Below are positions 1 to 64,000 of a DNA stretch of 64,000 bases, one piece after another. The notes below the pieces were generated by a model. The model saw only the letters and a list, made by a program, of their open reading frames with translations. It ran no database searches and was not told where the DNA came from. The translations under genes were made by a program, and so were the position numbers. The stretch is from Thermodesulfobacteriota bacterium (GTDB taxonomy: Bacteria; Desulfobacterota; Desulfobaccia; Desulfobaccales; 0-14-0-80-60-11): NCBI GenBank assembly GCA_040757175.1, contig JBFLXM010000012.1, positions 15,806 to 79,805 on the forward strand, read 5' to 3'. Positions within the stretch are counted from its first letter, which is position 1; every line of letters starts with the position of its first letter.

Positions 1-2
1 GC

Positions 3-305
3 ACAAGAGATACGCAGAGTGGAAATTTACGAGTCTTCCGGATGAAGGTCTGGGAGCCGGTGCTGAAGCGCCTGGGTATCCGCTACCGGCCACCCTACCA
101 GATGCGCCACACCTTTGCCACCCTGGCCATCTCCGCGGGGGAGAACATCAACTGGGTGTCTCGGATGTTGGGGCACAAGAGCCCGGTGGTGACCCTGGAA
201 AAGTACAACCGATTTGTCCCGAATCTGACCAGAACGGATGGGAAGGCGCTACTCGCGGCGGGCCTTACCGGGGAACGTTTCCCGGCTGAGAACCTAATTA
301 AGTAG
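3..305 (+). CDS. Tyrosine recombinase/phage integrase, C-terminal part (open at left edge of window)
   Basis: Frame is open from position 3. Motifs YQMRHTFAT, LGH and a catalytic-Tyr region (TLEKYNRF) match tyrosine recombinases. Ends 26 bp from the tRNA 3' end. Confidence 0.85.
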   Translation, partial: TRDTQSGNLRVFRMKVWEPVLKRLGIRYRPPYQMRHTFATLAISAGENINWVSRMLGHKSPVVTLEKYNRFVPNLTRTDGKALLAAGLTGERFPAENLIK

Positions 306-331
306 GGATATCAGGAAGTTATGCGGCAAGA

Positions 332-407
332 TGGTAGTCCCAACGGGAATCGAACCCGTGTCTTTGCCGTGAGAGGGCAATATCCTAGGCCGCTAGACGA
401 TGGGACC
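332..407 (-). tRNA. tRNA-Glu (anticodon CTC), CCA encoded
   Basis: Reverse complement GGTCCCATCGTCTAGCGGCCTAGGATATTGCCCTCTCACGGCAAAGACACGGGTTCGATTCCCGTTGGGACTACCA, 76 nt. Anticodon stem TTGCC/GGCAA, loop CT-CTC-AC, T-loop GGTTCGATTCC. Confidence 0.97.
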
Positions 408-574
408 ACGTGCCATTTTTATAACCAAAGGGTCCCGGCCTTGTCAATGGGGTTTTAGCCCCCTGGGGCCTGGAGAGGCCAGAGGAATTCCCGGCCCGGT
501 CGATTGCCACCCGCGTTGCTGATGCTTAAATTCCTGAGGGAAAGCCCTTATCACTGGATGCGGGGGAATAATTC

Positions 575-970
575 ATGCCCAAGTATCTGATTCATCACCA
601 CTTGGCCCGCCGGGAGCATTGGGACTTGCGCCTGGAAGTGGAGGGGGTGTTGAAATCCTGGGCCGTGCCCAAGGAGCCCTCCCCTGACCCCCACGTCAAA
701 CGCCTGGCCGTGATGGTGGAGGACCATCCCCTGGAGTACGGCGATTTTCAGGGGACCATTCCTGAGGGCCAATACGGGGCCGGAGAAGTGAGGATTTGGG
801 ATGCCGGCCCTTACGAAAACCTGAAGCCCCTCCCCATGGCCGCGGCCCTGGCCCAGGGCCAGGTGGAGGTGCGCCTGGAGGGCCGCAGGCTGCAGGGCAA
901 CTTCGCCTTGATCCGTTTTAAAGGCAAGGGTAAGGAAAAGGACTGGCTCTTCTTTAAGATGAAGGACTGA
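575..970 (+). CDS. Stand-alone LigD-type 3'-phosphoesterase (DNA ligase D PE domain)
   Basis: Motifs HHHLARREHWDLRLE, LKSWAVPK, KRLAVMVEDHPLEY, GEVRIWDAG. Confidence 0.9.
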   Translation: MPKYLIHHHLARREHWDLRLEVEGVLKSWAVPKEPSPDPHVKRLAVMVEDHPLEYGDFQGTIPEGQYGAGEVRIWDAGPYENLKPLPMAAALAQGQVEVRLEGRRLQGNFALIRFKGKGKEKDWLFFKMKD

Positions 971-1580
971 CCCTTGGATTTTCTATTACCAGCCGGGCCG
1001 CGGCCTGAAAGTCTTCCGGGGTATTGAGATTCATAAAGCTGCGGCCCTGGGGGTCCAGGCGGGCCACTTCCTCCGGGGGCAGCGCCAGGGGGCGGCACTG
1101 GTCCAGGAAGCGCTGCACCTGGCGGCCCCCCTCATGCAAGAAAGCCGTGAGCCGCGACAGAAGACGCACTGCATAGATGCCGGGGAAGGGCTGGGGCCCC
1201 CGGGAAGTATGGCAGATTACCGCAGTCTTGACGCCCTGGGCAGCCCGGGAGGCCAGGGCCGCCAGCAAAGACGGCTCCAGGAAGGGGACATCCGCCGCGG
1301 CCGCCAGCACCAGGGGCGTACGCGCATAAAACAGGGCGGTCTCCAATCCCCCCAGGGGTCCTTGCCAGGGCCGGAGGTCGGTGACCAGGGGCAGGCCTAA
1401 GGAGAGATGGGATTGGGGTTGGTTGGTGACCAGCCAGCATTCAGTGACCCAGGGGGCCAGCGCCTCCGCCACCCATAAAGCCAGGGGCCGGCCCCCCAGC
1501 AGCAGGGAGGGTTTATCCTGCCCCAGCCGCCGGCTCCTGCCCCCGGCCAAAACCGCGCCAGTTATTGGTTGGGAAGACAA
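954..1580 (-). CDS. mobA: Molybdenum cofactor guanylyltransferase
   Basis: LAGGRSRRLGQDK, GPLGG, ADVPF, FMNLNTPED motifs. Confidence 0.92.
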   Translation of the reverse strand: MSSQPITGAVLAGGRSRRLGQDKPSLLLGGRPLALWVAEALAPWVTECWLVTNQPQSHLSLGLPLVTDLRPWQGPLGGLETALFYARTPLVLAAAADVPFLEPSLLAALASRAAQGVKTAVICHTSRGPQPFPGIYAVRLLSRLTAFLHEGGRQVQRFLDQCRPLALPPEEVARLDPQGRSFMNLNTPEDFQAAARLVIENPRVSPSS

Positions 1581-1643
1581 AGACCCACCCCCTCTATCTT
1601 GCGCGTCTATCCAAGGTTGTCAGGAAAAATGCGGCGGCAGGGA

Positions 1644-2087
1644 TCAGGTTCCCGGTTTGTCCAGGATCTTTTCTTTCTTAACATCCCGGTTCAGATAGAC
1701 GGCGCACTGCTGGCAAGGGCCGTTGCAGAGGGTGTCGCTGTATTCCCGCACTTCATAACAGGGACGCCAGGGGAGTTTGTACGCTGGGCAGTCTTCCTTC
1801 TTCTGGCAATCGAAAATATTCCAGCAGGGGGCCAGGACCATCAGGTTCCGGAGACAGGCCAGGGTGAAGCCCCGGTCATGGATCAGCCGGTTGATCTGGT
1901 TGATTTGGGCGACGTCAAAAGTGGAATAGAGGCGGTTATTGGTATTCTTTTCCCTTAACGGCTTGATAAAGCCCTCTTTTTCATACTCCCGAATGCGCTT
2001 TTGGGAGAGGTTCACATGGCGGGAGACTTCATTGATCAGAAAGAGGTCGCCTTCGCCTGGAGCCCGTTTGTTTTTTCCTCGGGGCAT
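1644..2087 (-). CDS. MerR-family HTH regulator with C-terminal Cys/Trp-rich (CW-type) domain
   Basis: N-terminal INEVSRHVNLSQKRIREYEKEGFIKP..NNRLYS (MerR HTH). C-terminal CWNIFDC..DCPAY..PCYE..C..PCQQCAVY. Confidence 0.85.
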   Translation of the reverse strand: MPRGKNKRAPGEGDLFLINEVSRHVNLSQKRIREYEKEGFIKPLREKNTNNRLYSTFDVAQINQINRLIHDRGFTLACLRNLMVLAPCWNIFDCQKKEDCPAYKLPWRPCYEVREYSDTLCNGPCQQCAVYLNRDVKKEKILDKPGT

Positions 2088-2350
2088 GATCAATTCTATA
2101 AGGGATTAAGTTTAAACAAATTTTACATAAAACGCTTGGATATACAAGAAAAATTTCGGACCCCAAGAAATTTTTTTCCAAAGGGGGGACAGGCTTCCGG
2201 AATGCCTTGCAGAGCGGGTTAAGGCAGTCTTTAGAAGGGTGGGGGAGGGGAAAGGGGGAAAGAGGCAGGGAAGGGAGCGCCGCCGCCCGCGGCGGTTATC
2301 GAACCGGGGAGGGGGCCATCCTGCATTCCTGGTCTCTCTCCCCACGGCAG

Positions 2351-3505
2351 TTAGATCATCCTGGCCTTCAAGTTCCGGGAAACGTCGGCAAAGCCGATCA
2401 CCCGGTCCCCATAAAAGATTATCTGGGAATATCCATACCACCAGGTGTTGCCCCAAACATAGGTGGGGTAACCCTGGACCGCCAGCACTCGGCGTTTGCT
2501 GGAGCCTAAGGTAAAATATTTCCGGGAGGCTTTCCGGGCCGTCCGGGGCCGGGAGGGGGCCCTGACTTCCAGGTTGTGGCCGGTGTTGGCGTAGGCGACG
2601 ACCCGATCCCCCCGGAATTTCACCTCCGATTCCCCGTACTTCCAGGTATTGCCCACCACTCCGGTGGGGGTGCCCTGTACTGCCAGGACCCGGTCCTTGC
2701 TGGAGCCCACCGTGAAATGGACGGGACCGCGGCCAGCCGCGGCCGGAACTCCCGGCGCCAGGCGAACCCGCAGGTTTCGGGAGATATTCAAGTAGCTGAC
2801 CACCCGCCGGTTTTTAAAGGTCACCGTGGACAGTCCGTACTTCCAGGTGTTGTGGAGGATGTGTTGAGGAGGGCCTTGGACGGCCCACACCTCGTATTGG
2901 CTGGAGCCCAAGGTGAAATGGCCCTTGGGGGTCGGAAGGGTGGGACGGGCCGGACTGCCGGCCTTGGCTCCGTTCTGGGGGGCAGCCGCTGGGGGCGCGG
3001 GCTTCCCTCCCTGGATGGCTCCGGAGGCTGGAGGAACAGAGGCCGCCTCCTGGGCCGTTGTCGCCGCTGGCTGGGAAGGGGAGGTGAGATAGTTATAAAT
3101 CAGGGGAGACAGAAAAAGACCGGTTGCCAAAGCCAGGCCCAATGCCAGGATCCCGGCATGCTCCCGGAACCAAATCTGGCCGGTGCGGATCAGGGGAAGA
3201 ATACTTCCGGCCGTAGAGCCGGGTCCGGTTCCTGAAAGGGCCGCGTCCGCACTAGGTGCGGCTACCTCCAGGGGCCCCGTCGCCTTTTCCAGAAGGTGGG
3301 TTTTTAAAGATTGATACGCGGCGTTGATTTCCCTCATCCGAGCCCGGGCCTTTTCCTGAATATAGGGTTCCCGGGGGAAGCGGTCCGGATGCCAGAGCCA
3401 GGCCGCATCCCGGTGGGCCTGCCGCACTTCCGCCAGGGAGGCGCCGGGCTTAAGACGCAAAATTTTATAGGAGCGAAGCAGATGGTCCATAGCTGGCCCC
3501 TTCAT
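2351..3505 (-). CDS. J-domain (DnaJ-like) membrane protein with three C-terminal ~55-aa SmpA/OmlA-like repeats
   Basis: N-terminal J domain with HPD motif (WHPDRF), one hydrophobic helix (ILALGLALATGLFLSPLIY), Pro/Ala linker, three FT(L/V)GSS..V.AVQG.P....NTW.YG repeats. Confidence 0.8.
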   Translation of the reverse strand: MKGPAMDHLLRSYKILRLKPGASLAEVRQAHRDAAWLWHPDRFPREPYIQEKARARMREINAAYQSLKTHLLEKATGPLEVAAPSADAALSGTGPGSTAGSILPLIRTGQIWFREHAGILALGLALATGLFLSPLIYNYLTSPSQPAATTAQEAASVPPASGAIQGGKPAPPAAAPQNGAKAGSPARPTLPTPKGHFTLGSSQYEVWAVQGPPQHILHNTWKYGLSTVTFKNRRVVSYLNISRNLRVRLAPGVPAAAGRGPVHFTVGSSKDRVLAVQGTPTGVVGNTWKYGESEVKFRGDRVVAYANTGHNLEVRAPSRPRTARKASRKYFTLGSSKRRVLAVQGYPTYVWGNTWWYGYSQIIFYGDRVIGFADVSRNLKARMI

Positions 3506-3579
3506 CGAAGATTCATTAATTAGACAGGAAAAGCCGGGGAAATATTAATTTGAGGGGCATTTATCCCAGTTTGAGCCGA

Positions 3580-5184
3580 TCACTTCGTCCTTGATAACCA
3601 CTTCACCTGCTCCATCACCGCCTCGGCCTCTGATTTCTTTCCCTCCTGGTTATAGGCCAGGGCCAAGTTGCGGTAAAAGCTGACATTATCCGGGGTGAGC
3701 CTGATGGCCTCTTTAAAGTGGGGGATGGCTTCTTTGAACCTGCCCTGTTTGGCGTAGGCAATGGCCAGGTTGTTATAAGCTGAAGGATATTGGGGGGCCA
3801 GGGACAGGGTCTTTTGGTACATGGCGATGGCCTGATCGAGCTGGCCCCGGTTCACCAGGTCCATGCCCAGGTGGTGATAGGCCATGTAATTGTTGGAGTT
3901 AAGGTCGATGGCCCGGGTGAAGAGAGTCTCGGAGTTCCGCCAGTAGCCCGCCTGGCCCCAGGAGGCCAGCAGACAGGCCAGGAGCAAGGCGGCCGCGCTG
4001 GTTGACAACACGATACTCCGGTGCCGCCAACCGGCGGTGGCCTCGGAAATCCCCCAGGCGGCAATGATGAACAGGCCGATAAACGGCACATAGGTATACC
4101 GGTCCGCCATGGCCTGGCCCCCCACCTGGACCAGCCCGATCACCGGCACCAGGGTGCCCAGGTACCAGAGCCAGCCCACCGCCAGGTAAGGATGACGCCG
4201 GGAGCCGTAAAGCAGAAAAACCGTCAAAACCAGGAGCGCGAGGCCGGCCCCCGCGGCTTCCCACCAAGGCACCGGCGCCAGGGGGTAAAAAAAGATCATG
4301 GGGTAAGGCCAGAACATCTTCACCAGATACTGCACATAGGCCACCAAGGCGTTGGCGATCCGGGGCCCCAAGGGCCGGATGGCCATGGGCATCACCGCGC
4401 CGCTCCCTTTTTGGGCCGCCACGGTAATGAGACAGGAAAGCACGGTCAGGGCCAAGAGGGGGATTTTCTCTTGGAGCAGTTGCCAGTAAACTCTCTTGGC
4501 AGCCACCGGCTGGGGGTCGCCGGTTCCGGCTACCCCCGGCGCCGCACCCGGCCCGCCCGGCACCCGGCCCAGGGGCCAGTAGTCCAGGAGCAGGAGAACA
4601 AAAGGCAGGGTGACCACCATGGGTTTGGTCATCAATCCCAGGGCAAAGGCCAGGACTACCGCCAGATAGCGGAGGAGGGAGGGCGCGGCCACATAGACCG
4701 CGTAAGCCCACAGGGCAAGCAGCCAAAAAAAGGTGCTCAGGACGTCTTTTCTTTCCGCGACCCAGGCCACCGACTCCACGTGCAGGGGGTGCAGGGCGAA
4801 AAGCGCGGCCACCGCGGCGCTGGGCCAAAGGGCCCGGGTTACCCGGGCCAAAAAGAGGAAGAGGAGAATGGTGTTGGCCAGGTGCAGGACCACGTTGGTG
4901 ACATGATGCCCCCCGGGCCGCAACCCGAAAAGGTGGCAATCCAGCATGTGGGACAGCCAGGTCAAGGGGTGCCAGTTGCTGGAGTGGAACGCGGTGAAGG
5001 CCCATTTTAACCCCGGCCAGGTGAGTCCGGCCCGGACCACGGGGTTATTGGTGACATACATGTCGTCATCAAAGGTGAGGAAGTCGTGGCGGCTCACCTG
5101 GCTATAAACCAATAAGGTCCCCCCGGCGAGCAGGAGGCAAAGAAGCAGGGGCAAGCCCCCGGGAAGGCGCCGCAACCTGGTCAT
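3580..5184 (-). CDS. GT-C superfamily (TMTC-like) multi-pass glycosyltransferase with C-terminal TPRs
   Basis: First-loop DD motif (FDDDMYV), WHPLTWLSHMLD, LHPLHVESVAWVAERKDVL, DRYTYVP, many TM helices, TPR helices (AYNNLAIAYAKQGRFKEAI). Confidence 0.85.
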   Translation of the reverse strand: MTRLRRLPGGLPLLLCLLLAGGTLLVYSQVSRHDFLTFDDDMYVTNNPVVRAGLTWPGLKWAFTAFHSSNWHPLTWLSHMLDCHLFGLRPGGHHVTNVVLHLANTILLFLFLARVTRALWPSAAVAALFALHPLHVESVAWVAERKDVLSTFFWLLALWAYAVYVAAPSLLRYLAVVLAFALGLMTKPMVVTLPFVLLLLDYWPLGRVPGGPGAAPGVAGTGDPQPVAAKRVYWQLLQEKIPLLALTVLSCLITVAAQKGSGAVMPMAIRPLGPRIANALVAYVQYLVKMFWPYPMIFFYPLAPVPWWEAAGAGLALLVLTVFLLYGSRRHPYLAVGWLWYLGTLVPVIGLVQVGGQAMADRYTYVPFIGLFIIAAWGISEATAGWRHRSIVLSTSAAALLLACLLASWGQAGYWRNSETLFTRAIDLNSNNYMAYHHLGMDLVNRGQLDQAIAMYQKTLSLAPQYPSAYNNLAIAYAKQGRFKEAIPHFKEAIRLTPDNVSFYRNLALAYNQEGKKSEAEAVMEQVKWLSRTK

Positions 5185-5206
5185 GGAAAGGATGTTTCTC
5201 CAGATG

Positions 5207-5337
5207 CTGCTTCGAAAGGTTCCAGTTGCTGGTGGCACAGGCGTCTCGCCTGTGCGACGCTGGGGCGGGCGAGACGCCCGCCCCTACGGATTTTTACAAT
5301 TTTATGGGTGAGCCTAGGGCTTATGAACGATTGCTCT
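5207..5337 (-). mobile_element. Short non-coding repeat element, copy A (MITE/REPIN-like, asymmetric ends)
   Basis: On the minus strand it starts AGAGCAATCGTTCAT and ends GGAACCTTTCGAAGCAG, matching the ends of the copies at 13317 and 63316. Contains two GC hairpins (5235-5255, 5263-5283). Confidence 0.65.
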
Positions 5338-5363
5338 GCTCAATTTACCACCTTGGATCATTC

Positions 5364-5401
5364 AAAGCAAAGGGCCCTTCGACCGAGAGCGGAAGGACCC
5401 T
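5364..5401 (-). terminator. Probable intrinsic terminator after the autotransporter gene
   Basis: Minus strand AGGGTCCTTC-loop-GAAGGGCCCT followed by TTGCTTT, about 55 bp after the stop codon. Confidence 0.55.
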
Positions 5402-5456
5402 GTAGCAGTCTATGAAGCCGGCAAGATTTGCCTGGACGGGTGGTCGCCGTCTTTCC

Positions 5457-8400
5457 TCAGAACTCCCAGCGGAGGCCCGCGTTCAAGCTATGGGCAGTGT
5501 AGCTCCCCCGCCCCACTTCCACGTTGTAATCGAGCTGGGCCCTGACGTTCTTCCTGATCCCCAAGGTGCAGTTGGCCCCCAACACGGCAAAGTCCCGGTG
5601 GGGGCTGTCGGTCTGCCAGGTGGAAGTGCTGCTGCCCTGGCTGAGGCGCGCATCCAAACCCCGGCTGTCATTGGCGAATTCGTGCTGGTAGGTCGCATAG
5701 ACCTGGGGCACCACCAGGGTGGAATTCCGTTTTAGGGGCAGGGAGACCTTGGCGCCTACGCCGCTCTGCAGCGAGGCCGCGCTCTGGGAGCCCACTTGCA
5801 GATTCAGAGAATTGGCGCCGTCCTCCGCAAAGCCGCCCACCCAGATCTGGGAGTAGGCCAGGGAGACCAGGGGGGTAACCACCAGGGGCCGCCACTTCAG
5901 GTCGTATCCCGCTTCCCCGTAGCCGTTAAACTGATGCCCGGTGGGGGAACTTTTGGCCCGGCGGTCAACCCCCTCAAACGCGATATTACGGTCCAGGGTG
6001 AATAGGTTAAGGCTGTAACCCAAGGACCCGAAGGCATAGCCGGATTCCGGGAGATAGGCCGCATAGGCGGTGATGGGCCAGTTGTTGTTGGCTACGTTAC
6101 CTCCGGAGCCGCGGAAGCTGGCGCCCAGGTGGTTGTAACCGGTGGCCAGGCCCACCAGGAGGTCGTCCCGCACCCGGTAGTCGCCTCCCAGGGTGAACCC
6201 GGCCCCGGTATAACTATAGCCCGTCTGGTTGACCGTGGTTCCCTGACCCCCCAGCAGGAGATTGGGCAACAGGTAGAAGGCCAGGGGGGAGGCCCCGGCC
6301 CCGGCCTTCTGGCCGGTTATGAGTTCGGCCAGGCTGGAGCCGTTATAGGCCAGCATCAGACCGGCCCCGGAAATCCCGTAATTGCCCAGGGAGTCGAGCC
6401 CGAACGCGGTTTGGACCTCCCGGGTGCCGAAACGCCCGCTGGTGATCCACTGGGCCAGATTGCGCATCTGGGAACCGGCCCCGGTCAGGCCCAGGCTGGC
6501 CAGAGCCCCGGCCTTCTCCGGGGAGATCTGGGTGTAGGCGTTGGCCACCGCCCCAGTGGTGGGGAGGCTGTCGATGGCGTTTAAGACATAGTTCAGATCC
6601 CCGGTGGCGCTGTCAGCCACGCTGCCCAGCATGTTCCCCACAGACCGCTGATTCTTGGTTAGCCCCGCCAGATTGCTGTAATTGCGCTGCACCCAGAGGT
6701 CGACGCTGTTGGCGTTATAACGGGGTTGCCAAGACAAGGTGGGGCCGATTTGCTGGTTGAGGATACTGCTGAAGGTCCCGGTTATGCCCCCGGCGGCCGT
6801 AATTATTCCGGAGAAGACCTGGTTGCCCAGGGGACGATAGCCGCCCAAAAGACTTATAGCCAGGGTGCCGTTTAGGCTGGCGGTGCCGCCGTTGACGGTA
6901 ATCCGGTCGTAAATGGAGGCGGAGGCGATCTCCGCCTGATAAACGCCCGCGGCCGTCTGGGCATAGGAGCCGATGATGGTAAGAACGCCCACGGACTGGC
7001 CGGGGCTGACGGTGCCGGCATTCGTCAGACTCCCGAAAATGGTCCCGGTGCCCATGACCAGGGTCTGGTTTACCAGGTATCCGCTGTAATCCCCGCCCTG
7101 GAAATTCAAAATATTGTAGTTCATCTCGCCGCCGCTGCGGAGGAAGTGGCCCCCGGCGTTGATATTGATGAGGCCCGCGCTGAGACTGCCGCCGTCCAGC
7201 TCATAGGTGCCGCTGCTGCCGGCGCCCGCGGCCAGGGTCAGGGCCCCGGCCACCATGTGGCTGCCGCCCCCCTGGATGAAGGCGCCAAGGCCCAGGTTGC
7301 CGATGACCTCATTGCCCCCCACCGCCAGAACGCCGTCAATTAAAGCATAGGAGCCCATGCCGCTGGTTTGGTCACCCAGAAAGAGATTGTTGGCCACGGT
7401 GTGGCTGCCGCCGGTTTGCATCATCGCGCCGCTGCCGGTTTGGCCCACGCAGGCATTGGCCGCGGCCAGGCTGCCGCCCGTCATGAAGTAGGTGCCGTCA
7501 CCGCCGGACGCGGCCCCCAAGATGAGGTTGTTGGCCACCGTATTGGTGCCGCCGCTCTGCAAGAAGACCCCCAAACCGGCATTGCCGATCACCGCGTTGC
7601 CGCCCACGGCCAGGCTGCCGGCGTCCAACTGGTAAAGGCCATAGCTGCTGTCTTGAAGGCCCAGGGAGAGGTTGTTGGCCACGGTGTGAGTGCCGCCGGT
7701 TTGCATAAACGTGCCGCCGCTGGCTTGGCCCACGCAGGTATTGGCCGCGGTTAGGCTGCCACCCTCCAACAAATAGGCGCCGTTGCCGCCGCATACAGCC
7801 CCCAGGGTGAGGGTGTTGGCCACCGTATTGGTGCCGCCGCTCTGATAGAAGGCTCCATCACCGGCATCACCGATGACCGCGTTACCGCCCACCCCGAGAC
7901 TGCCGCCAGTTAAAGTGTAAGCGCCGTCGCTGCCGTTGACGAGCCCCAAAACCAGGCTATCGGTCACGGTGTGGACGCCGCCGCTCTGGGTGAAGGCGCC
8001 CAGCGCGGCGATGCCGATATATTCCGTAGCCGCGGTGAGAGTGCCGCCGATTAAATCGTAGGCGCCCTCGCCGGCAACTCCCACCCCCAGGCTGCCGGCC
8101 ACGGTGTGGGTGCCGCCGCTTTGGGTGAAAGCGCCGCTGCCGACGCTGCCGATTTCCTCGAAAGCAGCCGAGAGGCTGCCGTCGTTGAGGTTATAGACGC
8201 CGCTGCCGTCCGCAAAGAATCCCAGATACAGGCCGTTGGTCACGGTGTGGGTGCCGCCGCTTTGGGTAAACGCGCCGCTGCCGTCCATGCCGAGTATGGC
8301 GGCGTCAGACGACAGGCTGCCGCCGCTGAGATTATAGGCGCCGCTGCCGGTGGAACCGCGTCCCACATAAAGGGTAGCCACCTCGTGGGTCCCCCCGCTC

Positions 8401-11400
8401 TGGCTAAAGGTCCCACTGCCGCCGAGCCCGACGATCGTATTGGCGTTCACCACCAGGCTGCCGTCGCTCAGGTTGTAATTACCGCTGCCGCCGGCATAAT
8501 ACCCCAGGACCAGGTTGTCGGTGGTGTTGGTGCCGCCGCTCTGGTTCAGAGTGCCGCTGCCCGCGTAACCCACATATTCATTGGCCGCGGTGAGGCTGCC
8601 GCCGCTAAGGTTGTAGGTGCTGCTCTCGCCGGCGTTTTTCCCCAGGTAGAGGTCGGTGACAGCCGCGGCCCCGCCGGTCTGGTTAAAGAGGCCACCCTGG
8701 TTCACATTAACAGTCCCCGCGGCCAGGCTGCCGCCCTGGAGGTTGTAGGTGCCGCTGCTGCCGGACACGTTCGCCAGGGTCAGGACGCCGGTCACCGTAT
8801 GGGTGCCGCCGCTCTGGGTAAAGGTGCCGCTGCCCTCGTTGCCGATGATCTCATCGGCTACCGCCAGGCTGCCGCCGCTCAGGTTATAGGTGCCGCTGCT
8901 GCCCGCGTAAGTGGCCAGGGTCAGGGTCCCCGTGGTGTTGGTGCCGCCGCTCTGGTTGAAGGTGCCGCTGCCGCCGTCGTCGCCGCCGATGAATTCCATG
9001 TCCGCGGCCAGGCTGCCGCGGCTCAGATTATAGGTGCCGTTACCATAGACTCCCAGAAACAGTCCCGCATCACCCGTACTGTTGTGCATGGTGTTGGTGC
9101 CGCCGGTCTGGGTGAAAGTGCCCGTGCCGCAGTTGCCGATGATTTCATACTCGGCGGAGAGGCTGCCGTCATTCAAGGTGTAGTTGCCGCTGGCCGTGTC
9201 ATCGTACCCCAGGATCAGGGAGCCGGGGAGAAATGTGTCGCCGGGCACCGTATGGGTGCCGCCGTTCTGGACAAAGCTGCCGCTGCCGCTGAAGCCGATG
9301 TATGAGTAATAATAGGCTTGGAGGCTGCCGCCGTTCAGGGTATAGGTGCCGCTGGCCCCGGCGTTCTCCCCCAAGCCGATGGCATAAGCCGTGTTGGTGC
9401 CGCCGTTCTGGGTGAACGCGCCGCTGCCGTCGTAGCCGATGGATTGGGACCAGGCTTCGAGGCTGCCGTTGTTCAGGGTATAGGTGCCGCTGGCCCCGGC
9501 GTTCAGCCCCAGGTAGAGTTCACCGCACTGGTGGGAGCCGCCGGTTTGGGTGAAGGCGCCGCGGCCGGAGCCGCCGATCATTTCATAATCGGCCGCGAGG
9601 CTGCCGCCGCTCAGGTTGTAGGTGCCGCTGCTGCCGGCGCCGTGCCCCAGGATCAGATCGCCGGTCACCGTATGCGTGCCGCCGGTCTGGGTAAAGGCGC
9701 CGGTGCCTGAGGAACCCACCCGCTCATAGTCGCCCACTGAGAGGCTGCCGTTGTTCAGGGTATAGACGCCGGTGCTGTTGGCACCGTCCCCCAGGATAAA
9801 ATGACCGTCCACCTCATGGGTGCCGCCGTTTTGGGTAAAAGTGCCGGTGCCATTGACGCCGATGTACTCGTTGTCGGCCCCCAGACTGCCGCCGTGCAGA
9901 GTGTAGCTGCCGCTGGCTCCGGCTTGCATCCCCAGGTAGAGTTCACCGCAGTTGTTGGAGCCGCCGGTTTGCGTGAACGCGCCGCTGCCGGAAGCGCCCA
10001 CATGCTCATTGCCTTGAACCAACAGGCTGCCGCCCTGGAGATGGTAGGTGCCGCTGCCGGTGCCGGCGTAGCCCAGGTTGAGGTCGCCGGTCACGGTATT
10101 GGTGCCGCCGCTCTGCGTAAAAGTGCCGGTGCCGTTGTAGCCGATATATTCCTGGGTGGCCGTCAGCGTCCCGGCCAGGGTCATGGTGCCGTCGTTGGTG
10201 AGGCCGTCGCCGTTGAGGATCACCGTGCGGCCCGCGGCGATATCCAGGGTGGTGGCGGAGTAGTTGGCCAGGCCGTTGCCCGCGGTGAAATCGGCGTTGA
10301 AATTCACCGCGCCGTAGTTCAGCAGGCGGCCGCTGAAAGTGCCGCTATTGTAATTGAAGGTGCCCCGGTTCTCCAGGGACCCGGTCACCGTGCCCCCCTG
10401 CTGGTTGAAGGCGGTGGCGTTCAGGTTGCCGCCGGTCTGGTTGAAGACACCTCCGGCGTTCAGGTCGATGGTCCCCGCGGTCAGGCTGCCGGCGCTCAGG
10501 TTGTAGGTGCCGGTGCCGGCGCCGTCGCTCACCATGATGGAGCCCGCTGTGTGGCTGCCGCCGCTCTGGCTGAACGTGCCGCTGCTGCCGCAGCCGATAT
10601 ATTCGCCGCCCGCCACCGTCAGGCTGCCGCCGCTCAGATTGTAGGTGGCGGTGCCGAAAACCCCCACATAGAGGTCCGAGCCGGCCGTGTGGGTGCCGCC
10701 GCTCTGGTTGAAGGTACTGGTGCCCGAATAACCCAGGCATTCAGCATCGCCCACCGCCAGGCTGCCGGTGCCGCTCAGGTTATAGGTGCTGCTTTGGGCG
10801 GGGTTATCGCTCATAATGAGGTATGAGTATATGGTATTGGTGCCGCCGCTCTGGTTGAAGGTGCTGGTGCCGCCGTCGCCCATGGCGCCGATGTACTCGT
10901 TAGCGGCCGAGAGGCTGCCATTAATAAGATTGTAGGTGCCGCTGGTACCGGCGAAGGAGACTACTTCCAGGTCGCCGCTGATGGTGTTGGTGCCGGCGCT
11001 CTGGGTGAAGACGCCGCTGCCGTAATAGCCAATAGACTCTTTGCCGGCCGCGAGGCTGCCCCCCTCCAAGTTATAGGCGCCGCTGCTGCCGGAGGCAAAC
11101 CCCAGATACAGAACCGTGGACACCGTATGGGTGCCGCCTTTTTGGGTAAAGGCGCCGCTGCCGGAGAAGCCCACGTAGGCAGCGCCTGAAGCGCCCACGG
11201 AGAGGCTGCCGTCGTCCAGGGTATAGGTGCCGCTGCCGCCGGCGTAGCGCCCCAGGATCAGATCGCGTCCCACGGTGTTGGTGCCGCCGTTCTGGGTGAA
11301 GGCCCCGCTGCCGGAGAAGCCCACGAATTCATCTTGCGCGGAAAGGCTGCCGCTGCCGCTCAAATTGTAGGTGCCGCTGCCGCCGGCACTATTCCCCAGG

Positions 11401-12959
11401 GTCAGGCTGCCGGACACCGTGTGGGTGCCGCCGCTTTGGGTGAAGGCGCCGCTGCCGGAGTAGCCCACGTATTCACTGGCCGCGGTGACGCTGCCGTTGC
11501 TCAGGGTGTAGCTGTTGCTGACCCCGGCGTTTCTGGCCAGGTATAGATCGGTGAAAGCCGCGCTGCCGCCGCTCTGGCTGAACGTGGTGAAATCAAGCTG
11601 GCCCCCGGTCTGGTTGAAGAGGCCGTTGGCGTTCAGGTTAACGGTCCCCGCGGTCAGGCTGCCGCCCTGGAGGTTATAGGTGCCGCTGCTGCCGGCGTTG
11701 GCCGCCAGGGTCAGGGCGCCGCTCACCGTATTGCTGCCGCCGCTCTGGGTAAAGGCGCCGGTGCCGTTGTAGCCGATATATTCCTGGGTGGCCGTCAGGT
11801 TTCCGGCTAGGGTCATGGTCCCGTCGTTGGTGAGGCCGTCGCCGTTGAGAGTCACCGTGCGGCCCGAGGCAATGGCCAGGGTGGTGGCGGAGTAGTTGGC
11901 CAGACCGTTGCCCGCGGTGAAGTCGGCGTTGAAATTCACCGTGCCGTAGTTCAGGAGCCGGCCGCTGCAAGTGCCGCTGCTGTAGTTGAAGGTGCCCCGG
12001 TTCTCCAGGGACCCGGTCACCGTGCCCCCCTGCTGGTTGAAGGTGGTGGCGTTGAGGCTGCCGCCGGACTGGTTGAAGACGCCCCCGGCCTTCAGCCCGA
12101 CGGTCCCGGCCGTCAGGCTGCCGCCCTGGAGGTTGTAAGTGCCGCTGCTGCCGGAATTTTGCGCCAGGGTCAGGGCGCCGGTCACCGTATGGGTGCCGCC
12201 GCTCTGGGTAAAGGCGCCGCTGCCGGAGAAGCCCACGTATTCATCCAACGCGGAGAGGCTGCCGGTGTCGCTCAGGTTGTAGCTGCCGCTGCTGCCGGAG
12301 TTGGCCCCCAGGCACAGGATGTTGGTCACCGTGTTGGTGCCCCCGCTCAGGTTGTAGCTGCCGCTGCTGCCGGAGTTGGTCCCCAGGCTCAGGATGTTGG
12401 TCACCGTGTTGGTGCCCCCGCTCTGGCTGAAGGCGCCGCTGCCGGAGTAGCCCACGTATTCATCCAACATAGAGAGGCTGCCGGTGCCGCTCAGGTTGTA
12501 GCTGCCGCTGCCGCCGGAGCTGTGCCCCAGGCTCAGCCCGACGGTCGCTGTATTAGTGCCGCCGCTTTGGGTAAAGGTGCCGCTGCCGTTGTAGCCCACG
12601 TATTCACGGAACGCGGAGAGGCTGCCGGTGCCGCTCAGGTTGTAGCTGCCGCTGCTGCCGGCATTTTCGCCTATCCGGAGATTGTTGGAAACTTGATTTA
12701 TGTACGCGCTCTGATTTAAAACGCCCCCGGCCGCGGTGGTGCCAATATATTCGTTATCATACGTGAGGTCGCCAACAACATCGTAAGGGGAATTACTTTG
12801 CGAGACATCCACGGTCAGGTCATCGGCCGGGCACAGCCCCGGCGCCAGGACCAGCGCCAGCCCCAGGGCCGCGGCCAGCAACCCCCGCGTCCAGCCAGGA
12901 AAGTCGGGAGACGCGATGCCTTCCCGCCCTACGGCTCTTCTTTTTGCTCTGATTTGCAT
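5457..12959 (-). CDS. Giant type Va autotransporter (2500 aa) with Gly/Ser/Thr-rich beta-helix-like repeat passenger
   Basis: N-terminal signal-like segment (GLLAAALGLALVLAPGLCPA), dozens of F(T/N)Q(S/T)GGT(N/H)T..L.LG...GSG.Y.L.GGSL repeats, C-terminal ~300-aa barrel with alternating strands ending GLRWEF (terminal Phe). Confidence 0.92.
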   Translation of the reverse strand: MQIRAKRRAVGREGIASPDFPGWTRGLLAAALGLALVLAPGLCPADDLTVDVSQSNSPYDVVGDLTYDNEYIGTTAAGGVLNQSAYINQVSNNLRIGENAGSSGSYNLSGTGSLSAFREYVGYNGSGTFTQSGGTNTATVGLSLGHSSGGSGSYNLSGTGSLSMLDEYVGYSGSGAFSQSGGTNTVTNILSLGTNSGSSGSYNLSGGTNTVTNILCLGANSGSSGSYNLSDTGSLSALDEYVGFSGSGAFTQSGGTHTVTGALTLAQNSGSSGTYNLQGGSLTAGTVGLKAGGVFNQSGGSLNATTFNQQGGTVTGSLENRGTFNYSSGTCSGRLLNYGTVNFNADFTAGNGLANYSATTLAIASGRTVTLNGDGLTNDGTMTLAGNLTATQEYIGYNGTGAFTQSGGSNTVSGALTLAANAGSSGTYNLQGGSLTAGTVNLNANGLFNQTGGQLDFTTFSQSGGSAAFTDLYLARNAGVSNSYTLSNGSVTAASEYVGYSGSGAFTQSGGTHTVSGSLTLGNSAGGSGTYNLSGSGSLSAQDEFVGFSGSGAFTQNGGTNTVGRDLILGRYAGGSGTYTLDDGSLSVGASGAAYVGFSGSGAFTQKGGTHTVSTVLYLGFASGSSGAYNLEGGSLAAGKESIGYYGSGVFTQSAGTNTISGDLEVVSFAGTSGTYNLINGSLSAANEYIGAMGDGGTSTFNQSGGTNTIYSYLIMSDNPAQSSTYNLSGTGSLAVGDAECLGYSGTSTFNQSGGTHTAGSDLYVGVFGTATYNLSGGSLTVAGGEYIGCGSSGTFSQSGGSHTAGSIMVSDGAGTGTYNLSAGSLTAGTIDLNAGGVFNQTGGNLNATAFNQQGGTVTGSLENRGTFNYNSGTFSGRLLNYGAVNFNADFTAGNGLANYSATTLDIAAGRTVILNGDGLTNDGTMTLAGTLTATQEYIGYNGTGTFTQSGGTNTVTGDLNLGYAGTGSGTYHLQGGSLLVQGNEHVGASGSGAFTQTGGSNNCGELYLGMQAGASGSYTLHGGSLGADNEYIGVNGTGTFTQNGGTHEVDGHFILGDGANSTGVYTLNNGSLSVGDYERVGSSGTGAFTQTGGTHTVTGDLILGHGAGSSGTYNLSGGSLAADYEMIGGSGRGAFTQTGGSHQCGELYLGLNAGASGTYTLNNGSLEAWSQSIGYDGSGAFTQNGGTNTAYAIGLGENAGASGTYTLNGGSLQAYYYSYIGFSGSGSFVQNGGTHTVPGDTFLPGSLILGYDDTASGNYTLNDGSLSAEYEIIGNCGTGTFTQTGGTNTMHNSTGDAGLFLGVYGNGTYNLSRGSLAADMEFIGGDDGGSGTFNQSGGTNTTGTLTLATYAGSSGTYNLSGGSLAVADEIIGNEGSGTFTQSGGTHTVTGVLTLANVSGSSGTYNLQGGSLAAGTVNVNQGGLFNQTGGAAAVTDLYLGKNAGESSTYNLSGGSLTAANEYVGYAGSGTLNQSGGTNTTDNLVLGYYAGGSGNYNLSDGSLVVNANTIVGLGGSGTFSQSGGTHEVATLYVGRGSTGSGAYNLSGGSLSSDAAILGMDGSGAFTQSGGTHTVTNGLYLGFFADGSGVYNLNDGSLSAAFEEIGSVGSGAFTQSGGTHTVAGSLGVGVAGEGAYDLIGGTLTAATEYIGIAALGAFTQSGGVHTVTDSLVLGLVNGSDGAYTLTGGSLGVGGNAVIGDAGDGAFYQSGGTNTVANTLTLGAVCGGNGAYLLEGGSLTAANTCVGQASGGTFMQTGGTHTVANNLSLGLQDSSYGLYQLDAGSLAVGGNAVIGNAGLGVFLQSGGTNTVANNLILGAASGGDGTYFMTGGSLAAANACVGQTGSGAMMQTGGSHTVANNLFLGDQTSGMGSYALIDGVLAVGGNEVIGNLGLGAFIQGGGSHMVAGALTLAAGAGSSGTYELDGGSLSAGLININAGGHFLRSGGEMNYNILNFQGGDYSGYLVNQTLVMGTGTIFGSLTNAGTVSPGQSVGVLTIIGSYAQTAAGVYQAEIASASIYDRITVNGGTASLNGTLAISLLGGYRPLGNQVFSGIITAAGGITGTFSSILNQQIGPTLSWQPRYNANSVDLWVQRNYSNLAGLTKNQRSVGNMLGSVADSATGDLNYVLNAIDSLPTTGAVANAYTQISPEKAGALASLGLTGAGSQMRNLAQWITSGRFGTREVQTAFGLDSLGNYGISGAGLMLAYNGSSLAELITGQKAGAGASPLAFYLLPNLLLGGQGTTVNQTGYSYTGAGFTLGGDYRVRDDLLVGLATGYNHLGASFRGSGGNVANNNWPITAYAAYLPESGYAFGSLGYSLNLFTLDRNIAFEGVDRRAKSSPTGHQFNGYGEAGYDLKWRPLVVTPLVSLAYSQIWVGGFAEDGANSLNLQVGSQSAASLQSGVGAKVSLPLKRNSTLVVPQVYATYQHEFANDSRGLDARLSQGSSTSTWQTDSPHRDFAVLGANCTLGIRKNVRAQLDYNVEVGRGSYTAHSLNAGLRWEF
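10100..12140 (-). repeat. Internal duplication of a ~135-aa passenger block (copies about 10100-10510 and 11730-12140)
   Basis: Both copies encode FNQQGGTVTGSLENRGTFNY.SGT.SGRLLNYG.VNFNADFTAGNGLANYSATTL..A.GRTV.LNGDGLTNDGTMTLAG.LTATQEYIGYNGTG with near-identical DNA. Confidence 0.9.
12285..12425 (-). repeat. 75-bp (25-codon) tandem duplication in the autotransporter passenger
   Basis: GGTNTVTNILSLGTNSGSSGSYNLS followed directly by GGTNTVTNILCLGANSGSSGSYNLS. Confidence 0.85.
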
Positions 12960-13034
12960 GGCCCTTCCTCCCCCGGCAGCAGACGGCCCGGGCTAATACC
13001 AATGCTGTTCACTAAACAGTATGAGATTTTCCCT

Positions 13035-13157
13035 GGTTCCCAAGTTGCACTTGGGAACCCATTTTTCCGGCAAAGCTGCGCTTTGGCACCTTATTCCCGG
13101 TGGTGCCCAAGCGCAGCTTGGGCCAAAATTCCCGTTCCCAAGCACAGCTTGGGAACG
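13035..13157. repeat. Cluster of REP-like palindromes (GTTCCCAAG-N5/6-CTTGGGAAC family)
   Basis: GGTTCCCAAGTTGCACTTGGGAACC 13035-13059, CAAAGCTGCGCTTTG about 13071-13085, GCCCAAGCGCAGCTTGGGC 13105-13123, CGTTCCCAAGCACAGCTTGGGAACG 13133-13157. Confidence 0.8.
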
Positions 13158-13171
13158 AGGGTAAAACGTTT

Positions 13172-13238
13172 TCTCGCAAAGACGCAAAGATCGCCAAGTT
13201 TTTTTATCCTCTCTTTGCGTCCTTGGCGTCTTGGCGAG
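13172..13238. repeat. REP-like imperfect inverted repeat built from CGCAAAGA/CGCCAAG units
   Basis: TCTCGCAAAGACGCAAAGATCGCCAAG ... CTTTGCGTCCTTGGCGTCTTGGCGAGA. Confidence 0.7.
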
Positions 13239-13316
13239 AAACAATAAAGAGATCCTCGAAAAGACACATTACCCCCCATTTCGGCGCGTGAGACACGCCC
13301 GACGATGGACATTTTC

Positions 13317-13488
13317 AGAGCAGTCGCTCATGATCTGTTGGCTCTCTCAAAAGAATGAAAAGGCTGGGTGGGGCGGGCCTCCGTGCAGTGGGGCGGGCGT
13401 CCCCGCCCGCCAACCTCTATGGCGGCCAGAGACGGCCGCCCCACCAACTTGGAACTTGGAACCTGGAACTTGGAACTTTTCGTAGCAG
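13317..13488 (+). mobile_element. Short non-coding repeat element, copy B
   Basis: AGAGCAGTCGCTCAT ... GGCTCTCTCAAAAGAATGAAAA ... GGTGGGGCGGGCCTCCGTGC ... GACGGCCGCCCCACCA ... GGAACTTTTCGTAGCAG. Blocks are shared with 63316-63450. Confidence 0.75.
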
Positions 13489-13573
13489 GCAAAGCTACCT
13501 GAAGGCGGGATGCGCTGCGCTTTCCCGCCCTACACCCTCCTACACTCTTCCCTGCCCGGTGTTCCCCGGCACC

Positions 13574-14071
13574 CTAGCGGCGCGCCGGGGCTGCCTTCTT
13601 TTCCCCTTTGCCCGGCTTACCCTCGGGCGCAGCCGCCGGCGGCGGGCTCACCGCCGGTCCCGGGGCCGGCCCGGCCGCGGCCGGGGCCGCCTTGGCCTCC
13701 CGGATGAGCCGGGCCACCTGGGAATCCGGGGCCACCGGTTCCAGGCGCACGATGTGCCGGGTATTGATGCGCATGAAATCCGGACCGTGCCACTCGCTGC
13801 CCAACCGCATCAGGATGCTCCTGGCCTCTTTTTTCTCGCCGCTTACTAGCCGCTGGACGTAATAAACATCCCTGAGAGTAAGGAAGGCGGAATCGGTTGC
13901 CCCGATCTTGCCGAAAAAGACCTGGCCGTTGTCCAGAAACACGGCCTGATACTCCGTGGGAAAAGAGAGGTCGCCGCCCCCCGGGCAGCCGGCCAAGAGG
14001 GCCGGCAGCAGCAAGGGAAACAGCAAGATAAGGACCCGAAAGGTTCTCAAGCCCTGTTGCGGTGGTGGCAT
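13574..14071 (-). CDS. Putative lipoprotein of unknown function
   Basis: Signal peptide with lipobox LLAGC, compact domain YQAVFLDNGQVFFGK..DVYYV..GPDFMRINTRHIV, Pro/Ala/Lys-rich tail. Confidence 0.75.
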   Translation of the reverse strand: MPPPQQGLRTFRVLILLFPLLLPALLAGCPGGGDLSFPTEYQAVFLDNGQVFFGKIGATDSAFLTLRDVYYVQRLVSGEKKEARSILMRLGSEWHGPDFMRINTRHIVRLEPVAPDSQVARLIREAKAAPAAAGPAPGPAVSPPPAAAPEGKPGKGEKKAAPARR

Positions 14072-14723
14072 AAATCCCCCCTGACTAAAAAAGAGACGTC
14101 CTTAATCCTCAAAAGTTACGGCCGTCAAGCCTCCTCCCCATTCCGGCCTTTCCGAAGGACAAATGAAAACTCAACAGTCCTTCTGGTCAGCCACCATAGC
14201 AAAAAACCATGGGGCTGGCAAACAATTTGCATAACATTATAGGGCAGTTGTCTGTGGGGGATGAAGGTTGTCTGGGAAGACCGCTTTCCTTGAGTTTGCT
14301 TATCGAGAAAATTTCCTTTTTTAATTTTCAGCTTTTTTTGCCTAAGCGGGTTTACCACCCGCCCCAACCATGGGAACATGGTATTATTCCCCGCCCTCAT
14401 CATTGCCGTGCCAGGACCAGTTGCTCTCCTGCGCCTCTTTCTGGAGCGCCGGAGGCGCAACCGGCAGAGGCCCTGGCCATTGACTTTGCTTCCTGATTAT
14501 GGAATATTTCTAAACCAGGGTCTGCCCTGATGCCAAGGTCTTGTCATGATTTGGGGTGCCGCAATAGCCGAGTTGCCTTAAGGAAGGTTCCTCGGCTTTT
14601 TATTGCCATGATGATGAACCGTGGGGATGTCTTTGGAGGCCGTAAGGGAGCCCTGATGTTCTGCAAGATGAAAGTCCCGGCCGGGGATGGGGACTTCGGG
14701 CCGGTGCCTGCGGGTAGCGCCGC

Positions 14724-16607
14724 GTGAGTAAAAGGTTTCTTTGCGGCCTCTTGCTGGTGGTTCTTTTAGGGGCAGGGGCCGAAGCGGCCTTCCGGAACGG
14801 GTGGCTGGGGTTGGCGGAGGACTGGTATTATGACCTGTGGCATCAACTTTCCGGCCGGAGATACGAGCCCCAACAGGTGGTCATCGCGGCCATCGATGAC
14901 CAGACCCGGCTGGAGCACCAGGATGAGCCCCTGGTGTTCTGGAGCCCGCACTTTGCCCAAGCGATTGCGGTCTTGCGGCAGGCCGGGGTCAAGGTCATCG
15001 GCCTGGACGTTCTCTTTTCGGTGAGCGCCGAATCCTGGCTGCAACGGCTGCAATTGCCGGAAAGCGGCCAAAGCCGCACCTACGATTTGCCCTTCCGGGA
15101 GCAACTGGCCTCCGGGGCGGTGATCCTGGCCGGCGACCTGGCCTACGGCGCCGACGGTAAAGAAAAGGCCCTCCTGCCGCTCCCCGATTACTGGGCGGCT
15201 CTGCCGGGAAAGCTGGACGATGTGGGTTTGGTCAAGTTCTACCTTGACCCTGACGGGGTGATCCGCCGCTTTTTGCCTGCCATCCCCACGGCCGACGGGG
15301 GGGCGTGGGTCGCGTTCGGCAAGCTCTTGGCGGACCGCATGGCCGCCCCCGGCTCCGGTCCGGACCAGCCTCCCCTTTCCTTCCTAAATTTCAGCGGCCC
15401 GCCGGGCACCATCCCCCGGATTTCTTTCCGGCGGCTGCTCTTGCCGGCCGCGGCCCAGGATCCCCAGGTGCGGCGCCTCCAGGGCAAGGCGGTCATCATT
15501 GCCTATGAGGCTGCCGGCATTCAGGATCTGCACCAGACCCCTTATTCCCGGGGGTTTTTCAATATCCCGGCCCGCTTGATGAGCGGCGCGGAAGTGCATG
15601 CCAATATCGTGGAAACCATCCTCACCGGGCGCAGCCCCCGGCCGGCGGCCACCCCGTATCGGCTGGCTTACCTGGTTGCCCTCCTGGCCCTGGGCACCCT
15701 GCTGTTTTTCAGACTGGCCCCCGGGCCGGGATTGGCGGTCCTGGCGCTGTTGGCCTTGAGTGCGGCAGTCTGCGCCTTTATACTCTTCCGCAGCAATCTG
15801 CTGCTGCCAGCCGCGGTCCTCCAGGCGGGCCTGGGGCTGAGCTACCTGGGTGTTCTGGGACTGCGGCTCACCGGGGAAGAACGGGAACGCGCCCGTCTGC
15901 GGCAGATCTTTGGGCGCTATGCCTCCGAGGAAGTGGTGGAGAAGCTGCTGGCCTCGGGCCGGGAGCCTGACCTGGGAGGAGAGGCCCTGACGGTGACTGT
16001 GCTCTTTGCGGATATCCGCAATTTCACTGCCATTTCCGAGTCTCTCAACCCCCATGAAGTGGTGGAGATGCTCAACACCTATTTCAGCCGGGTGTGCGAG
16101 CCCATCCTGGCGCAAGGAGGGACGGTGGACAAGTTTATCGGCGATGCCATCATGGCGGTGTTCGGTTCGCTGGCTCCCTACCCGGATCATGCCCGCCGGG
16201 CCCTTCGGGCTGCCCTGGCGGTGGCGGCGAGGGCCAGGGAGTTCGACGCCTGGATGGCCAGGCGGTTTGTGAGCCGCGGCTTGCCGGAATTCCGTATCGG
16301 CATCGGGGTGCATACGGGTGAGGCGGTGGTGGGCAATATCGGCTCCTCCCAACGGTTTGAATTCACGGCCGTGGGCGACACGGTGAACACGGCCTCGCGT
16401 TTGGAAGGTTTGACGAAAGAGCTGGGATGGACCATCGTCGCCAGCTTTGGAACCATTGAGGCGGCTGGTCCGGGGGTGGTGACGGGCGGCCTCCGGAAAG
16501 TCCGGGTCAAGGGCCGCCAAGAAACGGTGGAGGTCCTGGAGGTCAAGGGTCTTAAGGAAGATAACCCCAGTGACATTTCTGACGGAGGGAGCGGTAATGA
16601 AGATTAA
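14724..16607 (+). CDS. CHASE2-domain class III adenylate cyclase
   Basis: N-terminal TM, CHASE2-like region (VVIAAIDD..IGLDVLF..D.DGVIRR..GAEVHANIVETIL), three TM helices, cyclase motifs LFADIRNFT, VDKFIGDAIM, FTAVGDTVNTASRLE. Confidence 0.93.
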   Translation: MSKRFLCGLLLVVLLGAGAEAAFRNGWLGLAEDWYYDLWHQLSGRRYEPQQVVIAAIDDQTRLEHQDEPLVFWSPHFAQAIAVLRQAGVKVIGLDVLFSVSAESWLQRLQLPESGQSRTYDLPFREQLASGAVILAGDLAYGADGKEKALLPLPDYWAALPGKLDDVGLVKFYLDPDGVIRRFLPAIPTADGGAWVAFGKLLADRMAAPGSGPDQPPLSFLNFSGPPGTIPRISFRRLLLPAAAQDPQVRRLQGKAVIIAYEAAGIQDLHQTPYSRGFFNIPARLMSGAEVHANIVETILTGRSPRPAATPYRLAYLVALLALGTLLFFRLAPGPGLAVLALLALSAAVCAFILFRSNLLLPAAVLQAGLGLSYLGVLGLRLTGEERERARLRQIFGRYASEEVVEKLLASGREPDLGGEALTVTVLFADIRNFTAISESLNPHEVVEMLNTYFSRVCEPILAQGGTVDKFIGDAIMAVFGSLAPYPDHARRALRAALAVAARAREFDAWMARRFVSRGLPEFRIGIGVHTGEAVVGNIGSSQRFEFTAVGDTVNTASRLEGLTKELGWTIVASFGTIEAAGPGVVTGGLRKVRVKGRQETVEVLEVKGLKEDNPSDISDGGSGNED

Positions 16608-17334
16608 GGGAATAATGAAGTGCACCGGTATTCTTTGCCTGGCGGGGTTCGCCTCCTTGCTGGCGGCCCCGGTGGCGGCCCAGAAGTCCTTGCCGGACGT
16701 GGGGCTGATCACCAAACTTACCGGGGCAGCCACCTACTGGAATCAAGGGGATAACCAGGAACCGGCCAAGGTGCGGGCCTTTATGAAGGTCCGCCAGGGC
16801 GACCACCTGCAGTTGGCGGCGGCTGCTTCGCTGACGATCCTCTACTTTGCCAGCGGCCGGCAGGAGACCTGGAGGGAACCGGTAATTTTCCTGGCCGGCG
16901 AGGGAGAGAGCAAGGTCTTGGACGGCAAGCAGCCGGCCCCCCAGCCGGAGGTGAAAATCTTACCCACCAAAGCCAGCAAGCAGATGAGGGGGACGCCGCT
17001 GCCCCTAGCCCCTGCCGCCATGGGTAAATCAGGGGTCATTCAGACCATGGGGCCCAAATGCGAGCCCGCGGCCAAGGCTACGGCGCCGCTCTCCAGTGCG
17101 GCTCAAAGCAAAATCAAGGAAGCCGAGAAGGTCTATCTGGATTTAAAGAAAGGCGCCGCCGCCGACGATGTCACGCCGGAATTGTATTTCTTCAGCGTCC
17201 TGGCCGAGTACCGGCAGTTTCCGGAAATGACGAAGATGGTGGACGCCATGTTGGCCAAAAGGCCGGGAGACGCAGCCCTGAAAGACCTGAAGGCCTGTGT
17301 CCGGGACCAAGCGCTGAAAGGGGCGCAGCCCTAA
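16597..17334 (+). CDS. Exported hypothetical protein, N-terminal half FecR-like
   Basis: Signal peptide (CTGILCLAGFASLLAAPVAA). VGLITKLTG..MKVRQGDHLQL..ASLTIL resembles the FecR N-terminal pattern. Start overlaps the cyclase stop. Confidence 0.65.
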   Translation: MKIKGIMKCTGILCLAGFASLLAAPVAAQKSLPDVGLITKLTGAATYWNQGDNQEPAKVRAFMKVRQGDHLQLAAAASLTILYFASGRQETWREPVIFLAGEGESKVLDGKQPAPQPEVKILPTKASKQMRGTPLPLAPAAMGKSGVIQTMGPKCEPAAKATAPLSSAAQSKIKEAEKVYLDLKKGAAADDVTPELYFFSVLAEYRQFPEMTKMVDAMLAKRPGDAALKDLKACVRDQALKGAQP

Positions 17335-17379
17335 TGACGCAAGGGGTTGATCCTCTTAGATAAAGCCTGGGAGGCTGTT

Positions 17380-20010
17380 ATGCGTAAACTCACCGCTGCC
17401 TGTCTGTGGGTCCTGATCGCCGCCTTGACGGCCGCCCCCGGGTGGGCTGAGAAAAAAGGCGCGCGTCCTCCTGCCTCCTCTCTGTCTGAGGAGGACTCGA
17501 GTTCGGCCCAAACCGGGGATGTGCCGGAAGCCGGGGAATTAATGAAACAGGGCCGGGCCCTGGAGGCCGCGGGTCATAACTATAAGGCCCTGTCCTTATA
17601 CGAGCGGGCCCTGCAGCTCCGGGAGAAGACCCTGGGACCGGACCACCCCCTCACCGCGGCCAGCATGGCCCGTTTGGCGAGGCTTTATTCCCTCCTGAGT
17701 TTCTTTGACAAGGGCCTGCCCCTGGCCCAGCAATCCTTAAGGATCAGGGAGAAGAACCTGGGGCCCGAAAATCCCCAAACCGCCCAAAGCCTGATGATCC
17801 TGGGGTTCCTCTACGGGCAGATGGGGGCCCAGGACAAGGGCCTGCAAATGACTCAGCAAGCCCTGCGGATCAGTGAAAAGGCCTTAGGCCCGGAACACCC
17901 GCGCACCGCGGCCGCCCTCCACAACCTGGCAGTCCTTCATGCGCAGATGGGGGCCTATGACCAGGCCCTCCCCTTGGCCCAGCGCGCCGCCCGGATTAGA
18001 GAACAGGCGTTGGGACTCCAAGACCTGCGCACCGCGGGCAGTCTCACCAACCTGGGATATCTCTATCTGCTCAAAAAAGATTACAGCCAGGCGGAATCTT
18101 GTTTCCGCCGGGCCTTGCCGGTGAAGGGCGACCACGGCCTGGTGGAACTTTATCTGGCCCAAGGACAGTATGAATCCGCCCTAAACGCCTTAACCCGCCA
18201 CGCTCCCAAGGCGTGGTACCGGCCTCAATACCAGGCCTTGTACTATACTCAGAAGGGCTTGGCGCTGCAGGGTTTGGGGCAATGGCAAGAGGCCTATCCC
18301 GCCTTTCTGGAAGCCATTAAAAACATCGAAGGGCTGCGGGGCCGCACCTCCGGGGAGCGTACCGGTTTCTTCGAGTCCGGACTCCTGGGCGGTTATTCCC
18401 GGGCCTATCGGGGCCTGGTGGAGGTCCTGGCGCAGATGGCCCAAAAGGGGGAGCCCCTTCCCCAAGCCCTGCAAACCTACGGACCGGATGCCGGGGCTGC
18501 GGCCTTTTATTTTGCCGAGTCCATCAAGGCCCGCTCCCTGCTGGAGGCAATGGCGGCCGGGGCCGCCCGGGAGAGCTTCCAATTGCCCCCGGATCTGGCG
18601 GCCCGGGAAAAGAGCCTCCAGGAGCGCCTGGCGGCCCTGGAAGCCCAGAGGCCGGAACGCTTACAGGAACGGGGCAAAGGCTGGGACCGGCAAGAACAAC
18701 CTGCGGAGCAATTCCATCTGGAAATTGAAACATTGCAGAAAAAACAACAGGAGTTAGTGGCGGAATTGCGGCGCCGGCAGCCCCGCTATGCCGCCCTGCG
18801 TTATCCCCAACCTTATAAGGCCCAGGAACTGCCGCTAAAACCGGGAGAAGTGCTCGTGGAGTATGCCCTGGGTGATAAGCAGAGCTATCTTTTTAGGGTG
18901 GAGCCCGGCGGCAAGACCCAGGTCTTCCGTATCCCCCTGGGGCAAGAGGCCTTGGAAAAACGCCTGGGCGCCATACTGTCCCCATTCCGGCAGGACGTGT
19001 TGCGGCGGGAAGATTTGTCCCGGTTTTCTGTCAGCGAGGCGGCCAAACTGTATGGAGAATTGCTGAAGCCGGCCCTGGCCGGGGTGGCGCCGAAAACCCA
19101 CCTGATCATCGTGCCGGATGGGGTGCTGGGGGCCTTCCCCTTTGAGGCCCTGGCAGTGGAGGCGGGGCCGGGTTGGGATAAGAGCGTCCTGGTGGGGGAC
19201 CGCTGGGCGGTTTCCTACTCCCAGTCGGCTGCCATCCTGGTCCTGAACCGCCATCTCGGGGCCACTCACGCCTCCAAAGCGCTGTTTGCCCTGGGGGACC
19301 CCATCTTTGACCAAGCCAGCAGCCGCTATCTGGCCTTTAAGTCCGGGAAGGAGAAGGCGGGGGAACTGAAATCCACCGGGCCGGAGAAAGCCCTCACCAT
19401 GTCGGCCAGCGGCGTCCGGGGGGGCCGCCTCGTATTTCCGCCCCTGCCCGAGACCCGGAAGACGGTGGAGGATCTGGCCGGCCTGTTCGGGGAGCCGGTG
19501 CGGCCTCCCGGCATCCTGCTGGACGTACAGGCCACCGAGACCCGGGTGCGCCACACCCCCTTGGCTCAGTATCGCTATCTGTTTTTCGGCACCCATGGGT
19601 TTATGGCGGACAACCTGGCCGGGGTGCGGGAGCCGACCCTGGTGCTGACCCAGGTGGAGAATAAGCCGCCCGACAACGGTTTTCTCACCTTTAGCAAGGT
19701 CATGCACCTCAAGCTGGACGCCGATCTGGTCACCCTGGCCGCCTGTATGACCGGGGTGGGCCAGGTGATGCAGGGGGAGGGGGTGCTCAACTTCGCACGG
19801 GCCTTCCAACAGGCCGGGTCCCGGAGCGTTATGGTGTCCCTGTGGAACATCCCGGTGGATGAATCTTTGAAGTTTTATGCGGCGTTTTATAAAGCCTTAA
19901 AGGAGGGAAAGCCCAAGATTGAGGCGTTAAAGGCCGCCCGCCAGGTAGTGCGCTCCAAAGAACCCCATCCCTATTTCTGGTCCGGCCTCATCCTCCACGG
20001 AGAAGGATGA
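17380..20010 (+). CDS. Exported TPR + CHAT (caspase HetF-associated) protease
   Basis: Signal peptide MRKLTAACLWVLIAALTAAPGWA, kinesin-light-chain-type TPRs (LGPDHPLTAASM), IVPDGVLGAFPFEAL, catalytic His (FFGTHG) and Cys (TLAAC), HPYFWSG. Confidence 0.92.
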   Translation: MRKLTAACLWVLIAALTAAPGWAEKKGARPPASSLSEEDSSSAQTGDVPEAGELMKQGRALEAAGHNYKALSLYERALQLREKTLGPDHPLTAASMARLARLYSLLSFFDKGLPLAQQSLRIREKNLGPENPQTAQSLMILGFLYGQMGAQDKGLQMTQQALRISEKALGPEHPRTAAALHNLAVLHAQMGAYDQALPLAQRAARIREQALGLQDLRTAGSLTNLGYLYLLKKDYSQAESCFRRALPVKGDHGLVELYLAQGQYESALNALTRHAPKAWYRPQYQALYYTQKGLALQGLGQWQEAYPAFLEAIKNIEGLRGRTSGERTGFFESGLLGGYSRAYRGLVEVLAQMAQKGEPLPQALQTYGPDAGAAAFYFAESIKARSLLEAMAAGAARESFQLPPDLAAREKSLQERLAALEAQRPERLQERGKGWDRQEQPAEQFHLEIETLQKKQQELVAELRRRQPRYAALRYPQPYKAQELPLKPGEVLVEYALGDKQSYLFRVEPGGKTQVFRIPLGQEALEKRLGAILSPFRQDVLRREDLSRFSVSEAAKLYGELLKPALAGVAPKTHLIIVPDGVLGAFPFEALAVEAGPGWDKSVLVGDRWAVSYSQSAAILVLNRHLGATHASKALFALGDPIFDQASSRYLAFKSGKEKAGELKSTGPEKALTMSASGVRGGRLVFPPLPETRKTVEDLAGLFGEPVRPPGILLDVQATETRVRHTPLAQYRYLFFGTHGFMADNLAGVREPTLVLTQVENKPPDNGFLTFSKVMHLKLDADLVTLAACMTGVGQVMQGEGVLNFARAFQQAGSRSVMVSLWNIPVDESLKFYAAFYKALKEGKPKIEALKAARQVVRSKEPHPYFWSGLILHGEG

Positions 20011-20097
20011 GTACCATCGATTCCGTAATTTTATGTTATGATGCTTTCCAAGGGAAGGGTTGATTGCGGTTATCAAGTCGAGGCGTGAGATAAAGAT

Positions 20098-20925
20098 ATG
20101 GAGATCTGCCCGGCGCTGGTCTGTCCCGCCAGATGGGATAAATTGATGGTCTGCACCGATGGTTCCCCCTCGGGGCAGAACGCCGTGGCCGTTACCCTGG
20201 AATTGGCCCAGGCTTGCGGCAGCCTGGTCCATGTCGTCCAGGTGCTGGAAGTCGGTTCGGAATATCAGGCGGCCGCAGAAGTGCAGAAAAATATGGAGGC
20301 CATTAAGGACGCAGCCGCTAAGCTAGGGGTAGGTATGCAGCCGGTGGTGCTCCAGGGACCGGTGACGCATGCCGCCATCCTGTCGGCAGCCGCGAAGATT
20401 TCCCCGGACTTGGTGATCATGGGCCGGCGTGGAAAAACCGCCTTGGACCGCATTTTAATGGGAAGTGTCACCGCCCAGGTTATTGGCCACAGCCCCGGGA
20501 ACGTTATGGTCGTGCCCCGGGGGGCGGCGGTGTGTTTCCAGCGCCTGCTGGTGGCCTTGGATGGATCTCCTTCCAGCGAGAGGGCCTGGAAACTCGGCCT
20601 GGCTATGGCCAAACAGGCCCGGAGCCAATTGCTCGGGGTGGCGGTGGCCCCAAAGAAAGGTGATATCCTCGAAGCCCAGGCCATCATTCAGAAGATGCTC
20701 ACCGCCGCCAAGCAGAGCGGCATTTCTTTAAAATATGTAAAGGGGATTTCTCCCAGGGGAGTCGTTCCTGTTATTGGCATCGTTCAACAGGCCATTAACC
20801 ATGAGGTTGACTTGATTATTATGGGCAGCCATGGCCGCACCGGTTTGAAGAAACTCCTCATGGGGAGCACCACGGAGAAGGTCATCGGTAATGCCCCTTG
20901 CCCGGTTTTAGTAGTAAAAATCTGA
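20098..20925 (+). CDS. Tandem-domain universal stress protein
   Basis: Two USP units: LMVCTDGS..DLVIMGRRG..LMGSVT and LLVALDGS..DLIIMGSHGRTGLKKLLMGSTTEKV. Confidence 0.93.
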   Translation: MEICPALVCPARWDKLMVCTDGSPSGQNAVAVTLELAQACGSLVHVVQVLEVGSEYQAAAEVQKNMEAIKDAAAKLGVGMQPVVLQGPVTHAAILSAAAKISPDLVIMGRRGKTALDRILMGSVTAQVIGHSPGNVMVVPRGAAVCFQRLLVALDGSPSSERAWKLGLAMAKQARSQLLGVAVAPKKGDILEAQAIIQKMLTAAKQSGISLKYVKGISPRGVVPVIGIVQQAINHEVDLIIMGSHGRTGLKKLLMGSTTEKVIGNAPCPVLVVKI

Positions 20926-21159
20926 ACTCCCACTGCCTCCAGTGAGCCCCGCCACGTTTTTGATCCAGGCTGTAATTGGCAAATCCCTGGGTCTTGAAAA
21001 AACCATCGAACCTGGAAGTAACCAAAAACATTTTATTGGGAAAAAATTTATCCTGGTAAACGCTTCTTCCCAGGCAGCAGGCCCGGGATAAAGGGCGGTA
21101 CCTGCCGCTTTGCAGACCATTTCCTTAAGGGCAGGGTTATGGCAATTACTCCAGACTTT

Positions 21160-21261
21160 ATACCATGTTCGCATTGTAGGGGCGGGTTTTAAACCCGCCC
21201 CTACAAGTGATATCAATATGTTAGCATGTTAGTTTGTTTCATTTCAAAACGAACTTGGTAT
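21160..21261. mobile_element. ~100-bp MITE-like element with terminal inverted repeats and an internal GTAG-type REP
   Basis: TIRs ATACCATGTTCG (21160-21171) and CGAACTTGGTAT (21250-21261), 11/12 complementary. Internal palindrome GTAGGGGCGGGTTT-T-AAACCCGCCCCTAC at 21176-21204. Confidence 0.6.
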
Positions 21262-21287
21262 TAGTCGTTCCCCCTTGCCAGAAGATG

Positions 21288-21713
21288 TTAATGATTTTCC
21301 TTGAGATTCTGGATTTCTCCCTCTGCGGCCGCTAATTTCGCGGTCAGGATCGCCACGTCGGACATCAGGTTCTGCACCATTTCAAAGGTGGACCGCAACA
21401 ACTGACAAGCCTGGTTTTGCAGCATTAACAAGGTTTTTACTTCCCGTTCCAGTTCGCCCATGATGGACTCTTTGGGGATCTGCTCCTTGCGGTTCAAGAT
21501 GGCGGTGATTTCCTCGCTGCTGCAGCCTTGCTGGCAAAGTTCACCGATCAGGGTGACAGCCTCCACCGCTGCCGGGGGGTATTTAATAATATCGCCGAAA
21601 TTCCTGGGGGCCAGAAATTCACCAAACTTCTTGACTATCCGCCGCGCCTCAATATCGCTGAAATTGCTCTTTTGCACCACTTCGGTGATTGTCAGCCAAT
21701 TATTGTTGCCCAT
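21288..21713 (-). CDS. Hypothetical protein with N-terminal MerR-like HTH and C-terminal coiled coil
   Basis: WLTITEVVQKSNFSDIEARRIVKKFGEF..KYP pattern followed by heptad-rich helices. Confidence 0.6.
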   Translation of the reverse strand: MGNNNWLTITEVVQKSNFSDIEARRIVKKFGEFLAPRNFGDIIKYPPAAVEAVTLIGELCQQGCSSEEITAILNRKEQIPKESIMGELEREVKTLLMLQNQACQLLRSTFEMVQNLMSDVAILTAKLAAAEGEIQNLKENH

Positions 21714-22004
21714 ATCCCTAACCTTTCCCAGCGGCGGAGAAATCCGCCCGATTTTTCAACCCCGAAATAGCCTGGGGCATATTGGTGTCCTCAGCGCTGA
21801 CTTGATTTTCAAGCCTTCCCGGTTCGGGATGACGAGTAATTATCCTGCGCCAAGTAAGGTCAACTTGCGCCACTTACCCTGAGCTTAACGCGTTCAGTAC
21901 CGGTTCTGGGTCACCACTCTTTTCCCGGTTAAGGGGAGGCTTTCCCCCGGCCTGGCCGCAGCCTCTGCCGGGGGAAAATCATCGTTCTGCAGCTCTCTCC
22001 AGGA

Positions 22005-22517
22005 TTAATGCAGTTCTTCCAAGCCGGCCAGTTGCTCCCCGGTCAAGATGCAGTCAATATCCAGAAGGATCTTGACTCCCCCCGCGATCTTGGCCATGCC
22101 TTTGATAAAGCCGGTATGCCTGCCATCCCCGAAATCCGGGGCCCCTTCAATCTCTCCCCCCTTGATGTTGGCCACCTCAGAGACGCCATCCACCACCAGG
22201 CCCATCGTCAATAACCTGGAACCATTTTCGATCTCCACCACGATAATGCAGGTGCGCTCCGTGTAATCCGTGATTTCCAGGCCGAATTTCATTCTGAGGT
22301 CCGTAACCGGGATCACTTTGCCCCGGAGATTAATGACCCCCTTGATAAACGCAGGTGTCTGCGGCACCGCGGTAATCGGCATCATGCCGATGATCTCTCT
22401 GATTTTGAGAATACCGATGCCATATTCCTCCTGCCCCAGGGCAAAGGTGAGATATTTGCCGGCTTGGCCAACCGACTCCTGGGTTTCCTCCAGGTTAATG
22501 ATCTTATGTGCTTCCAT
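22005..22517 (-). CDS. cheW: Chemotaxis coupling protein CheW
   Basis: YLTFALGQEEYGI, ITAVPQTPAFIKGVINLRGKVIPV, MGLVVDGVSEV. Shine-Dalgarno GAGGAG before ATG 22517. Confidence 0.95.
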   Translation of the reverse strand: MEAHKIINLEETQESVGQAGKYLTFALGQEEYGIGILKIREIIGMMPITAVPQTPAFIKGVINLRGKVIPVTDLRMKFGLEITDYTERTCIIVVEIENGSRLLTMGLVVDGVSEVANIKGGEIEGAPDFGDGRHTGFIKGMAKIAGGVKILLDIDCILTGEQLAGLEELH

Positions 22518-22634
22518 CGCCTTTATCTCCTCGTGAACGATAGGGTCCAACCTCTGATAATCTTGGAGAATTGGGGAAATTGGCCGCTTGGCTCAGCCAA
22601 TCTCCCCTTTACCTGGGAAGGCGATTAACCAGGG

Positions 22635-24275
22635 TTAAAAATCCTTAAAATTGCCTTCATCCAAGGGAATGAGCTGTTCCGGGGAGATCTTTTTGCCGCC
22701 CGCCCCTCTGGCTGCCCCGCCGCCGGCCCCCAACAACTTTACGCCCGGCTGCGGGATCTTAACTTTAGAGCCTTTGCCGGCACGGCTGAACACCTTGCGG
22801 GCCAGGGAACCATTGCCCCCATATACGTGCCCGGATTGGTTATTACCACCTATCACAGTGCTTAAATCCTCCACGTAGCCCTTCATCTGCTCTGCCTGGG
22901 CATTCAACTCCTCCGAGGCGCTGGCGCTTTCCTCGGCATTGGCGGCCACCTGCTGGGTCACCTGGTTCATCTCATTGATGGCCTTGTTGATTTGGTCCAC
23001 ACCCTGGGACTGTTCCCCGGAAGCCGCGGAAATCTCCCCCACCAGTTCCTTCATCTTGGTGGAGCTGGAGGCTACCTGGGAAAAGGCCTCCGCGGTCCTG
23101 CCCACCAGTTCCGAACCTTCCTTTACCTTGGTCACCGTGCCTTCGATGAGATTGGCGGTATTCTTGGCCGCCTCGGCCGCTCGCATGGCCAGGTTGCGCA
23201 CCTCATCCGCCACCACCGCGAAACCGGCCCCCGCCTCCCCGGCCCGGGCCGCCTCCACCGCCGCGTTCAGGGCCAAAAGGTTGGTCTGGAAGGCGATCTC
23301 GTCAATGGTCTTGATGATCTTGGCGGTCTCTTCGCTGGCCGCGGATACCTCCTTCATGGACTGGGTCAAGGCGGTCATGGACTCGTTGGCCTGGGTTACC
23401 ACCCGGCTGGATTCGCCCATCAGACTGTTGGCTTCGTTGGCGTTGCTGGCGTTGGTCTTGGTCATGGAGGCCATTTCTTCCATGGACGCGGTGGTCTCCT
23501 CCAAAGACGCGGCCTGCTCCGAGGCTCCCTGGGCCAGGGATTGGCTGGCGGAAGACACCTGCACCGCGGCCGAGGAGACCTGTTCCGCGCCCTCATTTAA
23601 GCTGGCGATAATGCGGTTAATGGGCCGGGTGATGGACAGGCTCAAAATGAGTCCCAGGGCCAGGGCCACTACCGCGCCCAAGATCATGATGGAGACGGCC
23701 AAGGTCAGGACCCGGCTGGACTGCGCCTCTGTACCCTTTTTTACTTCCCTGGCATGCTGTTCCGCCTTGGGGCCGATTTCCTCCAGGAGTTTCTGGACGG
23801 AGTTCAGCTCCTTGATGACATTCCCTTGATAAAAAGTAACGGCTTCAGCCCGGTGCTCCTTGCCTTTCTTCAGGAGCTGCTCCAGTCCCTTGGCCGATTC
23901 ATGGAGCCGCCGGTGGGGTTCATCCACCTGTTGCAGCAAAGATTTGATTTCCGGAATCTCCTCTTCCGCCTTTTTTCTTTCAGCGCCGTAATACCATTTA
24001 CCGAAGGCGCATTTGGTGTGGTCCTTTTCTACGGCCAAGTCCGTCTGGTTTTCATTGCGTTGGAACTCCCCTACCTTCCGGGCCCAATTCAGGTGATCGA
24101 TCTCCCGGCCCAGGATGTTTTTCGCCACCCCATCAATGAAGCTCATCTTTTCACTGGCTGCTAGGGTGTTGTTGATGCCTTTCCAGCCCATGAAGCCGAC
24201 AACCAAAGTAATAAGGGCGACAATCACAAAACCACCGATCAGCTTGACGCTGAGCCGCAAATTCTTGAAAAACAT
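22635..24275 (-). CDS. Methyl-accepting chemotaxis protein with a CZB zinc-binding domain between TM1 and TM2
   Basis: TM1, [23 protein letters not shown] (CZB ligands), TM2, signalling hairpin [34 protein letters not shown]. Confidence 0.93.
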
Positions 24276-24366
24276 AGTGCATCTCCTGTATGATTTATTG
24301 TGTAAATTAACGTGACTCTCGACCATTTACAGTATCGGTAAATTTACTTTCACCTTTGGACCGGGT

Positions 24367-25533
24367 TTACAATTTATTTAATTGTCGAGTTAATTTATAC
24401 CTCCCCCTTTCTACAGCAACGCCAGGTGTTAATAAAGGTATGGTTATTTCCACGCTTGTGCCCCTGCCAATTTCGTTTATAGTCTTAATAGTTGCACCAA
24501 TTGTACGACTTAAGATATCGACAATCTGTGGTCCCAAGCAATTTCCGAAGGGTTGGGTAGTGAATCCTCCCATCGTTACGTCATCCAGGATATCTGGTAT
24601 CATACCCCGGCTGTTGTCAGCTATTTTGATTTTGACAGAAGAGCTTTCTTTATTGATGTATAGATTTAATATCTTATCTCCTTTATATTTATCTTTTAAT
24701 TCTTGAATTATATTATAAAAAGTGTTGTCGATAATATCGTATAAATATTCAGGATATGTTGTGACGTTATTATGTTCCCCATACCACTTATATAACTTGA
24801 TATGTTCATTTTTAAGAATATCGATATATTTTATAATAACTCTATCTACCAAAGCGGCAACATCAATTGACTCTGCATTTATTTTGCCGGGTTCACATGT
24901 AAAAGTAACTTCTTTAGTTAATTTCATCATCTCATCGATGCCGCCAATAATATTATCAAATCTCTTTGTAAGCTGACTGCTATTGCCCAATTCCAAGAGG
25001 CCCATATCGGCATTTCCTACCATCCCCTGCAAAACGTTATTCATCCTATGAGTTATTTTTCTCAGTAAAGCTTCATGTTTTGCATTTAGATGCTGCCGTA
25101 TCTCTTCCAGAGTTTTACCGTCCATCTGGGGCCCGTGGCTTTGTCTTGGGCGTTTTTCCAGCAACTTAATGAGAGATTGGGCCACCGTGTGGCCATTGAA
25201 GGGCTTCAGAATAAAATCATGGATACCGGTCTTAATGGCGGCGAGGGCCACTTCCATATCGCCGTGGGCCGTAATGAGAACTTTCAAGACCGGCAAATCG
25301 CGACGGTGCAATTCCTGAAAAAAGGCGAGACCGTCCATACCTGGCAGGCGGTAGTCGCACAGGACGATATCGCAGGTTTCCGTCCGCAGGTGGTCCAGGG
25401 CCTGTTCCGCGGTTTCCAGGGCCTTAAAGGAACCGACTTTGTTGCGAAAAAAATAGGAGAGGGAGAGACGAATGCTCTGGTCATCATCAACCAACAAGAC
25501 CCTTTGTTCCTTCATCATCTCTTTGTTGGTCAT
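24367..25533 (-). CDS. Response-regulator receiver fused to a degenerate histidine kinase
   Basis: REC (VLLVDDD, CDYRLPG, ILKPF), H-box THRMNN, altered ATP-lid motifs (ADNSRG, FTTQPFGNCLGP). Confidence 0.75.
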   Translation of the reverse strand: MTNKEMMKEQRVLLVDDDQSIRLSLSYFFRNKVGSFKALETAEQALDHLRTETCDIVLCDYRLPGMDGLAFFQELHRRDLPVLKVLITAHGDMEVALAAIKTGIHDFILKPFNGHTVAQSLIKLLEKRPRQSHGPQMDGKTLEEIRQHLNAKHEALLRKITHRMNNVLQGMVGNADMGLLELGNSSQLTKRFDNIIGGIDEMMKLTKEVTFTCEPGKINAESIDVAALVDRVIIKYIDILKNEHIKLYKWYGEHNNVTTYPEYLYDIIDNTFYNIIQELKDKYKGDKILNLYINKESSSVKIKIADNSRGMIPDILDDVTMGGFTTQPFGNCLGPQIVDILSRTIGATIKTINEIGRGTSVEITIPLLTPGVAVERGRYKLTRQLNKL

Positions 25534-25575
25534 CTTCTTGGTCCCTTTGGTGGAATGGGTGGTCAACTCCCCCAT

Positions 25576-25591
25576 TGCCAGTCCTGTGCCA
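25576..25591 (-). promoter_or_regulatory. Candidate sigma-54 (-24/-12) promoter
   Basis: Minus strand TGGCACAGGACTGGCA = GG-N10-GC, one mismatch to TGGCAC-N5-TTGCA, 42 bp upstream of ATG 25533 and downstream of an NtrC-type activator gene. Confidence 0.65.
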
Positions 25592-25668
25592 GGAATCGCA
25601 GAAATATTATTGATGTAATATCAGGAAGTTACATAGTGACAGCCAGAAGGGCGCGCCTATCTCCGAAC

Positions 25669-25717
25669 CGCAGTGGGCCAAATGGCCAAAGGCAAATAGG
25701 CCAAATGGCCCACTGCG
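25669..25717. promoter_or_regulatory. Candidate enhancer (UAS) for a sigma-54 activator, or a terminator hairpin
   Basis: 12-bp perfect inverted arms CGCAGTGGGCCA / TGGCCCACTGCG enclosing two copies of GGCCAAATGGCC (25676-25687, 25699-25710). Confidence 0.5.
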
Positions 25718-25845
25718 GGACAAGCCTCGCCCCACCCGGCCCAAGGAGGGCTTGCAGATTGGCTGAGAATGGGGAGATCTGAAAAATGGCGGGTTCCCGG
25801 GATGAATAGCCCGGGAAATTCAAATAAATCGGTAAAGGTTGGGAA

Positions 25846-27234
25846 TCAGGCCAGGTCTTTCAGTTCGTGCAGGGTCTTCCGCTTGTAACGAAAGCTATAG
25901 TAACTCATGCGCAGCAGGTTGGCGGCCAAGCGGCTGTTGCCCCGGGCCTTTTTCAAGGCTTCTTTGATGAAATGCTTTTCCAGGGCGGCCAAATCCAGCC
26001 CCTCGTCGGGCAGTGGGGGAAAGCCGGCTACAGTGGCGGCCCGGGGCAGGGGGGCGGGGGGGGGCGTTCCCCTCAGGCCCAGATCGGTGAGCTGCAGTTG
26101 GGGGCCGTTCTCCAGCAGCATGCCCCTTTCGATAATATTCCGCAGTTCCCGCACGTTACCTTTCCAGGGATAATGTTGGAGCAGGTTTTCCGCTGCCGGG
26201 GCGATGCCGGTAAACTCCTTCCGGAATTTGCCGCTCAACTCCACCAGAAAGTATTTGGCAATGGGGACAATATCTTCGGGGCGTTCATTTAAGGAGGGCA
26301 CCCGGATTTTGATGACCGCCAGCCGGTAATAAAGATCCGCCCGGAAGAGGCCCTGGTCGATCATGGCCTGGATATCCTTGTTAGTGGCCGAGACCACCCG
26401 GGTGCGCACCTGGAGTTTCTTGGTTCCCCCCAAGCGGTAAAACTCTCCTTTCTCCAGAAAGCGCAGCAGCTTGGCCTGGGCCTCCAGACTCAGGTCGCCC
26501 ACCTCATCCAAAAACAGGGTGCCTCCCCCGGCCTGTTCCACCAAACCTTTCTTGCCGTCGGCCGCGGCGCCGCTAAAGGCTCCCCTTTCGTAACCGAACA
26601 ACTCGCTTTCCAGCAGTTCCCGGGGAATGGCGGCGCAGTTCAAGGTGACAAAAGGCCCCTGGAAATTCGGACTCTGATAATGAATGGCGCTGGCCACCAA
26701 TTCTTTCCCGGTGCCGGATTCCCCCAAAATGATCACCGGGGTGTCCGGGCTTTGGGCCACCCGGGTGACAATCTTCATGACATCTTGGATGGCGTCGCTC
26801 TCTCCGATGAAACAGGGCATATTTTCCCGGAGACTTCTTTCCTGGAGCGCCTGGATCTCCTTTCTCATCTTGATGGTTTTCAGGGCATTCTTGATACTGG
26901 CCCGCAGCAAATCCAGTTGAATAGGTTTGACGATATAATCATGGGCTCCCATCTTCATGGCCTTAATAACCGTGTCAATTTCTTCATACGCGGTAATCAT
27001 GATTACCAGAACTTCCCGGGAGATCTCCTTGATTTTACCCAAGGCGTCGATTCCGTTCATCCCGGGCAGGCCGATATCCAAGAGAATCAAATCCGGGAGA
27101 GCCTCTTGAAGGGCCTTCAGGGCCTCCTCGGCAGTGGTGAAAGTCTTGACCCGGCAATCCTTCTTCAAAGCAAAGGACACGCCCAGTCGGATACTCTCTT
27201 CGTCATCAACAATAAAGATGGAAAAAGGCTGCAT
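25846..27234 (-). CDS. NtrC-family sigma-54-dependent response regulator (REC-AAA+-Fis HTH)
   Basis: IFIVDDE, LLDIGLPG, Walker A GESGTGKE, ELFGYERGAFSGA, LFLDEV, WKGNVREL, C-terminal HTH. Confidence 0.95.
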   Translation of the reverse strand: MQPFSIFIVDDEESIRLGVSFALKKDCRVKTFTTAEEALKALQEALPDLILLDIGLPGMNGIDALGKIKEISREVLVIMITAYEEIDTVIKAMKMGAHDYIVKPIQLDLLRASIKNALKTIKMRKEIQALQERSLRENMPCFIGESDAIQDVMKIVTRVAQSPDTPVIILGESGTGKELVASAIHYQSPNFQGPFVTLNCAAIPRELLESELFGYERGAFSGAAADGKKGLVEQAGGGTLFLDEVGDLSLEAQAKLLRFLEKGEFYRLGGTKKLQVRTRVVSATNKDIQAMIDQGLFRADLYYRLAVIKIRVPSLNERPEDIVPIAKYFLVELSGKFRKEFTGIAPAAENLLQHYPWKGNVRELRNIIERGMLLENGPQLQLTDLGLRGTPPPAPLPRAATVAGFPPLPDEGLDLAALEKHFIKEALKKARGNSRLAANLLRMSYYSFRYKRKTLHELKDLA

Positions 27235-30200
27235 CAGGCCGAACCTCGCTTTTCCCTGGGCAGGCGGATAACAAACTTGGTGCCCCCTAAATCCGAGGAG
27301 GATACTTCTATGTTGCCCCCATGGTCGGCAATAATCCTTTGACAGAGGCTTAAGCCGATCCCTGAGCCATCGCTTTTGGTGGTAAAAAATGGATCAAAAA
27401 TCTTATCCCGGATAGCCGGAGGGATGCCCGGGCCGGAATCCTCAATAGCGATGAGGACAGCATCCTGCACGGTTTGGGTGGCGATATGGATGTGCCCCGG
27501 TTTCCCCGTGCTCCGCAAAGCCTCGGCGGCATTAGTGATCATATTGATGATGGCCTGTTCCAATAACGGTTGATCCGCATACACCAGGGGCAGGTCTGCC
27601 GCCAGGCTGCTGTCGATCCTTACATTATCTTTTCGTAACTTCGCGGCCGTAAGTTTAAGGGCATCGTCCACCGCCAGATTAATATTGGACCGGGCTAATT
27701 TCAAGGCCGCCGGCCGGGAGAAGTCCAGCACCCTCTTGATCACTCCTTCAATCTTATTCGAGGCGGTCTGGGCGGCCTCGATAAGTTCCAGGACATCGCC
27801 CGCGTTTTCCGGATCCTGGAAGTTCTCTTTGATGCTTTCCAAAAAGACATTGATCCCGGAAAGGGGATTTCTAATTTCATGGGCAATGCCCGTGGCCACT
27901 TGGCCCAAGGAGGCCATTTTCTCCCGGATGAGCATCAGGAATTCCAGTTCCTTGGTCCGGCTGATATCCACCATGATGATGAGCACGGCCTTCTGGCCCC
28001 GGTAGTCGATGATGCTGCTCCGGCAATTGACCCAGATCAAGGCTTTTTCCGGGCCTGTGCTGCCAAGGGGGGCGAATCTCAGGGTAATATCGGCCTGGGA
28101 CAGATTAGCCATGATCCCTTGACAAAATTGCTCGGCTTTCGACAGATCATCCGGATGCACGCAGATGAGCAAGTCGCGGCAACTCTGAATGGGCAGGTGG
28201 CCGAACAGCCTTTCTTGTTCCGGGTTCTGATAAACCAGATCGCCATCTTGGATAATCATGATCCCCATGGGCACGTTTTCCACCAGGCCCCGGAAACGCC
28301 GCTCGCTTTCCTGGATGGCGGCTTCGCTTTCCCGGAGCTCTTCTTCCATCCTTTTCCGTTCCGTGATGTCGTCCAAGACTCCCAGCACTCCCATTACCGT
28401 GCCATCTGCAGCCAGAAGGGGAATCTTGGTGGCCTCCACCCATATCTGCCGGCCATCAGCCAGTGGTATGGTTTTAATTTTGTGGTACTCACCCTGTCTG
28501 GTTTGTATCACCTTCCGGTCTTCGGCCAGGTAGGTTTCTATCTCCTCCTGCTCCCAGGGCAGATCATGCTCGGTTTTGCCCACTATCGTCCCGGGCGTCT
28601 CCAACCCTACAGCCCGGGCGCAATTTAGGTTGCAGCCCAGATAGACGGAGTTGAGGTCTTTCCAGAAAATAATCTGGGGCACGGTATTGATGACCAGGGA
28701 GAGCATGCTTTCCCGTTCCCTGATGGACTCCTCCGCCTGATTCTGCTCGGTGATGTCCCGCCCTACTTCCACTACCCCGGTTATCTGTCCCGAGGCGTCG
28801 ATGAGGGGGAAGGTGGACAGATTGATATGCCTGAGGCCTCCACGCTCCGCCAGCTCGAAGGTCACAATCTTTTCATTCGGCTGCCCTGTTTCCAGAGTCC
28901 GCAGGGCTGTGCAATCCTCGCAAGGCTGGCTGGCATGGTGTAAGACCTCATAACATTTCTTCCCCAACAGGGGCATTTCCGGGGCAAAGGCCCGCTCTCT
29001 GGCGGGATTGACCCGGAGGATGTTGAGGTCCCTGTCTAAAATGGTGATATAGTCCTGGATGCTGGCGAAGACGCTGGCCAGGAAGCTTTCGCTCTCCTTA
29101 AGAGCGTCTTCCGCTTGCCGGCGTTTGGTTATGTCCGTGTCTGCGCCCCGATAGCCAATAATGTCGCCATTATTGTCCAGTATGGGCACACCGCTGGTCG
29201 ACAACCACACCTCCCGGCCATCCTTATGGATGTTCCGATTGATGAATTCCTGAAAAGGCAACTTGGCCTCAAAGATTTCTAAGGCTTTGTGCTTCAATTC
29301 TTCCTGGTCATCGGGGTGGAAAAATTCAGAAAAATTCCGGTTCAGGATTTCCTCCGGCCTATATCCCATTAATCTTTCCACCATAGAGCTGGAATACGTG
29401 TATTTTCCATGCGCGTCTACTTCCCAAATCCACTCCAGGGAATTATCGGCAATATCCCTAAACCTTTGTTCACTCTCCCTCAGGGCCTCTTCCATCTGGC
29501 GGCGTGCGGAGATATCCAGGCCCATTCCCACCAGGAACGGTCTGCCTTCCATGGTGATGCGCCGGCCCGTGAATAAGTAAGGGGTTTTGCCCCCATCTTT
29601 GGAGACCAACTCCGCTTCAACGTGCGCCTCCCCGGCGGCAAAGGTGGTTTGGACGGCTTCTTGGATGCGGGATTTATCCTGGCCGGTGAAGAAATCCAGG
29701 GGATGCAAGGCGTCAATCTCCGGGGCCGAGTACTTCGATATCTCCTCCAGGTTTTTATTCCATCGCGCTATTCTCCCTGCTGCATCGAAAAGGTAAAAGA
29801 TGCCCGGCAGGCTCTCCATGATGGACAGGGTGAGGTCCCGTTCCTTCCGGAGTTCCTCCTCTGCGCGTTTGCGTTGGGTAATGTCATGGCTCACCACCGC
29901 GGCATAGGCCACGGTCCCGTCTGCATTAAAATAAGGATTATAGGAAACGCTATAACAGCCCATGCCCCTCTTTCCGAAAGGAAACCACCCCTCGAATTCC
30001 ACCGCCTGCCCGGTAAAGCATTGGTCTAAAAAGGGTTTAATAGTGGAGTCAAAGGTATCCTGTCCCCAAATGCTGGCCACGCTCTGTCCCACCACTTCTT
30101 CCCGGGTCTTGCCGTGGGCCTGGCAATAGGCGGCATTGGCCGCCTCGTAAAGGTAATTGCGGTCGATCAAGGTCATGCAGTCTTTGGCGGTGTTGGCGAT

Positions 30201-33200
30201 GAACTCATATTTGAGCAAAGCTTCTGCCGCTTTTTTCCGCGCGGTGATGTCAGAGATTACCCCGCTGATATAGTCAATCTTGCCGTGGGCATCCAGGAAG
30301 ATGCGGCCCTGGACCTGGACCCAGATAATCTCCCCGGACTTCTTGCGGATGCGGTATTCTCTCTCATAGGTCCCCGTGGTCTTTAGGCCTTCGAGGAATT
30401 TACCTTTAGCCTGGGGGAGGTCTTCTGCCAGAACCAGGTCGGACCATTTCCGGCGGCGGCTGTCAAAATCTTCCTTGGGGTATCCCGTTAATGTCTCAAT
30501 TTTCCGGTCATCAAAAGTATCCATGCTCCAGTCCGCGTAGCCCCGGAAGACCACCGCCGGGATCTGGCCAACCAACAACCGGTACTTTTCTTCGCTCTCC
30601 CGCAGGGCCCGTTCCGCGGCCTTGCGTCGCGAAATATCCCGGCATACGCAGAATACCAGCTTCCGCCCCCCCAACACGACGCCGTTTGAACTGATTTCCA
30701 CGTCAAAGATGGTGCCGTCCCGCCGGCGATAGCGGGTCTCGAAGTGATCCCCGGTATCATCGACGGTTCGGAGCATTTCCAACAGTTCTTCCCGGGTCCA
30801 TTGCGCGTCCCAATCCCAGACGTATAGCCGGCTAACTTCCTCGGGGGAATATCCCAACATCTGGGCATATCGCTGGTTTGCCTCGTAGACCTGGCCGGTT
30901 TCATCCAGGACGACGATCCCGTCTCGCGACTGCTCCACCAGGATGCGCCTGCGGATGGCTTCTTCCGCCAGGGCCTCCTCCGCCTGCTTGCGCGCGGTGA
31001 TATCTTCATATACCCCCAAAACCCCAAAGACCTCACCGTTAGACATCCGCAACGGCACTTTGCTGGTATTCAGCCAGATCTTGTCGCCTGTGGGGGTGGT
31101 TTGCGGCTCGATGATGTTCATCTTGGGGAGACCGGATTCCATGACCAGGCGGTCATCCGCCCGGTAAAGCTCCGCCTGTTCCCTCCAGCCCATGGCAAAG
31201 TCGTCCAGGCCTACAAGCTGCCCGGGCCAGCTTAAGCCTGCATCCCGGGCAAAAAGGGTATTGCACCCCAAGTAACGGGATTCCCTGTCCTTCCAAAAAA
31301 CCCTGACGGGTATCGATTCCATAATCAGTTGCAGCATGTTCATGGATTGCTCGAGCTGCTGGGCGGTCTTCTGCAACTCCAGGTGTTTCTTAGATAACGC
31401 CTCCTCCGCTTGTTTGCGCTCAGTGATATCTTGCACCACCTCGATGAATCCAGTAATCTCGCCATCGGCACCGAAACTCGGGAAGGCATAATTGGCTGTC
31501 ACAAAAGTAGTCCCATCATCCCGGACGCCCTCAGTTTCAACCTCGGCCAACTTACCGGTGGCCATCGCTATTCTCCCCGGGCAGTGTGGACATACGGCAT
31601 TTCGTTTTTCCAATTCTCGGAAACACTCCTTACCAATAAATTCACTCACAGGTTTGTTAAATTTTTTTCCAAACGCGTTATTCACCATTTTTATCCGGTA
31701 GTCGGAGCCTATTAAAGTTATGCCGAGATCAATGTTCTCCACCAGGGATCGGTAGCGTTCCTCACTTACGAGCAACGCCTCCTCCGCCTGCTTGCGCTCG
31801 GAGATGTCGATGTGGCAGCCCATCATGCGATAGGGCTTTCCCGCAGCGTCCTTGATGACCGCCCCCCGGGCGTTGATCCAGCGATACGTGCCGTCTTTGT
31901 GCCGCAGCCGGAACTCGATATCATATTCCGGCGAGCGGTCGTCAAAGTATTCCTGCAAAGCGGCCAGGGTGCTTTCCCGGTCATCGGGATGCAGGCGGGA
32001 CTCCCATTCTTCGTAACGATGTGAGATTTCGTGATCCGCGTAGCCTAACTGTCCTTTCCATTCCGGCGAGAAATAGACCTGATCCGTGCGCAGGTCCCAG
32101 TCCCAGAGGCCGGTGTTTGACCCTTGAAGGGCCAGCCGCAGCCGTTCTTGGGTCTCCCGCAGCGCCTCCTCCGCCCGCTTGCGGGCCGTAATGTCGGTGG
32201 CGATATGGATGACTTTCTTCAGGTTTCCCTGGCCATCAAACACCGGGGTGCAGGAAACCAGATAGGTGCCCTCCAGGGCCTCCACCTCCATTTCCATGGT
32301 TTCCACCCGCCCGGAAGCCAGCAGCTTCTCCATGGGACAATACGGTGCCGGGCCATCGCTCCGGAAGTGGAGCAATTCGTAACATCTCCGGCCCAGAATC
32401 TCTTCCAGGGGCAACCCCAACGCAGTCAGGGCCGCCCGGTTGGCCGCGGTGATCTTCTGTTCCTGATCCAGGAGAAAAGTGGGTTGGCCGATGGCCTGAA
32501 AGATCTCTTCCCAATCCCGGCGGGCTTCCTGCAAAGCCTCCTCCGCCTCCTTGCGCGCGGTGATATCCCGATGGATGGCCAGGAAGCCGATGGTCTGCCC
32601 TTGCTTATCCTTGACCGGGGTGCCCAGGGTTTCACACGTTACGGGACTGCCATCCTTGCGCCGGTATTGCCTTTCAAAGATCGTTTGCTGGGGCTGGGCG
32701 CCCACATGGTAGCGCGATTTTCCCAGCTCCTCGTATTCGGCCTTGCTGTTGTACAGGAACTCGGTAGTCTGCCCGATGATCTCTTCCAGGCTCCAGCCGA
32801 ACATGGCCAGGAAGGCCGGGTTGGCCATGACCACGCGGCGCTGGATATCCGCGAAGAGGGCGCCGTCGCTGATGGCATTGAAAATGGCCTCAAACTCCAC
32901 GTTCTTGCGGGCCAGATCGTCTTTCGCCTGCATCCGCTCGGTGACGTCCCGGATGTATTCAATTACCCCGGTGACCTGGCCGCTGGCCAGGTCCTGCAAG
33001 GGGTAGGCAAAGGTCTCCACCCAATCCGTTTCATCCCCACGTGTGTACTTTTTTAATAGATACCCCGTCTTTCCCGTCTCCATGGCCTGGCGGCAGGGGC
33101 ACTCTTCGCAGGGTTGGGAAAGGCCGTGGCGGAGTTCGTAACACTTCCGGCCCACTATGGGCAGGTCGTGACGAAATTGGTGTTCCTCGGAGGGGTTTGC

Positions 33201-34373
33201 CCGGAGGATGGTGAAATCCCGGTCCATGACGACGATGCCGTCCTGGATGCTGGCGAAGACGCTGGCTAAAAAGTTCTCCCGCTCCCGCAGGGCTTCCTGG
33301 GCCTCTTCTATCTCCGCCAGGCGGGCCTGGATGGCGGCCAGCATTACTTCCATGGCCTGGGATAAGGTTGCTACTTCGTTGCCCCCCCGGCTCACGGCCA
33401 TCTCTTTACTGGAAAATTCCTTGATTACGCCCACGGCCCGCTCTTGCAATTGGCGCAAAGGCCTGACAATGGAGAAGGCCAGCCCGGAGCCGATGCCGAT
33501 AATGCCGATGACCACCCCGAAAAAGCTCAAAAAGAGGTGCCTTTCCTTCTGCTCTAACAGGTTATGGATAGGGGTGGTGTCGGTATTGACCACTAAACAG
33601 ACGGTCTCATCGCCGATATCCAGGGGCACATGGAAAGAACTGGTGTTTGCCTGGGGATCAATGTGAAAGAATGACCTTTTTTCATTCAGGCTGCGGGTGA
33701 CCCAGGGCAGGCCCACTTTCTGGCGCTCGCCTGGCGGCCAGGAACTGGCCATGATCTGGTAAGGCGTGCTAAAAGAAATGCTGGTGTGGGTGGCCGCGGC
33801 GATCTTCCGGGCAAAGGCGTCATCCAGGAAGATGCCCAGGATCAGAACCCCGCATTGCTCTGTTTCCCGGGAGAGCGGCGTCAAGGTGCGAATGGCCCAA
33901 CCCTGGGGACCGTAGCCGGTCTCCAGGATGGTTTCTCCCGCTAAAGCCTCCTCCAGGCCCCAGCCCAGGGAGATGAGGCCGCCATGTTCCGGGTCAGAGG
34001 CCTGATAGGCTATCTTGCCCCGGCTGTCGGTCACCATCAAGAAATCCACCCCCATGGGGGCCAGGGTGAGGTATAAAGAGTTTATGGTCTCCTGTAACGG
34101 TTTTACTTCGCCATGGGCCTGGTATTGGTTGAGGCTGTTCACCAATTGGTCATTTTGTTTTAACAACTGCGATAATGTGGATATATTCTTAACTGTTTTC
34201 TGAATATCGGCATTTACCCAATAAGTTATATCACGGGCCTCACTGGCTTCCCTGGCTTCCATGGTTTCCTGCAGGGTGTTTGCATTTAAGTAAAAGCCGA
34301 TAAAAAGAGAACTGCCGGCAACCATGATCAGAATGGCCAGAATCAGATATAAAAGGCTATATTTGAATCGCAT
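27234..34373 (-). CDS. Membrane sensor histidine kinase with 14 tandem PAS domains (2379 aa)
   Basis: TM1, periplasmic Cache-like region, TM2, HAMP, 14 PAS units each closed by a DIT/DIS/DVT-type motif, H-box AHEIRNPL, N/G boxes (NMITNA, EDSGPG, FFTTK, GSGIGL). Confidence 0.93.
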   Translation of the reverse strand: MRFKYSLLYLILAILIMVAGSSLFIGFYLNANTLQETMEAREASEARDITYWVNADIQKTVKNISTLSQLLKQNDQLVNSLNQYQAHGEVKPLQETINSLYLTLAPMGVDFLMVTDSRGKIAYQASDPEHGGLISLGWGLEEALAGETILETGYGPQGWAIRTLTPLSRETEQCGVLILGIFLDDAFARKIAAATHTSISFSTPYQIMASSWPPGERQKVGLPWVTRSLNEKRSFFHIDPQANTSSFHVPLDIGDETVCLVVNTDTTPIHNLLEQKERHLFLSFFGVVIGIIGIGSGLAFSIVRPLRQLQERAVGVIKEFSSKEMAVSRGGNEVATLSQAMEVMLAAIQARLAEIEEAQEALRERENFLASVFASIQDGIVVMDRDFTILRANPSEEHQFRHDLPIVGRKCYELRHGLSQPCEECPCRQAMETGKTGYLLKKYTRGDETDWVETFAYPLQDLASGQVTGVIEYIRDVTERMQAKDDLARKNVEFEAIFNAISDGALFADIQRRVVMANPAFLAMFGWSLEEIIGQTTEFLYNSKAEYEELGKSRYHVGAQPQQTIFERQYRRKDGSPVTCETLGTPVKDKQGQTIGFLAIHRDITARKEAEEALQEARRDWEEIFQAIGQPTFLLDQEQKITAANRAALTALGLPLEEILGRRCYELLHFRSDGPAPYCPMEKLLASGRVETMEMEVEALEGTYLVSCTPVFDGQGNLKKVIHIATDITARKRAEEALRETQERLRLALQGSNTGLWDWDLRTDQVYFSPEWKGQLGYADHEISHRYEEWESRLHPDDRESTLAALQEYFDDRSPEYDIEFRLRHKDGTYRWINARGAVIKDAAGKPYRMMGCHIDISERKQAEEALLVSEERYRSLVENIDLGITLIGSDYRIKMVNNAFGKKFNKPVSEFIGKECFRELEKRNAVCPHCPGRIAMATGKLAEVETEGVRDDGTTFVTANYAFPSFGADGEITGFIEVVQDITERKQAEEALSKKHLELQKTAQQLEQSMNMLQLIMESIPVRVFWKDRESRYLGCNTLFARDAGLSWPGQLVGLDDFAMGWREQAELYRADDRLVMESGLPKMNIIEPQTTPTGDKIWLNTSKVPLRMSNGEVFGVLGVYEDITARKQAEEALAEEAIRRRILVEQSRDGIVVLDETGQVYEANQRYAQMLGYSPEEVSRLYVWDWDAQWTREELLEMLRTVDDTGDHFETRYRRRDGTIFDVEISSNGVVLGGRKLVFCVCRDISRRKAAERALRESEEKYRLLVGQIPAVVFRGYADWSMDTFDDRKIETLTGYPKEDFDSRRRKWSDLVLAEDLPQAKGKFLEGLKTTGTYEREYRIRKKSGEIIWVQVQGRIFLDAHGKIDYISGVISDITARKKAAEALLKYEFIANTAKDCMTLIDRNYLYEAANAAYCQAHGKTREEVVGQSVASIWGQDTFDSTIKPFLDQCFTGQAVEFEGWFPFGKRGMGCYSVSYNPYFNADGTVAYAAVVSHDITQRKRAEEELRKERDLTLSIMESLPGIFYLFDAAGRIARWNKNLEEISKYSAPEIDALHPLDFFTGQDKSRIQEAVQTTFAAGEAHVEAELVSKDGGKTPYLFTGRRITMEGRPFLVGMGLDISARRQMEEALRESEQRFRDIADNSLEWIWEVDAHGKYTYSSSMVERLMGYRPEEILNRNFSEFFHPDDQEELKHKALEIFEAKLPFQEFINRNIHKDGREVWLSTSGVPILDNNGDIIGYRGADTDITKRRQAEDALKESESFLASVFASIQDYITILDRDLNILRVNPARERAFAPEMPLLGKKCYEVLHHASQPCEDCTALRTLETGQPNEKIVTFELAERGGLRHINLSTFPLIDASGQITGVVEVGRDITEQNQAEESIRERESMLSLVINTVPQIIFWKDLNSVYLGCNLNCARAVGLETPGTIVGKTEHDLPWEQEEIETYLAEDRKVIQTRQGEYHKIKTIPLADGRQIWVEATKIPLLAADGTVMGVLGVLDDITERKRMEEELRESEAAIQESERRFRGLVENVPMGIMIIQDGDLVYQNPEQERLFGHLPIQSCRDLLICVHPDDLSKAEQFCQGIMANLSQADITLRFAPLGSTGPEKALIWVNCRSSIIDYRGQKAVLIIMVDISRTKELEFLMLIREKMASLGQVATGIAHEIRNPLSGINVFLESIKENFQDPENAGDVLELIEAAQTASNKIEGVIKRVLDFSRPAALKLARSNINLAVDDALKLTAAKLRKDNVRIDSSLAADLPLVYADQPLLEQAIINMITNAAEALRSTGKPGHIHIATQTVQDAVLIAIEDSGPGIPPAIRDKIFDPFFTTKSDGSGIGLSLCQRIIADHGGNIEVSSSDLGGTKFVIRLPREKRGSA

Positions 34374-34376
34374 AAG

Positions 34377-35240
34377 CTATTCCTTATCAACCGGTATTAC
34401 TCCGTATTGTTCCATGAGCTGCTGGCATTCTTTGGAAAAAATGAAATCAAGGAAGAGCCTGGCTAGGTTATTCAGTCGCTCTTCTTTGTACACCAGGGCG
34501 TAGGGCCCGAGAAACTTGTACTTACCGGACCGGGCGGTTTCCGGAGTGGGGGCGATGCCGTCCAGGGCCAGAGGGTAAACGGGAGTTTGGGCCCCTTTCA
34601 GGGCGCTGAAAGTGAGCCAGCCGATGGCATATTTATATTTCTGCAACATCTCCAACATCTTGGGGTCGGTATGAGTCACCTTGGCGCTCGGGGGGTAGGT
34701 TATATTCCGAAATGACGGCAGATTTTCCTGGATTATCTTTAGATTGGAATCCCCTGGCTGCCGCGCCAACAACCGGATGGGACCGGGATCGCCCCCTAGC
34801 TCCCGCCAGTCGGTAATCTTGCCGGTGTACACGTCCACTATTTGGGCGCTGGTCAGGTCTTTAACCGTCACCTTGCCGCCCACGGCAAAGATGGTCATAT
34901 CCTGGGCAAAGACCCGATACTGCAGCCCTTGGGTGGTCTGATCACCTTGCTGGGACTGGGCCACCCTGGCCAGCACCGCCTGGTCCTGGCGCACGGCGCG
35001 GATGCCGCCGCTGGTGCCGACACTGGGGGGTAGTAAAACCTGGTGGTCCGGATATTTGGCGGTAAAAGCCCGGGCCACCGCCCGGAGCAATACCTCGCAG
35101 GCCCCGGTGCCGGGAATTTCCAGGGTGTCGGCCCGGACCACGGCCGGGAAAAGCGCCGGGAACAGGAATAAAAATAAAAAGAGACGGACCCATAAACCGC
35201 AAACTTTCTTTACTATCCCCATCATCAGTGCCGGTTGCAT
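34377..35240 (-). CDS. PstS-like periplasmic substrate-binding protein
   Basis: Signal peptide, LEIPGTG, SVGTSGGIRAV, IVDVYTGKITDWRELGG, AIGWL..LALDGIAPT..SGKY typical of the phosphate-binding-protein-like family. No permease nearby. Confidence 0.85.
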   Translation of the reverse strand: MQPALMMGIVKKVCGLWVRLFLFLFLFPALFPAVVRADTLEIPGTGACEVLLRAVARAFTAKYPDHQVLLPPSVGTSGGIRAVRQDQAVLARVAQSQQGDQTTQGLQYRVFAQDMTIFAVGGKVTVKDLTSAQIVDVYTGKITDWRELGGDPGPIRLLARQPGDSNLKIIQENLPSFRNITYPPSAKVTHTDPKMLEMLQKYKYAIGWLTFSALKGAQTPVYPLALDGIAPTPETARSGKYKFLGPYALVYKEERLNNLARLFLDFIFSKECQQLMEQYGVIPVDKE

Positions 35241-35360
35241 ATAGTTCTTCCTCTGTCTGGGATGGAGGTGAGGGAAATTTACATCATGATACGATAACTA
35301 TCGGCATTTCACCCATAATTAAGTACAGTAATTTCGGGACCTCTGAAAAGAGGTATCTTC

Positions 35361-35434
35361 TGTCATTCTCAGGGAGCGAAACGGCTGGAGAATTTCATAA
35401 GTATACAAGATCCTTCGCTTCGCTCAGGATGACA
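35361..35434. repeat. GTCATTC..GGATGAC-type palindromic repeat element
   Basis: TGTCATTCTCAGGGAGCGAA ... AGATCCTTCGCTTCGCTCAGGATGACA, imperfect terminal complementarity. Confidence 0.7.
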
Positions 35435-35490
35435 AAGCTGGACTGTTGCGAGGTCCCCTCTTTTCCAAACGACGTTTAAGAATAATAGGT

Positions 35491-36345
35491 TCAGGACGGG
35501 AGCAAGGCCAGAGAGGCTCCCACCCCCAGCCCCAGGCGCCGGGCTGCGTGCTCCTGGTTGCCGGCGATCTCCAGATAGCCGTGGCTGCCGATCAGGGCCA
35601 GGAATTCTCCGGGAGCCGTGTCTTCATACGTGGAGGAGAGGCCGGAGATGGTGCGGGAGCCGATCCGGACTACGAGTTTGCGGTCCTGGAGCCAGGGCCG
35701 GAGTTCGGAAGCCGGGATGTTGCTCACCAGATTGCCGAAGTGATCCACATAAATAATCTGGCCGTGGATCATTCCGGACTCCCGGACCGGGGCCGGGAAG
35801 GGTAGGGGCAGGGGGTCGGTGATGGGGGGGCCGAAGCTTAAGAGGTCCACTCCCAGAGAGAGATGCGCGGCCACGGCTGCGAAGATGTCCCGGCCATGGA
35901 AGGTGGCCACGACTTGCGGTCTGAAATAGCCGGCCGCGGTCAGGGAGACGATGGTCAGGTCGGAGCTCCCGGCCCAGGCCCATTGAAAGAGGCCGTTGTC
36001 CGGCCCCACCCAATAGTGGCCCCGGGCGTAAGCCGCCAGGCCCCGGCGGCCCGGGCCCACCCCCGGGTCCACCACCACCAGGTGAATGGTGCCCGGAGGG
36101 AAATAGGGAGCCGCTTGGGCCAGAATGAAAGCCCCCCTTGGAATATCCTGGGCCGGGACCTCATGGGTCACATCCACCAGCACCGCCCGGGGGTTGAGAC
36201 CCAGGATCACCCCCTTCATGGCCGCCACCTAGGCGTCCCGGACCCCGAAATCGGTAAGCAGGGTGATGATGGGCCAACTGGACTTGGGAGTAGGGTCAGG
36301 GGCCCGGGATTTCTGACCCCGTACCCCGCCGTCCCTGGCCGCCAT
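35491..36345 (-). pseudogene. SAM hydroxide adenosyltransferase / chlorinase-fluorinase family gene interrupted by an in-frame TAG at 36229-36231
   Basis: From ATG 36345: ...WPIITLLTDFGVRDA*VAAMKGVIL... then HLVVVDPGVG, VGPDNG, TFHGRDIFA, YVDHFGNLVSNI, IGSHGYLEIA. The stop replaces the usual Tyr of TDFG..D.YV. Confidence 0.8.
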
Positions 36346-36348
36346 TCC

Positions 36349-36714
36349 TCAACTCTCCAGGATTTTCTTCACTTCCTCCCGGATGCGCTCCACGGGCAGG
36401 GCCCCGGCAAAGCGGCCCTGGCCGTTGATGTATACTAGGGGAGTGGGGTAGGCCAGGGAGCAAAGCAGGGGGGTCTGGGGCAACTGGGGGCCCCGGGGGT
36501 CTTTGAGGACGTTGATGTATTCCACCGCTACTTGGCCGGGGAAGGCAGCTTCCAGGGTCAAGGCCAGGGCCCGGGTCTGAAATTCCATATTGGCCGTGGC
36601 CAGGGGATCGGCCCCCTCCTGGTGGTGATGGCCGCCGCAGCCGCAGCCGCAGTCCCCGGCCCGGGCTTGGGGCGCGTCGTAAACCACCACCTGCACTTTT
36701 TCCGGAGAAGTCAT
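36349..36714 (-). CDS. Small Cys/His-rich protein, probable thioredoxin-like fold
   Basis: VVVYD..DCGCGCGGHHH..FPGQVAVEYINV..YPTPLVYING..G.LP pattern of thioredoxin-fold metal-binding proteins. Confidence 0.6.
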   Translation of the reverse strand: MTSPEKVQVVVYDAPQARAGDCGCGCGGHHHQEGADPLATANMEFQTRALALTLEAAFPGQVAVEYINVLKDPRGPQLPQTPLLCSLAYPTPLVYINGQGRFAGALPVERIREEVKKILES

Positions 36715-36924
36715 AAACCAGCCCCCGCCATCTTTGACCATATTATTATAAAGATAATGAGCCGTTAATTACCCTAAATTCTCGCGCCGAATCCCGGAGA
36801 ACCCAACCATTTTCCCCCAGGTCCGGATATAATAAATGCTCTGGCAGGAAAAGAGGGTGCGCTCCGGCCCCCGGATGCTTAGAGTATGAACATTCTCAGG
36901 TATTAAAGATCAGGAGTGGAAGAA

Positions 36925-37767
36925 ATGGAATCGGAAATTTTAAGGGCCATTGAATTGGCCATTTCCCATGAGAACGAGGCTCGCAAGAGCTACCTGGCCC
37001 TGGCCCAGGAGAGCGACGATCCGGAGTTGCAGCGGCTGCTGCGGGAGATCGCCGCGGAGGAGGCAGGCCATGAGGCCACTCTGCGCAGCCGCCTCCGCCT
37101 CTACGAAGAGAAGCATCTGCTCCGGGATACCATTTCCCGCTACGTCAGCCCCCAGATGTGCAGCGAGATTTTAAATAACCCCGGCCTGTTGCAACTGGGG
37201 GGGGAACGCCGCAAGGTCACTGTCCTTTTTGCGGACATCAAGGGGTTCACCGCGCTTTCCGAGAAAATGGAGCCGGAAAAGGTAGTGGAGGTTCTCAACA
37301 CCTTTTTCACGGAAATGGTGGAATTGGTCTTTCAGCATCAGGGGACTTTGGATAAGTTTTTGGGAGACGCATTAATGGTGGATTTCGGGGTGCCGGTGGA
37401 AATACCCCAGGCCTCGGCCCAGGCCGTGGCCTGCGCCCTGGCCATGCATCGCCGCCTCCAAGAGATGCGGGACCAGGGGCTCACCCCCATTCAAGGAATG
37501 CGCATCGGCATCAATACCGGCGAGGCCATCGTCGGCAATATCGGCTCCCAGAAACGCATGGATTTCACGGTGATCGGCGACGCGGTCAACGTGGCCGCCC
37601 GGCTGCAGGAGCTGACCAAGGAATTGGAGGCGGACACCCTGGTGAGCGAAGCCACCTTCCGGGAAGTGGAGGGGCAGTTCTCTTTTCAGACTGTACCGCC
37701 GGTGAGATTGAGGGGCCGGAAGGAGACCACCGCGGTCTACCGCTTAACGGCTAAAGAACAGGAATGA
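36925..37767 (+). CDS. Class III adenylate cyclase with N-terminal rubrerythrin/ferritin-like half-domain
   Basis: AIELAISHENEARKSYLALA..DPELQRLLREIAAEEAGHEATL (E..A..Y / EExxH), then LFADIKGFT, LDKFLGDALM, FTVIGDAVNVAARL. Shine-Dalgarno AGGAG before ATG 36925. Confidence 0.9.
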   Translation: MESEILRAIELAISHENEARKSYLALAQESDDPELQRLLREIAAEEAGHEATLRSRLRLYEEKHLLRDTISRYVSPQMCSEILNNPGLLQLGGERRKVTVLFADIKGFTALSEKMEPEKVVEVLNTFFTEMVELVFQHQGTLDKFLGDALMVDFGVPVEIPQASAQAVACALAMHRRLQEMRDQGLTPIQGMRIGINTGEAIVGNIGSQKRMDFTVIGDAVNVAARLQELTKELEADTLVSEATFREVEGQFSFQTVPPVRLRGRKETTAVYRLTAKEQE

Positions 37768-37816
37768 TGGGGGTTTCGGGATAGGGGGGAGAATAATAAA
37801 ATTTGTGAAAAATTTA

Positions 37817-37845
37817 TTGACAATATTTTAGATATAGAATAACCT
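37817..37845 (+). promoter_or_regulatory. Sigma-70-type promoter of sat
   Basis: TTGACA (37817-22), 17-bp spacer, TAACCT (37840-45). Confidence 0.6.
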
Positions 37846-37860
37846 GAGAATCTGAATGAC

Positions 37861-37878
37861 ATGTGAAATTTTTCACAT
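37861..37878. promoter_or_regulatory. Palindromic operator upstream of sat (Rex-box; also fits CRP TGTGA-N6-TCACA)
   Basis: ATGTGAAATTTTTCACAT with perfect 8-bp arms, just downstream of the predicted -10. An extra half-site TTGTGAA lies at 37803-37809. Confidence 0.8.
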
Positions 37879-37930
37879 TTCTCTCAATCCCTAGTCTTTA
37901 ATCAAACAAAAATCCCGAGGAGGAAGATAG

Positions 37931-39160
37931 ATGGCTTTAGTAAATCCGCTTGGAAAAGAAAAGAAATTAAAACCCTTGCTGCTTTCCGCGGCCGAGATAG
38001 CCGCAGAGAAAAAGCGGGCCAAGGAACTCACCGCAGTCACCATGTCCTCCCGGGAAACGGCCGATCTCATTATGATGGGCATCGGCGGTTTTACCCCCCT
38101 GGACGGCTTCATGGGCCAGGCCGACTGGAAGGGCTCCGTGGGCGACATGAAACTCACGGACGGCACCTTCTGGCCCATCCCCGTCACCCTGTCCGTCAAC
38201 AAAGGCAAGGCCGATTCCATCAAGATCGGCCAGGAAGTGCTCCTGGTGGACGAAGAGACGGAAGAGCAGATGGGGACCATGAAGGTCACCGAAAAGTACA
38301 CCATCGACAAAGCCTGGGAGTGCAAAGAGGTCTTCACCACCAACGACATGGAGCACCCCGGCGTGCGCATGGTTATGAACCAGGAGGAAGTCAACCTGGG
38401 CGGCGTGTGCAAGGTCTGGAGCGAAGGCCCCTTCCCGAAACAGTATCCCGGCCTCTACATGCGGCCCTGGGAAACCCGGCGCATGTTCGAGGAGAAGGGC
38501 TGGAACACTATTGCCGCCCTGCAGCTCCGGAACCCCATGCACCGCTCCCACGAGTACCTGGCCAAGATCGCCATCGAGGTCTGCGACGGCCTGCTCATCC
38601 ACCAGCTCCTGGGCAAACTGAAACCCGGCGACATCCCCGCGGAAGTGCGCACCGAGGCCATCAATACCCTCACCCAGCACTACTTCGTGAAGGACACCTG
38701 CATCCAGTCCGGTTATCCCCTGGATATGCGTTACGCCGGCCCCCGGGAAGCCTTGTTCCACGCGGTCTTCCGCCAGAACTTCGGCTGCTCCCACCTCATC
38801 GTCGGCCGTGACCACGCGGGCGTGGGCGAATACTACGGTCCCTTCGACGCCCAGAAGATCTTCACCCAGATCCCCAAGGACGCCTTGGAGCTGAAACCCC
38901 TGAACATCGACTGGACCTTCTTCTGCCATAAGTGCCGGGGCATGGCCTCCATGCGCACCTGCCCCCACGGCAAGGAAGATCGCCTGATGCTCTCCGGCAC
39001 CATGCTCCGGAAGATGCTCTCCGAGGGCGGGGAAGTCCCCGCGGACTTCAGCCGTCCCGAAGTGCTGGCGGTGCTACGCAAGTACTACGCCTCTCTCACC
39101 GAGAAGGTGGAGATCAAAGTCCACGGGTTCGCCACCGGCGACATCAAACCGAATAAGTAA
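37931..39160 (+). CDS. sat: Sulfate adenylyltransferase (dissimilatory)
   Basis: [57 protein letters not shown]. Confidence 0.98.
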
Positions 39161-39256
39161 GGCGTCAAGCTGGGAGGAGGCGGAGGCTGTCCGGCTGCCT
39201 CCTCCCATGTAAAGTATAAAGTTAACCGCTTAACCCTAATGAGGAGGTTTTACGTT

Positions 39257-39679
39257 ATGCCGAGTTTCGTAATCGTGGAAAAATGTGACGGCTGCAAAGC
39301 CCTGGACAAGACCGCTTGCCAGTACATTTGTCCCAATGACCTGATGGTCCTGGAGCCCGAGCAGAAGAAGGCTTACAACCAGGAACCGGAACAGTGCTGG
39401 GAATGCTACAACTGCGTGAAGATCTGCCCCCAGCAGGCCATCGAAGTGCGGCACTACGCCGACATCATGCCCCTGGGCTCCAGCACCTTCCCCTTAAGGG
39501 GCACCGACTCCATCATGTGGACCATTAAGTTCCGGGATCAGAAGACCATGAAGCGGTTTAAGTTCCCCATCCGCACCACCGCGGAAGGTTCCATTGACTG
39601 CTTTAAGGGCAAAACCATGCCCACGGCGGATGATCTGAAGAAACCCGGTTTCTACACCGGCCCGGCCCGCACCGAGTAG
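39257..39679 (+). CDS. aprB: Adenylylsulfate reductase beta subunit
   Basis: MPSFV..EKCDGCKALDKTACQYICPNDLM..NQEPEQCWECYNCVKICPQQAI..FKFPIRTT. Confidence 0.98.
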   Translation: MPSFVIVEKCDGCKALDKTACQYICPNDLMVLEPEQKKAYNQEPEQCWECYNCVKICPQQAIEVRHYADIMPLGSSTFPLRGTDSIMWTIKFRDQKTMKRFKFPIRTTAEGSIDCFKGKTMPTADDLKKPGFYTGPARTE

Positions 39680-39716
39680 TCCAGCAGCAGCGAAAATTCA
39701 AGGAGGTTAATGAGAT

Positions 39717-41678
39717 ATGGCTCTGGAAAGAGAATTCTGTAAATGGTCTTTTTGCGCGAAACCGGCGGTAGAAACCATTGAGACCGACCTGCTGCTGGTG
39801 GGCGGTGGCATGGCTTGCACCGGCGCCGCGGTTGAGGCTATGGCTTATGCAAAAGGTCTTGGCTTAAAAGTAACCCTGGTGGACAAGGCTGCCCTGGACC
39901 GTTCCGGCGCCGTGGCCATGGGGCTGTCGGCCATCAACACCTACGTGGGCGCGGAAAATAAGGTTGCCGACTACGTGGGCATGGTGCGCACCGACCTCAT
40001 GGGCATCATCCGGGAAGATTTGGTCCACTCCCTGGGTTGCCATGTCGATCAGTCCGTGCATGATTTCCAGGATTGGGGCCTCCCCATCTGGCAGAAAGAC
40101 GCCGAAAACCACACCGTGGACGGCCAGGTCGCCCGGGACGAGGGCCTGCCCCTTCTGAAAGACGGCGGCAAATGCTGCCGTTCCGGTAGGTGGCAGTGCA
40201 TGATCAACGGTGAATCCTACAAGGTGATCGTGGCCGAAGCCGCCAAGAACGCCCTGGGGATGGAAAACATCCACGAACGCGTCTTCATCGTCAAGCTCTT
40301 GACCGACAAGAACAACAGCAACCGGGTCTGCGGCGCCGTGGGTTTCAGCGTCCGGGAACACAAGACCTACGTCTTCAAATGCAAAGCCATGATCGTGGCC
40401 TGCGGCGGCGTGGTCAACGTCTTCCGGCCCCGGTCCGTGGGTGAAGGCCAGGGCCGTGCCTGGTATCCCGTCTGGAATGCCGGCTCCACCTATGCCATGC
40501 CCGCCGAAATCGGCGCCAAGATGGTTCTCATGGAAAACCGCTTCGTCCCCGCCCGCTTTAAGGACGGTTACGGTCCGGTGGGTGCCTGGTTCCTGTTCTT
40601 CAAGGCCCAGGCCACCAACGCCTACGGCGAAGATTACATGGCCAAGAACTGGGATCAGGTCAAGAAAGAGTATCCCGGTTACGCCGATGCCCCCGGCACC
40701 TGCCTGCGGAACCATGCGGCCATGATGGAAATGCGGGCCGGCCGCGGCCCCATCATGATGCACACCGATAAGGCCATGCAGGCCCTGGCCCAGGTCCTCT
40801 CCAAGAAAGAGCTGAAGCATCTGGAAGCCGAAGCCTGGGAAGACTTCCTGGATATGTCCATCTCCGCCGCCTGTCTGTGGGCCTCCTTCAACATGGAGCC
40901 CGACAAGGTGCCGTCTGAGATCATCCCCTCCGAGCCCTATCTGCTCGGTTCCCATGCCGGCTGCGCCGGTCTGTGGGTCTCCGGTCCCTCCAAGAATTAC
41001 TTGGGCGCGCCCGATAGCTGGTTCTGGGGCTATGACCGCATGACCACCGTGGAAGGTCTGTTCACCGCGGGTGACGGTGTGGGCGCCTCCGGGCACAAGT
41101 TCTCCTCCGGGTCCCATGCCGAGGGCCGCATGGCCGCCAAGGGCGCCATCGCCTTCATCCTGGACCACAAGAACGACAAGCTGGAAGCCGCGCAGAACAT
41201 CGACGACGTCATCGCCGAGATCTACCTGCCCTTCGAGATCTACGAGAAGTATAAGGGCTACACCACTGCTTCGGAGATCAACCCCAACTACCTGATGCCC
41301 AAGCAGGTCCAGACCCGCCTGCAGAAGCTGATGGACGAGTACGTGGCCGGCGTCACCCCCATGTACCAGACCAACAAAATCATGCTGGAAGAAGGCCTGA
41401 AGCGCCTCACCCTGCTGAAGGAAGACGCCACCCGCTTGGCCGCCCGGGACCTGCACGAACTGATGCGGGCCTGGGAACAGTATCACCGCATCCTGGCCGG
41501 TGAGGCCCACCTGCGGCACATCCTCTTCCGGGAAGAGAGCCGTTACCCCGGTTACTACTACCGCGCCGACTTCCTGTCCATTGACGACAGCAAGTGGAGA
41601 GTCTTCACCATCTCGCAGTACGATATGAAGACCAACGAGTGGAAGTTTGAGACCGAGCCTTACAAGCAACTCTGCTAA
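39717..41678 (+). CDS. aprA: Adenylylsulfate reductase alpha subunit
   Basis: GGGMAC, RSGAVAMGLSAINTY, INGESYK, GRAWYPVWNAGSTY, ENRFVPARFKDGYGPVGAW, HKFSSGSHAEGR, EESRYPGYYYR. Confidence 0.98.
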   Translation: MALEREFCKWSFCAKPAVETIETDLLLVGGGMACTGAAVEAMAYAKGLGLKVTLVDKAALDRSGAVAMGLSAINTYVGAENKVADYVGMVRTDLMGIIREDLVHSLGCHVDQSVHDFQDWGLPIWQKDAENHTVDGQVARDEGLPLLKDGGKCCRSGRWQCMINGESYKVIVAEAAKNALGMENIHERVFIVKLLTDKNNSNRVCGAVGFSVREHKTYVFKCKAMIVACGGVVNVFRPRSVGEGQGRAWYPVWNAGSTYAMPAEIGAKMVLMENRFVPARFKDGYGPVGAWFLFFKAQATNAYGEDYMAKNWDQVKKEYPGYADAPGTCLRNHAAMMEMRAGRGPIMMHTDKAMQALAQVLSKKELKHLEAEAWEDFLDMSISAACLWASFNMEPDKVPSEIIPSEPYLLGSHAGCAGLWVSGPSKNYLGAPDSWFWGYDRMTTVEGLFTAGDGVGASGHKFSSGSHAEGRMAAKGAIAFILDHKNDKLEAAQNIDDVIAEIYLPFEIYEKYKGYTTASEINPNYLMPKQVQTRLQKLMDEYVAGVTPMYQTNKIMLEEGLKRLTLLKEDATRLAARDLHELMRAWEQYHRILAGEAHLRHILFREESRYPGYYYRADFLSIDDSKWRVFTISQYDMKTNEWKFETEPYKQLC

Positions 41679-41732
41679 CCTCTGAGCGTCTCCGGGGCTC
41701 CGGGTTTCCGGGGCCCCGGGCCGCCTTGTGCC

Positions 41733-41768
41733 TGGCCGTGGCCGCAAGCCAGCCACGGCCATTTTTTT
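41733..41768 (+). terminator. Intrinsic terminator after aprA
   Basis: TGGCCGTGGC-loop-GCCACGGCCA followed by TTTTTTT. Confidence 0.75.
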
Positions 41769-41816
41769 AGGGGGAGGTTATTAATCCACGGCCCCTGCCC
41801 AGAGAAGAAAATTAGC

Positions 41817-41845
41817 TTGCACATCTATTCACAATGTTATAGGGT
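41817..41845 (+). promoter_or_regulatory. Candidate qmoA promoter overlapped by a degenerate Rex-like site
   Basis: TTGCAC-N17-TAGGGT. TTGCACA-TCTA-TTCACAA (41817-41834) has a perfect right half-site. Confidence 0.45.
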
Positions 41846-41927
41846 AGCTGGTGAGCCCGATTTTAGGGCCTGGGCCGGATTATGGCCGACAGCCCTGGCT
41901 CGGGAAATGTCCTGAAGGAGGACTGGT

Positions 41928-43190
41928 GTGAACGCCGAAAATCGTAAGGTTCTGGTCATCGGGGGAGGCATAAGCGGCCTCACCGCTGCCCTGGAAGCAG
42001 CGGAAGCCGGGGCCCAGGTTATTATTACCGAAAAAGCTCCCTACCTGGGCGGCCGGGTGGCTCAACTCCACCGGTATTTCCCCAAACTCTGCCCGCCTAC
42101 CTGTGGGCTGGAAATCAACTTTCGCCGCATCAAAGAAAACCCCAATGTCGTTTTTTACACCATGGCGGAAGTAACCCAGATCAGCGGCGCAGCAGGCGAT
42201 TTTGAAGTCACCGTGAAGGTCAATCCCCGCTACGTCAATGACCGTTGCGTGGGTTGCAATGCCTGCACGGAGGCTTGTCCCGAATGGCGGGTAAATGACT
42301 TCAACTACGGTCTGGATAAGACCAAAGCGGCCTATATCCCCTTTGATATGGCCTTTCCCCAAAAGTACGTCATCGATGCCTCAGCCTGCACCGGCGACTG
42401 TGGGAAAAAGTGTCTGGAGGCCTGTAAGTACGAGGCCATCGACCTGAACATGAAGCCGGAAACCCTGAAGTTTAAGGTGGGCTCCATCATCATGGCCGGC
42501 GGCTGGGAACCCTACGACATCGCCAAGGCGGACAATCTGGGGTTCGGGAAGGTGGCCAACGTCATCACCAACATGCAGATGGAGCGCCTGGCGGCAGCCA
42601 ATGGTCCCACCGGCGGCCAGATCATCCGGCCTTCGGATCAGGCCCCGGCCAAAAAAGTGGCCTTTGTGCAGTGCGCCGGCTCCCGGGATGAAAACCATCT
42701 CCCCTATTGCTCCTACATCTGCTGCATGGCGTCCCTGAAGCAGGCCACATATCTCCGGGAGAAAGACCCGGAAACCGAAGCCTACATCTTTTATATCGAC
42801 ATCCGCTCCCCCGGCCGTTATGAGCAGTTTTTCTGGAAGGTGCGCGATGACGAGGGCGTCCATCTCATCCGGGGCAAAGTGGCCAAGGTGGAGCAGGAGC
42901 CCGGAACCGGCAACGTCATGATCGTGGCGGAAGACACCGCCACCGGCGACAAGGTCCGCATGACCTTCGACCTGGTGGTCCTGGCCGCAGGCATGGTGCC
43001 TTCCACCAAGGCCTCTCCCTTCCCTCTGCCGCTGTCTTATACCCCGGACGGCTTCATCATCCAGGAGCTCTTGCCCCCTGGAATTTTCGCGGTGGGTACG
43101 ATGAAGGGCCCCCTGGACGTGATGAAATCCAATGAGGACGCCACCGGGGCTGCGCTTAAGAGTCTCATCAGCGCGGGTGGGAGGTCATGA
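41928..43190 (+). CDS. qmoA: Quinone-interacting membrane oxidoreductase subunit A (HdrA-like)
   Basis: LVIGGGISGLTAALEAAE, YFPKLCPPTCGLE, FVQCAGSRDENHLPYCSYICC. Position after aprA. Confidence 0.95.
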   Translation: MNAENRKVLVIGGGISGLTAALEAAEAGAQVIITEKAPYLGGRVAQLHRYFPKLCPPTCGLEINFRRIKENPNVVFYTMAEVTQISGAAGDFEVTVKVNPRYVNDRCVGCNACTEACPEWRVNDFNYGLDKTKAAYIPFDMAFPQKYVIDASACTGDCGKKCLEACKYEAIDLNMKPETLKFKVGSIIMAGGWEPYDIAKADNLGFGKVANVITNMQMERLAAANGPTGGQIIRPSDQAPAKKVAFVQCAGSRDENHLPYCSYICCMASLKQATYLREKDPETEAYIFYIDIRSPGRYEQFFWKVRDDEGVHLIRGKVAKVEQEPGTGNVMIVAEDTATGDKVRMTFDLVVLAAGMVPSTKASPFPLPLSYTPDGFIIQELLPPGIFAVGTMKGPLDVMKSNEDATGAALKSLISAGGRS

Positions 43191-45355
43191 TGGAAAAGAA
43201 ATACGGAGTCTATCTGTGCAAGGGCTGTGGCATCGCCGATGCCATAGATTTTGAGAGTCTTGCCAAGGTGGTCAAAAAAGAGGGTAAGATTCAACATATC
43301 AAAGAACATGACATCATGTGCAGCCCCGACGCCCGGGCCATGGTCCTGGAGGACCTGAAGCCGGAAGGGGAGGGCATCAATGCCCTGGTCATCGCCGCCT
43401 GTTCCCCCCGGGTGAAGTACGAAGAGTTGGACTTCCCCAACTGCCTGGTGGAACGCTGCAATATCCGGGAGCTGGTGGCCTGGACCCAGGAGCCCAAGGC
43501 GGAAGAAACCCAGGCCCTGGCGGAGGACTATCTGCGCATGTACTGCGCCCGGGTGAAGAAATCCGATCTGCCCGAGCCTTACCAGTCCGAGTGCGACAAG
43601 ACCATCATGGTCATCGGCGGTGGGGCCGCGGGCCTGAGCGCGGCTTTGGAAGCGGCCAATGACGGCTACCAGGTGTTGCTGGTGGAAAAAGAGGCGGAAC
43701 TGGGCGGCTACGGCGCCAAGATGTACCGGCAGACCCCCTCCAGTTACCCCTTCACCACCCTCCAGGAGCCCACGGTCTTAAAAAAGATCAAAGAGGTCCA
43801 GAGCCATCCCAATATCCGGGTGATGACCGGGGCCGCCATCGACAAGATCGAAGGCCAACCCGGCCTCCTGGACGCCCACATCCAGACCAACGGCAACCTG
43901 GAGACCATCCGGGTGGGTTCCGTTGTTCTGGCCGCGGGCTCCAAGCCTTACGACGCCACGAAGCTGGCCCACCTGGGTTACGGCGTCTCCCAGGATGTGA
44001 TCACCAACCTGGAAATGGAAGAGCTGGCCAAGAAGGGCCGGATCGTGCGGCCCTCGGACGGGAAAGCCCCCCAGACGGTGGCCTTCATCCAATGCGCCGG
44101 TTCCCGGGACCCGGAGCACCTGCCTTATTGCTCCGATTTCTGCTGCCTGACCTCCCTGAAGCAGGCCCTCTACGTGCGGCAGCAGAACCCGGAGGCCGTG
44201 GCTTATATCCTCTATAAAGATATCCGCACCCCGGGCCAGTCGGAGTTGTTTTACAAAGAAGCACAAAGCGATCCCGGAGTGATGCTCACCAAGGCGGAAA
44301 TCACCGGGGTGACCCAGGGCGCTGGCGGCAAGCTGCTGGTTAATGCCCAGGAGTCCCTCCTGGGTGAAAACGTGGCCTTCGAAGCCGATCTGGTGGTGCT
44401 GGCCACCGGCCTGGTACCCGTCACCCTGGACGAGCCGGTCATCAACCTGGAGTACCGCCAGGGGCCGGGCCTGCCGGAGACCGAAGCCTACAACGGCTTT
44501 GCCGACTCGAACTTCATCTGCTTCCCCTATGAAACCCGCCGCACGGCAATCTATGCCGCGGGCGGCGTGCGCCAGGCCATGACCACCCCCATGGCCATGG
44601 AAGACGGCGTGGGCGCGGCTTGCAAGGCCATCCAGGCGGTGGAGCATGTGGCCGCGGGCATGGCCGTGCATCCCCGGGCCTGGGACGAGACCTTCCCTGA
44701 CCCCTTCATGCAGCGCTGCACCTCTTGTAAGCGCTGTACCGAGGAATGTCCCTTCGGAGCCATTGAAGAAGACGAGAAAGGCACGCCTTTCTTCAAGATC
44801 AACCGCTGCCGCCGCTGCGCCACCTGCATGGGGGCCTGTCCGGAGCGGATTGTCTCCTTCAAGGACTACAGCGTCGACATCGTCGGTTCCATGCTCAAGT
44901 CCCTGGATATCCCGGAGCTGGAAGACGAAGACGACCCGAATGCGCCTTTCCGCGTTATCGGCCTGATCTGCGAAAACGACGCCGGCCCGGCCATGGATGC
45001 GGTGGCCCAGCACCGACTGCGCTTCGATCCTCGGGTGCGTTTTATCCCCTTGCGTTGCATGGGCTCCTTCAACATGGTCTGGGTCTCTGACGCCCTGTCC
45101 CGGGGGGTTGACGGCTTGCTGCTCATGGGCTGCAAGTACGGCGACGACTATCAATGCCACTTCGCCAAGGGCAGCGAACTCTGCAACTACCGTCTGAGTA
45201 AGCTCTCGGAAACCCTGGACAAACTGGGTCTGGAAGCCGACCGGGTGCAGCAGATCCAGGTGGCCATCTCCGAGTTCGACAAGCTCCCGCAGATCATTAA
45301 CGATTTTGTGGCCCGGGTGGCGGAAATCGGACCCAACCCCTTTAAGGAATTCTAG
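43187..45355 (+). CDS. qmoB: QmoB (HdrA + MvhD-like)
   Basis: GVYLCKGCG, IAACSPR, QCAGSRDPEHLPYCS, ferredoxin CTSCKRCTEECP / CRRCATCMGACP, MvhD-like CENDAGP..RCMGS..GCKYGDDYQCH. Confidence 0.96.
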   Translation: MMEKKYGVYLCKGCGIADAIDFESLAKVVKKEGKIQHIKEHDIMCSPDARAMVLEDLKPEGEGINALVIAACSPRVKYEELDFPNCLVERCNIRELVAWTQEPKAEETQALAEDYLRMYCARVKKSDLPEPYQSECDKTIMVIGGGAAGLSAALEAANDGYQVLLVEKEAELGGYGAKMYRQTPSSYPFTTLQEPTVLKKIKEVQSHPNIRVMTGAAIDKIEGQPGLLDAHIQTNGNLETIRVGSVVLAAGSKPYDATKLAHLGYGVSQDVITNLEMEELAKKGRIVRPSDGKAPQTVAFIQCAGSRDPEHLPYCSDFCCLTSLKQALYVRQQNPEAVAYILYKDIRTPGQSELFYKEAQSDPGVMLTKAEITGVTQGAGGKLLVNAQESLLGENVAFEADLVVLATGLVPVTLDEPVINLEYRQGPGLPETEAYNGFADSNFICFPYETRRTAIYAAGGVRQAMTTPMAMEDGVGAACKAIQAVEHVAAGMAVHPRAWDETFPDPFMQRCTSCKRCTEECPFGAIEEDEKGTPFFKINRCRRCATCMGACPERIVSFKDYSVDIVGSMLKSLDIPELEDEDDPNAPFRVIGLICENDAGPAMDAVAQHRLRFDPRVRFIPLRCMGSFNMVWVSDALSRGVDGLLLMGCKYGDDYQCHFAKGSELCNYRLSKLSETLDKLGLEADRVQQIQVAISEFDKLPQIINDFVARVAEIGPNPFKEF

Positions 45356-45368
45356 GAGGTAACGTTCC

Positions 45369-46487
45369 ATGGCCGGCGAAACTACGATTATCAAACCGGA
45401 CCTGCAATTCGTCAATCAGGTCATTGCCTCCGGGGGGGACACCTTAAAGAAATGCTATCAGTGTGACACCTGCTCGGTGGTCTGTAACCCCACCCCGGAT
45501 GCCAAGCCCTTTCCCCGGAAAGAGATGCTTCAGGCCCAATGGGGCTTGAAAGGGGTTCTCAAGTCCCCGGATATCTGGCTGTGCCATCAGTGCAGCGATT
45601 GCACGGTCTATTGCCCCCGGGGGGCCAAACCCGGGGAAGTGATGAACGCGCTCCGGAAAATGTGTATCCAGGAGTACGCTACTCCACCGCTTCTGGCAAA
45701 AATGGTGGGTGATCCCAAGTACCTCCTGGCCCTCATCGCCTTCCCGGTGTTGCTGTTGCTGGCGGCCTTGAAGGTCACCGGCCACCTGGCCATGCCCACC
45801 GGCACCATTGTTTACGCTAAACTCTTCCCCACCCTGCTGGTGGACGCCATCTTCGTGCCTGCGTTCTTCTTTGCCGCGGCCGTGCTGGCCAAGGGGGTGC
45901 TGGCTTACTGGCAGGATATCAACGCGGCCAACCCTTGGAAGGTCAAGGTGGAGGGCAACCTGGTGGGCAATCTCATCGCCACCCTCAAAGATATCCTGAT
46001 GCACAACAAGTTCCGGCTGTGCGAAACCACCTATCCCCGTTCCACCAACCACCTGTTCGTGCTGTTCGGATTCATCTTCCTAGCCATAGTCACCGGCTGG
46101 GGCTTCCTCAACGAATGGGTGCTGCACGTGGAAGCGCCGTACTTCCTGTTGTCGCCCATCAAATTGTTGGCCATGGCCGGCACTGCGGCTTTGCTCTACG
46201 GGATCTTCAACATCATTAAGTCCCGCCAGGCCAATGCCGAACAGGCCGGTTTGGGCGGCTACTATGACTGGTTCTTCGTCTACGTGGTGTTTGCCGTGGG
46301 GGCCACGGGCTTGGGCGCCTGGCTCTTCCGCCTGGTTGGCATCCGGATCCTGGCTTACCCCACCTACTTCCTGCATCTGACCGCCGTGTTCTGCCTCTTC
46401 TTCTATGCGCCCTACACCAAGATGGCCCACATGGTGTACCGCACCGCGGCCATGCTCTATGCCCGGATGGCAGGACGGGGATTCTAA
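45369..46487 (+). CDS. qmoC: QmoC (ferredoxin + membrane heme-b domain)
   Basis: KKCYQCDTCSVVC, IWLCHQCSDCTVYCPRGA, TM helices with His, PYTKMAHMVYR. Confidence 0.95.
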   Translation: MAGETTIIKPDLQFVNQVIASGGDTLKKCYQCDTCSVVCNPTPDAKPFPRKEMLQAQWGLKGVLKSPDIWLCHQCSDCTVYCPRGAKPGEVMNALRKMCIQEYATPPLLAKMVGDPKYLLALIAFPVLLLLAALKVTGHLAMPTGTIVYAKLFPTLLVDAIFVPAFFFAAAVLAKGVLAYWQDINAANPWKVKVEGNLVGNLIATLKDILMHNKFRLCETTYPRSTNHLFVLFGFIFLAIVTGWGFLNEWVLHVEAPYFLLSPIKLLAMAGTAALLYGIFNIIKSRQANAEQAGLGGYYDWFFVYVVFAVGATGLGAWLFRLVGIRILAYPTYFLHLTAVFCLFFYAPYTKMAHMVYRTAAMLYARMAGRGF

Positions 46488-46516
46488 AACGCCACATCCT
46501 GGAAAGTAGACCTTAC

Positions 46517-46547
46517 AGCCGGCCCCCATGGGGGCCGGCTCTTTTGC
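46517..46547 (+). terminator. Intrinsic terminator after qmoC
   Basis: AGCCGGCCCCC-AT-GGGGGCCGGCT followed by CTTTTG. Confidence 0.75.
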
Positions 46548-46693
46548 TTTGACAGGGGGGGCAAGTTAAGGGTCAATGGCGCCAACGTCTTGCCTGCGAC
46601 TGCCCCCTACCTCCTGCCCAATAAATATTTAAGCGAAACTCGCGATAATTTTGGTAAAATAAATATTCAGAAAAAAGCAATAAGGAGTCAGTG

Positions 46694-47491
46694 ATGGTTG
46701 ATTTAAATATGCAGGTGGTGGAGCCCACCCAACTCACCAAGGACAGCCGGTTCAAGTTCCGGTGTTATCCGGGAATATCTTGCTTTACCGAGTGCTGCGG
46801 CAAAACCACCATTATTCTCACCCCTTATGATATCTTACGGCTGAAGAACCGCCTGCGCCTCACCTCCGGAGAATTTCTCGAGCGCTACACCCGCACGGAG
46901 GCCCATGACAAGTCGGGCCTGCCCATGGTGATTATGGATATGCCCCGTTTTGAGGGCAAATGCCCCTTTGTGCGGCCGGTCACCGGCTGCGAGGTTTACA
47001 CCGACCGCCCCGCCACCTGCCGTTATTACCCCATCGGCCAGGGCACCCTGATCACCGAGGAAGGGGTGGAAGAGTTTTATTTTTTCGTCCGGGAGCCTCA
47101 CTGCAAGGGTTATGAAGAGCAAGCGGAATGGTCTGTGGCCTCTTGGCGGCAGGACCAAGGCGTAGACCTCTACGATGAAATGAATCTGCCCTGGAAGACC
47201 CTGATGCTCCGCCGGGGCCAGGATGGCGGCCCGGTCACGGACGAGCGGGGCAATAAACTCTTTGCCATGGTCATGTACGACCTGGACCAGTTTCGGAAAT
47301 TTGTCTTCAAGAGCCGGTTTCTGCAAATCTTTGACGTGGACGACGACGTCAGAGAGAAGATTTGGGATGACGATGAGGAACTTCTGAAGTTCGCTTACGA
47401 ATACGTGCGGATGGTACTGAAAATCAAGGACAGCGAGGTCATCCAGCCGCGCATGGGCCCGGGCCCCGGGGCCACTACCATGACTTTTTAA
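46694..47491 (+). CDS. YkgJ-family cysteine-cluster protein
   Basis: FRCYPGISCFTECC..LTPYDILRLK..CPFV...GCEVYTDRPATCRYYP..EPHCKG. Confidence 0.88.
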   Translation: MVDLNMQVVEPTQLTKDSRFKFRCYPGISCFTECCGKTTIILTPYDILRLKNRLRLTSGEFLERYTRTEAHDKSGLPMVIMDMPRFEGKCPFVRPVTGCEVYTDRPATCRYYPIGQGTLITEEGVEEFYFFVREPHCKGYEEQAEWSVASWRQDQGVDLYDEMNLPWKTLMLRRGQDGGPVTDERGNKLFAMVMYDLDQFRKFVFKSRFLQIFDVDDDVREKIWDDDEELLKFAYEYVRMVLKIKDSEVIQPRMGPGPGATTMTF

Positions 47492-47592
47492 TGGGAAAGA
47501 GGGAAAAAGGGGAAAGGGGGAAAAGGGAAAAGATAAACCGGAAGTTAATTTTCCTTTTCCCCTCTTCCCCTTTTCCCCTTTTCCCCCTTTTT
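47492..47592. repeat. Purine-rich / pyrimidine-rich low-complexity inverted repeat
   Basis: GGGAAAGAGGGAAAAAGGGGAAAGGGGGAAAAGGGAAAA ... TTTTCCTTTTCCCCTCTTCCCCTTTTCCCCTTTTCCCCCTTTTT. Confidence 0.7.
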
Positions 47593-47604
47593 ACGGAGGA
47601 GCAG

Positions 47605-48030
47605 ATGAGCGGCAGCGCGGCTCCGGCCGATCCCCAGGTGATCACCGCGATCCTCAAAAACTACCGGGTCGTGGCGGTGATGGGGCTGTCCGCCGACCCC
47701 GCCCGGCCCAGTTACCGGGTGGCTGCCTACCTGCAACAACACGGCTACCGCATCATCCCCGTCAATCCGGGCTGCCAGGAGATTCTCGGGGAGAAGTGCT
47801 ACCCCACCCTGAAGGACATTCCCTGCCCCGTGGAGGTGGTGGATATCTTCCGCAAGGTGGAGGCCATTCCCGCCATTGTGGAGGAGGCCATCCAGGTGGG
47901 GGCCAAGGCGGTATGGATGCAACTGGGGCTGGTGGAGCCGGAGTCGGCCCAAAAGGCCAGGCAGGCCGGTCTGGAGGTGGTCATGGACCATTGCCTCATG
48001 GTGGAGCACGCCAGGTTGTTCAAGGACTGA
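47605..48030 (+). CDS. CoA-binding domain protein (YccU-like)
   Basis: VAVMGLSADPARPSYRVAAYLQQHGYRIIPVNP, VVDIFR, AVWMQLG, VVMDHC. Shine-Dalgarno GGAGG before ATG 47605. Confidence 0.93.
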   Translation: MSGSAAPADPQVITAILKNYRVVAVMGLSADPARPSYRVAAYLQQHGYRIIPVNPGCQEILGEKCYPTLKDIPCPVEVVDIFRKVEAIPAIVEEAIQVGAKAVWMQLGLVEPESAQKARQAGLEVVMDHCLMVEHARLFKD

Positions 48031-48080
48031 GATTTTAAACGAGCAAAGGATGCCCGAGCCGGAATTAAGCGAGGTTAAGA

Positions 48081-48692
48081 ATGGAAAGTCTCGTGGTGAG
48101 TCTCGTTGTGGCCCTGGTGGCCGGGTTCCTCGGCGCCATTATTGGCAGTAAGGCTGTGTCCTACGGGCATTACCGCTATGCCCAGAAGCGGGATCTGGAG
48201 GTAAAAAGCAGCCAGTTGATCAATCTCTTCCAGGCCCTTAATGCGGAACTCACCGCGCTTTGGGAAAGATACATGGCCGTGGTGGGCGGAGGCCTGGAGA
48301 AGGCTATTAAGGGCGAGGATCTGCCCATTGCCGTGATCTTTACCGCCACCCATAACTATTTCAGCGTCTATGACAACTCCGCCCAGTTATTGGGAACTCT
48401 GGACCCGGAATCGGGCAAGAGGATTATCGAGACCTACATCAACCTCAAGGCCTTGCTGGACGAACTCCAGAACTACAACCAGATTGCCCAGAAACACCGG
48501 GACGTGCGCCTGGGCGCCAATCTCAATCTCTACGAGGTCAACCAGGTTCGGGAAGAGATGGAAGACTACTTCCGTTTGCTGAAAAAACGGCACGCCCAGG
48601 TAAAGGGACAGGTGCTGCTGACCCTGGAGATGTTGAAAGAGTTTCTCTCCCTGGCCGAGCAGAGCCGGACCTCTGTACAAATAAAAATCTGA
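48081..48692 (+). CDS. Hypothetical single-pass membrane protein
   Basis: 203-aa ORF with N-terminal hydrophobic helix (LVVSLVVALVAGFLGAIIG) and a helical body. No family recognised. Confidence 0.7.
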   Translation: MESLVVSLVVALVAGFLGAIIGSKAVSYGHYRYAQKRDLEVKSSQLINLFQALNAELTALWERYMAVVGGGLEKAIKGEDLPIAVIFTATHNYFSVYDNSAQLLGTLDPESGKRIIETYINLKALLDELQNYNQIAQKHRDVRLGANLNLYEVNQVREEMEDYFRLLKKRHAQVKGQVLLTLEMLKEFLSLAEQSRTSVQIKI

Positions 48693-49042
48693 TTAACACC
48701 CGCTAAGTATCGGTAAAAAGTTGTACACCCCTATTTGTTAAGTTTCTATTCGATTAAAGAATGGTATTAGACATTTAATTTACATACGTTCTTTTCCCGC
48801 CTTTTCTTTTTCCCCCTCTTTGCTCAGATTTCAAGCTCATATACTATTGTCTCTGGAGCACTTTTGCCTGGCTTTTGGCGGTTTCCTCCGGATGGGAAGC
48901 TCTTATCCGCGCTGATCCACCCCTAAGAAAAAGGGCCCTCAGGGCCACTTTTTTCTTTACTTTAGAAGTCCTTGACTGTATCATATAAAAGTAGTATAGT
49001 ATTTTTATGGTTAAGATTAACTTTTAATTAAAGAATTAAACT

Positions 49043-49477
49043 ATGAAAAAGAAATCTATCTTATTAGTGGAAGACAATCCCCATGAGGAAATGCTGACCA
49101 CCCTCCTTCTTGAACAGCATGGCATTTTTACCGAGGTAATGGTGGCTCGTGATGGGGAAGAGGCATTAGATCTTCTGCCAGGCGGAGAGCAAACAAATAA
49201 CACCGAAGTTGAACTGCCGGCTGTAGTCCTGCTGGATTTGAATCTGCCCAAGATCCACGGTCTGGAGGTGCTGCGCCGCTTGCGCGCCCATCCCCTGACC
49301 AAGGTATTACCGGTGGTGATATTTACTTCTTCCATTGAAGAGAGGGATGTCGCCGCGGCCTATCAGTTGGGCGCCAATAGTTATATTCAGAAGGCCATCG
49401 ATTTTGATGAGTTTTCCGAGTCCATCAGAAGGGTAAGCGAATATTGGGGGGTATTAAACACCTTCCTGCCTGCCTAG
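49043..49477 (+). CDS. Single-domain response regulator (Rcp1/CheY-like)
   Basis: ILLVEDN, VLLDLNLPKIHGLEVL, VVIFTSS, AYQLGANSYIQK. Confidence 0.92.
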   Translation: MKKKSILLVEDNPHEEMLTTLLLEQHGIFTEVMVARDGEEALDLLPGGEQTNNTEVELPAVVLLDLNLPKIHGLEVLRRLRAHPLTKVLPVVIFTSSIEERDVAAAYQLGANSYIQKAIDFDEFSESIRRVSEYWGVLNTFLPA

Positions 49478-49536
49478 TGGCCTTCTCCGGCATCTGGTCA
49501 ATAATCGGTAGATGTGCAACTGTAATATCTCTCTCC

Positions 49537-50616
49537 TCAACTTCCCGGCGCCGCCACCGAAAAAACCTTCACCGCTTGAGTCTTGCCTTTAAACTTCAAT
49601 TTTCCCTGGGGCACGATGGGGATAGCATCGTCTAAGCCTAAACGGGTATTCTCCTCAATCAAAATAGGTTCCCCGATTACCTTGGTATGGGCCTCCAGGC
49701 GGGCCGCGAGATTGACCGTATCCCCCACACAGGTATAGGTGGCCCGGCGCTGCGTGCCCACATAACCGGCAACCACCGTGCCGGAGGCGATGCCGATGCC
49801 GATCCGGATCTGCACCCGATGCAAACGGGTCTGTTCTTGATTGAACTGATCGATGAGTTCCATCATCCGCCGGGCGGCGCGCACTGCCCGGCGGCGGTGA
49901 TCCGGCAGCGCCAACGGCGCTCCGAAGATGCACATCAAGCCGTCGCCCATCATTTGGTTGACGATTCCCCCCTCATCGGCGATGGCATCAAACATCAAGG
50001 AAAAGTAGGCATTCAACAATCCGATGGTTTCTTCCGGAGATTGTGATTCGGCGATGGTGGTAAAGGAGCGGATGTCGCTGAAAAGAACCGTGGCCTCCAC
50101 CAGCCTGCCGCCCAGGGAGAAGCCCGAGTTCAACAGCTCTTCCGCCACTTCGTCGGTGGCAAACTTGCGAAACAGGGCCCGCTGCTCATCCTGCAGGCGT
50201 TTTTTCTCCAGGCAGGCATCGACCCGGGCCTTCAGCAGGATGGGATTGAAAGGTTTGTTCAAATAATCCGCGGCCCCCATCTCGATGCACTTGACAACAC
50301 TATCGATTTCCTCCACCGCGGAGATCATGATCACCGGAATTTGGCGCCAGTGAACGTCGGCGGCCAGGTGCGCCAACACCTGATAACCATTCATTTCCGG
50401 CATTTCGATATCCAGCAGGATCAGATCGAAGTCTTGATGGCCCAACAGCTCCAAGGCCTGCCGGCCATTTTCGGCGAAGGCCACCTGATGTCCCTGCTGT
50501 TCCAGACCCCGGGCCAGCATCAAGCGGTTCATGCGATTATCATCCACCACCAGGATGGAACCCGTGAGTTTCTGTTTTTCTTCCGGCGTCGTTTTATCTG
50601 AGCTTTGGCCAGTCAT
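49537..50616 (-). CDS. Response regulator (REC) fused to a class III nucleotidyl cyclase
   Basis: ILVVDDN, LLDIEMP, YLNKPF, then [34 protein letters not shown]. Confidence 0.92.
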
Positions 50617-53600
50617 GACGGCATCATCTCTTTCAGGGCTTGCTGCACCCGCTGGTATTCGGCGGCGGCCCGCCTCACTTTTTCTGCGGCTTCTGCCAAT
50701 CTGCCCTCCTTGCCCATGATCTCCAATTCCCGGGCCAGGTCGGCTAAGGCCACTGCGCCGAAGGAGGCGCTGTTGGATTTGAGGCTGTGGGCCGCGCGGC
50801 GAAATAGTTCCGCATCCTTGACGGCCAGGGCCTGCTCCATATTCTGCAGCAATTCCGGGGCATCTTCGTTGAAGACGGCAATGACCTCGCCGATAAAATC
50901 GGCCCCCATGGTTTCCTTAAATTCTGCAAACTTCCGGGGGTCAATGGCTGCCGCTGCTTGCGGTGGGGAGCCTTGGGCCCCGGACCGGGGCTGAGTCTTG
51001 CCTAAGGCGGCCACCAGGGCCTCCACGCGAATCGGCTTGGTGATATAATCGTCCATGCCCGCGGCCAGACACCTCTCCCGGTCGCCTTGCATGGCGTCGG
51101 CCGTCAGGGCGATAATCCGGGGGGTGGACGCAGCCGCCCCCCCCTGCTTGATGTGCCGGGACGCCTCCAGGCCATCCATCTCCGGCATTTGCACGTCCAT
51201 CAACACCACGTCATAGGTTTGCCGCTTGAGCGCTTCCAGGGCTTCCAAACCGTTCCCCGCCACATCGGCGCGATAGCCCAGTCGTTCTAACAGGCGTAAA
51301 GCGACCTTCTGATTCACCACATTGTCTTCGGCCAACAGGATCCTGAGAGGCTGCCTTTTGGCCATCTCGGGATCGAGTTGGCTGGGCATCGTTTCCTCAT
51401 CCCGGCGCACGCTTAGCGGCTGCGCGGCAAAGATGGTCATTAAGGCGTCGTACAACTGGGAGGGTTTCATGGGTTTGCTGACCTGGGCCAAGAAAAGGTC
51501 GGGGGTGGCGCCGGTTTCCCGCCGCCCCAGGGAAGTGAACAATACCAGGGGCAGGGCCGGGCGCAGGGCCCGGATCTCTTGGGCCAGCATCACCCCGTCC
51601 ATGTCGGGCATCTGCATGTCCAGAATCGCCGCGTCAAAGGGATCGCCCCTTCTCACCCACTCCAGGGCTTCCCGGGGCCGGGGCGTACCCCGCACCAGCA
51701 TTCCCCAGGATTGCCCCTGGAGCACCAGGATGCGGCGATTGGTGTCATTGTCGTCCACCGCCAATAAACGCCGGCCGGTTAGTTCGGGTTGCTGGCGGCG
51801 CAATTCCTGGCGGTCGACCACCGGCAGGGCCACCGGTTCGGCCTGGAGGGTCAGATGAAAGACGGCCCCCTTACCCGGCACGCCTTCACTTTCCACCCAC
51901 AGCCGGCCGCCCATCATGGCGCTGAGACGTTTGCAGATGGCCAGTCCCAGGCCGGTGCCCCCGTATTTCCTGGTGGTGGAGGCATCCACCTGGCTGAAGG
52001 AGCGGAACATGCGGTCCAGGCGATCCGGGGGAATGCCGATGCCGGTGTCCGCCACGGAAAAGCGCAGCATTACTGCCGGTGGCGGCAGTTCTCCAGCTTC
52101 CCGGCCCTTTTCCACCTGGACAGTCAGCGAGACTTCCCCTTTTTCCGTGAATTTAATGGCATTATTGAGCAAATTGAGCAAAATCTGGCGCAGGCGGGTG
52201 ATATCTCCGGCAATAGTGGCCGGGACCTGCTCCTCCACGCGATAAGCCAATTCCAGACCCTTGTTCACCGCCGCGGCGGCCACCAGGTCCAGGGCGCTTT
52301 CGATACACTCCCGCAAGTCGAAGGGCTGGTGCTCCAATTCCATCTTCCCGGCTTCGATCTTGGAAAAGTCCAGGATATCATTGATGATGCTCAGGAGGGT
52401 CTCGCCGCTGCTGCGAATGGTCTCGGAAAATTCCTTCTGCTCCCCGGAGAGGGGGGTGTCGAGCAACAGGTTGGTCATGCCGATGATGCCGTTCATGGGG
52501 GTGCGGATTTCGTGGCTCATGGTCGCCAGAAAGATGCTCTTCGCATCGTTGGCGGCTTCCGCCGCCTCCCGGGCCTCCCGGGCCTCGGCATAGAGCCGGG
52601 CATTGTCCAGGGCCACGGAGGCCAGCTCCCCGAAGCTCTCCAACAGGCCCTTTTCTTCGTCGCTGAACGTCTGGCCGGTCTCCCGGTGGCAGGCCAGACC
52701 CAGGACCCCCGTGACCTGGGAGCCGGATCTTAGCGGCACTCCCATAATGAAGCGGATGGCTTCATAATCAACCTCCATGTTCTTGGCCCGGTCACCCCAA
52801 TCCTGGTAATCTTCCACGAGCAATGACTGGCCGCTTTCCCAGACCTTCCCGGACAGACCCTGGCCCAGCCTCAGGGTGGAACCGATCACCCCCTGGAACA
52901 TCCCCACCCCCACCCGGCATTCCAGGAGATTTTTCTCCGGGTTCACTAGAAAGATGAAGCCATGCTCCGTGCCCAACAACTGAACGGCGCGGCTGATCAG
53001 GGCCTGCAGCAAATCTTGCAGTTGCAGCCGATTTATCAGGCCCAGGGTGGTTTCGTGCAACGCCTCCAGATATTCTTTCTGCCGGTGCAGGGCTTCCTGC
53101 ATCCGTTTCCGGTCGGTGATATCCCGGATGATCTCGATGGCGCCCGACAGATTCCCGGCGGCATCGTAGAGGCCGCCCGCCGTGGCCGTCAGGTAGGCTC
53201 CCCCTTCCCCCAACTGGGGGACGTGGGCCTCGCCGCAGAGGGTTTCTCCCCGCCGGGATAAGCGGGCGTATCTGCTCTTAAACTCTTCTTCTTCCTTGAA
53301 GACGTAATCGATGAGAATGGGCCTTCTCTCCCCGTAAAAAGGCAAGGCGTATTCGTAGTTCCCCTTCCCCAGCATATCCTGGGCCTTGACCCCGGTCATG
53401 GTCTCCATGGCCCGGTTCCAGGCAATGACCGTGCCCTGCCGGTCAATGACCAGGGTGGCGTCCGGCAGGAAATCGATAATATCCAGCAGCCGTTGGGTGG
53501 ACTCCCGCAAGGCTTCTTCGGCCTTTTTCCGCTCCGTAATATCTATGAAGGCCCCATAAATGAAATCAATGTCGCCCCTGGGGCTGCAAATAATCTGGCT

Positions 53601-54008
53601 GCCTTCCTGAATCCACAAAATATTGCCGTTCTTATGGCGGATGCGGTACTCCCGGACGTAAGACTTATCGGCCTTTAAGGCCGCGACCAGTTTTTCCCGC
53701 ATCCCCTCCACGTCTTCGGGGATCACCAGGTCCAGCCATTTTATCCTGCGGGCGTCAAATTCCGCCTTGGGGTAGCCGGTCAAGGCCTCGATCTTGTCAT
53801 CGATGAAATCCGCGGACCAATCCCGGTAGCCTTTAAAGACCACATTGGGCAGATTCTTGACCAGCAGCCGGTAATTAGCCCCGTTTTCCCGCAAGCTCTC
53901 TTCTGCCTGCAGAGCTACACCCTTGACTGTCCGCATCCGGGCCAATTCCTGGCGCAACTCTGCCAACTCTCTAATTAATTGGTTTTTAGTCTTAGCTTCG
54001 TCCTTCAT
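50613..54008 (-). CDS. Hybrid histidine kinase PAS-PAS-GAF-HisKA-HATPase-REC-REC-Hpt
   Basis: [34 protein letters not shown], two REC domains (ILDMQMP, LMDVQMP), Hpt [10 protein letters not shown]. The stop overlaps the next start (ATGA). Confidence 0.93.
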
Positions 54009-54171
54009 TTTGGACCTCACGTTTCTGACTATTACCCATTCTTTCCGAAGCCCCTTCTTTTTGCAAGCCCAATGATATATTTGGGGCCAACTGTACATGC
54101 CCCGGCGACCCTGAGGCATCCCTCCAAATTTTAGTGGAAAATTTCCAGGCATCGGTGTTAATTAGAAAATT

Positions 54172-55749
54172 ATGCTGGGAAAAGTGAAAAGCGGCGCGCT
54201 CCGGGGCGTGGACGCCTATCTGGTGGAGGTGGAGGTCTTTCTGTCCCCGGGTCTCTCCTACTTTGCCACCGTGGGCCTGCCGGAGGCCGCGGTCAAAGAG
54301 AGCAAGGACCGGGTGCGCGCGGCCCTGAAGACCTCCGGCTACAGATTTCCCGGAGGCCGCATTACCATCAATCTTGCGCCCGCGGACGTGCGCAAGGAAG
54401 GCACCGGGTTTGATCTGCCGGTGGCCATCGGCATCCTCGCGGCCCAGGGGATCATCCCCCAGGAGGTCCTGGGAAAATACTTGATCTTTGGCGAATTGTC
54501 CCTGGATGGCCGGTTGAAGCCCACCCGGGGGGTCCTGTCCATGGCCCTGGCCACCCGCCAGGCCCGGATGGCCCTGGTCATCCCCCGGGAGAATGCGCCG
54601 GAGGCCGGGGTGGTCCAGGATATCGAGGTTTTCCCCGTGGAGAGCCTGACGCAATTGGTGGAGTTTCTGGCGGGCCGGGAGCAACTGGCGGCCTTGCCCC
54701 CGCAACCGCTCACAGCCTTAAACCTGGACCTGCCCCTGGACCTGGATTTTCAGGAGGTTAAAGGCCAGGAGCCCGTCAAACGGGCCCTGCTTCTGGCCGC
54801 CGCGGGCGATCACAATGTCTTGATGATCGGCGCGCCGGGCGCGGGCAAGACCATGCTGGCCCAGCGCCTTCCCAGCATTCTGCCCCCCTTGAATTTCGAA
54901 GAGGCCCTGGAGACCTCCAAGATCTACAGCGTGGTGGGTCTGCTGCAGCCGGGCCAGGGGCTTTTGCACCAGCGGCCCTTCCGCTCTCCCCATCACACCA
55001 TCTCCGATGCCGGTCTCATCGGCGGCGGCAACATTCCCCGGCCGGGAGAGGTGAGCTTGGCTCACAACGGCGTGCTCTTCCTGGATGAATTGCCGGAATT
55101 CAAGCGCTCCACCTTGGAAGTGCTGCGCCAACCCCTGGAAGACGGGGTGGTCACCATCTCCCGGGCCGCCACTTCCCTCACCTACCCGGCCCAATTCATG
55201 CTGGTGGGCTCCATGAATCCCTGTTTCTGCGGCCTCCATGGAGATGCCCGCCGCGTCTGCGCCTGCACGCCCCAGCAGATCAAAAACTACCGCTCCCGCA
55301 TCTCCGGGCCGCTCCTGGACCGCATCGATATTCAGATCACGGTGGCCGCGGTGCCCTTCCGGGACTTGTCTGAGGAGGCGGCAGGGACCGGTTCCCGGGA
55401 AATGCGGGCCCGGGTCCTGGCCGCCAGGAGCAGGCAGGAAAAACGTTTTGCCCGGGCCCGCATCTTTGCCAACGCCCGGATGACTCCCCGCCTCATCAAA
55501 GAGTTTTGTCCCTTGGGACCGGAGGCCCGCCGCCTCTTGGAGACCGCGGTGGAGCGCCTGGGGCTGTCGGCCCGGGCCTACTCCCGGATACTGAAAATCG
55601 CCCGCACCATCGCCGACTTGGAGGGTGAAAACGACCTGGCCCTGGCCCACGTGGCCGAAGCCATCCAATACCGCACCCTGGACCGGCAGCTCGGCAGCGA
55701 CCGGGGCGTCGTGTTTCTTAAGGAGACAGTGGAAAAATATCTAACTTAG
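54172..55749 (+). CDS. comM: YifB/ComM family Mg-chelatase-like AAA+ ATPase
   Basis: VGLPEAAVKESKDRV, ITINLAPAD, GAPGAGKTMLA, FRSPHHTIS, LAHNGVLFLDELPEF, SGPLLDRID. Confidence 0.93.
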   Translation: MLGKVKSGALRGVDAYLVEVEVFLSPGLSYFATVGLPEAAVKESKDRVRAALKTSGYRFPGGRITINLAPADVRKEGTGFDLPVAIGILAAQGIIPQEVLGKYLIFGELSLDGRLKPTRGVLSMALATRQARMALVIPRENAPEAGVVQDIEVFPVESLTQLVEFLAGREQLAALPPQPLTALNLDLPLDLDFQEVKGQEPVKRALLLAAAGDHNVLMIGAPGAGKTMLAQRLPSILPPLNFEEALETSKIYSVVGLLQPGQGLLHQRPFRSPHHTISDAGLIGGGNIPRPGEVSLAHNGVLFLDELPEFKRSTLEVLRQPLEDGVVTISRAATSLTYPAQFMLVGSMNPCFCGLHGDARRVCACTPQQIKNYRSRISGPLLDRIDIQITVAAVPFRDLSEEAAGTGSREMRARVLAARSRQEKRFARARIFANARMTPRLIKEFCPLGPEARRLLETAVERLGLSARAYSRILKIARTIADLEGENDLALAHVAEAIQYRTLDRQLGSDRGVVFLKETVEKYLT

Positions 55750-55932
55750 CCACCAGATATCCTTGAAAAGAGTCCTTAGTTTCTGGCATAACTTAATACT
55801 TTAGAATGCAACTTCTAAAACTTTTCTTTTGCCAGGTCAGGAAATATTTTTCCTCCCATTTCGTGATCAGGCCCCTGCCTGGGAATATCTGGGCGGTGCT
55901 GGCGGTATGGGCTATGCCAAGGGAATTTCGCC

Positions 55933-57564
55933 ATGAAGACAGAAAGTGGTAACCAAATCGATTCCAACCCAAAAAATGGACCAGACCGGGAAAAAATGGC
56001 AGAATATCAGCAGCAAGAGAATAACTGGCAAGAAATGGCAGCTCCATATGACGCCATTTTTGCAGCATTTGACGGCCTTATATATATCTGTTCCCAGGAT
56101 TATGAAATTGGGTATATGAACCGGTATTTCATCGAGCGCACCGGCCATTACCCTCTGGGCCAGAAATGCCATCAGGCCCTTTATAACCTAGCGGAAAAAT
56201 GTCCCTGGTGCGCGGGCGAACGGATATTCCAAGGGGAAAAGGTCCGCCGGGAATGGCTCAACCCCCAAGACAACCGTTGGTATGCCGCGGTCAATACGTT
56301 GCTCCGGACTCCGGACGGCGGCAAGCTGAAGATGGCCTTGATCACCGACATCACTGCAAACAAACAGGCGGAAGAAACCTTAAAAAGCCTGATCTCTCAT
56401 TCCCCCATAGGCATTTATATTATTCAGGACCGGTTATTTAAGGTGGTTAATCCAGGTTTTCTCAACATTACCGGCTATCGTGAGGAGGATCTTTTAGGTA
56501 AAGATATTTTTTTCCTGGTGGCCCCCAAATACAGAGAGTCCGTCAGACAAAATGCCATCCGCTTGTTGAAGGGAGAAAATCCCGCACCTTATGAATACCA
56601 ATTCTTCACCAAGAATGGGGAGAACAGGTGGGTTGTAGAGACGGTTATCTCCACCAATTACCAAGGGAGAAGGGCGACCTTGGGATATTTCCTGGAAGTC
56701 ACCGAGCTCAAGCGGATTGAGGAGGCCCTGCGCCGCGCCAATGAGGATTTGCATGAATCCAACTGCCAACTCCACCTGGAAGTTGCAGAAAAGCGGCGGG
56801 CCGAAGAATTGCTGGAGCTTCAGGCCCAGGAATTGGCCCGCTCCAACCAGGAATTGCAGAGTTTCGCTTATATCGCCTCCCACGACCTGCAGGAACCGTT
56901 GCGCAAGGTCATTGCCTTCGGCGACCGTTTGCAGACCAAAGAAGCTGCAAATTTGAGCAGTTTGGGCAAGGATTATTTGTCCCGGATGCAGAACGCGGCC
57001 AAAAGAATGCGCCAACTTATAGAGGATCTCCTGGTTTTTTCCCGGGTAACCACCAAGGCTCAACCGTTCCAAAGGATAGATCTCAATGAGGTGGTTAACG
57101 GGGTATTGGTGGATTTGGAAGAACGGATCGCCCGCTTGGGGGCCCATATCGAGGTGGATCCTTTACCGGAGCTGGAAGCCGAACCTACCCAGATGCGGCA
57201 ACTGTTTCAAAATTTTCTTGCCAATGCCATGAAGTTCCACCGTGAGAATATTTCCCCCGTTATCGCCATAAATTGCCGCAATATTGATGAGGCAACCTGT
57301 GAAATTAAAGTTGCCGACAACGGCATTGGCATGGACCCAAAATATATTGATCGCATCTTTAAGCCATTTCAACGTCTTCATGGAAAAGGGGTCTATGAAG
57401 GCACCGGTATTGGCCTGGCCATCTGTCATAAGATAGTTGTGCGGCATGGAGGAACAATTAAAGTGGACAGTACCCCGGGGAATGGCGCCACCTTTATTAT
57501 AACCCTGCCTCTTTTTCAACCCAAAAAGGAGAGCGGCAATGATGGAAGACAGGAAGCCGATTGA
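55933..57564 (+). CDS. PAS-PAS histidine kinase (cyanobacterial phytochrome-type HisKA)
   Basis: RSNQELQSFAYIASHDLQEPLRK, NFLANAMKF, DNGIG, FQRLHG..YEGTGIGLAIC. Confidence 0.93.
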   Translation: MKTESGNQIDSNPKNGPDREKMAEYQQQENNWQEMAAPYDAIFAAFDGLIYICSQDYEIGYMNRYFIERTGHYPLGQKCHQALYNLAEKCPWCAGERIFQGEKVRREWLNPQDNRWYAAVNTLLRTPDGGKLKMALITDITANKQAEETLKSLISHSPIGIYIIQDRLFKVVNPGFLNITGYREEDLLGKDIFFLVAPKYRESVRQNAIRLLKGENPAPYEYQFFTKNGENRWVVETVISTNYQGRRATLGYFLEVTELKRIEEALRRANEDLHESNCQLHLEVAEKRRAEELLELQAQELARSNQELQSFAYIASHDLQEPLRKVIAFGDRLQTKEAANLSSLGKDYLSRMQNAAKRMRQLIEDLLVFSRVTTKAQPFQRIDLNEVVNGVLVDLEERIARLGAHIEVDPLPELEAEPTQMRQLFQNFLANAMKFHRENISPVIAINCRNIDEATCEIKVADNGIGMDPKYIDRIFKPFQRLHGKGVYEGTGIGLAICHKIVVRHGGTIKVDSTPGNGATFIITLPLFQPKKESGNDGRQEAD

Positions 57565-57991
57565 TATCCTGCTGGCTGAGGATGATGAAGACGATTATCT
57601 GTTGATTGCCGAAGCCTTGGAAGAATCGCGCCTGGCCAACAAAGTGCATTGGGTCAAAGACGGTGAAGAACTGCTGGATTATCTTTACCGCCGCGGGAAT
57701 TACGCCCAGCCTGGGGAATCGCCGAGACCCGGCATCATTTTGCTCGATCTGAATATGCCCCGGAAGGATGGCCGGGAGGCCCTGAAAGAGATTAAATCCG
57801 ATCCGGGGTTGCGGAAGATCCCGGTCATCGTCTTGACTACCTCCAAGGCGGAAGAAGATATCTTGCGGTCTTATGACCTGGGGGTGAACTCCTTTATCAG
57901 AAAACCGGTGCAATTTGAGGCCTTCGTGGAGATAATCAAGGTCTTGGGAAAGTATTGGTTTGAAATTGTTGAACTGCCCGGAGGATATTGA
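57539..57991 (+). CDS. Single-domain response regulator (Rcp1-type)
   Basis: ILLAEDDEDD, ILLDLNMPRKDG, LTTSKAEEDILRSYDLGVNSFIRKP. Confidence 0.95.
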   Translation: MMEDRKPIDILLAEDDEDDYLLIAEALEESRLANKVHWVKDGEELLDYLYRRGNYAQPGESPRPGIILLDLNMPRKDGREALKEIKSDPGLRKIPVIVLTTSKAEEDILRSYDLGVNSFIRKPVQFEAFVEIIKVLGKYWFEIVELPGGY

Positions 57992-57992
57992 G

Positions 57993-59048
57993 ATGTCCGC
58001 ATCCCCGCCGGATGAATTGAGAGTGCTTATCGTCGATGATGACGGAGACGATATCCTCTTAATAAAGGACTATCTCCTTGAAGGAATAACCAGAAGCCGC
58101 GTCTCGGTGGATGCGGCCATGAATTTCCAGGAGGCCCGGGATAGAGTAATCAACTCCCGCTATGATGTCCTGCTGCTGGATTACCTGCTCGGTGAAGAGA
58201 ACGGCCTGGAGTTTATTCAAACTGTTAAGCAGGCGGGAGTGAAAACGCCCATTGTCTTTCTTACCGGCAGGGGAGATGAAGAAGTGGCGGTGGCAGCCCT
58301 GAAGGCCGGGGCGTCCGATTATCTGGTAAAGTCGAACCTGTCACCCGAGTTTCTGGACCACAGCATCAGGTATGTTCAGGGATTGGCCCGCAAGGAAGAG
58401 GAACGCCGGGAAGCCTTGGCTGCGCTCCAGAAGAGCGAAGAGAATTACCGGATGCTGGTGAATAATCTCCCGGCCGTGGTTTTCAAAGGATACGCGGATT
58501 GGAGCATTGATTTATATGATAATAAGATCGAGGAATTTACCGGTTATAAAAAAGAGGTTTTTGATTCCCGGCGGCTGAAGTGGTGCGACGTCATCCTGCC
58601 GGAAGATCTGCAGAAGGCGAAAAACAAATTCATCAAAGCCCTAAAAACCAATAAGTTATATAAACGGGAATATCGAATAAGAACTCCTGACGGCAGGATA
58701 ATCTGGATTCATGCCAAAGGGCAGATTATTATTGATCAAGCCGGAGCAATAGACCATATTGTCGGCGTTTTTTTCAATGCCACCGAACTGAAGGAAGCCC
58801 AGGAAAAGCGCAAGAAGGCGGAGAGGGAACGGGAAAAGGTCATCTTCGAGCTACAAGACGCCCTGGCCCAGGTCAAGACCTTGAAGGGGCTTTTGCCCAT
58901 ATGTTCCCACTGCAAGAAAATCCGGAACGATGAAGGTTATTGGCAGACCCTGGAGAAATATCTTCATGAACATTCCGAGGCCAAACTCACTCATGGTATT
59001 TGCCCGGATTGCTTAAAGAGATATTATAAAAATTTTGTTAAGGATTAA
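57993..59048 (+). CDS. Response regulator REC-PAS with C-terminal CxxC..CxxC domain
   Basis: VLIVDDD, LLDYLL, YLVK, a PAS domain, then GLLPICSHCKKIR..THGICPDC. Confidence 0.9.
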   Translation: MSASPPDELRVLIVDDDGDDILLIKDYLLEGITRSRVSVDAAMNFQEARDRVINSRYDVLLLDYLLGEENGLEFIQTVKQAGVKTPIVFLTGRGDEEVAVAALKAGASDYLVKSNLSPEFLDHSIRYVQGLARKEEERREALAALQKSEENYRMLVNNLPAVVFKGYADWSIDLYDNKIEEFTGYKKEVFDSRRLKWCDVILPEDLQKAKNKFIKALKTNKLYKREYRIRTPDGRIIWIHAKGQIIIDQAGAIDHIVGVFFNATELKEAQEKRKKAEREREKVIFELQDALAQVKTLKGLLPICSHCKKIRNDEGYWQTLEKYLHEHSEAKLTHGICPDCLKRYYKNFVKD

Positions 59049-59163
59049 TAGGGGAATTTTTCTCGCGCTATCCAGGTCCATGCAGTTAATCATTATTTAA
59101 CCCCAGAGGCGTAGAGAACGAAAATAGTGCTTATTATTCATGACTTAAACCGCTGCTGAGATC

Positions 59164-59556
59164 ATGAGGAAAGACCTGGGAAGACTAGTTGATGCAGCCA
59201 GAGAGGTGGCCTGCCGCGCCTATGCCCCCTATTCCCGCCTGCGGGTGGGCGCCGCGGTCCTGACCGCACAGGGGCACGTTTACACCGGCGTCAACGTGGA
59301 AAACGCCTCCTACGGCCTGACGGTGTGCGCGGAGCGCGCGGCTATTTTCACCGCGGTGGCCCAGGAAGGTCCGGAGATGCGCCTCCAGGCCCTGGCGGTG
59401 GTCAGCGGCGCGGCCGGGGCCTGCCCCCCCTGCGGCGCCTGCCGCCAGGTGATCTTCGAGTTCGGGCCGGACGCGGTCGTCATTTTTCAGGGACAAGACG
59501 GCCTGGAGGAAGCGCCTATTGCCCGGCTTCTCCCCGGGGCCTTCAGCCTGCGGTGA
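59164..59556 (+). CDS. cdd: Cytidine deaminase
   Basis: AYAPYS..VGAAV, GVNVENASYGLTVCAERAA, PCGACRQVIFEF. Confidence 0.96.
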   Translation: MRKDLGRLVDAAREVACRAYAPYSRLRVGAAVLTAQGHVYTGVNVENASYGLTVCAERAAIFTAVAQEGPEMRLQALAVVSGAAGACPPCGACRQVIFEFGPDAVVIFQGQDGLEEAPIARLLPGAFSLR

Positions 59557-59711
59557 CGAAATTTAAGTCAGCCGGAACTCCTCCCGATTTCCCCCCCCTA
59601 TTTTTTGCGCAAAACCCTTTACCTCCTTGCGGCGGGAGCACCGCGGCCCTAATTTTAATACCAGGGACGCATATCCCCAAGTGTCATTTTTATCACCAAG
59701 GAGGGCGGATC

Positions 59712-59969
59712 ATGGGCTATACAATTGCGGGTTTAAAGGATAAGATTTTGGAAATGTATCCGGAGATCGCCAAATATGGGGTAGTCTCCGGCCTGACCTA
59801 CGACCAGGGGAAAAAAACCTACGTCTTCAAGTTAACTAAAGGGCCCCACGAATTATCCACCTATATTGACCAGGTGGACGCGGACGCCTGCATGGGCGGC
59901 AAGGAATGTATCCATCTGGGGGTGCAGATCAGCGAATTTTTGGATATCTTCAAAGAAGGCGAAAAATAG
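59712..59969 (+). CDS. Small hypothetical protein (85 aa)
   Basis: ATG preceded by GGAGGG. MGYTIAGLKDKILEMYPEI..DADACMGGKECIHLG reads as a natural protein. Confidence 0.7.
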   Translation: MGYTIAGLKDKILEMYPEIAKYGVVSGLTYDQGKKTYVFKLTKGPHELSTYIDQVDADACMGGKECIHLGVQISEFLDIFKEGEK

Positions 59970-60053
59970 CATATAATTATAATGTTAATCAGAGGGAGGC
60001 GGCGCCGGACACCTGGCGGGGCCGCCCCCTCAAGTCAAGGCAAGCGGAATCAT

Positions 60054-62411
60054 ATGAGGCTCTTTAAAACCAGCCCCGACCGGTTGGAAAAGTATCATCA
60101 GCGGCGGCGCTGGGCCCGGCGCTTCACCTATTTGTTCTACGGCCTGTTCACCACCTGTCTGCTGGCGGGCGCGGGGGTGGCCGGTTATATCTACTTTCAC
60201 TTTATCCGGGACCTTCCTGATTTCACCGCCATCAAGGAATTCCGGCCCCCGGTGGTCACCCAGATCTTTGCCCGGGACGGCCGTTTGATCGGCGCTTTTT
60301 ATGCGGAAAAGCGCATTGAAGTGCCTTACAGCCGCGTGCCCCGGCACTTGGTCCTGGCCTTTGTGGCCGCGGAGGACGCCCGTTTCTTCGAGCATCCCGG
60401 GGTGGATATCAGCGGCATCATTCGCGCCTTTATCCGTAATGTGGAAGCCGGGCAGGTGGTGGAAGGGGGCAGCACCATCACCCAGCAGGTGGTGAAAAGG
60501 ATTCTTCTTTCTTCCGAGAAAAGTTTCGCCCGCAAAATCAGGGAAGCGGTGCTGGCCTACCGCATCGACAACTATCTGACCAAGGAAGAGATTCTTACAC
60601 TCTATCTGAATCATATTTTTCTGGGGCATGGGGCTTATGGGGTGGAGGCCGCGGCCCAGGAGTTTTTCTCCAAGCACGTGGAGGACCTGTCCCTGGCGGA
60701 AGCCGCCATCTTGGCCGGGATTCCCAAGGCTCCCAGCCGTTATTCCCCCTATCTCAACCCCCAACGGGCCAAGGAACGCCAGGCCTACGTCTTGCGGCGC
60801 ATGGCGGAGGTGGGGTTCATCAGCCGCAAAGAAGAGGCCGCGGCCCTGTCCCAGCCCATCAAACTAAAGCCCTGGCGTCCGGATTGGATCAAGGAATGCG
60901 GTTATTTCACCGAGTACGTGCGCACCTTGCTGGAAAACCGCTTTGGCCGGGACCAGGTCTTCAACTTGGGGCTGAAGGTCTATACCACCGCGGACGTGGG
61001 GCTGCACCTGGCGGCCCAAGAGGCCGTCAATCAAGGAATTGCTGGCCTGGTGCAGCGCAACGGCTACCGGGGTCCCCTGCGCCACCTCCAGGGGAAGGAA
61101 CTAACTGCGTTTCAGGAACGCCAGGTCCGTTACTACCGTAAGTATCCCCCCCGGAAGAAACAATTGGCCACGGTCCTGATTTCCCTCCGGGACCGCCGCA
61201 GCCAGGCCCTCTCTTTCCGCATGGGGGATTACCAGGGGGTGATGGTGGAGAAAGCCGGGGCCCAGGGCCGGGCCGCGAGCCAGATGGCGGCCTTGAGGCC
61301 CGGAGACGTGGTCCAGGTGCGCCTGGTGGAGAAGGACCGCCGTCAGGGCAAATGGACGGCCACTCTGGTGTCCGCGCCCATGGTGCAGGCGGCCCTGCTC
61401 TCCATGGAGCTGAAGACCGGCAAGGTCCGGGTCATGTTGGGGGGCAAGGATTACGGAGACAGCACTTTCAACCGGGCGGTGCAAGCCCGGAGGCAGCCGG
61501 GCTCCGCGTTCAAACCCATTATTTACGCGGCGGCCATTGAGAAGGGCTTCCGGCCGGATTCCACCTTGATGGACAGCCCCATCTCCCTGCCGGGAGGAAA
61601 GCGGGGCCAGGCCTGGGAACCGCAAAACTATGACCATACCTTCAGCGGCCCCATCAGTCTGGCCACGGCCATCGCCCGTTCCCGGAATGTCCCCACTGTG
61701 CGGCTGATGATGGCCATCGGCGTGCCCTCCACTTTGAAGATGGCCCAGAACCTGGGGATCACCTCTCCCATCTTCCCCAACTATGCCTCGGCCTTGGGAG
61801 CTTCGGAGGTCACCCTTCTGGAGCTTACCCGGGCTTACTCGGTCTTTCCCAATCAAGGCTTCTTGGTGGAGCCCGCGTTCATCGACCGCATTGAAGACCG
61901 GGACGGCCGGGTGCTGTTGGAGTATCATACCCAGCGGCGCCTGGTGATCAGTCCCCAGACGGCCGATACCATGACCCAACTGTTGCAGGGGGTGGTGCAG
62001 CGGGGCACCGCCACCCGGGTCCAGGCCTTGGGGCGCCCCATTGGCGGCAAGACCGGTACCACCAATAAGACCCGGGACGCCTGGTTCATCGGCTTTACCC
62101 CCTCCCTGATCACCGGGTCCTGGGTGGGCATGGATGATGAACGCACCCTGGGGGCCAAGGAGACCGGGTCCCAGGCCGCGGCCCCGATTTTTATCGCCTA
62201 CATGCGGGAAGCCTTGAAGCAACAGCCGGCGGAGAAATTTGGGGGCGACGGCACGGTCCTGGCGAAAAAGGACATCGAAGAAGCCATAAAAGATGATGAA
62301 GAAGCCGCAGGCGAAGAGGATTCTTTCTATCCGGAAGATAATGCCATCCAGGAGAGACCCCCCTCCAGCTCTGCTTCCAGCCAGCAATTTTTCAAAGAAG
62401 ACATGGAATAG
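60054..62411 (+). CDS. mrcA: Penicillin-binding protein 1A (transglycosylase-transpeptidase)
   Basis: TM anchor, AEDARFFEHPG, GSTITQQ, RKIRE, YLNHIFLG, transpeptidase RQPGSAFKP, SRN, GGKTGT. Confidence 0.95.
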   Translation: MRLFKTSPDRLEKYHQRRRWARRFTYLFYGLFTTCLLAGAGVAGYIYFHFIRDLPDFTAIKEFRPPVVTQIFARDGRLIGAFYAEKRIEVPYSRVPRHLVLAFVAAEDARFFEHPGVDISGIIRAFIRNVEAGQVVEGGSTITQQVVKRILLSSEKSFARKIREAVLAYRIDNYLTKEEILTLYLNHIFLGHGAYGVEAAAQEFFSKHVEDLSLAEAAILAGIPKAPSRYSPYLNPQRAKERQAYVLRRMAEVGFISRKEEAAALSQPIKLKPWRPDWIKECGYFTEYVRTLLENRFGRDQVFNLGLKVYTTADVGLHLAAQEAVNQGIAGLVQRNGYRGPLRHLQGKELTAFQERQVRYYRKYPPRKKQLATVLISLRDRRSQALSFRMGDYQGVMVEKAGAQGRAASQMAALRPGDVVQVRLVEKDRRQGKWTATLVSAPMVQAALLSMELKTGKVRVMLGGKDYGDSTFNRAVQARRQPGSAFKPIIYAAAIEKGFRPDSTLMDSPISLPGGKRGQAWEPQNYDHTFSGPISLATAIARSRNVPTVRLMMAIGVPSTLKMAQNLGITSPIFPNYASALGASEVTLLELTRAYSVFPNQGFLVEPAFIDRIEDRDGRVLLEYHTQRRLVISPQTADTMTQLLQGVVQRGTATRVQALGRPIGGKTGTTNKTRDAWFIGFTPSLITGSWVGMDDERTLGAKETGSQAAAPIFIAYMREALKQQPAEKFGGDGTVLAKKDIEEAIKDDEEAAGEEDSFYPEDNAIQERPPSSSASSQQFFKEDME

Positions 62412-62420
62412 TGAGGATAA

Positions 62421-63260
62421 ATGCGGCAGATTGAGACAACGGAGATCACCCGGGCGGTAAAAGAGGCGGCCATTGCCGCCAACTATGATTTGGGAGAAGA
62501 TTTGCTGGCTGCGCTTAAACGGGGAGAACAAGAGGAGGAATCCCCCAGCGGCCGGGAGATCTTCCGGCAGCTTTTGGAAAACGCCAGCATCGCCTGCCGG
62601 GAACGCGTGCCCCTCTGCCAGGACTGCGGCCTGGCCGTGGTGTTCGTGGAGTTGGGCCAGGAAGTGCACATCGTTGGCGGGGATTTTGCGGAAGCCATCC
62701 AGGAGGGCGTGCGCCAGGGCTACGGCGAGGGTTTCCTCCGCAAGTCCCTGTGCCACCCTTTAACCCGGGCCAATACCGGGGATAACACCCCGGCGGTGAT
62801 TCACACCGAAATCGTTCCCGGGGACCGGCTGAAAATCACGGTGGTCCCCAAGGGCGGCGGCAGTGAGAATATGAGCCGCGTTTTTATGCTCAAGCCCGCG
62901 GAAGGACGGGCCGGGGTCATCGACCGGGTGGTGGCTACCGTCCGGGAAGCGGGCCCCAACCCCTGCCCCCCCATCATCGTGGGGGTGGGGATCGGCGGCA
63001 CCTTCGAGCGGGCCGCGCTCCTGGCCAAGAAGGCCCTGCTCCGGGAAGTGGGCAGCCCCAACCCCGATCCGGAACTGGCGGCCCTGGAGCAGGAGATGTT
63101 CCAGGCGGTCAATGAGTTGGGCATCGGCCCCCAGGGGTTGGGAGGCAGGATCACCGCCATGGCGGTGCACGTGGTCATGCAGCCCAGCCATATCGCCTCC
63201 CTGCCGGTGGCCGTGAATATCCAGTGCCATGCCTCCCGCCATAAGGAGAAGGTATTATAG
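62421..63260 (+). CDS. Class I fumarate hydratase / tartrate dehydratase family, alpha subunit
   Basis: PLCQDCG, NTGDNTPA, PKGGGSEN, PNPCPP, GIGPQGLGG, HIASLPVAVNIQCHASR. Confidence 0.95.
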   Translation: MRQIETTEITRAVKEAAIAANYDLGEDLLAALKRGEQEEESPSGREIFRQLLENASIACRERVPLCQDCGLAVVFVELGQEVHIVGGDFAEAIQEGVRQGYGEGFLRKSLCHPLTRANTGDNTPAVIHTEIVPGDRLKITVVPKGGGSENMSRVFMLKPAEGRAGVIDRVVATVREAGPNPCPPIIVGVGIGGTFERAALLAKKALLREVGSPNPDPELAALEQEMFQAVNELGIGPQGLGGRITAMAVHVVMQPSHIASLPVAVNIQCHASRHKEKVL

Positions 63261-63286
63261 ATTTCTTCTGGGAGGGAGAAGCCCGG

Positions 63287-63322
63287 TGAGCAGTGAGCAG
63301 TAAGCAGTAAGCAGTGAGCAGT
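63287..63322. repeat. Heptamer tandem repeat (GAGCAGT/AAGCAGT)n
   Basis: gtgagcagtgagcagtaagcagtaagcagtgagcagt. Other heptamer tracts: (GGAACYT)n at 13451-13477 and (ACGAAAA)n at 63577-63600. Confidence 0.8.
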
Positions 63323-63450
63323 CGCTTATTAGCCGCTGGCTCTCTCAAAAGAATGAAAATACTGGTGGGGCGGGCCTCCGTGCCCGCCAAGCGACTGGCG
63401 GCCAGGGACGGCCGCCCCACCATTTAATGCTGTTTATGAACTTTTCGTAG
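63316..63450 (+). mobile_element. Short non-coding repeat element, copy C
   Basis: GAGCAGTCGCTTAT..GGCTCTCTCAAAAGAATGAAAA..GGTGGGGCGGGCCTCCGTGCCCGCCAA..GACGGCCGCCCCACCA..GAACTTTTCGTAG. Confidence 0.75.
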
Positions 63451-63556
63451 ATAAGTTATAATCTTCGGAAAAAGTTTCTTCCTCTTATCCCTTCTCCCCC
63501 CGGGGGGGGAGAGGTTTAGGGTGAGGGGGGGGTGGCAAATGGCATCGATAACTTAT
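63451..63556. repeat. MITE-like unit with 9-bp inverted ends around a CCCTCACCC-type REP
   Basis: ATAAGTTAT (63451-59) / ATAACTTAT (63548-56) flank TCTCCCCCCGGGGGGGAGAGGTTTAGGGTGAGGGG. Confidence 0.5.
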
Positions 63557-63621
63557 TGAATCTGAAGTGCTTTTCTAACGAAAAACGAAAAACGAAAAAC
63601 GGTATTATAGGGGCGGGATAG

Positions 63622-64000
63622 ATGTCCAAAACGGTGAAATTGACTCCTCCTTTGACTGATAAAGACGTGGAAGTTCTGGAGATCGGCGACCGGGTGCTGG
63701 TCAGCGGGGTCATCTATACGGCCCGGGACGCGGCCCACAAACGTTTGGTGGATCTTCTGGCCGCGGGCCAGGTATTGCCGGTGGACTTTAAGGGCCAGAT
63801 CCTTTATTATGTGGGTCCCAGCCCCGCCCGGCCCGGCCGGGTCATCGGCGCCGCGGGTCCCACCACCAGTTACCGCATGGATTCTTATACCCCCACCATG
63901 CTGCAACTGGGGTGCAAGGCCATGATCGGCAAAGGCAAGCGCAGTCCCGAGGTTATCGCCGCGCTGCAACAATATAAAGCCGTGTACCTGGGGGCCACGG
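63622..64000 (+). CDS. Class I fumarate hydratase / tartrate dehydratase family, beta subunit (truncated by window end)
   Basis: ATG 63622, MSKTVKLTPPLT..LEIGDRVLVSGVIYTARDAAHKRL..YYVGP..AAGPTTSYRMD..MIGKG. Not in the supplied ORF track. Confidence 0.93.
   Translation, partial: MSKTVKLTPPLTDKDVEVLEIGDRVLVSGVIYTARDAAHKRLVDLLAAGQVLPVDFKGQILYYVGPSPARPGRVIGAAGPTTSYRMDSYTPTMLQLGCKAMIGKGKRSPEVIAALQQYKAVYLGAT

Follow-up and report, generated by a model that had tools for sequence, protein, structure and literature searches.

A GT-C/TPR membrane glycosyltransferase recurrently encoded beside a 47-residue repeat protein in Desulfobaccales: a candidate, non-exclusive partner for periplasmic O-glycosylation

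In the genome of an uncultured sulfate-reducing member of the Desulfobaccales, a 534-aa membrane glycosyltransferase of the GT-C fold with C-terminal tetratricopeptide repeats (TPRs) is encoded next to a 2500-aa autotransporter, and related enzymes forming a single clade recur beside proteins built from the same type of ~47-aa repeat. Based on sequence comparisons and structure models, we propose that the enzymes of this clade may be optional periplasmic O-glycosyltransferases for the 47-aa repeat family, with a relationship that is neither obligate nor exclusive, a tentative reading to which we give a probability of roughly 0.4. An earlier, sequence-only reading of this DNA had pictured a dedicated system in which a bacterial TMTC homolog glycosylates an autotransporter by a new route; judged by the comparisons and models presented here, that interpretation is partly supported.

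Locus and gene order

The window, by which we mean the whole stretch of 64,000 nt that was analysed, corresponds to positions 15806-79805 of contig C12 in a 4.1-Mb genome of 85 contigs. Within it, a minus-strand run of four genes encodes a 165-aa lipoprotein, the 2500-aa autotransporter, the 534-aa membrane protein and a DnaJ-domain protein. The features of this run, in the order in which the genes are read, are as follows:

13574-14071, minus strand: small lipoprotein of 165 aa, with the lipobox LLAGC and a Pro/Ala-rich tail in its translation
12960-13573, no strand: intergenic region of 614 nt with dense GC-rich palindromes (REP-like units), from reading of the sequence
5457-12959, minus strand: classical (type Va) autotransporter of 2500 aa, from the translation and PF03797
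12825-12959, minus strand: N-terminal signal region, a basic N-terminus and then hydrophobic LLAAALGLALVLAPGL, read by eye from the translation
7140-12602, minus strand: passenger with ~36 tandem ~47-aa Gly/Ser/Thr-rich repeats, from repeat spacing and consensus
5523-6245, minus strand: autotransporter beta-barrel domain (PF03797, E = 5e-51, 174.3 bits)
5363-5400, minus strand: terminator-like hairpin GGGTCCTTC...GAAGGGCCC and then a T-rich tail TTTGCTTTG, just past the autotransporter stop codon
5299-5327, minus strand: sigma-70-like promoter match TTCATA-17-TAAAAT, 5' of the transferase gene (consensus match only)
5262-5287, no strand: dispersed REP-like palindrome GTAGGGGCGGGCGTCTCGCCCGCCCC, from a genome-wide motif search
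5236-5254, no strand: second inverted repeat
3580-5184, minus strand: GT-C-fold membrane glycosyltransferase of 534 aa with C-terminal, predicted-periplasmic TPRs, from homologues, models and profiles
3940-5184, minus strand: GT-C transmembrane catalytic domain with ~11 transmembrane (TM) helices, from AF2 helices, hydropathy and Foldseek
3592-3933, minus strand: ~3.5 TPRs, predicted to be periplasmic, from Pfam TPR families and the model
2351-3505, minus strand: DnaJ-domain protein downstream of the transferase, from the translation and a domain match

The lipoprotein gene is the first of a conserved block of lipoprotein, repeat-protein and GT-C genes, and its product had no match in Pfam or NCBIfam. 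The DnaJ-like gene at the other end of the run was considered as a further member of this module and rejected, being missing from all 24 related loci checked.

The autotransporter and its repeat

The 2500-aa protein combines the PF03797 barrel, an N-terminus that reads as Sec-like in translation and a long repetitive passenger, as expected of a type Va autotransporter. The barrel match lies well above its cut-off of 26 bits, spans profile positions 12-255 of 255 and covers the last ~240 residues, and the final residues of the protein are ...RWEF. Gly makes up 21.7% of the passenger (residues 46-2000), Ser 11.9% and Thr 11.6%, and the repeat unit of 45-48 aa has the core G.GSG.FTQSGGT.TV...L.LG...GSSGTYNL.GGSL. 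When the full autotransporter and pieces of its passenger were compared with Pfam and NCBIfam by hmmscan, no family came up for the passenger, and the one near-threshold match came only from a direct search of the genome with TIGR04393, the NCBIfam T5SS/PEP-CTERM-associated repeat, for which the best passenger repeat (12564-12680) scored 22.1 bits (E = 7e-4) against a curated cut-off of 23 bits. Given that this score is a near miss, we treat the repeat as related to TIGR04393 and not as a member of it. The two are alike in length, with a model of 49 positions and a unit of ~47 aa, and the two types of C-terminal anchor that TIGR04393 is named for, T5SS and PEP-CTERM, are also found among the repeat proteins of relatives.

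In this genome, 272 nt separate the autotransporter gene from the transferase gene. The terminator-like hairpin and the repeat element that had been entered as a caveat to the sequence-only reading are both there (5363-5400 and 5262-5287), and the intergenic region has a fold z-score of -5.3. The head motif of the REP-like element, GTAGGGGCGGG, has 224 occurrences genome-wide when both strands are counted, and the full palindrome GTAGGGGCGGGCGTCTCGCCCGCCCC has 46 matches at up to 3 mismatches. Considering the promoter-like sequence, the transferase here probably has a promoter of its own. The corresponding gap in relatives is 20 nt in G062, 146-147 nt in G012, G023 and L083 (the last with a short ortholog of 632 aa as its repeat protein), and up to ~660 nt in others.

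The transferase

While a longer open reading frame of 552 aa starts from a GTG (3580-5238), homologues and the protein on record begin at the ATG at 5184 (MTRLRRLPGG...), and we therefore take 3580-5184 as the gene. A pair of aspartates, D39-D40 (positions 5065-5070), follows directly after the first TM helix, in loop 1, and is invariant both in 34 homologues and in a set of 18 homologues; other invariant blocks are NWHPLTW, HPLHVESVAW-ERKD and ADRYTY. At the C-terminal end, TPR profiles match residues ~418-531 (TPR_16 at E = 1e-21, others more weakly), and the AlphaFold model places seven TPR helices at residues 418-531 after ~11 membrane helices, with a pLDDT of 85.7 at full length and 72.8 for the N-terminal domain modelled alone. 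The catalytic domain was modelled separately because the TPRs dominated searches with the whole protein: both the sequence search of the PDB and the Foldseek search with the full model returned only TPR proteins.

With the N-terminal model, the top 15 Foldseek matches in the PDB were all GT-C enzymes, the best being Pmt4 (9i5k; E = 2.3e-4, TMq = 0.54), and ArnT, PglB, STT3, AglB, DPY19 and Emb were also matched. Searching the PDB by sequence with a catalytic-domain profile gave no chain even at E ≤ 10, and the sole Pfam catalytic family to match was PMT_2 (PF13231), at 22.6-23.3 bits for the transferase against a gathering threshold of 26.1; the same family matches 11 of 18 relatives, with a best E-value of 1.2e-10. 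Membership in the GT-C superfamily is supported by the model, in which the polytopic fold and the loop-1 acidic motif are both present. Given the basic N-terminus (MTRLRRL) and the odd number of helices, a periplasmic location is predicted for the DD loop and for the TPRs. The fold, the motif and the topology model are direct results, and together with PF03797 and the repeats they confirm the original description of a 2500-aa, Ser/Thr/Gly-rich autotransporter followed on the same strand by a GT-C enzyme with a DD motif and TPRs.

Adjacency among relatives

Across the order, our survey covered 83 genomes, 50 of which have the autotransporter family and 32 the GT-C/TPR family. A tree of 43 transferases was composed of a 25-row clade and 18 outside paralogs. 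The clade has an SH-aLRT value of 100 and a stem of 0.7, and contains every case of adjacency. Among its 22 informative members, 14 adjoin a repeat protein, in several genera, and 8 do not; the other three rows are cut by contig ends, and one of them matches a metagenomic copy exactly, a copy that is adjacent. No outside paralog, out of 18, adjoins a repeat protein. The arrangement noticed in one window is thus present in relatives, where its absence would have counted against the sequence-only reading, and with flanks that are otherwise unconserved even within a genus, the nearest relative (G059) being the exception. From the position of adjacent cases on the deepest branches, we read the pairing as apparently ancestral, with about 6-8 losses. 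In one genome (G015), a transferase remnant adjoins an autotransporter. A repeat protein is found in 21 of 23 genomes with a clade enzyme versus 31 of 60 without one (Fisher p = 8e-4, phylogeny ignored), PEP-CTERM-type repeat proteins having been searched for in 11 genomes only. Both the conserved, clade-specific adjacency and the phyletic nesting are thereby observed directly.

The anchor of the repeat protein varies. In G005 and G016, the barrel of the repeat protein upstream of the transferase is replaced by a PEP-CTERM-like tail (...PLPASVW-hydrophobic-RSKK), which in G005 scores 15.4 bits (E = 0.02) on PF07589 against a threshold of 20.7 bits, and in G010 a repeat protein with a PEP-CTERM-like tail lies convergent to the transferase. 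Judging from these sequences, the association is with the passenger repeat and not with the autotransporter route. The choice of an autotransporter as the partner of the enzyme consequently stands insofar as its repeat recurs beside the enzyme, but it falls for the barrel, which is replaced by a PEP-CTERM-like tail at three loci.

The clade is a small part of a very large bacterial GT-C/TPR family, with more than 8000 scored relatives among the matches listed and, across many phyla, more than 586 loci, and its members are mostly found in anonymous tandem arrays, apart from any repeat protein. A wider link between distant GT-C/TPR paralogs and the passenger family was considered and rejected, none of 76 distant loci showing it. 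PEP-CTERM tails were also sought by regex around distant paralogs and turned up at 5 of 80 loci, in two of which (L064 and L078) the tail-bearing gene is directly upstream on the same strand; given that PEP-CTERM genes are common in those phyla, this count is not clearly above background.

Evidence against an exclusive partnership

The adjacency might also come about with no enzyme-substrate link at all, the enzyme modifying something else, such as many periplasmic or outer-membrane proteins or, in the manner of ArnT, a lipid or a polysaccharide, and the gene pair being an unbroken ancestral block in part of one bacterial family. We consider this a serious possibility, although not the one we would choose. 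It draws on the enzyme and the repeat family occurring apart in both directions. The complete, single-contig genome G039 (source of locus L004) has an intact ortholog of 73% identity directly after the lipoprotein gene, and no barrel or passenger of the autotransporter family was found anywhere in that genome; the enzyme is likewise without a repeat protein in G058, a 91%-complete draft. Conversely, autotransporters of the family often occur where the enzyme does not: 26 of the 50 genomes with the family have no GT-C/TPR enzyme, the sister family f2 has autotransporters in 7 of 14 genomes and the transferase in none, and G024 retains a syntenic lipoprotein-autotransporter locus with no transferase in the genome.

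The same separation is seen within the genome studied here, where the genes on either side of another autotransporter of the family (C4:39906-42671) encode biotin carboxylase and its partner carboxyltransferase, with no glycosyltransferase nearby, and where a gene for a beta-lactamase/DUF1343 fusion precedes the other GT-C/TPR paralog (C48, 56% identical), the two second copies being unlinked. Together with the enzyme of G039, the 26 autotransporter genomes lacking one and G024, these unlinked copies lead us to drop the description of the system as dedicated. The 8 non-adjacent members of the clade, the separate terminator-like and promoter-like signals between the two genes in the window and the usual location of the wider family in tandem arrays are also in keeping with an absence of any link. 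However, an ancestral block that simply remained unbroken does not sit easily with an adjacency that has held across several genera while every other flank changed, that survives both a swap of the C-terminal anchor and an inversion, and that is confined to one well-separated enzyme clade; the TPR arms and the Pmt4-like fold, moreover, point to a protein as acceptor.

Two further comparisons concern the chemistry. Passengers adjacent to an enzyme might have been expected to be richer in Ser and Thr, and this was rejected, the Ser+Thr fraction being 0.218 in enzyme-adjacent passengers and 0.209 in enzyme-less ones. No gene for donor synthesis or for a flippase was linked to the locus, and the genome encodes two full-length ArnC/PgfS-like Und-P-sugar synthases, each with a C-terminal pair of TM helices, at other sites (C22:32473-33501 and C80:47871-48890).

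Proposed role of the clade

Given the nested distribution, an adjacency that persists through rearrangement, anchor swap and inversion, the Pmt-like fold and the protein-binding arm, we favor periplasmic O-glycosylation of the repeat. In this model, the 534-aa protein would be a periplasm-facing GT-C enzyme dependent on polyprenyl-phosphate-sugar, representing a specialised clade of the large PMT_2/TPR family, and would add a sugar to Ser/Thr residues of the 47-aa repeats in the protein encoded by the adjacent gene, here the 2500-aa passenger. The reaction would take place on the unfolded passenger as it crosses the periplasm, after Sec export and before translocation over the outer membrane, with the short TPR arm gripping the repeat, and the lipid-linked donor could be supplied by either of the two unlinked ArnC/PgfS-like synthases. 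That the substrate is a protein, and likewise which protein it is, which sugar is transferred and when, is inferred.

A more ambitious version of the same idea would make the clade a repeat-specific periplasmic O-glycosyltransferase of the beta-helix-forming repeats irrespective of export route, barrel or exosortase, the first lipid-linked, substrate-adjacent glycosylation system for autotransporter passengers and a bacterial functional counterpart of the fold-specific O-mannosylation by TMTCs; we regard this version as somewhat less likely.

A real link with another target is improbable: the lipoprotein (13574-14071), or an envelope component needed by the lipoprotein/repeat-protein system, could be what the enzyme modifies, and the lipoprotein gene is indeed the most locus-faithful partner, with homologues in only 15 of the 83 genomes and nearly all of these at the corresponding locus, where the gene usually precedes the repeat-protein and transferase pair and directly adjoins the transferase gene when the repeat protein is missing (G039 and G049), but the lipoprotein has few Ser/Thr residues, its Pro/Ala/Gly/Lys-rich tail holding a single Ser, clade enzymes occur with no lipoprotein in the genome or at the locus (G058, G045, G033 and G010), and two genomes (G024 and G037) have lipoprotein and repeat protein without a clade enzyme.

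For optional glycosylation of the repeat, the value of the locus lies in a recurrent neighbor with a defined 47-aa repeat, which provides a testable candidate enzyme-substrate pair for one clade of GT-C/TPR enzymes. If the proposal is correct, autotransporter glycosylation would gain a route that is periplasmic and lipid-linked, and T5SS and exosortase cargo would be joined by a common modification. If it is refuted, the locus would serve as a warning that conserved adjacency in the GT-C/TPR family does not reveal substrates.

Comparison with known systems

The substrates of Pmt enzymes are secretory proteins rich in Ser/Thr, modified while still unfolded and in translocation. The heptosyltransferases Aah and TibC are soluble cytoplasmic enzymes of another fold. 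Pmt proteins, of fungi and actinobacteria, are the best structural match to the catalytic domain of the 534-aa transferase (Pmt4 of C. thermophilum, PDB 9i5k), but they carry a MIR domain, whereas the transferase has no MIR domain and TPRs in its place. What Aah/TibC and the WaaL/EmaA pair have in common with the locus is a glycosyltransferase gene linked to an autotransporter adhesin, or an enzyme acting on one. The sequence-only reading had held that known autotransporter glycosylation is cytoplasmic, which is at odds with the trimeric autotransporter EmaA, whose glycosylation is postulated to be periplasmic and lipid-linked, via the ligase WaaL (bioRxiv 10.1101/2022.10.31.514599). WaaL, however, is an O-antigen ligase that moves a whole O-polysaccharide and is not a PMT_2/TPR enzyme.

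Animal TMTC1-4 resemble the transferase in having 11 TM helices, an acidic motif in loop 1 and extracytoplasmic C-terminal TPRs (PMC7801869), and in both cases ArnT and PMT are the nearest structures. Their acceptors are Ser/Thr residues on beta-strand-rich adhesion domains (PMC7801869). They differ in having far more TPRs than ~3.5 and in the presence of DUF1736, which all human TMTCs match at E < 1e-19 (PMC7801869) and which had no match at E ≤ 1 in the transferase or in any of 18 relatives. The label of TMTC homolog is accordingly apt for the architecture (11 TM helices, DD motif and extracytoplasmic TPRs) but not for family membership, with DUF1736 in 0 of 18 relatives and homology at the level of the GT-C clan.

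In the literature searched, we found no paper connecting GT-C/TPR enzymes with autotransporters or with TIGR04393 repeats, and no tested function for the bacterial GT-C/TPR family, the existence of which has been noted in print (PMC7801869). By analogy, the nearest experimentally studied system is TfpW of Pseudomonas aeruginosa Pa5196/PA7, the pilin D-arabinofuranosyl transferase (bioRxiv 10.1101/2020.04.19.049825). According to that study, TfpW spans the membrane with 11 predicted TM helices from an N-terminus in the cytoplasm, carries its DDx motif in a periplasmic loop and ends in a TPR domain on the periplasmic side; ArnT is the best template for its structure, and the gene for TfpW directly follows pilA, which encodes the substrate (bioRxiv 10.1101/2020.04.19.049825). 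Layout and gene order are thus alike in the published description of TfpW and in the 534-aa transferase, and the substrates differ, being a type IV pilin for TfpW and, as the candidate here, a beta-helical repeat protein. Given the bacterial precedents of TfpW/PilA (bioRxiv 10.1101/2020.04.19.049825) and WaaL/EmaA, the claim of a new route is overstated, since the principle is already known; what would be new are the class of candidate substrate and the enzyme clade.

Surroundings of the conserved block

Downstream of the GT-C/TPR transferase in the window lies a further gene:

window 2351-3505: J-domain protein gene

Its product has a membrane segment and three C-terminal repeats of ~55 aa. 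Because the gene was found in none of the 24 related loci checked, it does not belong to the conserved block of lipoprotein, repeat protein (here the autotransporter) and transferase. On the other side, the 614-nt gap 5' of the autotransporter (window 12960-13573) is full of several distinct GC-rich palindromes, among them GTTCCCAAGCTGTGCTTGGGAAC and GGCGGGCGGGGACGCCCGCCCC, as well as a tandem run of CAAGTTCCAGGTTCCAAGTTCC.

Variant arrangements in relatives

In the related genome G049, the lipoprotein gene is followed by two tandem transferases of the same clade and a third, divergent one (e.g., locus L125, 7285-13337). Passenger-type repeat proteins are encoded at at least 12 loci of this genome, in which no barrel of the window autotransporter's family was found, and the repeat family seems to have shifted wholly to another anchor. 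Another relative, at locus L067 (3240-5108, minus, and 9812-11551, plus), carries ahead of the lipoprotein/autotransporter/transferase block an additional GT-C/TPR paralog, which is divergent and lies on the other strand.

The autotransporter 5' of the transferase in genome G023 (L135, G023:C28:135000-154000) is split into ~14 overlapping frames at 965-10034, so that either the gene is decaying into a pseudogene or its repeats were misassembled. The adjoining transferase is also short, with a frame of 448 aa.

Paralogs outside the block

Within the same family, some genomes carry tandem arrays of four to five GT-C/TPR paralogs that fall outside the clade (G036:C12; G039:C1:1350213-1357638). 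In the window's own genome, the second GT-C/TPR paralog, on contig C48, has directly 5' of it, across a gap of 44 nt, a gene for an 881-aa fusion of serine beta-lactamase-like and DUF1343-like domains (C48:24488-27130).

The same genome encodes a 922-aa paralog of the autotransporter outside the window (C4:39906-42671), flanked on either side by:

C4:38436-39881: biotin carboxylase gene
C4:43162-44859: HMGL-like/PYC_OADA-type carboxyltransferase gene

Since genes of these two types as a rule share one operon, the autotransporter paralog seems to have been inserted between the two members of a pyruvate/oxaloacetate carboxylase pair.

Follow-up and report, generated by a model that had tools for sequence, protein, structure and literature searches.

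The locus comprises three genes on the forward strand that occupy positions 14724–20010 of the window, the whole 64,000-nucleotide stretch of Thermodesulfobacteriota DNA that was analyzed. The three open reading frames (14724–16607, 16570/16597–17334, and 17347/17380–20010) encode, in order, a CHASE2 class III adenylate cyclase, a 245-residue protein that we named MID as the product of the middle gene, and a TPR-CHAT protease. The features are as follows, with the evidence for each in brackets.

14480..14508, + strand: promoter-like site TTGACT-17-AATATT, with TG, ~215 nt 5' of the cyclase start (consensus scan only, weak)
14724..16607, + strand: CHASE2 receptor class III adenylate cyclase, 627 aa, GTG start (Pfam, hydropathy, AF2)
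14796..15653, + strand: CHASE2 ectodomain, aa ~25–310 (Pfam match)
15990..16421, + strand: cyclase catalytic domain, aa 423–566 (Pfam, residue inspection)
16597..17334, + strand: MID, predicted exported partner, 245 aa, unnamed family (homologue searches, AF2)
16696..16959, + strand: MID beta domain, with invariant motifs FMKVRxGD and GRQETWxGP (alignments A1 and A2)
17026..17052, + strand: MID linker motif K-S-G-V-I-Q-T-M-G, aa 144–152 (conservation, predicted disorder)
17095..17322, + strand: MID C-terminal TPR-like domain, aa 167–242 (AF2, Foldseek, profiles)
17380..20010, + strand: TPR-CHAT cysteine protease, 876 aa, predicted exported (Pfam, PDB sequence matches)
17491..18333, + strand: TPR array of the protease, aa ~38–318 (Pfam, PDB matches)
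19039..20001, + strand: CHAT caspase-fold domain (Pfam, dyad residues)

The stop codon of the cyclase gene (TAA, 16605–16607) overlaps the best start codon of MID (ATG, 16597) by 11 nt, and GGAGGGAG precedes that start. The most likely start of the CHAT gene (ATG, 17380) is 45 nt past the MID stop codon, in a gap that contains a Shine-Dalgarno sequence, with GGGAGG before the start. The initial annotation of this DNA had described three linked genes on the same strand with the first two overlapping, and both the ORF coordinates and the 11-nt overlap agree with that description. From their layout, the three genes are predicted to be co-transcribed as one operon. The neighbouring genes encode an autotransporter, Usp, CheW, an MCP, and a response-regulator/HATPase protein, and no cas domains, ECF sigma factor, or TonB-dependent receptor were found among the neighbours examined. 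An Rfam scan for regulatory RNA identified one tRNA only (335–407).

Pfam analysis of the cyclase identified CHASE2 (PF05226) at aa 21–323 (E 5.7e-34, 118.3 bits versus a cut-off of 26.3) and Guanylate_cyc (PF00211, E 1.7e-22), and a six-frame search of the genome also recovered the CHASE2 domain. The predicted layout of the protein is a transmembrane (TM) helix, TM1 (aa 4–24), a periplasmic CHASE2 domain, three TM helices (aa ~311–397), and a cytoplasmic cyclase domain. Hydropathy analysis placed hydrophobic segments at aa 4–24 and 311–378, and the AF2 model of aa 1–400 (pLDDT 88.5) has helices at 3–24, 310–330, 333–355, and 364–397; CHASE2 is therefore predicted to be extracytoplasmic, with one TM helix before it and three after. 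Across 55 orthologues and paralogues the ectodomain has 11 invariant columns, mostly Asp. Its AF2 model had no analogue in the PDB by Foldseek (best E 0.6, probability <0.1), and the idea that the ectodomain is an inactive caspase-like fold pairing with CHAT found no support in that search.

All six catalytic residues are retained in the cyclase: the metal residues Asp430 (GAT, 16011) and Asp474 (GAT, 16143), the substrate residues Lys470 (AAG, 16131) and Thr548 (ACG, 16365), and the transition-state residues Asn555 (AAC, 16386) and Arg559 (CGT, 16398). With K470 and T548 in place, the cyclase has the ATP-specifying Lys/Thr pair that had been reported for it, and we infer from these residues that its product is cAMP. 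Five cNMP-binding proteins, potential cAMP receptors, are encoded in the genome. The genome has four CHASE2 cyclases, and MID and the only CHAT gene in the genome are found beside the present one alone; the other three have no MID, FecR, or CHAT neighbours.

The protease begins with a signal peptide (aa 1–23), which is followed by a KLC-type TPR array, a helical middle region, and the C-terminal CHAT domain. Pfam identified CHAT (PF12770) at 1.6e-51 and four TPR_12 stretches (TPR_12 at 9.4e-40), and kinesin-light-chain TPRs in the PDB matched the protein at 4e-28. The CHAT dyad, in the numbering of the 876-aa protein, consists of His739 (GTHG; CAT, 19594–19596) and Cys789 (LAAC; TGT, 19744–19746), and both residues are kept in all 27 orthologues that cover the site. 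The N-terminus (MRK) leads into a hydrophobic core with predicted cleavage between GWA and EKK and no lipobox, and a like signal-peptide feature is present in 32 of 36 CHAT orthologues. The N-terminus of MID (MKIKGIMK) similarly precedes a hydrophobic core, with predicted cleavage between VAA and QKS and no lipobox. These signal-peptide assignments were made by hydropathy and inspection, by which both N-termini are canonical. The initial annotation was upheld in its claims of an intact His/Cys dyad and of signal peptides on the second and third proteins. We predict the TPR-CHAT protein to be exported and to function as an active cysteine protease of the caspase fold, and MID to be a soluble exported protein without a membrane anchor or an anti-sigma domain.

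MID has no match in Pfam or NCBIfam, even at E<=10. Its family includes 145 close homologues and, at E<=1e-3, ~615 clusters at 50% identity. The AF2 model (pLDDT 79) and sequence features divide the protein into a signal peptide (aa 1–28), a beta domain (34–121), a disordered linker, and a TPR-like four-helix domain (167–242; helices at 167–186, 193–204, 208–221, and 226–242). A TPR_14 profile matched 21 of 61 MID relatives, PPR profile matches were also obtained for the TPR-like domain, and a Foldseek search with the model returned nothing significant (best match 5ix9, E 0.011; Fis1-type TPR, E ~0.3).

The middle protein had been called FecR-like, and this description was not confirmed: at best, MID has remote similarity to half of a FecR domain. 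FecR (PF04773) did not match MID at E<=10, nor any of 61 diverse MID relatives at E<=1, and when all six frames of the genome were searched for FecR, three other genes were found and the MID gene was not. No FecR or PupR structure was present among the 50 Foldseek matches listed for the MID model. Alignment with hhalign gave probabilities of 72% (full length) and 82% (N domain) for MID versus FecR, compared with 3–5% for a reversed control, over 55–70 columns that cover the first half of the FecR domain only. The profile comparison weakly suggests a remote likeness between the MID beta domain and that half of FecR.

The linker motif is among the best-conserved parts of MID, though it lies within a stretch predicted to be disordered (aa 138–152, AF2 pLDDT <50). 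In alignment A1, residues S145, G146, I148, Q149, T150, and M151 are each at least 90% conserved, and in the broad alignment A2, G146 reaches 95% and Arg occupies position 151 in 84%. Position 151 varies among Met, Arg, Lys, Leu, and Pro and follows clade, being Arg in 52/52 betaproteobacterial loci and Met in 22/29 Desulfobaccales-type loci. The linker motif is a candidate recognition or cleavage site, for which the putative P1 residue is Met151 in this protein and Arg in its betaproteobacterial counterparts.

To place the locus in a wider context, we compared 80 loci from Thermodesulfobacteriota and Betaproteobacteria that were retrieved with alignment A1. The cyclase gene is directly upstream of MID in 71 of the 74 loci that leave 2 kb or more of room, and the complete trio is present in 40 of the 45 loci with room on both sides, in two phyla. 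In Thermodesulfobacteriota the genes run cyclase, MID, CHAT; in Betaproteobacteria CHAT comes first, followed by the cyclase and then MID. The genes flanking the module vary from locus to locus. No CHAT gene was detected in five of the 45 roomy loci (L027, L031, L034, L083, and L084), which indicates that the cyclase-MID pair can exist alone. The linkage of cyclase, MID, and CHAT is far beyond chance, and the conservation of neighbourhood that had been suggested as a check was borne out despite the altered gene order.

Natural fusions were also identified. MID is fused to Peptidase_C14 in P0141 and P0148, and the P0141 gene lies between a CHASE2 cyclase gene and a TPR-CHAT gene, directly after the cyclase, on two independent contigs. 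In L037, MID is fused to TPR-CHAT and the protease's own signal peptide is lost; this fusion comes from one metagenome-assembled genome and may be an assembly artefact. Because MID is naturally fused to a caspase domain and to TPR-CHAT, physical coupling of MID and the protease is supported. The conserved trio, these fusions, the predicted export, and the intact catalytic residues are together in keeping with the initial proposal that the three proteins form one extracytoplasmic module.

Published work covers partial analogues of the module only, namely Sinorhizobium meliloti CyaD1/NsrA, the mtx cluster, and a Burkholderia FecR-CHASE2 kinase, and our literature search found no paper on "CHASE2" together with "CHAT domain". 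In S. meliloti, as is predicted here, a receptor with CHASE2 and a class III cyclase domain (CyaD1/CyaD2/CyaK) makes cAMP; exported FecR-domain and TPR proteins are genetically tied to the S. meliloti pathway (PMC13001267, PMC7529298, PMC5498481). The signal is the plant protein uL2, perceived via the outer-membrane protein NsrA, with Clr in the pathway (PMC13001267, PMC7529298). SMc02177 (FecR domain), SMc02178 (periplasmic), and SMb20495 (TPR) are encoded by neighbouring or Clr-regulated genes, and are dispensable for signal perception (PMC5498481). The two systems differ in that NsrA is an outer-membrane barrel and not a MID-family protein, that no CHAT or caspase protease has been described in the S. 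meliloti system, and that the latter serves plant symbiosis, whereas the present module is found in free-living anaerobes and betaproteobacteria.

The mtx cluster of magnetotactic bacteria likewise encodes an exported partner beside a CHASE2 adenylate cyclase, and this partner, MtxA (PDB 4Z29), resembles MID in its layout, with a beta region at the N-terminus that a flexible linker connects to a TPR-like domain at the C-terminus (PMC4439547). The MtxA linker is protease-sensitive (PMC4439547). MtxA is longer (313 aa versus 245 aa), has an Ig-like (Big) domain that MID lacks, and is encoded before the CHASE2 adenylate cyclase, the opposite of the order seen here. A link to MtxA by sequence or structure was rejected: 4Z29 was not found when the A1 and A2 profiles were searched against PDB sequences at E<=10, was not matched by the longer MID relatives P0267 and P0166, and was not among the 50 Foldseek matches listed for the MID model. 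The likeness of MID and MtxA is an analogy of architecture and context.

The 'BiofilmReg' operon of Burkholderia contaminans encodes a response regulator, a LysM-FecR periplasmic protein, and a CHASE2 histidine kinase; as here, a CHASE2 receptor is encoded beside a partner with a signal peptide, in a pairing that is conserved across Betaproteobacteria (PMC5192318). However, its output is a histidine kinase and not a cyclase, its partner, unlike MID, is a genuine Pfam FecR protein that also carries LysM, and it has no protease. Caspase-fold proteases are coupled to CHASE2, as in our module, in the Trichodesmium metacaspase-CHASE2 and EACC2-caspase-CHASE2 fusions (PMC3501461, PMC2853523, PMC8195603). 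The protease in those fusions is part of the receptor chain, on what is predicted to be its cytoplasmic side, and would therefore be an output, whereas here it is a protein of its own, predicted to be exported and so to lie on the sensing side of a receptor with cyclase output.

Craspase (type III-E Cas7-11 and Csx29) shares the TPR-CHAT architecture of our protease and has a dedicated protein substrate that is cut at a defined site, as we propose for MID. Craspase cleaves after Met or Leu. It differs in being cytoplasmic, RNA-guided, and CRISPR-linked, whereas the present protease has a signal peptide and no cas genes among its neighbours.

The trio stays together in two phyla, and is therefore probably one uncharacterised cell-envelope sensing device. 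More specifically, we propose that the three genes are one operon for an envelope-to-cAMP sensing device in which the protease acts on or with MID, a reading to which we would give about an even chance. On our best reading, MID and the protease are paired in the periplasm, and CHASE2 sets cAMP according to the state of the pair. The cyclase would be the membrane receptor, with CHASE2 towards the periplasm and the class III domain making cAMP in the cytoplasm, and MID would be a periplasmic partner dedicated to this receptor type. An envelope cue may be bound by the TPR array of the protease or by MID, upon which the protease would cleave the linker motif of MID (after Met151 in this protein, and after Arg in the betaproteobacterial clade) or, alternatively, be released from MID. 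CHASE2 would read the changed state of MID and switch cAMP synthesis, and the cAMP could be read out by one of the five cNMP-binding proteins. The cleavage of MID, its site, and the direction of signalling are what we infer from these features. The narrowest form of the proposal, in which CHASE2 senses whether its dedicated periplasmic partner has been proteolysed and not a small molecule, with an exported caspase-fold protease, TPR-CHAT here and Peptidase_C14 in the fusions that have it, cutting the MID linker motif and processed MID switching the cyclase, is possible, and we advance it tentatively.

There is precedent for such a device in that the only studied CHASE2 cyclases answer a protein signal via an envelope accessory protein (PMC13001267, PMC7529298). 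Against it, deletion in Magnetospirillum of mtxA, which encodes an analogous exported partner of a CHASE2 cyclase, gave no phenotype (PMC4439547). The variability of MID position 151, the five loci without CHAT, and the origin of the L037 fusion in a single assembled genome also weigh against our explanation. To our knowledge, CHASE2 is a common bacterial extracellular sensor domain for which neither a ligand, in two decades, nor a structure is known, and nearly all work on bacterial CHAT and caspase-fold proteases concerns cytoplasmic effectors of defence or death. The module is a concrete three-protein system, with natural fusions and a candidate cleavage motif, that could reveal the input of CHASE2 and the role of caspase-like proteases in the periplasm. 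If the narrowest form of our proposal is true, it would be a periplasmic caspase-like proteolytic switch that feeds a second-messenger receptor.

CHAT and caspase proteases function in Craspase and further defence systems, and the locus could be read as an anti-phage or programmed-death system with a Pycsar-like cyclase and a caspase-fold effector. PycC models of PADLOC matched the cyclase domain at 4.1e-29, but these matches span the generic class III catalytic domain only, and neither MID nor CHAT had a PADLOC match. Pycsar comprises a cytoplasmic pyrimidine cyclase and an adjacent cNMP-binding effector, whereas this cyclase is a membrane receptor with the adenylate-type Lys/Thr pair and no cNMP-binding-domain effector is adjacent; the signal peptide, the lack of a PADLOC match, and the absence of cas genes nearby likewise separate the protease from type III-E Craspase. 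In addition, both the protease and MID have signal peptides and would thus be out of reach of a nucleotide made in the cytoplasm. With only generic PycC matches from PADLOC, the defence reading was rejected as very improbable. Scarcely credible, in our view, is cell-surface signalling of the FecR type, in which MID would relay the signal of a TonB-dependent transducer as in iron-citrate sensing. CHASE2 receptors of Burkholderia and S. meliloti do occur with FecR-domain proteins (PMC5192318, PMC5498481), and by profile comparison MID is remotely similar to one half of that domain, the first, but it has no Pfam FecR match, no anti-sigma domain, and, with only a cleavable signal peptide, no membrane anchor, and the neighbours examined included neither an ECF sigma factor nor a TonB-dependent receptor.

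A less distant alternative is that MID is not a substrate but holds the protease at the receptor, as a scaffold or an inhibitor, and that the protease cuts something else, for instance the CHASE2 ectodomain or an envelope or surface protein such as the neighbouring autotransporter, an event that the receptor would report as cAMP. The MID-protease fusions suit a tether as well as a substrate, and both the TPR-like domain of MID and the TPR array of the protease are protein-binding modules. The autotransporter (2500 aa) is encoded divergently, 1.76 kb from the module; one adjoins the module again in G028, and an autotransporter ORF follows MID in L092. However, the autotransporter and module are not on the same contig in six genomes (G001, G002, G004, G005, G024, and G027), no autotransporter is beside the module in L001 or L004, and a conserved adjacency was rejected, having been seen in the present genome (G000) and G028 only. 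As a tether would also leave the conserved MID linker motif unexplained, we consider this alternative somewhat unlikely. Looser coupling, in which the genes are merely co-expressed, the protease serves a separate function in the turnover of periplasmic proteins or the processing of adhesins, and the cyclase-MID pair senses independently, would fit the loci that lack CHAT and the three other CHASE2 cyclases of the genome, which work without either partner. It fits poorly with a trio that is kept across two phyla through rearrangement of gene order, with the existence of MID-protease fusions, and with the location here of the sole CHAT gene, and we regard it as improbable.

Two minor observations concern the other CHASE2 cyclases of this genome. 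An ORF near one of them (L010:7550–8332) looks spurious, and one of the three has a Gly-zipper lipoprotein gene upstream.

The predicted operon at 14724-20010 comprises three same-strand genes, the first two overlapping as the initial annotation had described, which encode a CHASE2 receptor cyclase, a protein that we refer to as MID, and a TPR-CHAT protein.

Features of the operon and its surroundings
5457-12959, minus strand: predicted autotransporter of 2500 aa with a signal-peptide-like start, 5' of the operon and divergent from it
12960-14723: spacer between the autotransporter and cyclase genes, 1.76 kb, of lower GC (55-61%)
14724-16607, plus strand: CHASE2 receptor cyclase gene, GTG start, 627 aa
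16597-17334, plus strand: MID gene, most likely start ATG 16597, 245 aa
MID N-terminus, plus strand: signal peptide (AlphaFold2 model)
MID aa 34-121, plus strand: beta domain with the invariant motifs FMKVRxGD and GRQETWxGP (AlphaFold2 model)
MID between the beta and TPR-like domains, plus strand: linker, pLDDT below 50 at aa 138-152 (AlphaFold2 model)
MID aa 167-242, plus strand: TPR-like four-helix domain (AlphaFold2 model)
17380-20010, plus strand: TPR-CHAT gene, most likely start ATG 17380, 876 aa
Within 20098-25575, 3' of the operon: tandem universal stress protein (Usp) gene, 275 aa
Within 20098-25575, minus strand: genes for CheW, an MCP with a CZB zinc-binding domain, and a response-regulator/HATPase protein

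The MID start, preceded by GGAGGGAG, overlaps the cyclase stop (TAA, 16605-16607) by 11 nt, and the CHAT gene, with GGGAGG eight bases 5' of its start, begins 45 nt past the MID stop. This spacing suggests that the three genes are co-transcribed. The only signal found 5' of the operon by a consensus scan was a weak promoter-like site at 14480-14508.

The linkage of the three genes goes beyond chance. Gene calls around three homologues (47-74% identity) showed the trio repeated among unrelated flanking genes, and a scan of one genome per species recovered 80 loci, 28 from Thermodesulfobacteriota (Desulfobaccales, Syntrophales and Desulfobacca) and 52 from Betaproteobacteria and unclassified proteobacteria (Burkholderiales, Propionivibrio, Thiobacillus, Sulfuritalea and Rhodocyclales). 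Searches of the open frames of each locus, using CHASE2, cyclase, TPR and CHAT segments taken from the window, placed a same-strand CHASE2 cyclase immediately 5' of MID in 71 of the 74 loci that had 2 kb or more of room, and recovered the full trio in 40 of the 45 with room on both sides, so that the neighbourhood conservation proposed earlier as a check was found in two phyla. The gene order is cyclase, MID, CHAT in Thermodesulfobacteriota, whereas it is CHAT, cyclase, MID in Betaproteobacteria, which indicates that the association outlived rearrangement and is more than inherited synteny. For the lineage that includes the window, the module is an accessory one: it occurs in eight of nine genomes of the genus (this one counted) and in 7 of 19 sampled genera, and is absent from the sampled genomes of the sister family. 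It is single-copy in this genome, which encodes four CHASE2 cyclases; MID and the sole genomic CHAT gene stand only beside the one described here.

Pfam placed CHASE2 at aa 21-323 of the cyclase (E 5.7e-34) and Guanylate_cyc at aa 423-566 (E 1.7e-22). Hydropathy showed a hydrophobic helix at aa 4-24 ahead of CHASE2 and a hydrophobic block at aa 311-378 behind it, which an AlphaFold2 model of aa 1-400 (pLDDT 88.5; input of 55 orthologues and paralogues) resolved into three helices (310-330, 333-355 and 364-397). With its basic N-terminus lying inside, CHASE2 is predicted to face the periplasm and the catalytic domain the cytoplasm. Residue inspection found all six class III catalytic positions intact, namely the metal residues Asp430 and Asp474, the transition-state residues Asn555 and Arg559, and Lys470 and Thr548, the substrate pair that had been noted earlier as specifying ATP. 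Lys and Thr together are the adenylate-cyclase pattern of class IIIb enzymes. The CHASE2 ectodomain model had no PDB analogue, and the idea of CHASE2 as a caspase-like pseudo-enzyme pairing with CHAT was unsupported.

The third gene encodes a kinesin-light-chain type TPR array (four TPR_12 stretches, E 9.4e-40; match to PDB kinesin light chain at 4e-28) followed by a C-terminal CHAT domain (Pfam, E 1.6e-51). Signal peptides claimed in the initial annotation for the second and third proteins were again predicted, that of MID being a textbook Sec signal (MKIKGIMK, hydrophobic core, VAA|QKS) and that of TPR-CHAT consisting of MRK, a hydrophobic core and GWA|EKK without a lipobox. The CHAT dyad was likewise borne out as His739 (GTHG) and Cys789 (LAAC), and is kept in all 27 orthologues that cover the site. 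As 32 of 36 orthologues also have a signal-peptide-like N-terminus, the remainder being fragmented frames, an exported and catalytically competent CHAT protease is a predicted, conserved feature of the module.

MID (AlphaFold2 model, pLDDT 79) has 145 close homologues, every one annotated "hypothetical", and a profile search of 1.84 billion representatives assigned its family 615 clusters at E<=1e-3 and 449 at E<=1e-10. In the broad family alignment of 61 members, TPR_14 matched 21 and DUF7354 matched three (best E 6.7e-06); some other family members carry a C-terminal DUF4384 domain. The four-helix domain also drew weak Fis1 and PPR matches. The anatomy in the initial annotation held except for one label: by standard criteria MID is not "FecR-like". 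Scans of MID against Pfam and NCBIfam stayed empty even at E<=10, FecR was not matched at E<=1 by any of 61 diverse relatives, and PF04773, searched across the whole genome in six frames, picked out three true FecR genes on other contigs, the MID gene not being among them. A Foldseek comparison of the MID model with PDB entries gave nothing significant, and no FecR/PupR entry was among the 50 matches listed. What remained was a modest profile-profile match to the first half of FecR, over 55-70 columns, at a probability of 72% for full-length MID and 82% for its N domain alone, against 3-5% for a reversed-template control, with a FecR-domain alignment of 31 translated segments from 30 FecR loci of relatives, one row of which is spurious as both strands of one locus were included. 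The aligned part shows by eye the pattern "G-x-V...GD-x-(l/i)...a-x-(l/i)-x-(f/y)". Based on these comparisons, MID appears to represent a separate family without a name, with a possible and very distant relationship to the FecR fold that extends over half a domain.

Outside its beta domain, MID is most conserved in a stretch of the predicted disordered linker. This stretch is (K/R)-S-G-V-I-Q-T-M-G in the window's clade, with S145, G146, I148, Q149, T150 and M151 at least 90% conserved, and in the wider family G-(R/K)-(S/A)-G-G-x-x-V-R-G, with Gly146 at 95% and Arg at position 151 at 84%. Across the 80 loci, all 52 betaproteobacterial ones have Arg at position 151; Met occupies it in 22 of 29 Desulfobaccales-type sequences, the window counted. 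For metacaspases and orthocaspases the P1 residue is usually Arg, and Craspase-type CHAT enzymes are reported to cut after Met or Leu. A short, conserved motif in a flexible linker of a protease-tied protein makes it a candidate cleavage or docking site.

Natural fusions support a physical link between MID and a caspase-fold protease. Complete MID is fused to a Peptidase_C14 caspase domain in two family members, P0141 (897 aa) and P0148 (708 aa). P0141 occurs on two independent contigs, one of which carries a CHASE2 cyclase, P0141 and a 1363-aa MORN-TPR-CHAT gene in that order. This variant module (L123:2363-11284 and L124), in which P0141 has a DUF4384-like tail, has ParB and relaxase-like genes 5' of it and may lie on a mobile element or plasmid. 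At another locus (L037:5965-9315) a 1117-aa frame joins MID directly to mature TPR-CHAT. The signal-peptide core of the protease is deleted there, which speaks for a genuine fusion and against a mere frameshift; the locus comes from a single MAG, in which a natural fusion is more likely than an assembly artefact.

The reading of the trio with the best support is a sensing device in the periplasm. There the TPR-CHAT protease would pair with MID, as enzyme and substrate or enzyme and adaptor, and the CHASE2 ectodomain would sense the state of that pair and control the synthesis of cAMP, which five cNMP-binding proteins in the genome could read. That the three proteins act together on the periplasmic side we regard as likely; cleavage of MID at the linker, with the cut switching the cyclase, is a tentative and rather doubtful proposal. 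In the chief competing view MID would tether or restrain the protease, and the protease would then target another envelope protein.

Mere co-expression of three genes is less likely. An anti-phage role has PADLOC matches on its side, but these were only generic PycC matches to the cyclase domain with none for MID or CHAT, and because both of these partners are also predicted to be exported we consider it less likely. Iron signalling of the FecR type could draw on the half-domain resemblance, but is likewise less likely since neither MID nor the neighbouring genes examined supply an anti-sigma domain, an anchor, an ECF sigma factor or a TonB-dependent transducer.

Parts of the sensing arrangement have precedents. 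The Clr regulon of Sinorhizobium meliloti includes SMc02177 (FecR-domain), SMc02178 (periplasmic) and SMb20495 (TPR), which are dispensable for perception (PMC5498481), and a Burkholderia operon pairs a LysM-FecR protein with a CHASE2 histidine kinase (PMC5192318). MtxA of magnetotactic bacteria, whose gene lies just 5' of a CHASE2 adenylate cyclase, is exported and combines a beta region and a flexible linker sensitive to trypsin with an Ig-like and a TPR-like domain; no phenotype was seen when it was deleted (PMC4439547). MID resembles MtxA in genomic context and general build, and no sequence or structural link to its structure (4Z29) was found in PDB profile searches or the 50 Foldseek matches listed. 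Caspase-CHASE2 fusions are known, in which the protease is a predicted cytoplasmic output (PMC3501461, PMC2853523, PMC8195603). A full-text search found no paper in which CHASE2 and "CHAT domain" occur together. Exported partners dedicated to a CHASE2 receptor are therefore already known in kind; the exported CHAT protease and the MID family set the present module apart.

The divergent 2500-aa frame at 5457-12959 is, by sequence, a giant type Va autotransporter: scanned whole it gave no Pfam match, but a scan of the final 349 aa gave the Autotransporter beta-domain at 2.3e-51. The protein is about 20% Gly, with dozens of 'GSGxYNLSGGSL...GTFTQSGGTNT' repeats. An autotransporter adjoins the module in one other genus (G028), and an autotransporter frame lies 3' of MID at L092; in six other relatives the two do not share a contig. 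The autotransporter as a protease substrate is possible, as a lead only. The spacer at 12960-14723 holds only short frames (13355-13849, plus; 13574-14071 and 14125-14460, minus) without family or Rfam matches, the sole Rfam match over the window being a tRNA at 335-407. GC falls to 39% at about 24000-25000. A Peptidase_C10 (streptopain-like) gene with an Inhibitor_I69 prodomain adjoins MID at L027:3324-4985, where CHASE2 cyclase and CHAT were not detected, and another, divergent, adjoins the module at L004:3740-5692. On contig C83 of the window's own genome (L012:5506-6165), a gene for a 219-aa Gly-zipper lipoprotein lies 5' of, and overlaps, another CHASE2 cyclase, and may encode a different kind of exported CHASE2 partner.

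Follow-up and report, generated by a model that had tools for sequence, protein, structure and literature searches.

A half-ferritin hairpin fused to a class IIIb adenylate cyclase: a candidate iron- or oxidant-responsive enzyme conserved in an order of sulfate reducers

Introduction

Each chain of an encapsulated ferritin is a half-ferritin of two helices, and the ferroxidase center lies where two chains meet as a dimer, on a two-fold axis. The contact between the chains is weak and forms on iron binding, the ferroxidase dimers are antiparallel, and the sites accept other divalent metals, with zinc acting as an inhibitor (PMC11202242). Non-heme di-iron domains can also control second-messenger enzymes: the activity of Bhr-DGC, a hemerythrin-GGDEF protein, tracks its diferrous or diferric state and is 10-fold higher when diferrous (PMC9388753). 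In Desulfovibrio vulgaris, sat is repressed by Rex in an NADH-sensitive manner (PMC7531388), and the CRP-family protein HcpR1 binds TGTGA-N6-TCACA-type sites in Desulfovibrio, weakly at sat (PMC545781, PMC5701242).

Here we describe a gene from a Thermodesulfobacteriota bacterium, found in a window of 64,000 nucleotides (the whole stretch of DNA analyzed), in which a single half-ferritin hairpin is joined directly to an adenylate cyclase. Environmental anaerobes carry many class III cyclases, and few of their inputs are known. A soluble enzyme of 280 residues with one chemically interpretable sensor is a tractable candidate, all the more as an entire sulfate-reducing order, which appears to include a cultured representative, has kept the gene.

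Results

A half-ferritin hairpin precedes a soluble cyclase

The gene (Table 1) starts with ATG, has an AGGAG 8 nt upstream, and encodes a product of 280 aa. With a maximum Kyte-Doolittle mean of 1.14 over 19 residues, the protein shows no sign of a membrane segment and is predicted to be soluble. Between the end of the ORF and sat lie 163 bp, and aprB, aprA, and qmoA come after sat. A divergent neighboring ORF of 130 aa matched nothing in Pfam or NCBIfam and nothing convincingly in the PDB. In all, 11 class III cyclases are encoded in the genome. A sequence-only reading of the window had described a ferritin/rubrerythrin half-domain fused to a soluble adenylate cyclase, on the same strand as sat and directly upstream of sat-aprBA-qmoABC; the ORF map, Pfam matches, AlphaFold2 fold, hydropathy, and synteny bear this description out.

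Table 1. Features of the cyclase-sat region, in window coordinates.
Feature	Position	Strand	Basis and remarks
Half-ferritin/class IIIb adenylate cyclase gene	36925..37767	+	ORF and translation; Pfam PF02915 and PF00211; stop codon included
Two-helix half-ferritin hairpin	36928..37110	+	AlphaFold2, Foldseek, PDB profile search; residues 1-62
Candidate iron ligands	E16 36970-36972; Y23 36991-36993; E46 37060-37062; H49 37069-37071	+	Motif, alignment to 5da5
Connector/cyclase-transducer-like segment, ...EKHLLRDTISRYVSPQMCSEILNNPGLLQLGGERR	37111..37209	+	Alignments; 6fht alignment; residues 63-95
Class III (IIIb) cyclase catalytic domain	37210..37734	+	PF00211; residues 96-270
Promoter-like element of sat	37817..37845	+	TTGACA 37817-37822, 17-nt spacer, TAACCT 37840-37845; read from sequence
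Operator-like palindrome ATGTGAAATTTTTCACAT	37861..37878	.	Downstream of -10, upstream of sat ribosome-binding site
sat (ATP sulfurylase)	37931..39160	+	Pfam PUA_2 and ATP-sulfurylase; synteny; first gene of sat-aprBA-qmoABC block

The Pfam Rubrerythrin model PF02915 matched residues 9-65 with 37.4 bits (cut-off 22.8), and the match spans only positions 3-61 of the 137 in the profile, that is, one half or one helix pair. AlphaFold2 places helix 1 at residues 2-29, a turn at D31-D32-P33, and helix 2 from residue 33 to 62 or 71, with a pLDDT of 92.8 for the isolated N-domain. Rather than the four-helix bundle of the ferritin-like superfamily, with two E...ExxH pairs per chain, the region before the cyclase has two helices and a single Ex6Y...ExxH pair. 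The motifs read E16-x2-A19-x3-Y23 on helix 1 and E45-E46-A-G-H49 on helix 2. The helix pair with di-iron-type ligands proposed from the sequence thus stands, with the correction that the "E..A..Y" spacing given for helix 1 was slightly loose.

These ligands are strongly conserved. The pattern E-x6-Y-x22-E-x2-H occurs in all 38 homologs, drawn from 17 genera. H15 and E18, at secondary metal-site positions, are not conserved in one genus. In our alignments, mean column identity is 87% for the N-domain and 78% for the whole protein. As judged from sequence, the N-domain has a real set of intact, invariant di-iron-type ligands.

The hairpin resembles encapsulated ferritins

A PDB profile search with the N-domain returned 2fzf (3e-8), EncB (8e-5), and the Pyrococcus furiosus encapsulated ferritin (2e-4). 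For 2fzf, a four-helix rubrerythrin-like protein, both halves match the N-domain profile. The best Foldseek matches to the N-domain model were EncB, EncC, and encapsulated ferritins, with TM scores of 0.7-0.8 at ~1-2 A. Alignment to the Rhodospirillum rubrum encapsulated ferritin (5da5) is ungapped with an offset of +16, pairing E16, Y23, E46, and H49 with E32, Y39, E62, and H65, the residues that in the R. rubrum protein bind iron on the two-fold axis (PMC11202242), and the ferroxidase Glu, Tyr, Glu, and His of encapsulated ferritins recur here at the same spacing (+7, +30, +33). Membership in the described families is another matter: when compared with the encapsulated-ferritin models (EncFtn/EncB, TIGR04535, NF058679), the domain scored far under the NCBIfam cut-offs, at 31.4 vs 90 bits for EncB_fam and 23 vs 125 for ferrit_encaps.

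Two further assignments were rejected. The genome has no match to an encapsulin shell gene (PF04454), which rules out encapsulin cargo. The erythrin domain of MbfA/VIT1, to which a weak NCBIfam match covered the second half only, offers no precedent for fusing a half-ferritin, since it is a full four-helix domain (PMC7714665).

The connector and catalytic domain are invariant at key positions

In an alignment with the phytochrome-cyclase 6fht, residues 66-95 fall on its pre-catalytic segment. Two alignments show invariant residues around the connector, namely R54-Y60 ("RSRLRLY"), R67, T69, and R72-P76; pLDDT of the connector is low in the monomer AlphaFold2 model. Guanylate_cyc (PF00211) matched residues 96-270 with 108.5 bits (cut-off 21.9; E = 4e-31), and the nearest solved chains to the catalytic domain are Cya2 (2w01, 6fht), CyaB (3r5g), and CyaC (1wc0).

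Six catalytic residues are invariant in a 19-sequence alignment, in line with the earlier claim that all catalytic and ATP-specifying residues are present: the metal-binding D104 and D148, the substrate-specifying K144 and T215, and the transition-state N222 and R226. D104, D148, N222, and R226 are also present in two sequences outside the motif-pattern matches. Thr215, in place of Asp at the second substrate-specifying position, is a class IIIb signature. At the position of K144, the 6fht sequence also has Lys (DKF), and that of Cya2 in 2w01 has DEF. From this invariant set, the protein is expected to be an active adenylate cyclase.

The fusion is conserved throughout one order

Of the 83 species genomes of the order, 81 carry exactly one copy of the gene, with domain E-values from 1e-32 to 1e-43, which argues that the fusion is not due to chance. 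All 58 high-quality genomes and all 17 genera of the order have it as a single copy. The fusion was not found in the ~385 other genomes of the phylum that were searched; in a 401-genome sample of the phylum, matches outside the order were limited to generic rubrerythrin- or encapsulated-ferritin-like proteins (E 5.6e-11 or weaker) and one further fusion. The latter comes from another family of the phylum: a soluble histidine kinase, likewise an obligate-dimer signaling enzyme, begins with a similar hairpin that has identical ligands, which fits a sensor role for the hairpin.

Among 1.84 billion proteins (50% identity clusters), the N-domain was found in only two other clusters, and a word-indexed search with the N-domain alone, which has little power for distant fusions, returned close relatives only. 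The PF02915 plus PF00211 architecture itself is common to >120 clusters at >=75% identity. The genome itself gave a single profile match, with no paralogous half-ferritin partner. Literature searches for a half-ferritin joined to a cyclase found no characterized protein, as the sequence-only reading had also stated. We conclude that the gene encodes a real, conserved, and uncharacterized sensor-cyclase.

Adjacency to sat is a trait of one family

The cyclase gene is adjacent to sat-aprBA-qmo in all 13 genera sampled of one family of the order (f1), where the arrangement has outlasted an in situ swap of the sat type. In the sister family (f2), the gene is kept away from sat in varied contexts, and no conserved neighbors were found. 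The place upstream of sat-aprBA-qmo is an inherited trait of one family, and the proposed tie to sulfate respiration, which rested on adjacency held in f1 and absent in f2, is weakened accordingly; a functional tie to sulfate activation may exist.

The sequence before sat suggests separate control. TTGACA and its spacing are kept in all related loci. A promoter and terminator scan of 36300-38000 called nothing; the consensus scanner missed the putative sat promoter because its -10 hexamer matches at only 3 of 6 positions, and we infer this promoter from the conserved TTGACA and spacing only. Downstream of it lies a perfect TGTGA-N6-TCACA palindrome, the only one in the 4.12-Mb genome. The palindrome is conserved before sat in f1, where the cyclase co-occurs at every locus, and a degenerate version takes the equal promoter position in f2, where the cyclase is not adjacent.

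The consensus for Rex is TTGTGAA-N4-TTCACAA, with which ATGTGAAATTTTTCACAT agrees at 16 of 18 positions, and the genome encodes a Rex homolog with Put_DNA-bind_N and CoA_binding domains. We also looked for a CRP-type regulator combining an R-E-x-x-x-R helix with a cNMP cassette (FGE...R[ST]A), and found none in the genome. Its two HTH_Crp_2 proteins have the helices ISETLSR and THETFYR, with Ser or His at the position of Arg180, and both lack the phosphate-binding Arg of the cNMP cassette; a DNA-binding domain is missing from its two canonical cNMP binders. The palindrome is probably a Rex operator, and sat would then be controlled from its own predicted promoter and a Rex-type operator. With Rex present, no fitting CRP, and an f2 operator without the cyclase, cAMP-CRP control of sat through this palindrome is ruled out as the leading reading, and the idea of the cyclase as the cAMP source for sat loses ground with it. 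As the CRP-like site is most simply a Rex operator, adjacency alone gives no ground for cAMP control of sulfate respiration.

Discussion

A di-iron site shared between two hairpins

We put at about even the chances that this protein is a soluble class IIIb cyclase with the half-ferritin hairpin as its sole sensor, in which a di-iron site made by paired hairpins switches cAMP output. Its conserved, single-copy presence across the order suggests that it is probably an iron- or oxidant-controlled signaling switch. In the proposed mechanism, one hairpin would provide half a di-iron site, with one bidentate Glu, one bridging Glu, one His, and a nearby Tyr. Because each hairpin supplies only half, the predicted site would require the pairing of two hairpins, from the chains of one obligate cyclase homodimer or from two such dimers. 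Binding of Fe(II), its subsequent oxidation by O2 or H2O2, or both would alter how the N-termini hold together, and the short invariant connector ("LRSRLRLY...LR.T..RYVSP") would relay this to the dimeric catalytic core, so that cAMP synthesis would go up or down as a result. We infer metal binding, the signal, the sign of regulation, and the pairing geometry alike. As an idea, a di-iron site completed by a homodimer, which had been put forward from the sequence, has a solved precedent by analogy in the encapsulated ferritins, the closest sequence and structure matches (PMC11202242).

The geometry of pairing deserves care. Helix 2 enters the cyclase-transducer-like segment nearly without a spacer. 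In solved cyclases, the transducer segment follows a parallel coiled coil. Since EncFtn dimers are antiparallel (PMC11202242), a canonical ferritin bundle within one cyclase dimer may be strained or impossible. A decameric EncFtn-type ring is unlikely because the C-terminus of the hairpin runs on into the cyclase. The conserved metal site could also be purely structural. A broader version of the switch is tentative, and we would sooner doubt it than accept it: Fe(II) binding and its oxidation by O2 or H2O2 would make or break an EncFtn-type interface split between chains and so set cAMP throughout the order, would tune sulfate activation to iron or oxidant status where the gene precedes sat-aprBA-qmo, and, given the hairpin on the histidine kinase, would represent a general and hitherto unrecognized sensor module. 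In this version, the N-termini might alternate between a parallel, active state and an antiparallel, metal-clamped one, or iron might drive cyclase dimers into higher oligomers.

The strongest doubt about such a switch is that the hairpin might serve merely to dimerize or stabilize the enzyme, with a structural metal and a cyclase that is constitutive or otherwise regulated, for example by bicarbonate/CO2, which regulates other class IIIb enzymes. The Thr215 signature of that class, the need of class III cyclases to dimerize in a protein with no other domain, and the retention of the f2 gene in varied contexts, like a housekeeping source of cAMP, would all suit this account. We consider it unlikely, since a plain helix pair has no need of four invariant iron-type ligands at exact ferroxidase spacing through 17 genera, and the hairpin recurs on a histidine kinase; moreover, the weak, iron-dependent EncFtn interface (PMC11202242) suits a switch better than a permanent clamp. 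That the N-domain is itself catalytic, a ferroxidase or peroxidase clearing Fe(II) or H2O2 that the fusion only co-localizes with cAMP synthesis, has very little to commend it beyond the fact that the same ligand set serves catalysis in encapsulated ferritins and rubrerythrins (PMC11202242). The lack of a storage shell and of a rubredoxin or other electron-donor domain, and the single-copy, signaling-type character of the protein with its parallel in the histidine-kinase fusion, make this highly improbable.

The hairpin might instead sense something other than iron: Mn, Zn, Co, NO, or an anion at the Arg-rich positions R54/R56/R58/R67/R72. EncFtn sites do take other divalent metals and are inhibited by Zn (PMC11202242), no variation was seen in "LRSRLRLY" or at R67/R72 among the sequences examined, and sulfate, APS, or pyrophosphate would suit a place beside sat that was kept in 13/13 f1 genera sampled through the swap of sat type. 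We nonetheless hold such inputs to be quite unlikely, as E/Y/E/H is the classic di-iron ferroxidase set, no known anion-binding motif is present, and f2 keeps the Arg residues away from sat. That adjacency, with cyclase and TGTGA-N6-TCACA site together in every f1 locus and HcpR1 binding such sites in Desulfovibrio, weakly at sat (PMC545781, PMC5701242), would also fit a dedicated cAMP source acting on the sulfate-activation genes through a CRP-family regulator. This appears very unlikely: the site fits the Rex consensus equally, Rex is a demonstrated repressor of sat in D. vulgaris (PMC7531388), and the site sits downstream of the -10 hexamer, a repressor position. Moreover, the CRP/FNR-type proteins of the genome lack Arg180 and the phosphate-binding Arg, its cNMP binders lack an HTH, and f2 has a related operator with no cyclase adjacent.

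If the paired-hairpin switch is right, a half-ferritin interface whose assembly depends on iron or an oxidant would be a new sensing principle, unlike hemerythrin, heme, or Fe-S sensors, and would offer a handle on how strict anaerobes report exposure to iron and oxygen through cAMP. The sulfide that sulfate reducers make continuously strips iron.

Comparison with known systems

The control region of sat resembles the D. vulgaris Rex operator at sat in having an inverted repeat of TTGTGAA-N4-TTCACAA type in the sat promoter and a Rex homolog in the genome; here, the Rex site is predicted from sequence, and the CRP/HcpR1 consensus fits it too (PMC545781, PMC5701242).

The catalytic domain is 35-50% identical to those of sensor-bearing class IIIb cyclases (Spirulina CyaC, Pseudomonas aeruginosa CyaB, Synechocystis Cya2-type cores, bPAC), with which it shares the Lys/Thr, Asp/Asp, and Asn/Arg sets and the transducer-like "RYVSP...LGGE.R" segment ahead of strand 1. 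In those enzymes the input is a GAF, PAS, BLUF, HAMP, or phytochrome domain, whereas here a 62-residue half-ferritin takes its place, with hardly any coiled-coil spacer.

The four-helix COG1633 proteins (2fzf, 2oh3) and the erythrin domain of MbfA/VIT1 belong to the same superfamily as the hairpin and have Ex6Y and ExxH motifs (PMC7714665), but both helix pairs lie on one chain, so they are not half-domains, and the MbfA erythrin domain, unlike the hairpin, is joined to a membrane transporter. Closer are the EncFtn proteins (R. rubrum Rru_A0973, Haliangium ochraceum, P. furiosus, and Myxococcus xanthus EncB/EncC), with the same two-helix hairpin and identical spacing of the ferroxidase residues; the cyclase hairpin differs in lacking the C-terminal targeting peptide and the third or fourth short helix, and identity is only ~22-31%.

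Functionally, the nearest parallels are sensors with a hemerythrin domain, such as Vibrio cholerae Bhr-DGC, Ferrovum Bhr-HD-GYP, and D. vulgaris DcrH, the last from a sulfate reducer (PMC9388753). As proposed for our protein, a non-heme di-iron domain is placed on a dimeric second-messenger or chemotaxis output. Their output is c-di-GMP or chemotaxis, whereas here it would be cAMP, and, by analogy with encapsulated ferritins, the site would be shared across two chains.

A half-ferritin hairpin fused to an adenylate cyclase

The cyclase gene, 280 codons long, starts at an ATG preceded by AGGAG 8 nt upstream, and is followed by sat, aprB, aprA and qmoA. Pfam places PF02915 (Rubrerythrin) on residues 9-65 of the protein (37.4 bits against a cut-off of 22.8) and PF00211 (Guanylate_cyc) on residues 96-270 (E = 4e-31). 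The first match spans only profile positions 3-61 of 137, and hence one helix pair, bearing out the fusion of a half-ferritin to a cyclase proposed by a sequence-only reading of this DNA. That reading also took the protein to be soluble and its gene to lie 163 bp before sat on the same strand. Both claims held: the maximum 19-residue hydropathy mean is just 1.14, indicating no membrane segment, and the ORF coordinates give the same spacing.

Coordinates of the features discussed (window positions unless another genome contig or compared locus is named)
Feature	Position	Strand	Remarks
SAM hydroxide adenosyltransferase gene	35491-36345	-	SAM_HAT_N + SAM_HAT_C
Divergent 130-aa gene	36349-36741	-	Cys/His-rich N-terminus GDCGCGCGGHHHQE
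Intergenic element AAATT(C/T)TCGCGCC...GAACCCAAC.ATTTTCCC	36776-36818		between 130-aa gene and cyclase; conserved
Cyclase gene	36925-37767	+	ORF
Promoter-like TTGACA-17-TAACCT	37817-37845		between cyclase and sat; conserved
Palindrome ATGTGAAATTTTTCACAT	37861-37878		between cyclase and sat, after TAACCT; conserved in family f1
sat	37931-39160	+	
Other class III cyclases of the window	~15990-16424 and 49570-50097		
Membrane protein, same genome	G000:C4:79098-80558	-	cNMP-binding (FGE...RTA) + rhodanese-like + MauE/DoxX domains; outside window
Stand-alone cNMP-binding protein, same genome	G000:C77:203-847		outside window
Hairpin histidine kinase	L035:619-1638	-	one of the G293/G349 pair
Hairpin histidine kinase	L036:870-2045	+	one of the G293/G349 pair
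sat types compared	L040, L043, L044, L047, L048, L050, L051 vs L039, L041, L042, L045, L046, L049		

AlphaFold2 models the N-terminus as a helical hairpin (helices 2-29 and 33-62/71), with a pLDDT of 92.8 as an isolated domain and 72-85 inside the full chain. Against the PDB, an N-domain profile matched the four-helix, rubrerythrin-like 2fzf in both halves (3e-8), 2oh3, the two-helix M. xanthus EncB (8e-5), the P. furiosus encapsulated ferritin (2e-4) and, more weakly, the R. rubrum encapsulated ferritin 5da5. This last alignment places residues 12-58 on chain residues 28-74 without gaps at an offset of +16, with E16, Y23, E46 and H49 falling on Glu32, Tyr39, Glu62 and His65, the ferroxidase-centre residues named in a structural review (PMC11202242). 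In encapsulated ferritins that centre lies on a two-fold axis and receives identical ligands from each monomer; the dimers are antiparallel, and the interface assembles when iron binds (PMC11202242). The ligand motifs noticed earlier are present, but the spacing written as E..A..Y was loose, the real helix-1 motif being E16-x2-A19-x3-Y23.

Foldseek against the PDB gave its top ranks to EncB, EncC and three encapsulated ferritins (TM 0.7-0.8, ~1-2 A, 22-31% identity), with weak E-values, as expected for a 72-residue hairpin. The N-domain thus shares with encapsulated ferritins a two-helix hairpin and the positions of the ferroxidase residues. Unlike them, it scores far under the cut-offs of the curated encapsulated-ferritin models and comes from a genome in which we found no encapsulin shell gene, so we do not count it as a member. 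It is encapsulated-ferritin-like in its likely mode of working, outside that family. We rejected the MbfA erythrin domain as a precedent for a fused half-domain because all four helices are reported for it (PMC7714665).

The expectation that the cyclase carries its full catalytic and ATP-specifying set was upheld: the metal residues D104 and D148, the substrate-specifying K144 and T215 and the transition-state pair N222 and R226 are all invariant. A Lys/Thr pair marks class IIIb adenylate cyclases, and the residue set predicts a catalytically complete enzyme. Among solved structures, the nearest chains are Synechocystis Cya2 (2w01) and its phytochrome fusion (6fht), together with P. aeruginosa CyaB and Spirulina CyaC. 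At the position of K144, the 6fht sequence likewise has Lys (DKF), whereas 2w01 shows DEF in its Cya2 sequence. Because the 6fht alignment begins as early as L66, hairpin helix 2 passes almost directly into the pre-catalytic transducer-like segment. In the alignments, the connector is invariant at R54-Y60 (RSRLRLY), R67, T69 and R72-P76. Of the 11 class III cyclase domains encoded in the genome, three lie in the window.

The half-domain is conserved across the order and recurs on a kinase

The same architecture occurs in more than 120 clusters at at least 75% identity, and those with names belong to metagenome-assembled genomes of Desulfobaccales or Thermodesulfobacteriota, with no annotation beyond 'adenylate/guanylate cyclase domain-containing protein'. 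In 81/83 species genomes of the order, the N-domain profile found one copy, in an open frame of ~280-330 aa; it is single-copy in 58/58 high-quality genomes, 17/17 genera and 2 families. Outside the order, profile scores in a 401-genome phylum sample drop from 1e-32 to 5.6e-11, and no second cyclase fusion was found there. Among 1.84 billion representatives at 50% identity, the N-domain appears in only two other clusters. The sequence-only reading had allowed that homologues might lack the EExxH motif; E-x6-Y-x22-E-x2-H is kept in all 38 of 38. The N-domain is also more conserved than the whole protein (mean column identity 87% versus 78%), and no paralogous half-ferritin that could act as a pairing partner was found in the same genome.

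The best match outside the order is a like hairpin with the same Ex6Y...ExxH ligands, N-terminal on a soluble HisKA-HATPase_c histidine kinase. It is rare, found in two genomes of another family (G293, G349) and in two protein-database clusters. A Pro/Gly/Glu-rich stretch of ~25 residues and then a coiled coil connect the hairpin to the kinase. Since two different obligate-dimer signalling outputs stand behind the same half-domain, these sequences argue for a sensor role.

Adjacency to sat is a trait of one family

In family f1 of the order, every locus that extends far enough to judge has the cyclase directly upstream of sat-aprBA-qmoA; 13 genera, with one genome apiece, are among these loci. 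What precedes the cyclase differs between genera: in one it is rplM-rpsI-argC-truA, in others the divergent 130-aa gene. Family f2, with three genera and seven genomes, keeps the cyclase with intact ligands but away from sat, 630 kb from it in a closed genome, and shows no conserved neighbour for it. Synteny with sat is thus a stable trait of family f1, not of the gene, and only as synteny at the family level is the proposed tie to sulfate respiration plausible.

Family f1 has two sat types of ~31% identity, 409 aa and 425 aa long and unrelated-looking, which are found at one and the same place, with the cyclase on one side and aprBA on the other, depending on the genus; their sequences indicate in-place replacement of ATP sulfurylase. 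The 130-aa gene adjoins the cyclase and is conserved in several f1 genera. It has no match in Pfam or NCBIfam, and its C-terminal half is possibly thioredoxin-like (weak PDB thioredoxin match, E = 0.015). The intergenic element beside it was found in 8/9 related loci examined. The SAM hydroxide adenosyltransferase gene has one in-frame stop after its upstream ATG, for which reason the ORF list starts it at 36228.

A probable Rex operator before sat

A consensus scanner called no promoter and no terminator between cyclase and sat, so transcription may read through from one to the other. The palindrome in this stretch is the sole TGTGA-N6-TCACA in the 4.12-Mb genome. It agrees with the CRP/HcpR1 consensus and equally with what we take to be the Rex consensus. 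In Desulfovibrio, a CRP/HcpR1-type site before sat is predicted and weakly confirmed (PMC545781, PMC5701242), and in D. vulgaris Rex is a demonstrated NADH-responsive repressor of sat (PMC7531388). Our genome encodes a Rex homologue. At the position of Arg180 in CRP and HcpR, the two CRP/FNR-type HTH proteins of this genome carry Ser or His, and neither has the Arg that binds the cNMP phosphate; a canonical FGE...R[ST]A cassette occurs in two other proteins, both of which lack a DNA-binding domain. Family f2 sat promoters, with no cyclase adjacent, have a degenerate version, TCGTGCTAACATTCACGA, in the same place after TATAAA. The palindrome sits beyond the -10 hexamer on the downstream side, where a repressor would bind. 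On these grounds we favour Rex and read the palindrome as a probable Rex operator of sat. It resembles the D. vulgaris system in pairing a palindrome before sat with a Rex gene.

The canonical cyclic-nucleotide phosphate-binding cassette occurs in just two proteins of this genome, against 11 cyclase domains. The membrane protein combining cNMP-binding, rhodanese-like and MauE/DoxX domains is a candidate receptor for cAMP with a possible link to sulfur.

A proposed di-iron switch

Class III cyclases work as dimers, and in solved structures their transducer segment normally leaves parallel helices. Apart from the cyclase, the only part of our protein is a strongly conserved half of a di-iron-type site. 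Half-ferritins build a di-iron centre across a two-fold interface, assembling on iron binding (PMC11202242). We propose that loading with Fe(II), oxidation by O2 or H2O2, or both would change the pairing of the two N-termini, and that this altered pairing would act through the invariant connector to change cAMP output. Because EncFtn dimers are antiparallel whereas the transducer helices are parallel, we considered other arrangements: the site may be a non-canonical parallel bundle, may form between two cyclase dimers, or may form by disrupting the active arrangement, so that metal would clamp the enzyme in an off state.

We conclude that the feature is real, conserved and uncharacterised, and that the half-ferritin cyclase is a new variant joining sensor-coupled class III cyclases and di-iron sensors. 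A parallel to the proposed hairpin switch is Bhr-DGC, whose dimeric cyclase can be gated through the redox state of a di-iron hemerythrin domain (PMC9388753).
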